The notes under the pieces are model-generated. The model saw only the letters and a program-made list of their open reading frames with translations, did no database searches and was not told the DNA's origin. Positions 1-64,000 of a stretch of DNA of 64,000 nucleotides are shown in pieces (position 1 is the stretch's first letter; each line of letters opens with the position of its first letter). Source of the stretch: Proteromonas lacertae (taxonomy: Eukaryota); assembly GCA_002245135.1 (NCBI GenBank), contig NGBS01001162.1:1-64000 (forward strand). Direction: 5' to 3'. Position numbers and translations under genes: made by a program.

Positions 1-3000
1 TGTCTGGCATATTTTTAGAATAGATATTTCACCATTCAAATATAATATTATTCCACTATCATATCTTATATTTATCATATTCTCGATTAAATCACTATAA
101 TAGGAATAATCTCTTGTATATATTCGATAATATTTGTTATTCCTTCTCTACTTGGTAAAGTAGATAATTTCGTTTTAATCAATTTGTATTTACTGTTTTA
201 TACCAATTATTCTCAAATTTATCACATATTTCCCATCCTGTTTCTTCATTAATTTTATATGTATTTATATCGATTCTATTACTAATTCGATTTGCATTTC
301 TCAACATCATATTCACCGTTTCACCTCTTTCATAACCTATTATTATCATTCCATCATCCCAACCATTTTTATATTTACTACTTCCTATTACTGTATATAT
401 TCCTAATGATAAACATCTTGTAAATCCAAATACTTCATTATTATAAAATCCATCATCATAAGATATTATCTTATTCTTTCATAATCAATTAATTCAAACT
501 GCATTTTATTGCCCATACTACACCTAATGATCTATAACTAAAATAACCTTCATTAAATTTACAAAATTCATTTATATCATTTTTATCACTATATTCGTTA
601 TTTCACCACCTCTATTCATCACTGATATTGTTAAAGAATAACTACCAACTATTTTTATCATTCCTGATATTACTCCACTTCTAGGATTCATAAATAAACC
701 AGATGGAATATTTGAACTGGATATTTTCATTATTCCATTTGTTATTGTAGTAGGAATTATGTATATTGTTTCTGATTTTGAAAATGTATAACTTGTTGAA
801 GAATAACTAATTGATGCTTTTCCATTAGGAGATAGATTGATTGTTTTCGTTATTAAATTTTCATTATCATATTCTCCATAACCTAATAATAAATCATTTT
901 CACCTCCTATTCGATAATATCCATGTCTTTCTATATTATTATTATTTATTGTTAGTCTGACTGTTGATGTTGGAGAACATTTACTCACTTTATTATATTC
1001 TCCATCTATGTGATTATTGTTATAATAAATTATATTCGAATTTGAATCTTCGATTGTTATTGACATTCTTTCAGATGTACTTCGATATTCTAAATCATAC
1101 ATATATCCACTATTTCTACAAGCATTTATTGTTATTCGAATTGTCGAACTTATCATTCCTCCTGAATTCTTACATTTTATTACTACTTCTTCATTTATTA
1201 CTGGATTTAATGGAATTCCACTAATTCTACCACTCATTGAATCAAGTTTTAAACCAAATGGAATTGAACTTTCACTTGGAAATACTACTCCACCATCTCC
1301 TTGGTTATATGATGGAATAACATCGAATTCTTCACCTAAATAACCAATTGGATTTCTGGATATATTAATAAGGAAGGAGGAATAACTTCAATGATTGATA
1401 TTGTTACTGTAGTTGATAATTTTATTCCATTTCCTGATAATACAATCGTATGAATTGTGTTTCTTTCTATTGCGGTTGGTTTTCCTTTTATACAACCTTT
1501 CGGATCAAATGATAAGCCAGTTGGTAATGAAGGATTAGAAACAAAAGATGTGAAAGATGAAGGATTTACATTGAAATAGATTGGACAATTAATTGATATT
1601 TCTTGATTATAAACATATTCCATCTTTTGATATTTATATTCCACTAAATTGGAGGAGAATAATATAACAAATCATCAAATGTTCCTTTCATCGAGGGATT
1701 ATCTATTGACGTGTATGTCATTTTGAAGAAAGGAGATTTTGTTAATGAATTCTTATAGAATGTAATTAGAATTGCATTATATCCTGAATATAATCTCACT
1801 TTTCTACTTACACTTTTAGATTCATTATTATCACAATTTGATCTAATTATTTGATTATTTATCTTTACTTCACTATATGAATCTGATGTTATTGTTATAT
1901 AATAATCATCCACATTATCACATTTTATAAAACCACTCCAATACACTAAAAATTCACTCACAAAACTATTACTTAAATCATTCCATATTATTTCATTATT
2001 ATCATGATTAATAAAACTATCTATTTTCTCTACAATACTATTAGAATAACTAGGAACATTACAACTTTCATAATCACTCTTAACTATATAATATTTACTG
2101 TATAATCCTTTGTTATAAGCATTACCTCCATTATTATCTATTATTATTATACTTATGATTATTGTTAATTCTAATGGTAGTTTTCCTTCTACTTTTATCT
2201 TATATGTATTTAAATCACTTGATAATGTACATTTACCACTTATTATTCCTGTTTCATCATCAATTATTAATCCACTTGGAAGAGTTTTTCCTGTTATTGA
2301 AAATTTTGATACATAACCATATATTTCTGGTGTAAAACTATTCTCTTCATTCACATAAAATATTAACATATTATCATTTGGATAGTTAATATATTGTAAG
2401 GGAGGAGGATAGTATTTTGAATTTAGATTTGATATTGAACCACTTGAACTAGAACTTGTATATAATAACACTAAACTTTGATCATTCTTTTCATTATAAG
2501 ATATGATTATTAATGGATGATATCCTACACTTAATGATATATCAGATGATATTAAAACATTGGAATTCTCTGTTTCAATATATGGAATAGAATAATCATC
2601 AATAAATAAATAAGCTTTTTCATTCGCTGTTAATAAAAATGTATATACACCTCCAACATCTACTTTAAATGCTAAATTCCACATTAAATATATTTGATTT
2701 ATCTTATTATCTGTAAATTCACATACACTTGAAGATATACAATCATATTTTACACTATTACTTACTTTTGTTGTAAAACCATATTTCATTTGATAGAAAT
2801 TACTTAATATTTCTTTACCACCATCTTTATTATTTGATAATAAACCACTACCTGCATTGGATATTTCGACTGAAATACCATCTTCTAATAACCCAATTGC
2901 TAATATATCATATTTCAAATCTACTGTTACAAATTTTCCACCTGCATTACTTATCTTTACCTTTATAATTCCACTTGATGTTGATGAATCACTATAAATA

Positions 3001-6000
3001 CCATATATTGAACCATATTTATGATCGATAAGTAATCCATTTGGTAAGACAGATGATACTTCTACTTCCGTATATATTTTATCACATTTTGGAGGTAATA
3101 TTTTGAAAAATACATTTTGAGGAATATAGAATTCACTTTGGCCATAACTGCAACTTGTTAAATTAGAATATATCACTAGTGTGGCTGTAAATATACAATA
3201 TCGATTATCAATTGTTTTGGCTGTTATTGTATATATTTCTTCATTTATATCATAACTTACTTTACCAGATATTCTACCATTATTATCAATTGATAATGTA
3301 CTTATTAGAGGAGGATCAATTGATTCAATAAGATTTATTGGAGTATTACATGTTGGATTAGCAGAAAATAATTCATTCACTTTTTTCATAATCTTTGAAC
3401 CATATTCGCATATTGGAATCTCTTCATATTTTATTATTGTAAAGGTTTTACTAAATATGGATATTTGATTGTTATTATAAGCACATTTGATTTTTACTAA
3501 TATCGAATTACCACTACTTATTTTACCACTTATTCTACCTGATTCACTATTTATTGATAAACCAGGATAACTACCATCAAACGAGTATGATTGATATTCT
3601 GGTTTGGATATTACATTTCTATTTGTATTATAGTTATTATATAATATATAATTATCATATTCCAATGTTGTTGGTTTATTATTATATATTCCTATTGACA
3701 TTAAATAACTAGAACTCCATCCTCTTTTATTTTGAACTTGAATTTCATAGTCTTCTCGAGATATTTCGGAGTTTGGAATTCCACTAATTTCACCTGTATT
3801 ACTATTAAATAATGATAATGGAGGAGTAATTCGATATATCAGATTGTTCATATCACCACTTATTACAGTTGGTATTGTTGAATCAATATTATCTCCTACA
3901 TAATATGTTAAATATTGTTTATTATAACTAATTGTTGGATATTTCAATTCACACTTCGAATGAACTTTCCATTCAGTTCTACCAGATACATATAAACATT
4001 GTTTCTTATCTAAACCTTCATAATGTTCTATACAATTCTTTGTCTTGTTTTCATTTGGACCACCTGATCCCATTTCATCATTCTCATCTATGCATTCAAC
4101 ATCTATATGAAATATAAATAGATAATTTAAATATGTTATATTATACAGATTATATGTAAAGTTATTTCTTCAAAATGAGAATTATCTCCTCCATCACCTT
4201 TTACTCTTATTGTTCTGTCATATGTTGAACTTGTTTTAACTGCTCCTTTTATTTCACCAGTATGAAAATCAATTTCAATACCTTCTGGTAAAGCAACAGA
4301 ATCACTATAGTAATATGAAGGAAATTCGGAATTCACTGGATGAGATGGTTTATAAGAAACATAAACATTTCGTATGAAATTCAAAGTATCAGGATAATTG
4401 AAACTTGTTGGAAGTGAATTATAAACAGCTATTGAAATAATAAATTCTTCACTCCATCCTCTCGAATTAAGTGCTTGAATTGAGAAATTCTTTCTATCAA
4501 ATGATTCTGTTGGTATTCCATTAAAACTACAACTTGAAGGATTAAATATATTAAATGATGGATTAATTTGACATCTTAAAAAGTTTGTTTGAGGGGAATA
4601 TGTAATTGTCAATGAGGCAGATGCATCTTTATAGAAAGATATATAATCTGTTGATGAAGTCAATGAAATATATTTCAATAAACATTCAGAATTCTGTTTC
4701 CATTTTATTGTATTACCTTCTAAAATACATGTTTTATTATCTAAACCTTCATAACCAGATTTACATTCGTTTATTACTATTTCATTCATTATTCCAACTG
4801 GATCTGAACATTTCATTTCTTCAGCTACTTTATAATTGAAGGAATTACTTTTTGAATCAAATGTGACAGTCAATTGACTATTTCCTGGTGTTACAGAACT
4901 ATCAACTTTACCACTTATTACTCCATTATATTTATTAATCGTAATATCACTTGGTTGATTAGATATTACCCAATTTGATACATCTCCATCTACTGTTGGT
5001 TTATATGAAACTGAAAAATCTTTATAAAATATCAATTCATCATATTTTACAGAATTGGCAGGACATACATTTCCAGGTTTATTGGTTGATGGATCTAAAC
5101 ATTTAGGTTCTATACATTAGAATATATAATTAATAAATATAATAATAATATACTATTCACTTGAATAAATACCATCGAAGATAATTTGCTTAAATCAAAA
5201 AATGTTATCGTAATTGTAAATTGAGTTCTTTCTAATTCAGTATATGGAGTTCCACTGATTATTCCATTCTTATTATCAAAATTTATGCCTAATGGTAAAT
5301 CTTTATCAATTGAATATCCTTTTATTGATTTACTATCTGATTCTGGTTTAGTTTCACTGTAATAACCAACATAGAATGATACAATCATTGGATCATAATT
5401 GATTGAACTTGGTTTAATCAATTCACAATTATCTGTTATTGAAGATGACCATCTTTGATCGGATAAACATTCTCGAACTTTATTTCCTTCATATCCACTA
5501 CTACATTTCATGTAACACTTATTACCTACACTACAATCTTTCCATTCATCTTCATTTGCACAATATTTCATTATTCCCCATCTAGGTACAAATTCTGCTA
5601 ATTGAATTCCTTTACCAAATGATCCTTCCCAATTCTTCACTTTTAATATTTTTATTAAAAAACCTTCATAAGGTAAATAATATGGATTATCAAATCCAAA
5701 ACTCTTTCCAACTCCACGATCATTTGATAATTCTCCTTTTTCTACGGAATGTAATAATATGATATATTCAGTTGGATTTGTATTACTAGCATCTAATACA
5801 TCAGTTATACCATATATTTCCCACTTATCAGGATCTTTATCAGCATAATTTGAAGCAGTAATCATATCATAACTATTCATATATAAAGCAGTATTACTAT
5901 TAAATGTAATAAGTACATTAACACTTTGTGCAGTGGAAGTCATTTGAGTATTTATTCTATCATCTGCCATTGGACAAGAACCATAATCAGTATTTCCAAT

Positions 6001-9000
6001 TCTACATTTTAAACTATTATAATAACCATCAAATACATTATCACTTACTCCTTCTTCTCCATACTCCAATTTGAATTGAAAATCACCTATTGCAGTACTT
6101 GCACTTGTACTATGTATTTCAATTGCAATATAAACAAAACCGACGTTCATTACAGATAATGGAACTTGAAATATATACTCTTTTGCTGATGAAAAGAAAT
6201 TAACAGCATAAGTTGTAGCAGTTACATCATTTCCATCAAATTTCATATTTCTTCTATATATTTGTTTTCCATTTATATAAATAATCACTCCATTTTTATA
6301 AGTGACAGTTCCCTTAATGAATAAAGAAGAAGGATGAGAATCATAATAGAAATATTTTCTTAAATATAAAACCCCATTTGTTGTTGTTGTTGGTATAGTA
6401 GCACTATTACATGTTAAACTCCATTTATTATTCTCAAAGCCTGTTTTCCAATTTGTTTCATAGACAGTATTATATTCATACTCTTCATCAGGAATATTCT
6501 CAATTATGTATTTATATCTAATAATATGTGTTTCAGTTGATTTATCATGAGAAAATACTGCTTCACCAAATAATTTTGTGTTTTTATCTGTTTTAACTAC
6601 CAATTTAGTTGTATCACTATCAAACATATCAGATCTAGAGAATATCACTTGAATTGCACCTCGAGCTTTACAAAATGAATAATAAAAATGATAATCAGAT
6701 TCAGGTATTATTGTAGTATATATTGATTCACTCTCATAGTTAATCTCGACATTTTGAATTGAATGACTATTAGATAATGTATATTCTGTTGTATATAATA
6801 AATCATAGTCATTTTTGCATTTATCTTTACTTATTAATGTTATTGTTGTTGGTTCACTATCTCCATGTGAATTTGTTGCTTTTATAATTATTTCATAAAT
6901 TTTACTAGTTTCTAAATAACCACTTATTTCTCCTGTTTTTTCATTAAACTCAATATGATGAGGTAATGATGTTGAGATTAATATAAAATGATCTGCACCA
7001 TTTATTACATAAGGTGAAACATAGATTGAGGTAAAAATATAAACATTAATCACTGTCTTTGAAAATCGAACAATTGGAATATCATTTGTATTGGTGGAAA
7101 AAGTTAGTGAAACTGTATTTTCATCATTACTGATTCGATTATAAGTATAAAGTACATTATCAAAATAGATCTGATAACTTGGACCTCTTTTTCCTCCATT
7201 AATAATTAAGAAATTAATAGATTTAGATGATAAACAACCTACATAACTATATTCTTCGATTGAATTATGACTTGTTTTACTATAATATATGTTAGATCCA
7301 TCATCAATCTTTACACTAAACAATCCATCATATGAATAATAATTCATAAAAATAAACCTATAACCTGGATCACATGGAAGAATAGTTAATTTCCAATTAT
7401 ATTCTATTAGATTCTTATAGGTTTTACATCTGACTGTCACAACTCCATCAAATGTCTCTTTAGGTGCTCCTTTTATTTCTCCAGTTTTTCTATCAATTAA
7501 AACACCTTTAGGAGCATTGATTAAAGCAAACCAAAATACATAATCATAATTTGCTATTGTAGGTTTTAAATCTGACAATATATCTCCCAAATGCATTGAG
7601 ATTTCTGGATAATATAATTCAATTTCATCAGATGGTTCTAACATTGTCATTGTGAATTTCACTGGATAATATCCACCATTACTATCTCCTACTTTTATTA
7701 ATGTTGTATATTCAACTGTAAATGATATATATTCTTCTATTTTACCACTAATACTCCCATCATTATCTAAATGTAATCCTTTTGGCAACGAGGGAGTAAT
7801 TGAAGCATCTGACAATGTTTTTCCAACAAAATACTTTGTCAATATAATAATCTTATTAGTTTCTATTTCCATTCCTATTTCATATTGAGCTATTTCATTA
7901 GTATATCTAAAAGGCTCACCATCTATTATAAACGAATTCTCATATACTGGATGATAATTTGTATTAATTGGAGGTATTATATTATTACCAGTATTATCAC
8001 TAATTAAAATATCATAAGTAACATTATCATCATTATTACTTTTCCAATATTTAAATACTAAATCTAAATTTTGTGGTCTACTGAACATTAATGCATCAGA
8101 TGTAAATTCTCCTGTTTCACATGTTAATTTTGAATACTCATTATAAAACTTTACATATAATGCACCACTTCCTTTCATTCTCCATCTTATGTGAATAGTA
8201 TTTGTTACTACTACTTTTGATTTATAGACTACACCCCAAGCTTTCATAAAATTTCTGTTTAATCCATCTGGTAATCTTGTTGATGGTTGAACTACACCAT
8301 TAGGAAATTTAAATAGTTTCTTAATATCTGGTTGTTTTGTATCAAAATCAGTATGTGAAATATCTGTACATTCATCTATTGATCTTAATGAGTAGTAATT
8401 TCCTTCAGTATATCCTACACAATATATTTCTCCCGTGTTATTAACAGTAGTATTTGTTGTAACTGAATAGAACATTGAATTATCCTTCTTATATAGTTTT
8501 CCTTCTAATTTTATTACTTTTAATATTGGATTTGATGTAGTGATAGAAATTTTCCCAAAATTATTAATCCCTGAAACATCAATATCTGAATCTGAAGTAG
8601 GAGTTGAATAGAATAAAGTACCAATTAAAGTAACATATTGACTAAAGCCATTTGTAACTGTATAAAAATTACTTGAAAATTCAAATTTTTGTAATGGTTG
8701 AACATCAACATAAAATGGATGAATATCTGTGTTTATTGATTGCATTGTTGACATACTAGGACTTTTATAGTTTGTATAAAGACCTTGTTGGCCATTTTCA
8801 GCAAAAGCTAATAATTTAATTGGATAATAACCTTTTGTTAATGTCACCTTATAAGTAAATGCATTATCCCATCCTGTAGTAACTCCTTCTGGTTTAGTCA
8901 TATTACTTCCAAAATATAAAGCTGCATAATCATCATATCTTATTTGAAACTGATATTCTCCATCTTCTTCTGCTTTGAATATTGCAGAAAATAAAATATA

Positions 9001-10231
9001 AAGCTGAACAAACTTTCCAGCTGTTTCATCACATTCTGTACATTCATAATGTAAATCTGTTATAACTCGCATATTCTCTATATTTCCTAAATGAAAACTC
9101 TTAAAGTGTTTTTCATATTCAAATGTATTACCTTGGTTTTCTTTACTTAAATACATTGTAAACCCTCTCATTGAATCTGGATCTAATATATGGAAAACAA
9201 TATCAACTATGTTGTGAATATGATTTGTAGTATCACTCAATATTAACTTCACTGGATAAGTTTTACTTCTATCAATATATTCAGATAATACTCCTACTAT
9301 CAATCCTGTATTCATATTCAATTCTAAACCAGGTAATAAAAATGATCCATCATCTAATATCACTGATGTTATTTCACATTTAGGTGGTCCAAGTATTACT
9401 GTTGTAATTGGAGTTACATAAATATCCTTCTGAAGTGTATATTGACATTCAAATTTGGGATATACAGTAATTTCTATATCAACTATTACAGATACACCTT
9501 TAGCAAATGTATAGTTGAATTTATGAATAACAGAATCCATTTTATATTTTAAATTATTTATATATATCATACCATTATTATGTAATGTAAATCCTGTTGA
9601 TAAAGCTGGAGTAACTGTTGTTTCTATTACTTTGGAATTACAAATTGGATAGATTATTCTATCTTCACCAATATTTAGTTCAAGTGGGGATTGTAATGAA
9701 CATGAATAACTTGAACTACTTGTAGCTGATGCACGAATTGTGATTGTTAACTGTGTTGATATTGTATGTTCTCCTACTACTGATACTGTACATGGAACTT
9801 GATATACTTCTTCTTCTGGAATTCCATATATTGTTCCATTCTTCGCATCTATCACTAAACCTTTCGGTAATGATTCAGCTGAAAATGTATATGAAGAGGA
9901 ATAAGGTAAGACGGAAGGGATTTGATGTTGAATGTTTGTACCAATATATCCATTTATAGTGATTTGAGGATAATTTATCTCAAAAGGGTAAGGATCATCT
10001 ATGAAATTATTACATTTCGAATATACGACAATTTTTTTCAAACATTTGTTCCCACTCAATTGCACCACCTTTATTCCTACATAATCTCTGTCTCTTACCA
10101 TATAGACCAGTTGGACAGTCAATTGAAGCTACTGTTCCTTCTTCAGTCTCTGACCACACTCCATCCTCTGGGCACTGAGCTCCAAATATTATGTTAATCA
10201 TAAAAAGCACAGTTATCAATTTTAACCACAT
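1..10231 (-). CDS. Giant secreted/surface protein (>3300 codons, runs off window start): signal peptide, HRM-like Cys modules, many putative-Ig (He_PIG-like) repeats, PA14-like domains, jelly-roll carbohydrate-binding-like domains
   Basis: ORFs 10010-10231, 5110-10122, 4136-5035 and 1644-4073 join in frame via GT-AG introns 9999-10026, 5110-5153 and 4103-4146. Recurrent LPxGLxIDxxTGxISGxP motifs; PA14-like GxYxFxxxYDDY; CxxDGxWxxT...C...G...RxC modules. The part below ~1650 needs about 8 frameshifts to stay in frame. Confidence 0.85.
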
Positions 10232-10348
10232 TTTCTGATAATATTAAAAATGTGATCGTTTCAAATCTTTCTCGATTGTTATTTTTTGTTTCGATTGTTT
10301 TAATGGTTGTTTCATTAAAAAATAAGATCCGTTTTTTGATTCAAAATT

Positions 10349-12644
10349 ATGAGTGATAAAAATCATCATAAACATTCTAAACATCATCATAAGAAAGAAA
10401 ATAATTATACATTAACAGAAACCCAAAAGAGTAATACAAATAGTATATTTGATGATTTAGAATCTGCCAAGAGAATGGTAGATAAATACACAGTATTTTG
10501 TTTTACTATTATTTTGTAAAGGCAAATCCATATATGGATAGATCAGAAATTTTAGAGAAGAAAAATCCATTCTCTGATACTGAAACAATACCTAGACCTG
10601 CTGATTTTGTTAGTACAACACCAGAGTATTATAAAATATTGAATCAACATACTATACCAGTTACTTCAGCTTCTGTTCCTTCAATTCCAATTTCTACTAC
10701 TAATTCCAACCCTCTACCAAATCCATATACCTTATCATCAAACTATGATGTTAATCCAACTCAATTATCATCAAATTATCACTCAGATCCATATTTGAAT
10801 AAATTACCTCAATATACAACCTCAATTCCTCAAACTGCTAATTATGTAAATATTCCACCACAGCAAACTCATTATACGCCATCGTATCAACCATCAACCT
10901 ATGAACCACCACCAGTAAATTATCATCCTATTGATCAAAATCAGCAATCACATTCTTTATTTGGTTTTCCCTATGAATCTGCTCAACCTCCTAAAATCCA
11001 ACCGATTAACCAAACTCCCTTATCTATAAGAAGTAGATGGAGTGATATATACAGAGAATTAGATTCTTTTAACAATATAATGTATATATAATTTCATTCT
11101 ATATAATAATACAATAGCAATACATTTGAATATAGTCTTAGAGCTGTAAATACAAGTGAATTGGGAATATCTAACAATTTCGAGAAATTTCATGATTCAA
11201 TGAGAAAAATCAAAATACAAATACAATATATACAACACGATATAGATGAAGTAATGATACATCAAGCAGGATTAACAGAAGAAATAAATCACCTTAAAAT
11301 ACAGATAGTAGAAAAACAAAAACAGTATGAATATCATTTTATATTGTTTAGAGATGAAAATCAATCCAAAATTCATGAGAATATACTTCAAACAAAGACA
11401 TTAACTTTACGAAGAGAGTTAGAGACTGCTGAAGCATCTAAAAGAATATTAGAGAAACAATTACAAGATTTAATAAAGCAATCAACAGAAGATCAATTAT
11501 TCAAGCAACAAAAGGAGAGAGAGAATAACGAATTTAGACAACAGATGGCAATAAATGAACAAAGATTACAAGCAGCAACAAATGAGAAGAACAGTTTAAC
11601 AAATCAATTATCCGAACTTACATTAAAACTGGGAGAGGTAGAAAGACAGGCTCGAATGACTCAAACTTCAACATCCTCAATAGTAACAGATTATGAAGTA
11701 TTAAAAAGTTATAAAAGTGAATTAGAAGGGGAAGTTTTGAAATTAAAAAACAAAATACAAGAGCAAAGTAAATTATTGTCAGAAAAAGAAACTCTATTTA
11801 TTGAAGAAACTACAAAATTAAGAACAACTAATGATTTATTAAGACAGCAAATAAATGAAAAGAATATAATGATACAGAATAGTCAACAACTGTCAGATTC
11901 TGAAAAACAGAATTACATATCTCAAATTAATGATTTAAATAAGAAAATAGTAGAATTATCACAATCACAAGAAGATCAGAATAAAGTGAATCAATTAGAA
12001 AGTATGTTGCAAGATTACATAACTAAATGGTATATATATATATATATATATATAATTCTAATATATATAGTAATGAGTATGAAAATCAATATAATAATTT
12101 GAATGATGAATATTCATATTTAAATGACAAATATACAAACATGCTGCAATTTCATAATGAATCAAAATCCAAAATAGGTATTAGTTACAATATTTCTATA
12201 TCACATATAGAACAATATGAAATGAGAATAAATGAACTTCAAAATGATTTGCAGAAAGAACAAATTAAATCAGAAGAATTGGAAAGACAAATTGGTTCAA
12301 TCACTGTAGCAAAAACAATGTCAAGCAATAATAATAATAACAATAATAATAATAATCTCTATAGTTCAGTTAAATCATCTCCATTTATATCAAAACAGTT
12401 AAACCAATCTCATAATAGTAACAATAACAACTATAATTCTCCATTAAATAATAGAGATTATACCAATAACAACAATATTTCACAGTCAAATATAAATCCA
12501 CCAGATGAACCATCATTGAATAACAGTAGAATTAATAATAATCTAATGGATGATAATTTATCTACTTCATCTCTAAATAACTCAGTGAAAATATCAACTC
12601 CATCATCAGCTTTAAAATCAAATTCCTTCACTTATAATAACAAC

Positions 12645-12683
<39 letters not shown>

Positions 12684-13126
12684 CGTAATGAAACAGATAA
12701 TAAGTTAAATTTGAATAAGAATTTACCTCCAACTCCAAATTACCATGATCAACCAAAGAAATTACTACAAAAGAAGATGAAGAAACCTGATTTTAGTTTT
12801 GGAGGAATAAGAAGTAGTGAGAATGAAAAATTGTATATATAATAATATATATTGGATTATGTTTATTATTTTCTAGTAATCTTACTACAACAACTACTAC
12901 AGCTACTAATAAACCACCTTTAGAATTATTTCAGAATAATTTAAAAAATAATAGCAATAATGGAGTAAAACCATATTATTCATCTTCAATAGGATCTTTT
13001 GCTATTAAACCAACAAGTACTATTGGTAGTGGAAATATATATGGAAATGTAAAGATATTACCATCGACTAGTAATGCGTCTCTTAAAGAGATAATAGACA
13101 GAGGTGAAGAGGAAGAAGATTTTTAA
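10349..13126 (+). CDS. Coiled-coil protein with Pro/Tyr/Gln-rich N-terminal region and Asn-rich C-terminal region, function unknown
   Basis: ATG 10349; introns 10493-10521, 11082-11117, 11325-11351, ~12030-12070, 12178-12210 and ~12833-12876 link ORFs 10498, 11161 and 12027; long E/K/Q/L heptad region; poly-Asn from (AAT)n. Confidence 0.75.
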
Positions 13127-13422
13127 TTTGTTTATTATTTTACTTTTTAATTGGTTTTTATATCATAAATAAAGAGGTTTATGAACTGTCAATTATTACT
13201 ATATTTTCAATAATCATTTCAGTAAGCTGATTAATAAATTTAACATATTTCACTTATTTTAACATTCATCTTCTTTAATCTATTAATAAAACCAATAGTG
13301 GATGTAGTTGAAATGAAAATAATGTATTATTTTATTTGTTAATAACATATTATTTTATAATTTATAAATCAAATATATTATTAAAACAAATTAATTTGAA
13401 AATTCTTTCTATCACTTCTTAA

Positions 13423-14490
13423 TCACACATTCTCTGTTTCTTTTGTTTCCACAACTCCAGGAATAGTGTTTTGACTAATTATTACTACTTCTGGTTGTTT
13501 CTCTTCTTGTTTATTTTCCTCCTTCTTTTCTTCTTGATTTTCTTCTCGTTTTTTTTCCTTCTCCTCGGGTAGTTGTTCTGGTACATTACCAGATTCTAAT
13601 TTAACCATCTCAATTGTATTGAGTGTGTTGTTATACTGTTCAGAAAATGCATTTAGTGGTGGTGGAGGTTGAGGTGGTAATTCTTGTTGAACTACCACTG
13701 ATTCTACTGCTGCAAATGGTCTAACAGCAGCATCACTCTGAAATAGTGTTTCATTGTGAGATGCTTGAGAAATACGATAAATCCAATAAATTTCTTCCGA
13801 CACAGCAATTAAAAAATGCAAGTAATACAGCAAATATAAAGTATATAATCCACTGAGCTAAATCAGATTTATAACTATCAAGATGATCATCATTACAGTC
13901 ATCCGAATATTTTAAGCATTCATCATAATCTGCTTTAAGAGCGCTTTTCCATACTAATAATACGCCACATGCAATACACTAAAATGACATAAAAATGAAG
14001 AAAAATACAACAAAAACAGCAAAACAAAAATTACAGCAGGTAGCACATTCTGTACCTAATGTTTGTACTGGAGTAGGCCAAAATGCACATGGGCAACATC
14101 CAGGACAATAAATAATATCATCTGATTGTTGATTATTCTGATTCACATTTCTACTGCCTCTCATTTTTCTCAGACAGGAAACAGTTTTATCACTAATAAA
14201 TAACCATACTTTATCACATATTGGAAGTATAGAACTAATAACAACTAATAAATTAAGAAAAGATAGAATCCAAAACGTAGTTCTTATAAGAGCATAATTT
14301 AAATTATATTCTACAACCATTGCTGTAAATATGAGTAGTAGTATTGGACTCTATAATAAGATAGAAGCAAAAATACAATTAACAGCCAACATTCCCTTCT
14401 TTGATATGTTCTACAACAACTAAATTTGTTATAACAAAAATCTCCACATTCATGAGTAGGTACAGTATTTAAATGACCTAAACGATCCAT
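13423..14490 (-). CDS. Multi-pass (about 4 TM) membrane protein with a Cys-rich loop (CPGCCPC) and an acidic C-tail
   Basis: ATG 14490; two ~30 nt introns (~14351-14383, ~13979-14008). One extra base in the A6 run at 13811-13816 must be removed to give a clean helix (IIYFIFAVLLAFLIAV) running into ORF 13423-13833. Confidence 0.6.
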
Positions 14491-14587
14491 TTTAAAACAG
14501 AAGAAAACGGCTCTAATTTTGGAAATAAAAAAACGTAAAATTCAAAACAACAGAGACATATATATTTATTGACAAATTAATAACTAT

Positions 14588-16334
14588 TTAATGTTCAGAT
14601 CTATTAATAGAATATAAATACAGTTATACTTTGGAGGTAAATCAACTTTAATACCTACATTTGTTTTAATAGATGATTCATTTATATCTCTAGCTGAATT
14701 AGGCTGAGTCATTTCAATATTATTCAACGAACTAATACTAACATCTTCATAAGTCTTTTTATATTCAATATTAACAGGCAAAATATAACTACAAAAGAAA
14801 ATCAAAACATGACTTAGTGATAAAAACATAAATGTAAATCTTCCATTAAATATTCCACCAATCGTATTATTAAAACTCCAAGCCAATAAATTTGAGCCAA
14901 TTAGTGGACCAATAGATCTAGCAACACCAGCCATCGTTTGACCTATTCCATTACCTTTTGATTTCTGTTCAGGTAAGCACGAATTGTTGATTAATACCAT
15001 TGATGTAGTAAAACACATAACACGAAATGTTTGAAGTATTCCAATTGCTGGACATAATACAAACCAAATATACTATTTATTATTATTATTATTGCAATAT
15101 ATGAATATACATTTCTATTTAAATTATTAAAATATGAAATTAATGGGAAAAAATATGTAACTAAACTAACAATAACTGAATTGATCATTATTCCATTTCT
15201 ATATCCAAATTTAGAAACCCAATATGGATAAAAGAATAACAAACCAAGTAATTGAATTGGTGAAGATACAGTGTATAACATACCTATATCACTAGAAGTA
15301 AATTCAAATCCGCCATTTTCTTTTGAATTTAATAAATATAATGGAACAATTTCATCGATTGCTGAGCCATGCACAGCTGCAATACCATATATAAAACAAG
15401 TTATCATAATATCTCTGGTTGTAAATATAGTAATCCATGAATAATTACTTCTATTATAATGATGTTTCTTTGTTCTTTTAGATAATAATAAATTCTTCTT
15501 TTTCTTCTTTTTACCATTATTATCTAATTCATCTTCTTCTTCATTATCGCTATAAATATTGACTTTTGACTCTCTTTCCTTCTTCCTTTTCATTCTTTCT
15601 CTTATTTCTGGTGTTAATGTCTCATCTATTGAGAAATAGGCAATTATATAACCAATTACAGAAAATACAGCACAAATTGAACATACCACTAAATAAGGGA
15701 ATTTCTTTACCAAATTAATCTTATCTGAAATTGGTTTTATATTATTTTTATCGCCTAAAAATCCTCCTAAAGCTGGACCTGCTATTCTTCCTAAAGCATC
15801 CATTGTTCCAATTGTTGTAAAACCTTTTGATTGATGTTCATTTACTAATATCTCTGATAAATATGTCTTTGATACACCTAAATTTCCATTCAATAATCCC
15901 CAAATAAAACGAGCAAATATTGCCCAAATATATGACCAAGAAAAGCCAAATACAATTGTACTTATAAATGTACCTATTATTCCAGATAATAAAGCAAATC
16001 TTCTTCCCATTGAATCAGCAACATAACTCCATAATATACTACCACAAAATTGACCAATGTTGAAAGCTGAACCTAAAGTACCTGCTTTAAATCCTAACTG
16101 CGAATCTGAAAGCTAGAATTATTATATATAATCATTTAATACTTCAGGGAAAAAGTTCTTTATCATAAAAGGTATAAATGGATAAACCATCTGCATACTA
16201 ACATTATTTACGAAGATTGTCAGTGCGACAGTCGCTACTTTAGCATATGGGAATGGAGGTAATATTCTAGGAGATGAAGGTGATGATAACGATGTTGGAG
16301 ATGTAGGTGATGTATCTGTCGAGGATTTTGACAT
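14588..16334 (-). CDS. MFS transporter, ZIFL/tetracycline-efflux-like
   Basis: MFS motif A (YVADSMGRR), ARFIWGLLNGNLGVSKTYLSE, GPALGGFL, ARSIGPLIGS; introns ~16113-16142, ~15073-15110 and ~14601-14629. Confidence 0.9.
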
Positions 16335-16378
16335 ACTATAAATTCTAAAAATATTATCGTTTTTCTAATTTTTTCAAA

Positions 16379-17419
16379 ATGGAGTTAAAGACACATCGAA
16401 CGGTTTTACAAAATTATATAGTATTGTAACTGATTAAATTACACTATAAATAGCTATTTAAACCTGAAGATTTACCTTTAGGTTGGTCTATACCAAATAT
16501 AGAAAATGTTAAGTATTATGAAATAAATATAACAGATACTCAGATAAATACCTTAAAATATTTCCCTAAAAGAACTGAAGATCCATCAGATTATGTTTTT
16601 ATTAAATCGAACATTCTTACTATGAAGAAAGAAGTGAATAACTTTTATAAAAATTGGAACAGTAACCAAAAGGACGATCAACATAATCAAATATTCCCAA
16701 TTCCATTTGCTATTGAAAATGAAGATGAAGAAGAAAAAAACAACAATACTGTATTGTTTAGTAATCTTGATCAGAAAGATCCAGATAATGAATTTATGCA
16801 AAATGGGTTTTATTGTTTAAAAATGGTTTTATCAAATAATAGAATAAATAGTTTAGATTATATAAACACATTTTGTGATTTAAGATCAATTGATTTATCT
16901 GATAATTATATTAAAGATATTTATCAAATCATAGAATGTCCTTTTTTAGAAGTTATCAATATGAATAATAATCGAATAGAAGATATATCATGTTTAAAGG
17001 AGTTAGTATATTTAAATGAAATTCACTTTAAACACAATGAAATTAAAAAATATGAATGTGAGAATTATGAATTGGAAATTATTGATTTATCATATAATTC
17101 AATAAATGAAATAGATATTATGAGTAAAACATTAAAAGTGTTAGATTTATCATACAATCCTTTACTACAACATAGTAATTGTTTGAAGAGTGTAATGAAT
17201 TGTGTAAAAATAAAAGAATTGCATCTGAATGGTATAAATGTGTATATTATAAAAGAAAATGAAAGAGGTATTACTGATAATGATATTATTCTAGTTGAAA
17301 TAATTAATGAAATGTTATGTAAATTAAAAGGATTGATTAGTTTCGAAATAGATGCAGATAAAAATCTATTTACATTTCCCAAACATATGAAATATTTAAA
17401 TGGGTTTAGTATTGTTTAA
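16379..17419 (+). CDS. Leucine-rich repeat protein (SDS22-like LRRs)
   Basis: LxxLDLSxNxI repeats; ATG 16379 joins ORF 16622 through a 33 nt intron (~16420-16452). Confidence 0.8.
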
Positions 17420-17506
17420 TTTATTTGTAGTGTGTTTTATTTTTTCATTCAAAACAACATAATATAAAATATTGGATTAAGTATATGGAAATATGAGATT
17501 ATATCT

Positions 17507-20500
17507 TTACTTTGCTGCTGCTTTGGGAGTAGTAGCTTTAGGTGGTGCAGCTTTAGTAGCTGGTGTTGCTGCTTTTGGTGTAGCAGGTTTTGCTGCTGCT
17601 GTTGTCGTTGTTGTTGCTGCTGCTGCTGTTGGCGTAGTTGCTGGCTTAGCAACTGCTGGTTTTGCATCATCTTTCTTTTCTTCTTCTTTACTCTTATCTT
17701 TAGATTCAGTTGATGTAGTTTTACTCTTTTCTGATTCTTCAACTTCTGGTTTTGTAGAACTTGTTTTACTAATTGAAGAGTTATCTTCACTTTCATTGTT
17801 ATTCTCTCTCTTGGAAGTACTTGCAGAGATATTACTTCTTTTAACAGCATCTCTTTCACTATCCAATTTCTCAGAAACATTATTAACTTCAGATGAGAAC
17901 AAGGTAGAATCATTAAACGAATTCTTAGTATCTTTCTGTTGTAAATCAACACCAATATGAGATTGATGAATATCACTTGGACGATTCTTATCATCTCTTT
18001 TACTGTAAGATGAACCAGTTCGAGTTGTTCTTGTTTGAAGACTGTTATTATAAAATGCAACATGCTGTTTCAATGCTGCTGGATCAGTTTCCTGTATAAC
18101 AATTGATACTATAATATCCTCTAATACAGTTTCTAATGTCTTTATTGCATGTCTTCTGAATCCTCTCATTATATCTTCAGTTTCATGAATTAACCAATAA
18201 TAGTCAGAGTTTAAGAATTCTTCATATAAGTTTTTGGAGATAAAATGATTAACAATTGCAGTTTGTAATTCATTGAAGGCATTGCTATTACCTTTACCCA
18301 TTTCAGTGTTAATTTTAGAAGTCATATTGCTATCCAATATTTCCAATTCCTTAGCTGAACCACTTAAATAAGTTGCAAATATAGCTTTTTCATCTTCTCT
18401 TAACTGTGCTGCATCAGAGATATTCTTATGTTTCTCAATATCTAAATATAAATCAATATATTGAGAATAATTCTCTTTTGATGATAAAAACACAGCAAAT
18501 ATATGACTCTGTAGTTTATTATCTAATAATTCTCTCATTTTATTCTTCACATATTTTGGTTTTAATAATATTTGAGATATTTTTCTATCTTCCATTAATT
18601 TATGTGGTCTCATAAATGGAAGCATATATAACCATGATATAATCCAAGAATAAACCCAAACCATAATGTAATATATCTGTTCACCCTTTCCTACAGCTTG
18701 AAACACTATTTCAAATACGCAAAAGAAGAAAGTAACACCTAAGAAATAATATTGCAAGCCGCGGAAGAAGAATGAAGCACTATTTCTTAATAAATAAGCT
18801 AGACATCCAACCAGTAGAATACCAACAGCTAATTCAACTTTAAATACATACATTTCATCATGATCTTCACATACAGTATCATAATATGGTCTAATTCCTC
18901 TTGTTAAATCAATTGTAGTAACAGCTTCCGTAGTATGAGTTGTACAGCCAATTAAAGCTACAAAGAACATACAGATTGTATATGTCAATATTTCTACTCT
19001 ATAGAATGATTTTGATGGCTCTTGTCTTTTCATTCTTACTATTTCTTCAGTAGTTGATAATACCAATAACAAAAATGCGAAATACACAACAAAATATTCA
19101 AAGTAATTTCTAGCTGTACAAAGACTGGTAGTATGTGATCCAGTTTGTACAATGCCATATATCGACAACATTATACTCAATAACGGATATAACATAGTGA
19201 CATATGGAGCACAAACAGTATCCCAGTATTTATTCTTTCTAATTAAATTGAATATAAACACAAATTCTACAATAATTTGAATAATGCCAAATAATACAAA
19301 TATTACACCAATAGCACTATCAGAAGCAATATAATTATCATTAATTTCTCTAACATAATTCCATGAAACTGGATATATAGCTCCACAGGTACAACCACTA
19401 TAACTACTATCAGCTTTACAGGTTAATTTACTTTCGTCTGGATAATATACACCTTTATTACATACAGGTATACTTGATGGTGCAACTATATTACTAGTGA
19501 CATTATTATACTTAGGATTCAATTGAACTTGTACTGCCATTCCTTGCTTGGCTTTATTGTTATATCCTTCGAAACTGACAGGTCCAAAGAATGTGTTCCA
19601 TGGTCTGCATGTACAACTATCAGTACAAAGGTTTAATCCATCACTTCCTGATGTTTCTTCTGTACAAGTCGCCAATGAATCTTTTGCTTCAATCATATTC
19701 TGAGCAAATGTTTTCTCATCCACTTTATCTATTAGTGAATTTAATTTTGCTTCTAAGACACGTTGTAATGTCATACCAGTAATAATACCTTCAGCAAAAT
19801 AACGATAGTTACCATTTAACTCTGTTATACCTTGTGGATATTTCATTGGATCAGTATATTTAGAGAAGTGATTATCAATATAATCACCAACTTCCTGTGA
19901 AGTTCCCATATATCTACCTTTTACACCATAACCCATATTGGGAATGAAAGTAGCCATAAAATGCCAATTGCTTGGATCCTGTCCACTATTTAATGGTTCT
20001 ATAATAATTAATAATAATATAATATAATAAATATATATATATATATATATATATACTGCTAACAACATCATCATATTGAATTCCAAATGCAGCTTTTGGT
20101 GTAAATTCTTCCATTTGCATAATCTTCATAAAATTAGTACTATAAGCATCACTTGCAAGTATTACAACATCTGGATTTAATGCTTTGATATATTTAATCC
20201 ATTTAGCAGCAGATTCATAATTCACATTTTCATTTTCACTACTTAAATCTACTTTAGGATATAAACATTCATCTTCATCACAATCTGACTTTGAATCACA
20301 TACACCAGATTGATCTTTTGAAGGAGGATTTAAATCACTTACATACTTAGTGCATCTCTTTAATAATACATTTTGATCACTTAAAGCTTCTAATAGTAAT
20401 CTACCAGCATCTTGAATCTTGGAGGATGTTCTTGTATCTCCTAATATAACTATACTATTAGCATGATATCTCTTTTGTATAGCTTCTTTTATACCAAAAT

Positions 20501-21177
20501 ATAAGCCTGTTTTATAATCAGGAAATGGTGTTATTGTGTAATAAGTTGTTGAAGTTGATGCACTGGTGGATGGTGTAAAATCACCTGAATTGGCAGCTAT
20601 AATTGGTATTGTTCCTTTACTATTTACACCTGTTGTTGATTTGGAGCTGTCTGCATCTATAACTGTCTGTATTTCCTCATTTCCTAATGGTGTAACTATG
20701 AATCTAGCTCTATCTTTACTAGGAGTAGCTAACAGATCAGCCACCCAGGTTTTTAAATTTGCTATAACTGTATTTGTATCTGTACCACCTTGTATATCTA
20801 CTACTTCCAAACAGATAGGTTTACTAAACCCAGCTTGGCAATTGCCACTATTTGACACATGCTGACCGTCAATGCATATGTTTTTGAAATAATCTCTCCA
20901 CATCTGCATGCCTGCTTTTCTTGCAGTATCTATTTTTTCATAAATAATAATCAAATATAAGTAATACCTTGACCACCATAATATCCTAAAGTATTAACAG
21001 CCATAGCTATATTTATTGAATCATTACCACATGTTTGTACATCACCGTCGTCTAATATGGTATAAGCAGCATTACTATTTAAACACACAGCGCAATTCTA
21101 TTTATTTATAATGAACATACAAAATATACTATAATATATAAACAAAAAGTTATTATTATAGGTGTTTTATATTTCAT
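17507..21177 (-). CDS. Class C GPCR-like receptor: signal peptide, periplasmic-binding-protein (Venus flytrap) ectodomain, 7TM, RGS domain, Ser/Lys and Ala/Thr/Pro/Lys-rich tail
   Basis: Three introns (~21098-21129, ~20930-20967, 19999-20056). INIAMAVNTLG...AGMQMW and LNPDVVIL are type I PBP motifs. Seven hydrophobic helices ~18615-19320 with CTARNYF, an ECL2 Cys and LAYLLRN. RGS box FAVFLSSKENYSQYIDLYLDIE...IFATYL...LYEEFLNSDYY at ~18198-18530. Confidence 0.8.
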
Positions 21178-21289
21178 AATTTATAACGATAGAATCAAGC
21201 AATATTTGAGATACTTTTTGTATGAAAAAATCGTTAAAAATTTTCGCTCACCATTTTCATCTCATTTTAAAAATAGAATTTCTGTTTGA

Positions 21290-24200
21290 ATGGATGACAA
21301 TACGAATTATTTATTAGAACATTCTACATTAAAAGATTATATATGTGTTCCATATACAGGTGATAATACTACCACTTCGATAATCGTTACTTGTAAGATC
21401 TTGTCTCGAAACGTCCATTCTGAAGGGTATTTACAATTGTTTATTTTTCTAGATTTTGTCTTCAACCACTTTATAACTTCCCTGATAGTAACATTTGCGA
21501 AGAAGATAGTATTTTAAAAGCACAAGTTGAAAAATTATGGACAATGTTGACTGATCAAAACCAAACATATCCAATTGTCTCACATTTTGTGTATTTATAA
21601 CAATTTATATAAAAATTCTAGATCAACAATTGAAAGCGAATGGGAATTTGCATTTCCTGAAAGAGTACGTTCATTATTAAAAACAAAAGATGGTAATTAC
21701 AGAACAATACATTTCATTTTACTAGATGTTTATCCAGATGTATATTGTTTATTTACTTATATTTCAACAGAACTTATCTTCATCTCGTGCTAAATATTTA
21801 AGAGAAGGTATACATAGTGATACTTGCTCCTTGTTGTTAACAATTGCAGAAGCTGTAGATCATCTCTCTGAGATTGGTTATATTCATACATCATTATATC
21901 CAGACAATATATTAGTGAGTCATCATGGTAATCCCAAGATATTAGGTTTGGATGGTGTATATCCTTCCAATGCAGTCAAGCCAAGCTTAATATTATCAAA
22001 TCCATTAAGTACAATATCTCCAGAATTAAATCAATATTTAAAAGAGCACGAATCTGAAGAAACTATCACAATTACTCAAGATTTAGTGGAAAAGCAGAAT
22101 ATCTATGTTATTGGCAAGGTGATCTATGAATTTATAACAGGTAATTCATTAACTGGTTTTGGCTTAACCAATGAAGAATATAATAGATTATTGAAATCGT
22201 CATTGTCATTGTGTTTTATTGGATTAGTATGTAGAATGGTTCACTCAAACCCTAAGTTCAGACCAAATAGAGTAGAATGTATGGACGCATTTCAAAGGTT
22301 AATTGTATATATATATATATATATATTATTATTATTATTATTATTATTAATATAGGATTATCGTGAATATTGTGATGTAGAAGCTCAAGTCAATTATAAT
22401 GATAAAGAGATTGATAATAACATAATTATACAAAGAGCTTTAAGAAAAGGATTAATTGATATTTTATATAATAAATGTAAGAATAGAAAAGTATGTGATA
22501 ATTACTGTATTTCTGTTATTGAATTCTATAATAAAATATGTTTATCCAATCGTATTTATATATATTTGTTATTATTTATTAAAATAGATGCAAAATCATG
22601 GTTATTACCTTACAATCTAGATAGTATAATAATAGATTTAGCTTCTGAATATATTTACAATAAACAGTTTCTGATATTATGCTGTGATTCATTGTTAAAG
22701 TTGACTGACGCGAGAGGAATCAATAATATTTTAATATCACACGATTTACCTCAATTGATCAGTGATGCATTATCTTTACATATTCAGTTGAAATCTAAAG
22801 AGATAATCAAACCATTATTATCTTTATTAAATAACTTATTAGCACATACTTCCAGTATGGGTAGAATTCATGTTAATATTTGTATTGATTATAATATTCA
22901 TTTATTATTGATTAAATTATTTGATTTGTTCCCAATGAGTAAAGCTGAAGCTATTAACATTGTTGTTACTACATCTGATACAAAATCACCAACCACAAAT
23001 ACAACTTCAACACCAGCAAGTGATGGAGAGAATAAAATAGGAACAGGAACTACCGATAATAATAATAATAATAACAGTATTCCATCACCTACACCAAACC
23101 CACCAACTAATGAAGAAGTAAAGACAGAAAACAATGTTAGCAAAGATAAAAACACCAATAAAGAAGCTGATGAACAAAGAACTTCTGTCTATAATACAAA
23201 TAACAACAAACAAAGTAGTAGTAATAGTGGTGGTGGTATAGAGAATTCTGATATTTTATTATATGTTTCATTATGTTTAAGTCCATTAATTCAAGGTGTT
23301 CCTGAAGATCAATTACCTGATGTTTTACCTCATATTACTAATGTAATTCAATACTTTTTAAATACACAGAAAGATAATAAAGATATAATGTGTGAAGTGG
23401 CTAAAATGGTGTTACTATTAACATCCAAATCAGAACCAGCAAAGATTGCTCTAAGAGATTCAAATTTGTTTCATAATCTATTAGGTTTATGTATTCAATA
23501 TTTAGATTGTGAAAGATATATTTATTTATTTATGGAATTCTGGCAAAATATTTCTACAGTGATTAAAACAATGAATGGTGAAGAAATGAAGGTATTAATT
23601 GAAATAATGAGAAGATATCGTAAGATATTATTAGTTATGGATCCTATGAGCGTAATTATTAAGAATATTCCATTAGAAGTTATTTATCCTTATCTATTAA
23701 CATCACATATAATTAATTATATTATATCATCATTACAATATATACATCATCGTGAATTTATGGTTTCAATGATATTGACAATGAAATACTTAATGAATGA
23801 TACAAGTATATTTTATTGTTTTATTTTATGTATAGAAGTTGTGGAGTTGTTTGTAGAAGCAAAAGTCAATTTATTATTACTCAAAATAATGGCTAAGTTT
23901 GGTAGTACACGAATAACCAACGCAACATTCCAATTATTCGAAGGTCAATTCAAATACAATGCATTTATGACTTCATTCTTAGAATGTAGATTATGGGAAA
24001 ATATATTTATATCGTTAGTATCATTTGATTCATGTAAAAGGATTATTGCACCGCTCACCAATGTAATGAATGATTTCTATAATAATTCATGTATATATAC
24101 ATATATATTTAATTATTATTATGTATAGCTCCAAATACTGTATTTGATGATAAGTATTATGATCGATGTATAATATTCTTATTAAGAGAAAGTTCATCTG

Positions 24201-25141
24201 ATGTGAATTCTATTCCAATATTATTAAACTTAATTAACAAATTAATCGAAGGAATTCAGAATCCTACATTGTTAATAGATGAATATTTATATGATGTATT
24301 ATTTAAATGTATTGACAAACAAACTAATAATCCAGAATTGGTGTTGAAATTATTACAAACCTATCAAGCTTTTGTGGATAAAAGTTCATTTTTACCCAAG
24401 GATTGGCCTGCAAGTGCTGCTACTGTATTATTCCGTATATTACAATTATATTATGAGAATGATTCATTGAAATATATAGCAATGAATTTATTATCAAAAT
24501 TGAATTCACAACGTATATATTTTTTAAATTTATTTTGTATTTATATAGAATTTGCTGATTATTTAGTAGATGATAGTGCATATTTCTATTTATTGAAGAA
24601 GTTAAATATCAATCAACCATCAGATGATGCTATTAGTAACGATACTGAGAAAGAATTTATATATAACCACTTTAAGATTATTAGTAATATTGCAATATGT
24701 ATGTAAACTGTTATTTTTATTGTATTATGAATAGATTTTTCAGATTTATTGTATCATTTGGATATAGTCAACAATATGTTTTTAGCTATAAAGAAATTCA
24801 ATCATGAACCAAAGATATTATCAGAAATATACCATATATTTACCATCTTACTAGGAAAGACAAGTGAAGTAGAATCAAGTCAATTATTCGGAGAAACCTT
24901 GCAGGAATTTATTGAGACACTTACATCAACAACTGAAAAAGTAGTAGATCCAAGTAATCCGCTTTTAGCTGAATTGAAGAAGTTGTTTGACATTTTATTG
25001 AAGGATAAAACATTTAGTGATTATACTGAGAAGTTAGAAAGTTTAAACAAGAAATATCTTGGAGCTACTACTCCAAAAGACAATGATACTTCAGAAAGCA
25101 AAACTGCTAAAGCAAATGCAGAACCAGTCGAAGTGAAGTGA
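21290..25141 (+). CDS. Pseudokinase domain followed by ARM/HEAT-like helical repeats
   Basis: Kinase-fold motifs IHTSLYPDNILV, KILGLDG, SPE, IYVIG, PKFRP, then long Leu/Ile-rich helical ORFs 22566, 24203 and 24749 separated by short GT-AG introns. The full exon chain was not individually verified. Confidence 0.7.
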
Positions 25142-25528
25142 TGTAAATAGAAATAGAAAGTTTTTTATATTATTATATATTATTAACAATTGTTTTAGAA
25201 TATTGTTTTGTTTTTTATTTGATTGATAAAAATGAAATTTAAAATCTATGGTGAACGAAAATGTTTTGAAACCCCCAATTCATTCAAAAATTCAGTTTTT
25301 ATATTTCTCAATCATTCTTCAAATTTTTCTATTTCAAAGAGTTTAAAATAGAATAGCAACTCAGCATGAATGAAAATTATAAAAAGGTTATTAAAATCGT
25401 AGAAATTTTGTTATAAGAAAAATGGTGGATGATTGTTTTTAGAAATAAAAGCAAATAAAATAGCTTATTTACTAATTTTTATACTGTAATCGTTATAACT
25501 TCCATTAAAGCAAAATTGACATTTTTAG

Positions 25529-26488
25529 CTAACAATCATATTGTTTCTGCAATAAATACAACCTTTTACGTTTCAATGAGCAATATCCACATCCACTTTT
25601 ACCAGATTTAAATCTGAATTTGGATTTCATTTTTTTACATCTAGAGCACATTCTCCCATCTTTTATTGTAGAGGAATCTTCCCAATCTCTTAAACATCTC
25701 CAATCTTTGATATTTAATGAACAATCCAAACATATTTTCTTGTCAGAATATAAATCATCAAAACATGTAAAAAAGAGAAAACATTCTTGTATGTTGACCT
25801 TTGCATCGCATAAACAACAACGTACAAATTGATTTATAATAGTTTTCGATGATATATCATCTTCATCATCTTTTGAAAACTCACTTTCATCATTATTATC
25901 GATTTTTGTACGTAATCTCAGCCATCTCTTTTTTAAAAGACAATAATCACAATATTTGTTCTTATTTGTGAATCTATAGTAAGACTTTACTTTGTGACAT
26001 CTGCTGCAAATATTAGTTTTAACAGAATTTGGTTCATTCTCCCAATCTTTCAACTTTCTACATTCCCAAATATTCACTGAACATTTTAGACATACAAAAC
26101 TCTCAGAATCATGATTTCTTACCACAAACATAGTTTTTAACATAACCTTTTTATGACAAAAACAACATTTCTTTAGAGTTTTACTTAGGTCGCTATCATT
26201 TGTCTTATTTGGTCTTTCTTTCTTAGATTCTGAAACCTGTATATCAGTAGTAATATTATCTTCTATATAACATATTTTTTCAATATCAATGCTTGTATCG
26301 CTGTAATCATCTATATTAGTGTAAAAGAAACTATCTTGCTCACAAAAAGGATTGCTGCCATCAGAATATGATAAATAATCACCATAATCTGGATTGGTTG
26401 TTAGAGGTGGCAATTGAAGGTCTTCTAGTTCATTATCCCTCATTTTCTGTTCATGAGGATTTAAACCCATTAGTCCAATATTTTGCAT
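25529..26488 (-). CDS. Intronless protein with two tandem 8-Cys (4 x CxxC) zinc-finger-like units
   Basis: Both units read CxxC..CLxCS..DWE..CSRCxKxK...F...CxYCxLKxxR; acidic N-terminus. Confidence 0.8.
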   Translation of the reverse strand: MQNIGLMGLNPHEQKMRDNELEDLQLPPLTTNPDYGDYLSYSDGSNPFCEQDSFFYTNIDDYSDTSIDIEKICYIEDNITTDIQVSESKKERPNKTNDSDLSKTLKKCCFCHKKVMLKTMFVVRNHDSESFVCLKCSVNIWECRKLKDWENEPNSVKTNICSRCHKVKSYYRFTNKNKYCDYCLLKKRWLRLRTKIDNNDESEFSKDDEDDISSKTIINQFVRCCLCDAKVNIQECFLFFTCFDDLYSDKKICLDCSLNIKDWRCLRDWEDSSTIKDGRMCSRCKKMKSKFRFKSGKSGCGYCSLKRKRLYLLQKQYDC

Positions 26489-27301
26489 GTTATTTATATG
26501 ATGTTACAATTTTTATATAAAAATACAACTATTCAAATTGATAAATAAATGGTATGATTCCTGCTTATATAATTTTATATTATATGTGAAATTTATAATA
26601 AATATAACGATTATCAATTCTTTGAAACTAGGATTTTATATTTTTTGAATATACTACAGATTATTGGCTGATTGTGATTTTTGAAATTCTTGTTGCATTA
26701 GCGCCATTTTAAATATACCTCCCAAATGTAAAATATGGCGCAAAGTGATGATCATATTAATAAATCAAATAGTTTTTGTTTTATATTTATAATAACAACT
26801 AGCAAGAATTGAGTAAAATTAATCAAAATTAAAAGTGTACAAAAATGTATCAATATAAAATTATATTATGTAATGGATGATTATATGCTAATATGACTAT
26901 TGTTATCTTATATCGAAAATAATCAAAATATATTAATTACGAATTATATTCCATTTTTCAATATAATATCTTTTCTACCTAATACAGCTCAACTAATAGC
27001 ATAAGAAAAGACTATCATTGAAAAAGCTACTTTTGGCTAATGAAAAAACATAATAGTGAATTCAATACCTATAAATCTTAATAAATAGATACTATGGAAA
27101 TATGCAACATATTAACCACAAAATATACATTGTTGAAATTTAGTAAGTTGTAAGCAACCCATTCACTTCATAAAAAATAATGCACTATTTATTTGAAAAA
27201 GTATAGCATTTTCAATGATAGAATACTACTATTGTACATTCTCTGACAATGTAATTCATTTGTAAATATTACATGTAATTTTTTCACACACCCAAAAATA
27301 T

Positions 27302-29408
27302 ATGAATGAGCTAGAACAGAAAGATAGGGATGCTTTATACGTAATTGCAACCGAAGTGATAGAAAAAGTTGCGAAAGGATATTTAGAAGATTTAGATCCG
27401 CAGCTATTAATCATTTCGAAAGTATTGTGTGAAATATTTTGCAATAGGTTCAAATATCGCCGAAACATGATAATTTTAAATCTTCTTTACTTCGTTTTAA
27501 TTTTCGTACTTTAAATGACATGAAATGTCCTTTTGTTCCAAGTGTATTAGTTTATTTGTAATTATATTGTTAGCATATTCACAAGACTTGTGACTTAAGT
27601 ATGTCTGTGTGTTTGGTTCCAAATTTTCGATTATTTTATGTATATTTTGAAGTATGTACATAACTAGTCTTGTGCTGATTGTCATATGAGTGTTGTTCCA
27701 CCTAAAATGCAAGACTGGACTCCTGCTGGAAAACATGCACTTTTGCAGTTATGTAATTGTAAAATAAAAGCAAAGTTAAATTTAGCTCCATCAGTAGTAT
27801 TTCATCCAAAAAGAGTGAATGAATCGTATGATAATGCACTATCATTAAGAAAGCGTGATTTATGGTATAAAATGCTTTTTAATGATTTGAGACTTGTATA
27901 AAGATAAAATATATATGTATATATATTTGAAATAGGATAAAAAAGGAAGAGAAATCTTAAAAGAAAGAGGATTAAAACCATATAAATTATTTGGAGGTAA
28001 TTACTTTGTTCGATGGCCAGGCTATGGTTATCCAAAAATCAAAGTGCCTGATGAATTACCTGTTAAATCTGAAAGAGGATTAGCAATACCTGCATTATCA
28101 CCATTCATGGAAATTCAAGGGTTACAAGTAAAACCATATGATCCAAAGAAGGAAGGTAAAAGATATCACACAGTTGGAAGTAAGAAAGGTGGAAGTCAAC
28201 CATTATTTTCATTGCCAAATGGTGATACACCTGTTTATTGTTGGATTCCTAAGACAATAATCAAAACAACAGATGAGAATGAAGCGTTTAAAATTGGTAT
28301 ATGTGAAGGTGGATTAAAGCCAGCTATTGCTGCAAGTGTTATGAATCAAGTATAAGTCATATATAATATTATGTGTATTTATGAATAGATATTTTTAGGT
28401 TCTTTTACAAGAAGAATTAGTGATTATACATTATTAAGATATTTAATGGATATTGAAAGAAAGATCCTTAATGTTGATATTGGATCATCTATAATAGTTG
28501 TTTATCCTGATTCAGGTACAACTGGAAATCCTGATGTATGTTACGATAGTTTATATAGTGTATTTGCATGTGCAGCTCAAGGATATGATGTGAGAATAGG
28601 ATGGTGGGGTCAAACAGGAGAAATAGAAGAAACAATGACAGATGAAGAACAAATAGCCTGCAAATGTGATATTGATGAATTAGTAATAAAAGTACCAAAT
28701 TATAAGAATGTAATACAGGAGTTGTCTATCTCTGAATTCTATAGATTTATACCTGAAGAAACGATGAATTATTTATCAAGTAAAGGTTTTGGTGATCCTG
28801 ATGAATATCCATTTGATCATACAGATGTAGTTTCTGACTATTACACAGTGTATGATCCAAATCATACAGATCCCATTGATAAGATTGTAGAACCAATAGT
28901 TCCAGTAAAGCCAAAGATTAAATATGATAAGAAATCATTATTTGAAGAATATTTAGGTCCATTATTAGATCCCAATGTAGATATTGAAGAAATAAGGAGA
29001 AAAGAGAAAGAGAAAAAGGAAATGATGGAGATAGAAAAACAAAAGAGAAAATTATTATATCAACAAATTCCAATTCCTCCTACAAGCAGTAAAGCAGAAT
29101 TATTTGATCAATTATTTGGTGATATTTTAAATACAAAAAGTGAGAATAATAAGAGTGATAAAGAAAAGGATGATGATGATGATAAAGATGATGATGATTA
29201 TGATAGTTATGATGACAGTGATTATAATTATGGAGATGAAGATGATTACAGTGAAAAAGAAATTAACTATGAAGAGGATGAGAAAAAAGAAAAGGTAGAT
29301 AATATCAATAATGAAGATGGTGATAATGTTAAAGAAAAAGAGAAAAATAAACGTGTAATGTCAAAGAGTGAATTATTTAACAGTCTTTTTGGGACTATTA
29401 GTTTATAA
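27302..29408 (+). CDS. Primase-like protein (647 aa): putative Zn-binding motif, Toprim domain, acidic tail
   Basis: Exons 27302-27421, 27448-27543, 27574-27639, 27668-27895, 27936-28349 and 28389-29408 form one open frame via five phase-0 GT-AG introns of 26-40 nt. Motifs CPF..H..CADC, IGICEGGLKP, VVYPDSG, WWGQ, DIDEL. Confidence 0.75.
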
Positions 29409-29530
29409 CATAAAAGAATAGCATTATATATATATATATATATTTGTATGGTATTTAACCAAATTTTTATAAAACATACAGCTTGAAAGGCTTGAGTATA
29501 TTTTGATTTAATTTTATAGTTTTCTCAATA

Positions 29531-30721
29531 ATGAGACCAATTGTGTTGTTATTTTCAACTTTAATTATTGCATTGTTCTCATCGGTTTATTTTATAGGAA
29601 AACTGTTAACATCAGAAGATAAACTAATTAAAGAGAACAATAATTTTCTAAGAAAAGAAGGTTCATCGAGTAAGTTAAATACAAATAGTCTATCTAAAAA
29701 CTCAAATGCAGAAAATATTCTTGCCTCCATAAATTCACAAATCAATACAACAACCCATTATCAATCACTGCGAGCAAAATTGAATATTGTAATTGAAAAG
29801 GGAGTAAAAATATATAAAGATTGTATATATGATGGAGGTGGGCTTGGTTGTGGAAGAGCACAAACAGAACCATTATACCCAATAAGGAATTACAAATTTG
29901 AAAGAGATATAACAAAATATACATGTGGCTTTCCATTACATTACAATGCAGTGAACTTACCCCAAAGGAAATGTGGAAATAAGAAGTTAATAATCGGTGT
30001 ATCAATGGCTCCAAATAATTTTCTACACCGAATTATATTTAGAAAAATATATGAACCATTCAAAAATGTTGCACAATTCTACTTTCTCATGGGATTGTCT
30101 CGGTCTGATGAAGATAATGAGATGATAAAAGAAGAAAATTCAATATATGATGATATAGTGCAATATGATTTTTATGCATCTTATTTCAATTTAACAATTC
30201 AATTAGTTCAAATGTTGAAGTTTTTATCAACTAATTGTAATAATTATACATTCTATTTACACCATGTGGATGATACATATATGAATATAAATAAATTCAT
30301 TGAGTTGTATATTAATAGTGATCATAATATGATTGCAGCTAGATATAGTGATAATAGGGTAATAAAGGATAGTGAATCAATCTATTATATGCCAGATTCT
30401 ATTGTTCCTGATACTGTATATCCTATTCATCCAAGTGGGCCTGGTTATGCTGTTAGTTCACGTATTATTCCTGCTCTATACGATGCAACTGAACATGTAA
30501 ATCAAACTATATGGATTGATGATGCTTATGTTGGTTTTTTGTTAAGATATATAAATTCTGATATTTTTGATATTTTAGAAAGAACTCATTTAGATTTCTG
30601 TGATGGAGATGGACAATGTAAAGAACATCCAAATGATTTTAATGAAGTTGTGGTTGTTCATAGTCTTAAGCCAATAGAATTGTTATTTATAAATTCGAAT
30701 TATTCAACATCAATTTTTTGA
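29531..30721 (+). CDS. Beta-1,3-galactosyltransferase-like (GT31), type II membrane protein
   Basis: N-terminal TM; EENSIYDDIVQYDFYASYFNLT, HVDDTYMN, SGPGYAVS and IDDAYVG are GT31 motifs. Confidence 0.9.
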   Translation: MRPIVLLFSTLIIALFSSVYFIGKLLTSEDKLIKENNNFLRKEGSSSKLNTNSLSKNSNAENILASINSQINTTTHYQSLRAKLNIVIEKGVKIYKDCIYDGGGLGCGRAQTEPLYPIRNYKFERDITKYTCGFPLHYNAVNLPQRKCGNKKLIIGVSMAPNNFLHRIIFRKIYEPFKNVAQFYFLMGLSRSDEDNEMIKEENSIYDDIVQYDFYASYFNLTIQLVQMLKFLSTNCNNYTFYLHHVDDTYMNINKFIELYINSDHNMIAARYSDNRVIKDSESIYYMPDSIVPDTVYPIHPSGPGYAVSSRIIPALYDATEHVNQTIWIDDAYVGFLLRYINSDIFDILERTHLDFCDGDGQCKEHPNDFNEVVVVHSLKPIELLFINSNYSTSIF

Positions 30722-30865
30722 TTAGCTAATTGTGTCAATTTATAATGTATTATTTTGTAGTTTTAGTGTTTGTATAAAACATAATGAATGAAAAACATTA
30801 ATATTTCGATAATTGATAAAGTTTGGCTTGAAGTGAAACGATAAAAAAGATTTTTAATCAATAAA

Positions 30866-31574
30866 ATGGCAGAAGGAGAAGATAATACTAAAACCATAAA
30901 TTGTATTTTATTGGGGTATATTTTATATGCTAATAATAATATCATTTTAGAGATAAAGGTGTTGGTAAAGATACACTTTTTAATAGAATAAAAGGTGACC
31001 AAACAGATCCTGGTACTGCTACTTATACAACAACTTATGAAGGATTTACATATAAGTTTGTAGTGAGATCCACTCATGGTATAATTTTTATTAGATTATA
31101 AATAATAGGACAAGAGGAAGCAAAACACATTAGAACAATGAGTTATGGAACAACTGATTTATTCATTTTGATGTTTTCAGTTATGAGTACAGTTTCACTT
31201 CATCACGTTGTCAATACTGTATAAAATATCTAATTAATCTTTTTTAATAGTGGCATCACGAAGCTGAAGAATATCCAGGTGGTAAATATGCTATGGTTGG
31301 AACAAAAACAGATCTTACCAACGATGAGGAATTGAAAAAGAAAATATTAGAAACACCAGGTGAAAAAGTCGTTGAAGAAGGAGATGTATATTTATTAATA
31401 GTTATATTGTTATTATAGCCTGAAAGAATCTGTAAAGAATTAAATTGTATAGCGTTACTTAGATGCAATGCAACATCTGATGACTTGAAAGACATTTTCG
31501 AACCATTAGCAAAATATTATTATGATAACCGTCCAGCGCCACCAGAAAAGAAGAATAGTTGTGTAATTATGTGA
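30866..31574 (+). CDS. Divergent Rho/Rac-like small GTPase ending in CAAX (CVIM); missed by the ORF track
   Basis: Introns 30916-30950, 31079-31108, 31219-31250 and 31386-31418 give CILLGDKGVGKD, STHGQEEAKHIRTMSYGTTDLFILMFSV, VGTKTDL and KKNSCVIM*. Confidence 0.85.
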
Positions 31575-31695
31575 GAATATATCGAATTCATATATTTTTT
31601 ATACATTGTTTGGATTTTATTTAGTTTTTCAACAAGACAAACATCTAACCTTTGTTAGTTGTATTTCTACTTCGTTTGAATATTTTGAAAGAAAT

Positions 31696-32702
31696 ATGGA
31701 AGATACAGGGATTGAAAACCTATTTAAGCAATTAGATTTGCTACAGGAACGTTTTCAAAAGATATGTATAATTTTTGAAGAAGAAAAGACAAAATACCAG
31801 AAGAAAGTGAAAGAAAAGGATGATATAGCAAATGTACTTTGATAAAATTATATGTATTTGACAGAAAATCCGCAATATTGATAATCAAATAAGAGAAAGA
31901 CAAAATCTGCTATTAGAACATGAAAACAAGATATTATTCCTTGAAGTTGAAGAAAAGTACTACCTTATATAAATAATATATTAATCATAAGATATTGGAA
32001 AGAGTTGGTCTTAAATCAACAGCAAGTGTTGAATGAACAAGGTGAATCAGCCAATACTATTAAACAAGATATTGATACAGATATGTATGTTTTATTTGTT
32101 ATATTCATAGGTTGAAGTTCAATGATTTATACACTTCTTCTTTATCTCAATATGACATTATTTATGATAGTACTCTCACTAATATAAATAATGAAATGAG
32201 AGAATTGACAAGAGAAAACACTAATTTAATGGGTAAAATAGAATTTTTGGAGTATAGTATAGGAGAATATGAGATAAAAGAAAATGAGTTAAAAGAAGAA
32301 CAAAATCAGTTGCAAACAAATTATAATGAAATAAAGAATGAAAATCAAATAATCTTGAATGAAAATACAAACATTCAATCTCATTATAATGGTTTATATA
32401 ATCAATATAATGAAGTAAAGAAACTAATTACTGTTTATCAAAATAAAAAACTATCTGATGATCAGTTATATTCTAATAGTAGAACTTATAAAGACTTGAC
32501 CTATTTAGAACAACAGAGTAAGTATCAAGGTGAAAATAAGAATATAAAATACACTAGACAATCTGACGTTAATCAACAACAGTTAGTGAAGCAATATAAA
32601 AGAAAATATCCATCTCAGTATATGTAATAATAATTGTAATTATTTTATAGATTTCAAACTGCCAGTGATATGATTAAGAAATCTAAAACAAATAATAATT
32701 GA
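31696..32702 (+). CDS. Coiled-coil protein of unknown function
   Basis: ORFs 31606 and 32112 plus intervening exons separated by about four short GT-AG introns; heptad-like composition. Confidence 0.6.
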
Positions 32703-32790
32703 TTTTATTGATATTGATATATGTTTTACATACATTTCAATTTCTCCCAATGGTACAACAATATATAATTATTAAAATTAAATACATAAT

Positions 32791-33134
32791 CTATTCATAT
32801 GATTTGAACAAAAGAATGTTTAGCTTACTGAATGATACTAACAACATACCTTTAGTTTCATAAGTAACAGAACATGTAAAGTCTTTTCCTACAATACACT
32901 GCCAAGATCCACCAAGTAATGAATCTACTGACAATTTAATAGCCTGAGCTATATCTTTTTCGATTGTACTTTTAATTAATCCTTGTTGAATAGCTTGTAT
33001 AACTTTCTGTTGAGTCTCTTCATCCATATCAGTGGTTTTAACAACTGCTGGAGGTAATGCTTCAATGAGTGGATCCTTCTTGACTTCTTTCTTTTTAATA
33101 ACCTAGAAAATATTATAAATAGATAAAATACCAT
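32791..33134 (-). CDS. Dynein light chain type 1 (LC8 family)
   Basis: TDMDEETQ, EKDIAQAIK, WQCIVGKDF, ILLFKS. The first coding exon is the ATG alone, followed by intron 33103-33131. Confidence 0.9.
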
Positions 33135-33233
33135 TTGATATTCGAATTATAAAAACGAAAACAGTAACGGGGATATGAAAAATGAATTTCCAATAACCCA
33201 TTTTAAGAACTTTTCTTTATTTTTCTTTTTATA

Positions 33234-34101
33234 ATGCAAAGTATGTTTAGATCATCCAAAAACATTCATAGAATGTATATCAGGTTCATATTATATTAGG
33301 TTTCCATCATTGAGGCAATCTTTAAGAAGTCTTTTTATCAAACATGAACCAACACCAAATCCAAATGTTATGAAATATATTCCTGATCCAATAACTGAAA
33401 TATTGCCCAAAGATTATGGTGTTTGTAAAGTATTTTCTCAAAATTTTAGTTATTTAGACAATGGCTAGTATTATTGATGCAAAAGATTCACCTTTAGCCA
33501 AAGACTTATTCAACATTGGAGGAATCAATAGTATAATGTTTGGAAATGATTTTGTTTCTGTTACAAAAGATGTATTTATAACATTTTTACTTATTAGAGT
33601 GAATCTGCATGGGACCCTATTAATTATGAAGTGTTTGACTTACTTTTAGACTATCTTACATCTCCGACAAAGAAAATTGTTGAAGAGATGGACGAAAATG
33701 GGATGAAAGATCCAAATGATCCTGTAGAAGGGGATAGTGAAGTGATACTTATGATAAAAGAGTTGATAACGACAAGAATTAGACCTACTATATTAGCTGA
33801 TGGAGGAGATATACTCTATCGTGGATATGATGAAGCGACAGGTACAGTATCAGTTGAATTAACTGGTGCATGTGTTGGATGCAGCAGTTCATCGATTACA
33901 TTGAAACATGGGGTTGAAAAAATGTTAAAACATTATATTCCTGAAGTAAAATTAGTTCATCACATTCAATCTAAAGAAGAACTAACACAAGAACAACAGA
34001 AGTATGAAAAACAACAAGAAATATTTGAGAGGGAATTTAATAAACAAATGGAAAGAGCTATAAGAGAAGCAAAAGAAAAGAGAAAGAATGAAAAGAAATG
34101 A
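33234..34101 (+). CDS. NFU1: NFU1-type Fe-S cluster scaffold with a mitochondrial/MRO-type presequence
   Basis: LFIKHEPTPNPNVMKY, SPLAKDLF, RIRPTILADGGDI, GACVGCSSSSITLKHGVEKMLKHYIPEV; Arg/Ser-rich leader; three short introns. Confidence 0.92.
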
Positions 34102-34189
34102 TTTTTTATTTTGAAGTAATATTTATTTATATTTTTTCTGTGATTTTTTTTTTCAAACAACAATAATAACAAAAGAAAAAACAATACTT

Positions 34190-35895
34190 TTAAATGGTAA
34201 TTAATTCTTCATCCCTTTCTGTTGTATTTTTCTCAGTTATACCAGCATATGGTCCTAACTTAAACTCTTTTTCTAACAATTCCATTTGTTCATTCACTAT
34301 AAACAATCATAATCACATAATATATATATATATATATACAGAAATAGTCAAACTTATTTGGTACTTCATAAATGCATTTCAATAAACTGTATTTCCATTC
34401 CATAGCATCTTTAGTTCTTTCAGTTTGTCTGTTTAATAAGAAATCTTGAAATCCACCATAACATAATATATTTCTTACTATTTCCTCATCCTTTGAATTG
34501 ATTAAAGATAATAATAAATCGAATACAGCAATATGACATTCAGGAAAAGGCTATATATAAATAATAAATAATAAAAAACTAATACATCTTTCAACACTTT
34601 CATTATAAAATCCATATAATTGTCAATATTTTTTACATTACAAAATATCTTCATAATGTATTGAATTCTTTCAACAGAATCATATAATGATGATATCAAT
34701 GAAGATAATGATGATAATGCAACACATTTCATTTGATCACTATATATATATATACAATAATAATATATAATAAACTATACTTTGTTGAATAACATAACAA
34801 TGATATTTGTTTGATAATATCTTCATCATTTATAATCAATGATTCTAATTCTTTGTTTGATTTATTCAAACATTGAGATATTTTACCAATATAATACAGT
34901 ACATCAGGTCCTTCTGATAATAATAATACATCATGAAATATATTGTGTAAAATTGATGGCAGCTTTGACTTTAATTCATCACTTAGATTAGTATGACAAT
35001 ATGTTTGGATTAAAATATCGGTAAATGGTTTCTGAAGAAATGATTGATATATATTTGATGGATTTGGTCCTAAACTCTTTATGATATAATCATAAAACTC
35101 TATTTTATAACAAATATAATACAATTATACTGATTGACTGAAATAATTCTATACACTCATCAACTTCTAATAATATAATAAGCAATTCCAATAAATTAAT
35201 TTGGAATAAGAAATCATCACTACTATTTTTAAGTAAATCAATAGTCTCAATAATAAAATCTTTATAGTCAGTAAAAAATGAAGCTTTCATAATCACTGCA
35301 AAGTTAAAAATTGCATCACAATAACGAATCTTTAAAACTGTATCCTTTGTTTTATGAATTTTGTCTATTATTCTATCAATAAATGAATGCTGAATAATTT
35401 TATTACCATCTATTAATATCAAATTCAGTATCTCTTGACATGCTTTCATAATTGTAGCATTTTCATTATCTAATCCAAATAATATTGTATTTTGAAGGGC
35501 TTCATTTACTTGAATCAACTGCTTAAAATATGTACCTTCACTTGATTTGCATGCCTTCAACATACTTCTGATAGCAAGCTTTGAAATGTCTTCAATTGGA
35601 CATTCCAAACATTTTGACATTACTATCCCAATATCAAGTGATTTCATTGCTTGAATTCCAGGAGGTTTAGATAATACAGTATCTATCATTATAATAGCTT
35701 TTCTGTACTACATATAATATAAAAATAATATACATTATCAATTTGACCTGTTTCTGTAAAATATAACAAAGCTTTGAACTGATCATTAAGATTATGTGCT
35801 TCTAAAAATTCATTCAATACCTCATCATTGCTCTCAAGACCATTTGCAAGACATTTATCAAAATCATTAAGGGTTAGAAGTTCAGAACAAGACAT
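34190..35895 (-). CDS. PSMD5: 26S proteasome assembly chaperone S5b/Hsm3-like ARM protein
   Basis: DDFLFQINLLELL, GFQDFLLNRQTERTKDAMEWKY and a terminal GPYA match the S5b family as I recall it; several ~30 nt introns. Confidence 0.7.
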
Positions 35896-36382
35896 TTCTT
35901 TAAACGAAGTTTTTCTTTTTAGATCTATCTTTATCGTTATTATAAGTGTGTATAGTGAATTTTTGGTATTTTTCAAAACAAAATCAATCAAAAGACAAAA
36001 GTGTAGAAATGAATTTGTTGATCAAAAAATCAATCATTTTTGTAGTATTAATATGTAATACAAATTCAATATACATGTAATATATAAATGGATTTTATAG
36101 AGTTCTTTCTCTTAACACAGAAATGCTACCTTGTGTTATTCAAGTCTTTTTTATATTATCACAGAAGTTTTAAACTATATTACAACTAAAGGATTGTAAA
36201 TGCCATAAAATGAAGTGTTAATTCAAAAATACTGTTTTAAGAAATTAAAAACTACACTTAACATTTCGTTATAAAATTTCAATACAAATGTGGGTAAGTG
36301 CAACGATTAGTTTAGATTTAAATAAGGTATCTAGGAGCAAAAAAGATCTTTTCAAAATTTTTGTTTTTTTATAAAACTGAAT

Positions 36383-39300
36383 ATGAGATTCTGTATTATA
36401 CTATGCATTATTGCTTTGGGTATTTTTATATATTTTATTTTGTAGTTGCCTCACAGTCGTGTAACGTCGATATTCAAAACGAATATCAAGTGGGTGATGA
36501 TATAGATATCCATGTATCATGCACATTCATTCCTTCACAATTTACAGTCTATCCTCCTTTAATTGGATTCGAAGTGAATTACCCAACAATCAAGGGTAAA
36601 GCTATATTACCAATGCCACCTACAAAATACCAAGTTCGTATTGGAAATGGTGATGAGGTTATAACTGTGGTTATAACTTTGAACATTGTAAAAGCTTTTT
36701 GTAGATATGGAGTAGGAAGAGAGTTTCATTTACATAATGAAGTATATTACCGTATATCAGCACCAGAATGTAATGTTGCTGTTACAAGAATATGGGCAGA
36801 AAACTTACCCTCTGGATTATCAATTAACAACAATGATGGTTCAATAGAAGGTGTTGTGAAAGAAAATAGTGAAAAAGTAGCTACTATTTTTGTTAATCAT
36901 GCATATAACAACCAAACTTTGACATTTAAAACTGATTTTACAGAAGCTTTCAAGAATAGAATGCAAATAGTGTATTATGATGGTGATATAGGTCAGGATT
37001 TTAGTTGCCAAGATGGTTATAATAATCTAGATCAATTTCCAAGATTCTTTAATGGCTTTTATGTGAATGAAAACAAAAGAAAAGGTCCATATTTAGAAAA
37101 TATGACTGGTGATGGTTTTCATTTAGATATATGTGCTACTTGTGGTGATGACTATACTAATTATAAAGGTTTTAAAGGATTTCATGGTGTATATGGTTTT
37201 ATAAAGATTGATGAAGAAGGTTCTTACACATTTAAAGTAAAAGGTGATGATTGTATTCATTTCTACTTCTATGGAGTAGAACCAGCTGATAGAGCAATTG
37301 CTACAAGATATTACTATGAAGAAAAAGCTTCTAAGAGTTATTATTTATATCCTGGTTATTATCCAGTATTCTTTATGCTTGGATTTGATGGTAAACCAAG
37401 TGGTTATGAAATATGGGCAAAGAAAGATGATGGAGGGTTTGAATATTTCCCATTAAGTAAGAGTTTCACATTACCAGAAGCTAATATGGTGGATAAATTG
37501 TCATATCCAAAGATAGGTGATGATCCTGCTCCTGGTATTAGAGTAGTTAAAGATGGTGAAGCTATTCCAAAACCAAATGAAGTCTTCCCTATATTCGAAG
37601 GATATGCTGAGAATTATGCAATGAAAGGAGATAGTGCATTATCAATTGATAGTAAAAGTGGTCATTATACTGGTACAATTAGTGGATGTCCAAAAATAAC
37701 TTATGCTGTTATTAAAGCTTATTCTTCAGTATCTTCAGCATCTTTTCCAATTAGATTCGAATGTGGTGATGTTAATACTATCTATAATAAAGAAATAATT
37801 GTTTCTTATTATAAAGCTGAAACATTAGTAGAACTTAAATCATTTGTTGATCCAAGTGGTACTCCATCATATGTAAAGAGAATATCTAAATTAACAGATA
37901 ATATTCAATTAGAAACATCATATTTAACTGAAAGTGATGTAGCTGAATGGAGAGGTACAATAAGTGGTAAAGGAGATAAGAAAGTTAAAATATCATGTAC
38001 TGGAGCATGTTATGTTAAAATACAGTCAGTTATATTGAGTGTATTTGGAACAGAATCAGATAAGACTGAAGCTACAGTGTCATTATCTGGAAATAACGAT
38101 ATTGTTGTAGTTTATTATAGAACTGATGCAACTGTTGATGCTGCTTTTTCATTAACATTTGATGATGCGGAAGTAACTGCTGATAGTGAAGTATTTGTTT
38201 TAAGAAAAACAGAAGTTGATTATATGAGAACTGATATATCTTATGCTGATGTTAAATTAGGTAATTCTCAATCAATTAAAATAACACATTATGGTGATCA
38301 AGAGCCAGAATCTTATTCACTTGATACAAAGATTCCTGGTTTATCTATTTCAGGAAGTACAATAACATTTGCACCAACAGAACCAATGCTACCAATATCA
38401 GCTATATTTGTAGCTACATTAAATGGATATGAATTTAGATCTAGTGTTACTTTAGGTGCATATACTATATATGAAAAGTCTGAAGTTACATATGATGAAG
38501 TAGAATATCAAGGTAGAGTTGGTGATGCTGTAGAAATTCATCCATCAAGCACAGGTAATTGTGTATTTATTTACACTGATACTAGTTTACCATCTGGTTT
38601 ATCTATTGATGTAAAGAGTGGTGTAATATCTGGACATTATATGGAAGCAGTAACTAAAGATGTAAATGTAATCTGTGATACTTATGAACATAAAACTGAA
38701 ACTGCTTTATCGTTTATTGTTGATGAATGTGAAAATGGAGGTGAAATTATTCATGTTATGGTTACAGCTGGACCAGATCCATCTACTTTTAAAAGAGCTT
38801 CATTAATGGATGATACTGATGGGATTGTCTATTTTGCAGAAGATGAAAATAAAATACCTTATCAAGAATTTCATTACTATAAATGTTCAAATGAAAATGC
38901 ATTTTTAAGTGTAGAGAATAATGAAGCTATTAAAGGTACTTATTTAATTGAAAGAGGTTTTAGTGCATTTGTTAAAAGAGGTACATATAAAGATAGCGAG
39001 GATTCAATTCAAATCAATTTAAAAATCACAGGACCTCCAGATCCATTTTATACTGAAAGTACAAGTGATACAAGTATAGGAAATACAATGACATTTTATA
39101 CAAATGTACAAACTGCATACTTCTTAAATGTAGGTGGTAGTGGTGCAGTTGCTTTTGTTATTAAACCTGATTTAAAGATACCTGGTTTAACAATGGATGA
39201 ATATGGTACAATCAGTGGTATGGCTACAGTCGCACAAGAGAAAGTCTATACATTCACAACATCAAATCATGATGGTGAAGAATCTGAAATTCAATTCACA

Positions 39301-42300
39301 ATAATTGTTAAGGACTGTGATAAAGTATCAGTAAATATATATTTCCCATTCATTGGAAAATCATATGAAGATTCAAGTAGTAAGTATGATGGATTTAGAT
39401 TTATATCTGGTAGTAATTATCTGTTATATCAAGATGGTACATCAACAACTAAATCAACATATCCATTATGTTTGGAAAAAGGATCATACACATTAGAATT
39501 AGCATCTAAGAATGAAAATGGTTGGGTTGATAGTTATATCACTTTATATGTAAATGGAAAAGAAACATTTAATGGAATATACTCTAAATCTGGTGCTAAA
39601 TCATATCAAGTTAATCTTAATACTTATGTAACTGAAAAACAAAATATTGAATTGAAATATACTGATTATGTAACTAATGATAATTGGAAAGAAGGTTTAA
39701 ATGATGGTGGTAATACAGTAAGTGGTAGTATGTATACTAATTATGTTGGGGATGTGAATAATCATTATTCAATTGCAAGATATTATACTCATCAGTTTAA
39801 TGTGAATAGCTATGCTGCAATATATAGAGTTACTGTTCATTATGCATATGGTGTAGCAATGTATGTAAATGGATTAGAAATCTTTAGAGAGTATTTACCT
39901 TCAGGTAATTTAACTGCTTCAACTACATGTTCTTCTGAAAAGAAAGATACTACAAGAACTATTGATATTCCAGGTTCTATACTTAAAGCAGGTAGTAATG
40001 TTTTAGCTGTCGAGTTACATAGAGATGGTATAGCAAGCTCAGATGAAGTTGCAAAAGATACATTCAGAATTGAATCAGTTGTTGAAATTAATGGTTTAGA
40101 TAATTGTTATAATTTGATTTTATCTAATGCTGCTAGTAGAGTATCAGATACATCAATGGAGAATATTTTAGATGCTGCAAAATATACAACATACTCAGGT
40201 CAAGCAAAGCAAGATCCATTGACAATTACATTTAAGAATTTAGTAGCTATTAATGATTTTATACTTCGTGGTACAGGTGCTAATCCACCAACGACAATAG
40301 CAGCAACTGCTCGTTTAGGATCTACAACAAAGACATTAATTAAGAGTAAAGATGTTGAATTTGATGAATCCCAATCAATGAAATCAATTGCTAGTGAAAT
40401 ATCAATGCCAATTCAATCAATAGGAGTGACTTTTGGAGGCAGTGGAACATTAGAATTAGCTGATTTTATACCAAGATATTGTGTTGGTTTTTGTGCAGCT
40501 GTTACAGAAGGAGATGATTATTGGCCAGTAGGTAGAAGAGGTGATACAGTTGAAATAGCATGTAAAGTTGGTTATACAGGTAGTAAAACAAGACTTTGTG
40601 ATGAAAATGGAGAATATGGAACTGTAGATGATAATTGTGTAGAAACTCCACAAGCACCAGTAGTTAAGTATGATAATGAAGTATATAAATTCACAAGAAC
40701 AGGTGCTGATGTACAAGTACCTCAGCCAAAAGTAACTGGTGTTGCTGAAGATAAATTAAGATTTGAAATTAAACCAGATATTACAGAAATATTCCCACAT
40801 ATGACACTTGATACAAAAAATGGAGAAATATATGGATATATTGATCCAAGTTATACATCAGGCCCAGTTACAGATCCACCAACAACAGCAAAACCAACAA
40901 CACAACCACCACCTGTGACTGATGCACCTACATCTCAACCACCAACAACAGAAGCACCAGCACCAGAAAGAAGAAATAGAAACTTAGCTGAATTAGTTCA
41001 CACTATTACTCAAATTTTTACAATAACTTGCTATAATAGAGATCGTGAAGAATTAAAAAATTCTGTTACAATCACAATAACAGCTGATGATCCAAAATGT
41101 GATGCTTCTGAAGGATTCCCAGAAACTTATGTTGGTGAAACAGTAGAAGGTATAAAATGCCCAGAGTATATGCAAGGAAAAGTTTTAAAAACATGTGAAT
41201 ACAATTTAGAGAAAAGAGAAGCAGCATTTGGTGGAGAAGATTATTCAAAATGTGAATATACTAGAATTGGTGCTTGTCAGTTTTATGGTACTGGTACAGT
41301 ATATAAAGATGTAATTAACAGATTATATCAAAATGGTTGGACATATGTCGTTACAGAAGCAACTGATCTTACTTGTTATGATTCAACAACTGGTGGTCAG
41401 AAATTAACTTGTCCTGATTGGTTACAATTACAAAACAATGGAACAATTATTGTTGAAGGTATTGAAGAATCTTTTGAAGATATTTACATTACTTTTAAAG
41501 TAACAAATCCACCTACTGAAAAGCCTTGTAGTCCAACAAATAGATTTCAGATAAGATATGGTGGAAGTATCCCATTGACTGGATTTAGTTATAAAGAAAA
41601 AGAATATAATTATACATTATCTGATGATCTTGATAAAACAATAACTCCAATTTCTGCAATAGCTGGTGTTGATCACTGTATATCAGATCCACCACTTCCA
41701 GCTGGTATTTCATTCTCACCTGATTACTTCAATAAAGCTGGTAGAATATTAGTAAGACCATTAGGTGCTTCTCTAGGCAAATATAAAATAACATGTGCTA
41801 ATAGAGTTGATTCAGTGAGTGATACAATAACAATTAGTGTAAATGCTCCATCTTGTAATGATAAAGATTATGGTGTACTTGAAATAGGTGGTACTAAGAC
41901 ATTATCTTGTGGTAAAAATAAACATGGAAAGATTGTTGTATATTGTAATAATAATCATGAATATGAAGTAAGAGAGAATTCATGTCAAAATTCAAAACCA
42001 ACCAGATTGTCATATAATAATAATAAAGCTATTACATTTTATAAAGATGTTACAGCAGCACCTCAGAAAGTAGATCATGATGGAGATGTTGGTATTGCTA
42101 AATTTACTACTACTTGTAAAATATCTGGTTTATCAATTCATCCATACTTAGGTTATATGGTTGGAACACCATCAGTATTAAATGTTGGTGTACAACAATG
42201 TAGTATATCACTAACACAAGATCAAACTGTTAATGTTACAATTAGTTATAATGTTCGACAAGGTGTTTGTACCTATATGGGTGAGACAATTAACCCTGGT

Positions 42301-43794
42301 GGAATTCGTGAATATGCATGCAAGGAAGGTGAGAATGGAAAAGTAATAAAGAGATGTCCATCTCAACCAGATGCAAATGGAGGTTATAACATTATAGATG
42401 AATCAACATGTAAGAAATTAAAACCAGTTACATTTATTTACAGTACAAAATCATTAGTACTTAAAGTAGGAGTAGCAATGAATAATATGTTACCAACAGT
42501 TACTTCTATTGCTACGTTTTCAGTAGAACCAGAATTGCCAAGTGGTATTACATTAAATCCATCAACAGGTTTAATATCTGGAACACCAGAAGAAATGCAA
42601 GATAATAAACAATATGTATTTTATGCAGAAGATGAATGGAAGAATAAATTTGAAATGAGTATAAGAATTGTGGATAAGACATGTCCTCAAAGAGATGGAT
42701 TCCCTGAAACTCCAATTGGTTCATTTGGAGAAATTCCATGTACAAATGGTAATGATGGGTATGAAAGAAGAAAATGTAATGATGATCAGACTTGGGATGA
42801 AACAATTGATGATTCAGAATGTGCAGATGCTGAACCAGAGTTAGTATATCCAGATAAATTATACTCATTCTTCGTAAATGTTCCAATTGATCCAATTATG
42901 TATGAGAAATCAGTTGGTATTATTTCATATATTGCAGATGATTTACCAATAGGATTATCAATTAATGAAATTGGTACAATATCAGGAACTCCAACAGCTG
43001 AATCTTCACGAACAGATTATAAGATAACAGGTGTTACTCGTAAATCAGAAATTATTGAAACATATATTTCAATATCTATAGAAGGATCATACTGTCCAAC
43101 TAATGGTGGTTTTAATAATACAGCTGCTGGTGAAACTGCATTTATGCCTTGTACAGAATCAACAACATGGGGTGTATCATCAAGATATTGTAAAGGACCA
43201 GAAGAAACAGGAACAGATCAAGCAGAATGGGAACCAGCAATTGAATGTAATAAGACTGAAGCAATATCTGGAAGAAAAGAATATCAATTTAGTCTGAACA
43301 TAACTAATATACAATATGATGTTACTTTAGAAATATATAATGCTGTATATGATGCAGTATATGAATTACTTTCAACATCATTTGAAGCTGATATTTCATC
43401 ATTAATGTATGTAGCTAGTGTAACTAGTGATAAAATAATGGTTTATGACTTTTATATATTCACAGAAAAGGAAGAACAAGAAGTTAAAGATATAATTACT
43501 CAAATGATAGTAGCAGAACAAGTAAAAACTAAATTAAAAGACAGAGACTATTCTTTTTTCAGTCAAACTGAAATTGTCGTAGGTAGTGAAGTGGAATTGA
43601 CAAAAACACATCAACCAAATGATGAGAAATCAAAAGATGAACTTCCATTAGCAATGATCATTGGTATAGCTGGTGGATGTGTTGTGTTGATATTGATTAT
43701 TTGTGTTTGCATTATTTGTTGCAGAATGAGATCAGCTAAACAGTCTACATTTTCAAGAGAAGTTCCAAAAGCAAAGAAAGCTGCTAGAGCATAA
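36383..43794 (+). CDS. Giant type I membrane surface protein: putative-Ig repeats, PA14, jelly-roll domain, HRM-like Cys modules, Pro/Thr linker, TM, short tail
   Basis: Signal peptide MRFCIILCIIALV via intron 36420-36445; PA14-like GSYTFKVKGDDC; repeated GxISGTP; TM MIIGIAGGCVVLILIICVCIICC; paralogous to the gene at 1-10231. Confidence 0.9.
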
Positions 43795-44057
43795 GTATGA
43801 TTTTCTCTCATTATTATTGTTTTATCTATATTACCTATCTATATATTATTAAATTTGTTTGCTTTTAAAGGAGAATTAACAAAAATGAAAAATAGTTCAA
43901 ATCTATTATGAAAATATAGGTGTTTCAAAAAATATAAATTCGTTATTTTTGTTTTTTACTATATTAGCTTTAATAGAATTCATTTAGACTTTTTAATCAT
44001 ATCACACTTACATAATTAATATACAGTATAATAATATCGAATTTATCCCTTATAGTA

Positions 44058-47000
44058 ATGAATCGGTTTAAGAGATTTGAACCAACTAAGAAAAAGAAGT
44101 TTCCAACAAGACCTAGAGTATCACATAATGTAAGTGTAGTGAAAGGTGATGTAATTTCAGGCTTTCAGTATATTTTCTATCTTATTGTGGTAGTGTGCCT
44201 GATTTAGCTCCAATAAAATCATTAGAAAAAAAGATGGAAATACATAAGCAGATGGAACAAGTTACACAGAGAATAGAAAACGTTATTAATAATTATGTGG
44301 AAGAATCAAATAGAGAGCCATTATACGAATTATCTGATGGAACATATGGTACAGCACAACTAGCTGTAGATGAATCGAAAGGAGCAGCTACAATGCTTTT
44401 TGTAAATTTCGAAAAAACAGGTATGACAAAAGAAGAAGTATTGATGTCAATTCAGAAATGGTTTGAAAGTGTAAAAGCAGGTGTTAGAATAACAGCAGAT
44501 GATAATTTTACTCACGATCCAGATGATCCTGAAATAGACGAATTTATAGAAGATACATCCCATTCAGCGGAAGAAATGGAAAGAATAAAAGATGAAAGTA
44601 CTTCACATTTAACTGAAATATTTTCAGAAGCAGTGAAAAGAGCAAGAAAATTAGCAATAAAATTATCGTATTTATAAACTTTGTTTTTATTTAATAGAGG
44701 AACTCAAGAGAATGAAGAAGTTAAACAATTGGTACAGGAAGTACAGAGTTTATTAACAGAGGGAGAACGCTTAAATAAACAGATCAAAGATCTTCAAGCT
44801 CAATTAGATAAATCACAACGGGAAGTAATGGAAATGACAACTAAGCAGAATGAAGATTTCTCATCAATCAGACAGCGTGAAAGTGAAATTAGTGGGCAAT
44901 TATTAGATATGTCTGAGGAATTGCGTGAAGCAAAACATGATAAAGAAGTTGCAGAAGAGAAAGTAACAAAATTAGAAGCAATATTTGAACAACTACAGAT
45001 TGAACATGCCAAAGAAATTGAAGATGCAAAAAGCGATAAGAATAATTTACATGAAAGAGAAGTGAATCAATTAAATGTATTTGTAATATATATTAATTGT
45101 ATATAAAATAGAAACAAATCGAAGAAGCTGAAAGAAATGCAAAAGTAGCTAAAGATCAATTAAAAGCAAAAGAAAAAGAAAATTTCAATCTACAAACTCA
45201 AATAACTCATTTAGATGCTCAAATCACTCAACTAAATCAAGCTGCAATCGATAAAGCTAGAGAATATCAAGCCGAAACAGCAGCAAATGAGCAAAAATAT
45301 AAAGAAATTCAAGATACATACATTGAACAGATTGATGATTTAAAACAGACATTAGAAGAATTGCAAGTACAAAGTCAATTTGATAAGAAGAATATTGAGA
45401 ATCAAGAGAAGATTATAGAAGAAAATGAGAAGCAAATAGGAGAGAATGAAATAGCATTAGAGAAATTAAGAGATCAATTGAGTGAAATAAAGAAGGCAAA
45501 TCATCAACAAGATACTAAGTTTAAGGAATTAGAAGCTGCTAAGAGCAAAGCTGATGCTGATATTGATCTATATAAACAGCAAATTGCCGATTTACAAACA
45601 GATTTACATGCAAATGAAAAAGAATTAAAATCATCAAAGAAAGAATTAGATGAAATAAAAGAAGCATTAGATAGAAATACAAGTTTATTAAATCAATATA
45701 AAAATGATACAAACAGTCAATTAAGTGATCAGAATAAGTTAAAAAATCAAGTAGCAAAGTTAAAGAGAGAAATAGATGATGATCATAAAGAGATAGAATC
45801 TTATAAAACTGATATTGATAATTCAAAGAAACAAATGACAGAGTTAAGAAATCATATTAAATATTTGGAAAATGAATTAGGAAAAAGAAAATCTGAAATT
45901 CATAACTTAAATGGATCTTTGACTCAAGTAGTAAATGATCAAAGAAAATCAAAAATCAAAGATAATAATAATAATAATAATAATAATCGTGAACCACCAC
46001 AACAACCAATACAGCAACAACAGGAAGATGATATATCAACAGTTGCTGAAGTACCAAGTATTGAAATAATACCAGAAATGGTTGAAGAAGAAATTAATAC
46101 TGATAATTCATTATTAAACCCAATGGAATTATTAATGGTTTATGATAAGAATTCAAAGGAAGATATATCATGTAAAGAAATATTAAGTTGCTATGATCCA
46201 TCTTATCAAGGTATAAAGTTTGATGCAGATAAAACACAATTTGAATTATTTGCTCATACTGATGAAGATATGATGACAGACACAGATGATATGATGATGT
46301 TAAAGAAAGAGGAATATGAGAAGAATGTAGAAAGTGAAGCTACAAGATTTGCAGAACCAATATATTTAAGAATAAAATTTTTACAAAAGAAGAGAAAACA
46401 ATTAGAGAATGAATTGAGTTTTTATAAAAATCAAGAAGGTAAATCAGAAGATCAAAAGATTGATGAATTATTTACACAGATTAATGATTTAATGGCAAAG
46501 AAAACTGATTTAGAAGATATAGTGATTAACCAAACAACTCAATTGGGTAAAGTAGAAGATGAATTAAGTGATACAATCAAAGAATTGAAAGAAATAAAAG
46601 AGAAAGAAAGAGCTACTAAAGATGAATTATGTGTAATACAGAAAGAACATTGTAAATGTAAAAAGGTAATTGATAAACTAAATGCAGATATTGAAGCAGC
46701 CAATGGTGCAATAATGACATATAAATCAAGACGAAATTCAAGATCCTCTATTTCTAGTCAGCCGATGATGAATATGAGTGAGTTTAATACTCTTGATGTA
46801 ATACCATCTGAACAATCCAGTCCATCTCATAAACAACCAAGACCAGAGCCGAAACAACAGCAACAATTATCAGAAGAAGAATTAATCGATGAAATAAGAC
46901 AAATACCTCAGAATCTATTAGCAGAAGAATTACAAAAGATTGTTGGTAGTGGAGATAGTAATAGTAATGAAAATGTAGAATTAACAAATGAACAAATGAT

Positions 47001-50000
47001 TCAAATATCTAGTGAAATAGCTTCTAATTTAGAGACTAAATTAACATCATTCCTTCATAATATAGATACACAGATATATGATATGACTAATTTAATTGTA
47101 GATGAAGATTATTATGATGATAATAATCATAATAATAACAGATATAATAATGAAGAGAATAAAGATAGAGTATTTATTGATGATAGTGATTTTAATGAAA
47201 AGAGAGCTGAAATTAATGATAGAGGTGAATTAGTAATAACAACAACTACATCCACTAATACATCAAACCCACCAAGCCCAACCAAATCCTATGGCTCAAA
47301 ACAGCCATCATTTCAAGTCTCACCAAGTCATAAAGTTATACAACATGAAGATAAGAGAAAGAGTAGTTTTGATCTAGTGATTAATACTAGTTTAGCCAAT
47401 CAGGAAGAGAGTTTAGATGAAAATGACTTACCTACAAAATCAAAATTAGCTTCAGCATTGAGAAAGAAAGTATCTAGTCATTCATTATTAGATTTTAAGA
47501 GTGAACATAGTAATAGTGATAAAAATAGTCCAACCAATTACGCAAATGTTATTACAACTGAAGCTGATTTAGATTATTATGAATTTGAAGGTACTGATTT
47601 AATAGTTAATGGAATGATGTATGAAACAAATCCATTCTTACAATTACCATATCAACCAACAAATGATCCTATCACTTACCAACCAGATTATCATTTACAA
47701 CCAACACAAGTAACTACAGAAGAGCCAGAAGCTATAGATTCAATCAAGCCCAAAGTGATTGATAAAAAGAAAGAAGATGGAACATTATCTTCATCATCAT
47801 CTGATAGTTATGAAGGTGCACAAATATACAAAGAAGGAGATAATGTAGTAACTAATTTATCAAAGAATCAAAGACTACTAAGTGCTAGTTTATGTAATAT
47901 TGAGAGTATGTCATTCCCAATTGTATATAGAGAAGATGCTGAAACAAGATATATATTTATATTACCAGATGGTCGTGAGCTATCAGCTGAAGAATATGAA
48001 TTATATAAACAACAATTTTTACAGAATAATGGTAAGCGAAGATCTTCATTAGTGAATGGTAAAAGGAATTCTATTAGTAATAGCGGTAGAAGTTCAATTG
48101 TACAAGATCCAAGTCATAGTACAGGTGGTATTATTAAAGGAAGACCATCATTAATAATGCCTAAACAACAACAACATTCAGAAGAAACTCAAACCAAAGG
48201 ATTAAGTCAACAAACAGTGAAAGATTCTCAAGGTAGAGAATATATTGAAATAAAACCAGGTGATAAAGTTAAACCTGGAGATAATGTAGTTACTGGTAAA
48301 GATGGTAAGAAATATGTGGAAGTTAAACCAGAAAAGAAACAAAAACAACAAACTGTAAAGGATGCTCAAGGAAGAGAATATGTAGAAGTTAAACCTGGTC
48401 AAAAAGTAAAACCAGGAAAGAAGATTGTTAAAGATAGTAATGGAAAACAATATGTAGAAGTTGATGAAAATGAAGAAGAAGGAGAAGTAATAGAGATAGA
48501 AGAACTAACAATTGTGAATGATAGAGCAACAGTAAAAGATACAAAAGGAAGAGAATATGTAGAAGTTAAACCTGGTGAAAAAGTCAAACCAGGAGAAAAG
48601 ATTATTAAAGGAAAGAATGGAAAACAATATATTAAAGTTGAAGAACCAACTATTAAAGATGCACAAGGAAAGACATATGTTCAACTTAAACCAGGAAAGA
48701 AAGTAAAACCTGGAAGAAAGATCATCAAAGGAAAAGATGGTAAAGATTATGTTGAAGTAGATGAGAATGATAAAAAAGAAGAAGAAGAAGAATTAGAAAA
48801 AGAACAGCCAGTAATAATTGATGAAAAACCAATAGTGAAATATACAAAAGGAAGAGAATATGTTGAAGTTAAACCTGATGAAAAGATAAGGCCTGGAGAT
48901 AAAGTAATAAAAGGTAAGAATGGTAAACATTATGTTAAAATGAAGGATGAAAATGAAGAAGAAAGAGAAAGAAGAAATATTCAACCAATAATTAAAGATG
49001 CTGAAGGAAAAACATATAAACAAGTAAAACCAGGACAATCTATTAAACAAGGTGAAAAGGTAATTAAAGGAAAAGATGGGAAACAATATGTAGAAATATC
49101 ACCAGAAGAAGCTGATACATATAATGAAGAAATGAAGGATGAATTTAATGAACCAGGAGAACCAATAATAGTAGAATCCAAACAGACAGGTCAAAAGATT
49201 AAACTATTACCAAATCAAAGTATAATTCAAGGTAAAGATGGTGAGAAATACATAGAAATACAACCAAGTCAACAATTGTTAAAAGGTGAAAAGATAATTA
49301 AAGATAATACTGGAAAACAGTTTATTATTATTGTTAATACTAAATCAAGAAGAGAATCTTCTATTTCTAATGATACATCTCCAACTAGTAGAAGACATTC
49401 TATTAATTCATATAAACGAGTATCTACTCAAATGAATACACTGGTTATTGGTGATACTGAAGAAGGTGAAGATGCTTATGTTAATAATAATATATTCTTA
49501 CCACAACCATCAGGTATTTTAATCAAATCAAAAATAGCATCTGAAACTCAAACATCTGCAAGACGTGTATCATTATTGAAAACATCACAAGAACCAAATA
49601 AAGTATCAACAACGCAGATAGTTGTACCATTTGTTGAACAACCAAATGTATTAAAGAGACAATCTCAAATTGATCAATATGAATCAATATTACAGAAATC
49701 ACCTAAGAGTCATTCGGTTAGTCCTTCTCCCAATCGTCGATTATCAATCACTAACTTAGATGCTGAACAAATTACACCATATGAAAAACCAATGGAAAGA
49801 GAACCAACTGTTATTGAGAAACAGAATCCATTGATTCATTTTGCTAAAGATGAAGATGAAGAAGATGAGTATTATGATCCAGATAACATGTTGAAAACAA
49901 TGGGAATAAATCCAAGATATTATGAAAGTAATAAAAAACTACTAAACCAAAGAATGAAAGAAAAAGTGAAAGAAGAACCATTAATTGATATTCCTGCTGA

Positions 50001-51118
50001 AAAAGAAATTTATAATAACAGTAAATTACCTGCTAATAAGATTCCATTAAAACCAAAGACAGTTAATCTTAGCTTAGGTGCAATGGTATAATATATATTA
50101 TCATTTATTTAGGCACAACCAGCTGTTGTTGTAATGCAACAACAATTTAAACGTTTAGATCCAATATTTAAGTATATAGAAATATGTATTTTATTTATCT
50201 ATTAATAGTTCTGTTGTAAGAAAGTTGAAAGATCTAAATCAAATTCATAAAAGAGCAGTGATTAAAGCACAATCAAAGATAAAGAAACTACAAAATATTA
50301 CAGCTCAACAGAACATAGCCATTAGACAATTGCAGTATGAAATACAACAAAGAGATCGTGCAAGTATTTATATATATTATATTTATTTATGTAATATGAT
50401 AGTTCTTGAAATTGGTACTGAAGAAGTAGCTCAAAGTTATCAGAAACATGTCAATCAAACCAAAGAGAAGAGAGCAGCTATGAACTTCCAAGTTTTATAT
50501 GAAAAGATGCTATTCCATAGACTAGAAGTAGAATATGATGAAACAACAGATGAAAACGAAAGAAAAGCCATAGAAAGATATGGACAAACATTATTACAAT
50601 CAACAGCTGAACATATTAAAGAATGTAAGAGATTAAAGAGAGAATTGGATAATCAAAACAAACAATTGAAGAATATACAAAAGAATAAAAATTTCAATGA
50701 AATTATTTATGGAAATCAAGTAAATGATTTATACACCCCCAAAATGCAACCAAAAAAATCCCCATCACATTTCAATCAAAATGAAGATTATATTCCAATA
50801 CAATATCCTCCTCCAGAACCTGAATTACCGAATGTGTTAGTAGGAAGAGGATTACATCGATTACCGCCAATGCAGAAGTATGAAAAGATGAGATCTTTAG
50901 CTGATAATAAATCCTATTCATTACCTCAATTGAATTATATTCGAGAAACTGAAATAGCTCTAAGTCCAATAAAACCAAGACCAGCATTTAAACCCTATGG
51001 AAGTAAAGCTGCTAAAAGATTACATCCATTAACATCAAGTGTATTTTCACCAATGACATTTGATAAAAGAGAAAAACTTCCACCTACGTTAAAGAAAAAA
51101 CCTTATATAGATTTTTAA
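44058..51118 (+). CDS. Very large coiled-coil/low-complexity protein with a seven-copy ~37 aa repeat; start uncertain
   Basis: ORFs 44195, 44681, 45361 and 50225 are linked by short GT-AG introns. The first exon is ambiguous between 44058 and 44195. Confidence 0.7.
48211..49330 (+). repeat. Seven degenerate coding repeats, consensus TVKDxxGREYVEVKPGxKVKPGxKIIKGKDGKxYVEV
   Basis: Visible in the translation of ORF 45361-50091 and in the DNA (for example ggaagagaatatgtagaagttaaacctgg recurs). Confidence 0.9.
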
Positions 51119-51290
51119 TTACTTTTAATTCATATTTATTGATTTTATAGTAAAACTATTTCTATTTTTTGAATAATTGAAATAAATCAAACAAGTATAG
51201 GCTATCACATTAATCATATGTGCTTGGAATGATGATATATGAAAAGCTTGATTTAAGCTCGAAACATTTGATTGGATATATAACAACAGA

Positions 51291-54200
51291 ATGAAAGAAA
51301 TTTGTTTATTATCATTTGTTTTTTGTATTTTTTACATTTTAATGTATATTACATAGATATTTGCTGTGTTGCACTTGCAGATGAGAAAAGTTATGTTAAT
51401 CAACACAGTGATTCACAAAATGGAGGTGTCAATCTCAGTAAAATAGTTTCAACAGAATATGAAAAAGGTATTTCACAAGAATATGCTAATCAAATGTGTA
51501 AAGGAGGTAATAAGATTAGTGTTAATTTCTTATTGGAAGGGTATGATGAGAAAAATCAAAAACATGATAATGCATTCGTTGGTTTTAAAAGTATTTTACG
51601 CTCAAGAAGAAGGATTCTGAATATGATGTAACAAATATGTTTACAATGACAGTTAAAACAAACACATATTCATTAATGCTGTGTACATCTTTGGATGATA
51701 TATATGAGTTAAGAAGAAACACCATAAAAGCTTCGCATTTGAGATTAGGAACTATTTCAGTAGAAATGAATGGTAAGATTATTAGAAAAATTGAACTAGA
51801 TGATATAAAAATAAATGATATTGTTGAAATAATATTTGAAGCTGAATCAAGAGTAAGAATTAATCAAGAATCTCCTTCTTTAGAATGGGAATATAGTGAT
51901 GTAAGTCAAAAAGATTCCTCTTGGAGTTTTTATTATAATGCGAATGAAGAGAATTGGAAATCTGGAAAGCCAAGTGAATTTGATAAGAAATCATCGATTA
52001 CTAGATATTATCGAAGTACATTTGAAATAACTAATATAAAAGATAATGGTCCTCCTTCAGTTACAATCGAATATAATGATGGTGTAATAATCTATGTAAA
52101 TGGTAATGAAATATATCGACGAAATCTGAAATCTGGTGAAATCGATTCATCAGTATTATCATTAAAAAGTGAAAGAAAAACTCGGGAAATCTCAATTCCA
52201 TTAGAAGTAATTCAAGAAGGACTAAACTATATAGGAGTTGAAATTCATGAAAATTCTGAGCCAACTGATAAAATCGATTCCTTTTTATTAGTGGTATCTA
52301 ATACTAATGCAATTAGTGGTAGTATTCAAATATCAAAAAGTGATAATGTTGATTATGTTTGTACTCCAGCAACAGATAATGAACTAGACAAAGGATATAA
52401 TATAGAGGGAATGGAAAATACGTTTGAAATCCAAGAAGGAGTAGTAAAAGATTTTTGTTCAATTGCATTCTATAATGATGATAAATTTGATAAACATCCT
52501 GAGAATTTCTTTCCATATAATATAACCTATACATTTAAGAACAATGAAGCTCATTATATAAATGAATTTTCAATAGCTGGTTGTACCAACAATGCCAATA
52601 CTCACCCCAAATCAATGAAGATATTTGGAAGTAGTGATAGTGACAATCCAATCTGGAACGAATTGTATTCTAATGAGAATATGGGTTTAACCGAAATAGG
52701 TGGAGATAAAGATGAAATAGCAGGATTAAATTGTTATAATAAGCATGAATATAGTTTGTTGAATAATAAAAAGTCATTTGAGAGTTATAGACTAGAAGTA
52801 TTAAGTATTAATAACTTTATGGCTACATGGGGATTTTATCTTCAATTTAAGTTATTTGTGATGAATCAAAAGTCATTATCTGTATGTGAAAATGATGGAG
52901 AATTTCCTTCAGTTTATGTAGGTGGAAGTTCGATGGTGAAATGTACTTATGGCTACAAAATTCGAAAATGTTTATCAAATGGTTGGGATAGCGTGATTGA
53001 TGATAATAAATGTGGAACTGGTGAAACTACAGAACCAACATCTGAATCAACTACTCAAATTGCAACTGAAGTTACAACATAACCATTTACAACAGAGACT
53101 ACTACACAATATACAGCAGAAATAACAACAATACCAACAACTGAACAAACCACTCAATCACCTACTACAATTAAACCAACATCACAAATACCTACAAGTC
53201 TAGCACCTCCTCCGCTAATCTCTACTGAATTACCTTCTTATCCTGTTGAAGTGATTGAAGATATGAACCAAATTATAATTAATTCTATTTCAATAGTTCA
53301 AAATGTGAATAAAGAAGCTAAAGAGTTGAACTATAAACCATCAACAAAGAAACATATACAAATCGAATATACAGTTCGAAAAAATAAAGAAGTTAATTCA
53401 AATACACTTCCTTTTGCATCAGAATCATCAACTGAAGAATTTATAAAATCATTTGAAAAAACAAAGAATGATTTTATATCGTTTACACAATCTCATTCAA
53501 TAAAAATGGATGATTATCAACCTCTAATAATTGAAAATAATATAAAAATAGATTTTGGTAATAACAAATTGAATTTACATTTTTCTTTATTTAAATTAAG
53601 AAGAAGATTATTAGATGAGGAAAATCACAATAATAATACATATTCAATGAGATTATTTGGTGATTTAAATAATGTAATAATTGAAAATGTCGAAATTAAT
53701 ATTTATATGAAAGGAAATGGAAATGAGATAGTAATAAGAGAATGTGGAATATTTGGTTCATTAAAAAATTCCACATTGAAGAATATAAAACTAAAATTCT
53801 TTAACAATATTCGATTTGATTGTAATTCTAATCCAACATTTAATGGATTAATCAGTGGTGAAAGTAAAAATGTGACATTTGAGAATATTGAGATAGAGTT
53901 TTATAAAGACAATATTAGAACATTGGCAATAGAAAATAAAGATTCAAATGATATTTGGAATGATAGTTGGTGAAGGAAGTGATATTAGAATTATCAATTG
54001 TAATGTATTTGGTGATATAATGACAGTTATAAATAATGGAAATAATACTAAAGATAATAGCAGTATATTTGGTGGATTGATAGGAAAATGCAATGATAAT
54101 TGTGAAATAAGTAAATCATATATTCAAGTGAATAATATTCTATTATATCAAAGTATGATTTTTGGTGGATTAATTGGTTCATTGACTGAAGGAAGTGAGA

Positions 54201-55915
54201 TGAAAGTAAGTAATTCATTTGTTTATATAGAAAGTGGTTTAAGAATTGGAGTAGATAAAGATCAAAAAGAGTTTGTATATGGAAGTTTTATTGGTGATAC
54301 AAACAGATGTAAAGAAGTGAATATTGATAATAGTTGGTCAATTTTCATAACAATGGGAATAGAAATCAACACAACAACAACAAATTTCGGTGGAATGATA
54401 GGAAGAATAGGTGATATTAGTGATAATGATACAATAGTAATAACCAATTCCACAATTCAAATGCCAATTGGTCATAACAAGTTTATATTTAGAAATGGAG
54501 ATGATGAAATTGATGAATCACCAAATATTGGTTTTATATTTGGAACAAATATATCTGAAAGTAAATCTTATTTATTAGATTATACTATGGCTTATGTAGA
54601 ATCTTGTAATAGTAGTGAATTCTATTGTATATCTCCTCAAATGTATTATCAACCATCTGGAAAATATCCATATATTCCCCCAAAAAGAATACTAGAATCA
54701 ACACAAAATAATTATTGTAGTGGTTCTGGAGCTTTAATATATGATAGTACATTTACTAGCCTTGAATCCAAAGGAAATGATTTTTGTAATTCATTAGGTA
54801 AAACAACTTGTGAAGGATATAATGGAATATGTTATGATTCAACATCATATAGTCCATGTAAACTACCAAAAGAAAAAGATGAATTGACATTATCAAAAGA
54901 TCCAATATATATAAAATCAAGTACATTATTATGTCCAAATGAATGTTCAAAACATGGAGTGTGTATATATGGAGAATGTCGATGTTATGCTGGATTTACT
55001 TCATTTGATTGTAGATTAAGAACATGTCCATATGGAAGTCCAATTTCTAATCCATCAAATGAATATGAGAAAGAAAAAAGAGTGAATTATGAATGTTCCA
55101 ATCAAGGAAAATGTAATAGAAAGAGTGGATTATGTGAATGTTTAAGTGGTTTTGAAGGAAATGCCTGTCAAAGAACAAAATGTCCAAATGAATGTTCAAA
55201 TCATGGAATTTGTATGACAGTAAGTGAAGCTGAATTAAAGAAAGAAAAAGATAATATAAATGATAATGATAAATACAATTATGATATAAACTACTTAAAG
55301 AAATATGAAAAATGGGATAAAGATTCAATTCAAGTATGTGTTTGTGATAAAGAATATCATGGAGTTGATTGTTCAATTCGAAAATGTCCTTATGGTTATT
55401 TGGCTGATAGTGAATGTGATTCATTACCTCAAACTGCAATTACAATTACATATCGAGCACCACAAAGAATTGGAGACAATAATAAAATCTATGTGAAATA
55501 TACAGATCCATTTGGTAGAAAATGGTTTACAAAGAGTTTTAATATAAACGAAAGAGAAGAATGGTTAGATGCTTTAGGTTCTTTACCTCCAGATATAATA
55601 TCAATAGAAGATTTGACAGTTCATATAACAAATGATATTACTGTTTCAATTACATTTTCAAAACATCAAACAGGAAGACAATATCCATTAGAAATAATCG
55701 GAAGTAAAGAAATAAAAGAGATTGATGAATTGAAAGATAAAAAGGATAATGGTATTCTTGATACAGAGAATGGTAAAATATCATATGAAGTAGAATATAC
55801 TCAAAGATCATCAGAATGTAGTAATAATGGAATTTGTGATACAAAGAGTGGAATATGTAATTGTTTTGATGGTTTTAGAGGAATTGCTTGTTCAGAAATT
55901 GATACAACATACTAA
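51291..55915 (+). pseudogene. Disrupted secreted fusion: jelly-roll and F5/8-like domains, HRM-like module, mucin-like linker, GLUG-like beta-helix, mastigoneme-type EGF array
   Basis: Signal peptide via intron 51325-51356; frameshift at ~51588; in-frame TAA at 53080-53082 inside a Thr-rich linker that reads on into ORF 53251; frameshift at ~53947; C-terminal CPNECSxHGxC and ECSNxGxC repeats. Assembly error cannot be excluded. Confidence 0.65.
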
Positions 55916-56098
55916 AATATATTGATTATAAATTATATTATTGTATTACTTCTCTTATAATTGTTTTTCTATACGGTAGTTTTTTTATTATTACTATCAA
56001 TAATACTGAAGTGAGTTTAGATGAATAAAGTTTGACTTTTCTTTTGTTAAGATGATGTTATATATGAAAATAAATTCAACTAAAAAAAAACACACAAT

Positions 56099-57274
56099 TT
56101 AATAACATTCATTTAAAATCTTTTCAACATCTTCAGGGAGTATATCTTTATGTTCTCCTAATTTAACTCCATCTTTTTTAAACCTATCACATACTTCTTT
56201 TATCCAACTTTTATCCTGACTACATTTACATTCACTTATTTTTGATGGTAATTTCATTATATCATGATAGAAATGTTTAATCGCTTGGATTGTCTCTTTA
56301 GCAGCAACTAATACATCATCATTCTTTATTCCAAATACATATTCACCTAACATCGCTAACTTCTCTTTCTTTTTGTCTATTTTATACTCAAATATCACTG
56401 GTTCAACTATTGCTAACGTTACAGCATGAGTTAATCCTAAATTAGCTGTCATTTCATGTCCAATTTTATGAGTTGCCCAATCTTCTGGAACACCTTGACA
56501 AATCAAATAATTCAATGCCTGATTTGCTGCCCACATTATATTAGCACGAGCTGCATAATCTTTTGGCTCTTTTATTATCTTCTGACCATTTATGTAAAGT
56601 GTTTTACATAATCCTTCGCTGTATCTATCTTGACAATCAGCATCACATGGATATGTAACATACTGTTCACAAACATGAACAAAAGCATCCACTACACCAT
56701 TTGCTGTTTGATTATCTGGCAATGTGCAGGTTAATTCTGGATCTAATACACTTACTACTGGATATAATGGATCATCCTTAATAGCTAGTTTTCTATGCAT
56801 TTTTCTTCTTGAAATAACAGCTCCTTTGTTACTTTCACTTCCTGTTGCTGGTAAGGTCAATACTGTTGCTATTGGAACTGCTTTTGTAATTGGAGTACGA
56901 TGAATAACAAGATCTTCCCATGGATCTCCATCACAATAACTAGCTGCTGCAATTAATTTCGCTCCATCTATTACTGAACCACCACCAACAGCTAATAAAA
57001 AGCATTTATCTGGACCAATTTGTTTAATTCTCTCTACACATTTCATTAAAGTATCAAAATCAGGATTTGCTTCAATTCCACCAAAATCCTCTACCTCTCT
57101 ATTTCCTAATACTTTCTTTACAGCATCATAAGTTCCATATTTTTTAATGCTTCCTCCTCCATAACACAAAATGAAATGTTTATCTTCTGGCAAGTATTTA
57201 CCAAGTTTTTTGATTGTATCTTTACCAAAAAGAACTCTTGTTGGGTTTATCCAATTGAAATTACTAACAGGCAT
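56099..57274 (-). CDS. Iron-containing alcohol dehydrogenase, YqhD/butanol dehydrogenase-like, intronless
   Basis: NPTRVLFGK, YGGGSIK, GGIEANP, GGGSVIDG, TLPATGSE, DAFVHVCEQY, DWATHKIGHE, THAVTLA. Confidence 0.93.
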   Translation of the reverse strand: MPVSNFNWINPTRVLFGKDTIKKLGKYLPEDKHFILCYGGGSIKKYGTYDAVKKVLGNREVEDFGGIEANPDFDTLMKCVERIKQIGPDKCFLLAVGGGSVIDGAKLIAAASYCDGDPWEDLVIHRTPITKAVPIATVLTLPATGSESNKGAVISRRKMHRKLAIKDDPLYPVVSVLDPELTCTLPDNQTANGVVDAFVHVCEQYVTYPCDADCQDRYSEGLCKTLYINGQKIIKEPKDYAARANIMWAANQALNYLICQGVPEDWATHKIGHEMTANLGLTHAVTLAIVEPVIFEYKIDKKKEKLAMLGEYVFGIKNDDVLVAAKETIQAIKHFYHDIMKLPSKISECKCSQDKSWIKEVCDRFKKDGVKLGEHKDILPEDVEKILNECY

Positions 57275-57372
57275 GAAAAATGAGAATAAAAAAATGAAGG
57301 TGTTATCGAAAATTATCAAACACCAATTTTACTGACTTTTTGTAACATACTATACACACATTAAACATCTAT

Positions 57373-59841
57373 TTAAATAATAAATTTTAATTTAGGACAG
57401 TTATTTTTAATTATTTTAAGTAAAGGATGGTTTGAAGGAATTGCATTGTGTGAAAAATTGAATATCTTCAAGAATGTCAATGGAGTTAGATTTCTAGATA
57501 AAGCATACATATCTCTTTCTTCGAATCTATTACTTGAAAAGTTAATATTTCTTATATTGTGTTGCGATTGGATATGTGACAAAAAATACTTTGCTCCATT
57601 TATATCTATTCTGTTATTACTTAAATTAATTGACTTTAGGTTTGATAAAGCAGAAATACAATCAGTTAAAGTATGTAAACCATAAGATCCAATAAGTCCT
57701 CTAGATAAATCTATATTCTTTAATTCTTTTAATATAGATATTCTTAACGAAAAATAAGTCAATTCTTCAGACGAAATCTCATTATCTAATTAATAATAAC
57801 TACAATCATTATTATACTCGATATATCCAGATTCTGTATTAAACTAATGTTTATTAAATGATCAGACAAATATTTTATTCCTTCACTTTTCATATCTGTC
57901 TCAGATAATGAAAGAGTGTTTAGATTTATAGTTTTTGAAAATGAGTCAATTAAATAACAACAATCTTTAAATCCCAATTTATTCTTTGAACAATTAAATT
58001 GTGAAATATTATTTATCCAAAAAGAATTCTCTTCAAATTTTGTACAAGATCCAGATGTAATTAAATTACTGGATATATCTAAAAACGACAAGGATGTAAT
58101 GAATGAAAAATGATTTGATAATGAAATGAATGAGTTATTACCCATCATATTATCAGAAAAGTTTAAATAAGTCAAATTTGTGAATTTAAATAGGAAATTA
58201 GTAAATACCATAATACTTGCATCACTAATATAATTAGAAGAAATATTTAATAGTGTAAGTTCTGGTAATCTTGAATGGTATTGAACAAGTGACATTAATC
58301 CATCTGAACTTATTTTATTGTCTCCAAAATTCAATGACTGTAATTGAGAATATTGTTTTAAATTGTAACAAAAGTCATGAAAACCATCTTTTGATATAAG
58401 GTTAGCTATATAGATATTAAATCTGTTATATACAGCTCAAATCTAGGTGGATTAGTTTTGGTAATCTATTTAGATTGTGTAATAAATTATAAATGTTTTT
58501 ATCTCCAATAGAATTGTTTGAAAAATCGAGAGTTTGAAGGTTTGAAATAAAACAGAAACATGATGATAAAGCAATTACTGCTTCGTTTGTGATCTTACAA
58601 TCTATAAAGATAGTATATTGAAATATATACATGTTAATGATAGTGATTGTAAATTAGATAGATATTTAAATGCAAATCCTATATACTTCCATTCTTTTTG
58701 TGCTGATATATAATCTAAAATAGATAACTAAAAGAAAGAGATATGTATACTTGATAATGATAAATTAACAACATTTGAAAAACATTTTAAATTATATGCC
58801 AATAATTTGAAATGAACACAATATATACAATTTTCCATATCTTTTACTGAAGAATGATTTCTATAAGGTCTTGAATGAGTTATGCAACTAATTATATTTG
58901 GATTTTGTAAATTGATTGATGTGATATGATTTATCTTTGTTTTTAGTTTCATTGGTTTTCTATAAGATTTGAAGAAATTTGGATTATTGATTATATCTAT
59001 GATTGTATTACATTTGTATCTGTTATTTGGATTATTTTGTATCATATTTTGAATTAATATATTTAATTCTGATGGAAAAGATGAATTTAAAATGGGGTTG
59101 TTGTACTTTCTTATATTTCGATAGTTATTTCTATAGCTAAATGAATTTAATGGAGTATTTCTATAAAATAAAAAGCACAATACACATCCTAAAGACCATA
59201 TATCTGTTGAAACATCATAATATTTGTTTTCAATTATTTCTGGGCTTTGGTAATATACATTATCAAATGTATAATTACAATTATTAAACATTTGATGTGA
59301 ATAATCAATAAAATTCACTGATTGATTATCATCAACAAATATATTAGATGGTTTAATATTTCCATGAGTGATAGAATTACTGTGAAATGCTGATAAAGAT
59401 TTAATGATGTTTTTAAGTAATATACAAATACATTCACAATTATGAGTAGTAAAATCTGGTAGATCAAGTTCTTCTAATGAACAACCACTTTGAAATGGTG
59501 TTATAATTAAAACTGAATATGATAAAATGAGATAATTTGATTGAATAATACCTGTCACTTGATTAATTCTATTAATTTGTAAATTCTACTATAATAAACA
59601 CAATAATATATACATATCTTTTCAATATTTCTGAATTAATATTTTCTAAACGATAAATCTTGATAACAACCTCATTTTCTTCATTTTCATTAATTCTGAT
59701 TGTTTGTTTACATATATTTGAGTTAAGGAATATTTTGTTGTAGTTGTGATATTTAGATAATATAAAACTGTCCAATTCTTCTTTTAGATTAACTTGCTTC
59801 TTTGCAGTGTTCTCATAATTATTTTCTTTAACATTATCCAT
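57373..59841 (-). CDS. Pseudokinase domain fused to RNI-like leucine-rich repeats
   Basis: VVIKIY, THGNIKPSNIF, YQSPE, DIWSLGC, PNNR, followed by 28-residue LxxLxLSxNxIxxxG repeats; ORFs separated by ~30 nt introns. Confidence 0.75.
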
Positions 59842-59954
59842 GTAGAACAAGATATTCAGACTTCTGTTCAAATTACTAGATTTCAACGGAGTTTATTGAC
59901 TTTTTAAAATCTATGGTTATTAAAAAATGTTTTTCATTAACCAATTTTGAAAGA

Positions 59955-61693
59955 ATGAAATTTGCTCACTGCTTCTTTGTTAGTTTATTTTTTCTCTCAA
60001 TCTTGTTTGAAGCATCATGTGCAACTGATGATAAAGATAAAGAGACAAAAGTAGTCTTTGTATTTTTGATGTTTTTGATTTAATAGGATAAAGTATATGC
60101 ATATGCTGGAAAATATCATCCAAGAGAGGCATATGAAATAGCTAATGCAATTATGAAAGAAAAAACACCAGTGGAAGTATTAATTTGATATTATTTGAGT
60201 AGTTGAACAAAATAATTGAAAGCAAACATGAAATGAATGAATTACTAACAAAAATAGTTACAGGATTGGGAATTACAATAATCGATCCATATGAAGAAGT
60301 TGTTCCAATTGGTGATTTGTATATAAGTGGTTCTCAACAATCATTTAAATACGAGAGGTAATAATAGTTATAATATTACTCTATAGAGCATCATTTGGTA
60401 GTTTAACTGATTGTAATGTTCATAAGTTAGTGTTAGGAAGTATATTTTATGATGTTATATATTGTTTTTTAATAGATCCAAGTAACGGTTGTAGTAAATT
60501 TAATAATGAAGAAGATTTAAAAGGTAATATTGTAGTATTAACTCGAGGAGAATATCCTTTTACTTAATATCAATAATAAAATATGTATTTTCTTTAACAT
60601 AATAATTTAAATGTTCATTTTCTCAAAAAGCTGAAAATGTTCAAAAGATTGGAGGTATTGGAATAATTGTTAGTAATAATGCTGAAACAACATTCAGAAT
60701 GCCAAAATCAAAATCGTATTTATATATATATTTATATATTCATATTATAAATAGGGCTGAAGTAAATATCACAATTCCGTGTGTTATAGTAAAGAAGAGA
60801 GATGGATCAAATCTTATTCAAGCTTTATTGAATAGAAAATCCATATATGGTGCATTATTGGGTAAAGAATTATGTCCAAATGGTATTCAATATCCTGAAC
60901 CAATTACAGATCATAAACCTGATGATTTCTTATGGGCTGGAAAATTAGTATTTGGTGGTAATAAAGTATATGGATTTTTAACAGCAACATTTTCAGGAAT
61001 ATTACCAATTAAGATAGATTTGGGAAGATATGAAATTGCTGTAGATATGGATGGATGTACTAAGCCAGATAATAGCATATATAGTGATCATTGGGTTATA
61101 GTAAAAGTATATTATATACTTATTTATTATAGAGAGGAGGTTGTACTTATAGTAATAAGACAATAAATGTTGGTAAATATGGAGGTGCTAAAGGAATAAT
61201 TATATTAAACAATGTACCAGGTTTATCAATACCAAGTGCAATGGATGCTGAAATAAATGAAATACCACCGATACCAGTGATTAGTATTAATCAGAAATCA
61301 CATGATTTAATTGAAAATATAAAATATCAAAGAGGTAAGAATCTAGTAATTGAACCAATTGAAAATAGTTATAATATGAAGTACAGATGGACTAATTTAA
61401 CTAATGTATTAATGAGTAAGTATTTCTATCCCAAAACAAAAGAGAGATGTGATGAAAAGTATATTTTACATTAATTATAATAAAATAGAATGATTGAATT
61501 AAGTACAAAATATTCACTTGATGGAGAACCAGATAAGAATGATGTTTTAGATTTCCTTGATTATTTGAAAAATGAAATATATGAAGTTATTGAACATCCT
61601 TTACCTCCATTACCTACAATTGATGATGCTGAAAGAATGTTGCAGTTGAATATGTCTAAAAAAGCGAATCAAACTGAAGAAGTAAAACCATAA
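59955..61693 (+). CDS. Secreted protein with two protease-associated (PA) domains
   Basis: Signal peptide MKFAHCFFVSLFFLSILFEASCA; GNIVVLTRGECSFSQKAENVQKIGGIGIIVSNN and WVIVKRGGCTYSNK...GAKGIIILNN after removing introns. Confidence 0.82.
60552..60610 (+). other. U12-type (minor spliceosome) intron with AT-AA termini
   Basis: 5' ATATCCTTT; branch site TTCTTTAAC at 60590-60598; removal restores the PA consensus RGECSF. Confidence 0.8.
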
Positions 61694-61813
61694 AAAAAAA
61701 TGTGTTTGATATTATATTTTGAATGTTTTTTTTTAATCAACAACATAAACAAATAATATATTTATAGATCAAAAAACCAGTTCATAAATTAAATTGCTTG
61801 TTCAAAATTTTAT

Positions 61814-63934
61814 TTAGGTATATAATTTATCGATTGATTCTTTGAATTCTTGATATATAGTCCTTCTTACCACTTTAAATGAAGGAGTAACTAAATTATT
61901 ATCAGGAGTCCATGCTTTAGGTGTAATAAATACTTTTTGAGGAATTTCAAAATTCTTTAATCCACCTTCTTTTCCAATTTCTTTTAATTCTTTCAATAAC
62001 ACTTCTTCACTTATTCCTGTATATTCTGGCTTAACACATACTAACGCAACACAATAACTGGATGATAAAGAACCATGAATACATATATTCTCAAGATATT
62101 TACATGTTACTAAAGTAGCTTCAATCTTAGATAATGATAAATATTCACCTTGTTGTAGTTTAACTAAATCTTTCTTTCTATCAATAATCTCCAAGTTACC
62201 TTTATCATTCCATTGTGCTATATCACCTGAATGGAACCATCTATCACCATTGTTATCAACTATTAATGCAGTTTCTGTTTCTTCTGGTCGATTATAATAA
62301 CCCATTGCTATACAATCGCCTCTTACTAATATTTCACCTCTTGGATAAGGTTTATCAGTTGAGAAATAATTACCTTCAGGCCAATCTTTTAATCTTATTT
62401 CAACAGAAGGAGTTGGTAATCCAACATTACCTACTTCTCTCAATAAAGGAATCTGTAAACAACCTCCACATACTGTCTCAGTCAAACCATATGCTTGATA
62501 AACTACAGCTCTAAAGACAACTCTACAAAATGTTTGTGTTTCAGGTAATAAGTGAGAACCTGCGCAAATAAACATTCTTAATCTTCCACCAAATACCATA
62601 GTACGAATTTTATCAAATAATAAGAAATCCCAAAATGGAGTATCTCTATAATCCTTTTGAGCTTGTACTTTCTGTTTAAATGCCATATCAAATAATACTT
62701 TCTTAATTCCATGACTTACTTGTTTTTGTACTGTTGCTTTAATTCTTTCTAATAGTAATGGAACAACAGCCATCATAGTTGGTCTAGCTTTTTGAAAATC
62801 ACCTTCACATCCAGGTGTTAATCCAGGAAATCCTTTAACTAATGTTAATGGACTAGCATAAGCAACACAACCACCTTTATATAATATACACAATTCACAT
62901 TGGAATGCGAAGATATGAGCTAAAGGTAAAAACGATAAGAACGTATCATCAGGAGCTTCATCAAGTGTTATTATTCCTACAAACATTCCTCCCATTGATG
63001 ATAATATATTCTTATGAGATAATTGAACAGCTTTTGGAACACCACTACTACCACTAGTATACATAAATAAACAGATATCTTCTAACTCAGCTTTACAGTC
63101 ATCAGGATTTGGTTCACATTTTTTACCTAATTCTATTAATTCTTCAAAGGATGTTAGTTTAATATGATCAATTGTCCATGAGTTTCTAACATTGTCAATA
63201 TCACCACATGGATGCTTACCTCCATATCGATCTAATACTATCAAATGCTTTAACTCAGGCAATTCTAAGGCCAATTTCTTCATTTTCTCAACTATGTCAA
63301 TATCTACAGCTAATACACTAACATTTGATTCTTTCATTGCAAATATTAATGATTCATCTCCTAAGTTTGAGTAATAAGTTGTTAATGTGATTTTACCTCT
63401 CATACAAGCTTCAATCATGAAATGATATCTTACTTGACTTTGAGCTAAGATTCCTGCTCGTTTATCTTGTCCATGAAGTAAATTATTCAATCCAGCACTT
63501 ACTGCTTTGGTTATTTCGAAGGTATTATTAAAGGTATTGTATTTATAGTCACCAAATTCAATTTGTACTGGAATTTTACTACCTTCCGGATTTTTTACGA
63601 TTTTAATAATCTCTCTTTCAGCTACACATTTTCTATTTCCATATTTTTCAACTACTTTTTCAAATACTTGACCTACGTTTTTACATTCCGGGAATGGATT
63701 GTTGTATAATTCATCTGCTAATATTGATCTTCTTGGACGACCACCATCATTGTATACTCTTCCATCTTGAACTTCGTGTGAATGAACTATTTCTGAGTAA
63801 TGTTTTCGACGACGTACTTGTTTTGATACAAGAATATAGTGAATCATCATGTATATTGCTATTAATAACACGCATATAATAAATGCTATAAATCATTATT
63901 AAATAATTAGAAATATACGCCAATAAATATCCAT
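61814..63934 (-). CDS. Long-chain fatty acyl-CoA synthetase (ACSL3/4-like) with an N-terminal membrane anchor
   Basis: MYTSGSSGVPK, FLPLAHIF, QAYGLTET, WFHSGDI, IIDRKKDLVKLQQGEY; ATG 63934 with intron 63886-63918. Confidence 0.95.
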
Positions 63935-64000
63935 TGTCAAAATGGTTGCAATAAAAACAACTATAGAGTATAAATCAATCATTTATACCTAAAATAACAA

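Follow-up and report, generated by a model that had tools for sequence, protein, structure and literature searches.

DnaG-type primases are already known in eukaryotes: Twinkle is an organellar enzyme of this type. An earlier note on the DNA analysed here had set a DnaG-like layout against the AEP-type primases of eukaryotic nuclei; with Twinkle and PREX, however, DnaG-type enzymes as such are not new to eukaryotes. The apicoplast protein PREX is a eukaryotic organellar DnaG-type primase as well (PMC6523293). Both proteins are nucleus-encoded and share Toprim primase chemistry, and both are organelle-targeted T7-type helicase fusions. Toprim primases are defined by a Glu and a DxD motif (PMC4538821).

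A second group of described relatives are plasmid proteins of cyanobacteria, among them CyRepX1 and CyRepX2 (Slr6031 and Slr6090) of Synechocystis pSYSX. A fragment of pSYSX carrying slr6031 (CyRepX1) replicates autonomously (bioRxiv 2023.10.09.561360). The function of the related DUF3854 domain has been called unknown (PMC10079941), and we found no report of primase activity for the cyanobacterial-type subfamily in the literature searched. The same search, which took in few of the subscription journals, gave no description of a eukaryotic group of such proteins, and the available sections of PMC6523293 and PMC4814812 do not cover one. Here we describe a gene of this kind in a 64,000-nt stretch of DNA (the window).

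Gene structure

The results confirmed a single spliced gene of 647 codons plus stop at 27302..29408 on the + strand, with six exons and five introns (Table 1). It had been proposed earlier that short ORFs join as one 647-aa frame through five phase-0 introns. This was borne out, and all the protein motifs quoted in support are present in the spliced product. Every intron runs GTA..TAG. At junction 5, the homolog P0016 reads MNQ-IFLGS and is intronless, and P0015 diverges directly after MNQ, i.e. at the donor; at junction 4, an ungapped alignment with P0017 spans the junction. Introns 1–3 and the first ATG were placed from splice signals, without homolog support. Since the insert is missing from P0016, reading through the stop codons can be rejected as an alternative to intron 5.

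Into exon 5, the longest open splice path with GTA..TAG introns was 170 codons. In 1000 dinucleotide shuffles the maximum was 99 codons, and none reached 106; the upstream exon chain is therefore beyond chance. With a family HMM of 76 rows from which every Blastocystis-like row had been left out, the spliced protein scored 160.6 bits and the separate exons 73.3, 53.5 and 3.3 bits, a gain of 30 bits, and HMM positions 14–288 of 305 covered aa 143–434. Alternative open paths numbered 936 under loose signals and 20 when GTA..TAG alone was allowed; some of them begin at later ATGs (27520, 27601 and 27686), and exon 4 may optionally be split by one more intron.

Table 1. Exons, introns and protein regions of the gene, in coordinates of the window
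Feature	Position	Strand	Description
Exon 1	27302..27421	+	aa 1–40; N-terminus acidic; of the whole gene model, the start codon is least certain
Intron 1	27422..27447	+	26 nt, GTA..TAG, phase 0; basis: splice signals only
Exon 2	27448..27543	+	aa 41–72; last residues CPFVPS
Putative CHC2-like zinc finger	27526..27685	+	aa 67–100: C67, H73, C96, C99; spans introns 2 and 3; weak
Intron 2	27544..27573	+	30 nt, phase 0; basis: splice signals only
Exon 3	27574..27639	+	aa 73–94
Intron 3	27640..27667	+	28 nt, phase 0; basis: splice signals only
Exon 4	27668..27895	+	aa 95–170; CADC and first helix of the primase domain
Predicted DnaG-type RNA polymerase domain	27812..28766	+	aa 143–434: R181, Y247, E294 (28305–28307), K298, D349, D402/D404/E405
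Intron 4	27896..27935	+	40 nt, phase 0; P0017 aligns ungapped over the junction
Exon 5	27936..28349	+	aa 171–308; N-terminal subdomain of the primase core and catalytic Glu
Intron 5	28350..28388	+	39 nt, phase 0; keeps the frame and contains two stops; missing from homolog P0016
Exon 6	28389..29408	+	aa 309–647 and stop; remaining Toprim fold, conserved linker, acidic tail
Conserved C-terminal region	28767..29129	+	basic stretch aa 505–532; first ELFxxLFG motif
Acidic low-complexity tail	29130..29405	+	ends in second ELFxxLFG motif

Relationship to plasmid proteins

Exons 5 and 6 each matched the same cyanobacterial plasmid proteins in colinear order. When plasmid sequences were searched with a query that spanned exon 5, intron 5 (both of its stops replaced by X) and exon 6 as far as its middle, 19 of 72,556 records matched at E<=0.01. 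All 19 were cyanobacterial, which supports the kinship first suggested with cyanobacterial plasmid proteins in their N-terminal part, and three were annotated as CyRepA1 family. The same query found no match in phages, no match was obtained in viral contigs (searched with exon 5) or JGI metagenome contigs, and a word-index search with exon 5 gave nothing among 798 candidates. From GTDB, 80 loci were kept, of which 71 were titled cyanobacteria, six uncultured and three MAGs of other phyla, counts that are biased by the use of a cyanobacterial query.

The window protein shares with its nearest bacterial relatives, the N-terminal domains of CyRepX1, CyRepX2 and plasmid proteins annotated 'CyRepA1 family', a colinear series of motifs (RG, Y, LPNG.P, EG..K, PD.G, WWGQ and DIDE), and the pSYSX gene at 27957–31322, inside the slr6031 replicon fragment, scored 195.7 bits with the family HMM. 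Unlike those proteins, to which it is ~25–35% identical, it lacks the C-terminal helicase, the C4 ribbon and the plasmid location, and has introns and an acidic tail. The absence of a helicase domain noted earlier was verified: the 647-aa product contains no P-loop or helicase, two profiles of the C-terminal parts of Reps did not match it, and no Pfam helicase was found in exon 6.

The label CyRepA1/DUF3854-like, also used earlier, needs narrowing: the primase-like domain is homologous to the N-terminal domain of the CyRepA1/CyRepX proteins, but the window exons match neither Pfam DUF3854 (PF12965; sub-threshold in two of 45 homologs) nor, for the three exons searched, NCBIfam CyRepA1. The NCBIfam model (NF042913) covers the helicase half, and since this half is missing, the window protein is not a CyRepA1 member. 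Some of the top plasmid matches (L001 and L003) have no helicase family match either, so the domain is a module used beyond Reps. One cyanobacterial-type Rep, P0056, has two tandem primase cores with a CHC2 finger in between.

On Bacillota plasmids, CHC2-DUF3854 primases that stand alone (e.g. WP_172418870.1) resemble the window protein in combining a zinc finger and a primase core without a helicase. In contrast with it, they form a separate clade (100/100), keep DxD and lack WWGQ, and these gut-type bacteria are therefore not the nearest source. Three of these primases (L093 4668–6098, L174 and L176) lie on large Bacillota plasmids adjoining ssb genes.

Predicted fold and active site

A 285-residue exon 5/6 read-through including intron 5 was modelled with AlphaFold2 from 70 alignment rows. 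The model had a pLDDT of 80.6 and a pTM of 0.83, and its long segment of lowest confidence, residues 139–156, is the retained intron 5. A Foldseek search with the model returned E. coli DnaG in its first eight rows (best E 3.9e-4). In the VIA structural comparison, which re-scores Foldseek's matches, the top 21 rows were all DnaG, T4 or T7 primases (Z 13.3–9.0) with both subdomains aligned, the best being B. subtilis DnaG 5guj (Z 13.3, rmsd 4.0, 214 aligned); the first non-primase fold was topoisomerase IV (Z 5.5), and no topoisomerase scored higher. The window protein is closer to DnaG (Z 11.5–13.3) than to T7 primases (Z 9.0–10.0), and it differs from Toprim nucleases and topoisomerases in retaining both subdomains of the primase core. 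The model thus supports the Toprim/DnaG-type primase fold put forward earlier and predicts that aa 143–434 form a whole DnaG RNA polymerase domain, beyond the Toprim fold alone. Language-model look-alikes of the homologs P0018 and P0054 were DUF3854, Toprim_2 and DNAG_N clusters (one source), and a PDB sequence search with the family profile gave weak primase rows only (E 0.13).

R181, Y247, K298, D349 and D404 are each invariant in all 66 bacterial-type rows of the alignment, and E294, the Glu after the first Toprim strand, is kept in 65 of them; D402/D404/E405 also agree with the family. The DxD metal motif is absent, as the corresponding YPDSG (D349-S-G351) has Gly for the second Asp. Gly occupies this position in 64/66 bacterial-type rows, whereas all seven Bacillota outgroup primases keep Asp. 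With bacterial DnaG the protein has in common the predicted fold over the whole core, the catalytic Glu and Asp cluster and possibly an upstream CHC2 finger; it differs in sequence (~13% identity), in having DxG for DxD and in lacking a recognisable helicase-binding domain.

It is improbable that the fold has been repurposed, as a metal-dependent nuclease, a nucleotidyltransferase or a catalytically minor DNA-binding scaffold. Such a change would be consistent with DxG for DxD, with the several chemistries served by Toprim folds, and with C-terminal 115 residues nearly as conserved as the core, but the whole primase core including its N-terminal subdomain has been kept, and DxG is common to the bacterial proteins, including CyRepX1, whose region supports plasmid replication (bioRxiv 2023.10.09.561360).

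Zinc finger and terminal regions

A CHC2 profile of 65 fingers aligned all four ligands of the putative finger (C67, H73, C96 and C99), with a score of 3.0 bits that was matched by 43 of 3000 shuffles (p ~0.014) and three of 187 natural pieces. The position is in favour of a finger, and CHC2 is also present in the family members P0020 and P0056. The C4 zinc ribbon found in 37 of 48 long bacterial homologs has no match in the window protein, and the annotated tortoise-Blastocystis protein P0017 has no finger. Pairwise alignments of the N-terminal part with six eukaryote-like homologs gave no significant result; the best pairing was the CADC common to P0048 only, and 83 of 2000 shuffles were as good. 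Of the zinc-binding domain reported earlier, what stands is a weak CHC2 likeness with four ligands, which is suggestive only, while the C4 ribbon typical of cyanobacterial Reps is not matched.

Comparison with the relative P0014 showed 89 of 115 residues identical over aa 441–555; identity in a relative was 97/113 (86%) over the core (aa 328–440), 25/75 over the acidic tract and 11/17 over the terminal motif. The N-terminal 30 residues are acidic (8 D/E, 4 K/R).

Relatives and phylogeny

A phmmer search of 1.84 billion representatives gave 59 matches at E<=0.001. The top five were not Reps: they were three exon-sized Logan fragments (76–85% identity), the tortoise Blastocystis protein P0017 (44%) and P0018, and the best named homolog was P0017, from Blastocystis sp. 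Blastoise. On reading, 14 of the 59 were judged eukaryote-like (helicase absent, long low-complexity inserts, intron-like truncations) and 44 bacterial-type; P0031, a repeat protein, was dropped as a false match. In a look-up of 20 proteins, only two of the 14 eukaryote-like ones had a source that names a eukaryote: P0017, and P0052 from Calypogeia fissa. No human Blastocystis subtype was named among the matches, which the 50% clustering of the representatives could hide, and PHROGs gave no match for P0017 or P0018.

The tree was computed from 86 sequences, obtained by thinning 157 domain sequences at 55% identity, over the 284 of 916 alignment columns that were retained, with seven CHC2/DUF3854 primases of Bacillota plasmids as the outgroup. 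The window protein grouped with P0077 and P0017 at 100/93. Within the PDxG/WWGQ family, which separates from the outgroup at 100/100, this trio nests in an eight-row clade of likely eukaryotic proteins (100/100). At 96/82 the clade is united with P0023 and 65 bacterial-type rows, a grouping that leaves out P0060, a cyanobacterial Rep, and four further eukaryote-like rows. That all 13 eukaryote-like rows share one origin was not rejected (p-AU 0.40). Because branches are long and ten rows deviate in composition, the tree does not fix the exact donor or the number of transfers. The topology fits what an old transfer from the cyanobacterial-type family, not from gut Bacillota, would leave. Since the best matches form a eukaryote-like clade, the transfer predates the sampled Blastocystis lineages and is not peculiar to this genome. 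The horizontal acquisition proposed in the earlier note is therefore upheld in part: the best matches are eukaryote-like, not bacterial, as a eukaryotic family would give, but the clade still lies inside the cyanobacterial-type family.

Two other eukaryote-like proteins have features of their own. The liverwort protein P0052 (CAM6098963.1, 2695 aa), which lies outside the window protein's clade in the best tree, carries DEAD/Helicase_C, a weak KH, the primase core (about 2018–2290) and a 3'-5' exonuclease. Residues 1–110 of P0057 consist of a hydrophobic segment followed by an Ala/Ser-rich stretch, a leader that we take, by eye, to resemble a bipartite plastid-targeting sequence. If P0057 is from a dinoflagellate, it would be a candidate primase for plastid minicircles.

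Genomic setting

Eukaryotic genes interrupted by short introns are present in the window, which has a GC content of 23–33%; among them are genes for galactosyltransferase, dynein light chain, NifU-like, MFS, RGS, kinase and teneurin-type EGF proteins. A neighbouring small-GTPase-like gene has, by eye, GTAT..TAG introns of ~33 nt. Tortoise Blastocystis isolates are reported at 21–23% GC, and human isolates have mostly 30-nt introns (PMC10690189). Together with the best named homolog, these features make a stramenopile resembling Blastocystis the likely host. The GC3 of the primase gene is 0.165, compared with 0.11–0.22 in seven neighbours. A family scan of 36 ORFs of the window found no transposase, integrase or capsid families among them, and there are no bounding or terminal inverted repeats around the primase gene. 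The locus has no plasmid location, its neighbours being eukaryotic housekeeping genes. The primase gene has become a conserved gene of the host, and its domestication, already suspected, is supported by the introns, the host-like GC3 and the housekeeping neighbours.

A recent insertion, a still-mobile element, an endogenous virus or bacterial contamination is highly improbable. The family is otherwise plasmid-borne, and the divergent upstream ORF encodes a CxxC-repeat protein without a family match, but the five host-type introns, the base composition, the neighbours, the lack of terminal repeats and the conserved relatives at 44–85% identity all speak against it. The ORF in question (25529–26503, - strand) lies head to head with the primase gene, with ~800 bp between them, and is apparently without introns; its product of 319 aa, in which CxxC clusters form two repeats, has no Pfam, NCBIfam or PHROG match.

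Other genes of the window include an intronless iron-containing alcohol dehydrogenase (56099–57274, - strand; E 2.4e-100 to E. coli YqhD), which probably also came from bacteria; a receptor-like gene (17507–20993, - strand) whose product combines an RGS domain with several hydrophobic segments and a large domain at the N-terminus; and two genes for very large repetitive proteins, probably surface proteins (1644–10128, - strand, and 36322–43794, + strand).

Possible function

Our preferred explanation, to which we assign a probability of slightly under one half (about 0.48), is that the host gene encodes a stand-alone primase core, predicted to be of DnaG type and likely of ancient cyanobacterial-plasmid origin, which would serve as a helicase-free accessory priming or repriming enzyme, probably in the nucleus. 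The Glu and the Asp cluster would carry out Mg-dependent de novo RNA synthesis and produce short RNA primers on single-stranded DNA, presumably the template. The CHC2-like finger may recognise the template, and the conserved C-terminal motifs may recruit the enzyme in place of the fused helicase. The DxG for DxD counts against this explanation, as do the weakness of the finger and its absence from annotated P0017, and the fusion of another eukaryotic copy (P0052) to RNA-type domains.

A role in organelles was among those suggested earlier, and in this case the protein would prime the genome of the mitochondrion-related organelle as an additional primase, partnered by Twinkle or a different helicase. 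The leader of P0057 looks, by eye, organelle-targeting. The known eukaryotic DnaG-type primases, Twinkle and PREX (for PREX, PMC6523293), are organellar. The window protein, however, has an acidic N-terminus, a long acidic tail and no evident presequence, and Table S5 of PMC12129017, covering eight Blastocystis genomes among which the window's organism may not be included, lists a Twinkle-like protein with primase-type Toprim in 8/8, PriS in 8/8 and PrimPol in 6/8. An organelle role is thus not favoured and appears quite improbable: the presence of the usual primases in Blastocystis, together with the acidic N-terminus, favours an accessory nuclear primase. PrimPol in six of the eight genomes also means that repriming is not an unmet need, which argues against accessory repriming.

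The main rival to the accessory primase is a small-RNA role, somewhat unlikely in our judgement, in which the same gene and chemistry would act in RNA metabolism, making short RNAs de novo or extending RNA ends for Piwi/RNase III silencing or RNA decay as a stand-in for RdRP. Archaeal DnaG is a precedent for such a shift to RNA work (PMC4538821), and in the same eight genomes Piwi is present in 7/8, RNase III in 8/8 and eukaryotic RdRP in 0/8 (PMC12129017 Table S5), but these counts are taken from other genomes. P0052 joins the domain to DEAD/Helicase_C, a weak KH and a 3'-5' exonuclease, but the window protein has no RNA-processing domain and P0052 lies outside its clade, although one origin was not rejected. 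That a cyanobacterial plasmid primase core was recruited, once or several times, into an unrecognised eukaryotic small-RNA system, being joined to an RNA helicase and exonuclease in the liverwort and standing alone in Blastocystis, where it would take the place of the missing RdRP as the de novo source of Piwi guides, seems to us decidedly unlikely.

The gene points to an additional and apparently undescribed source of eukaryotic DnaG-type primases beside Twinkle and PREX. At this locus, a cyanobacterial-plasmid type of gene is maintained under constraint in what is probably an anaerobic gut protist that does not photosynthesise, and its stand-alone core of 290 residues is a simple test case for the primase-like domain, including whether the DxG variant primes.
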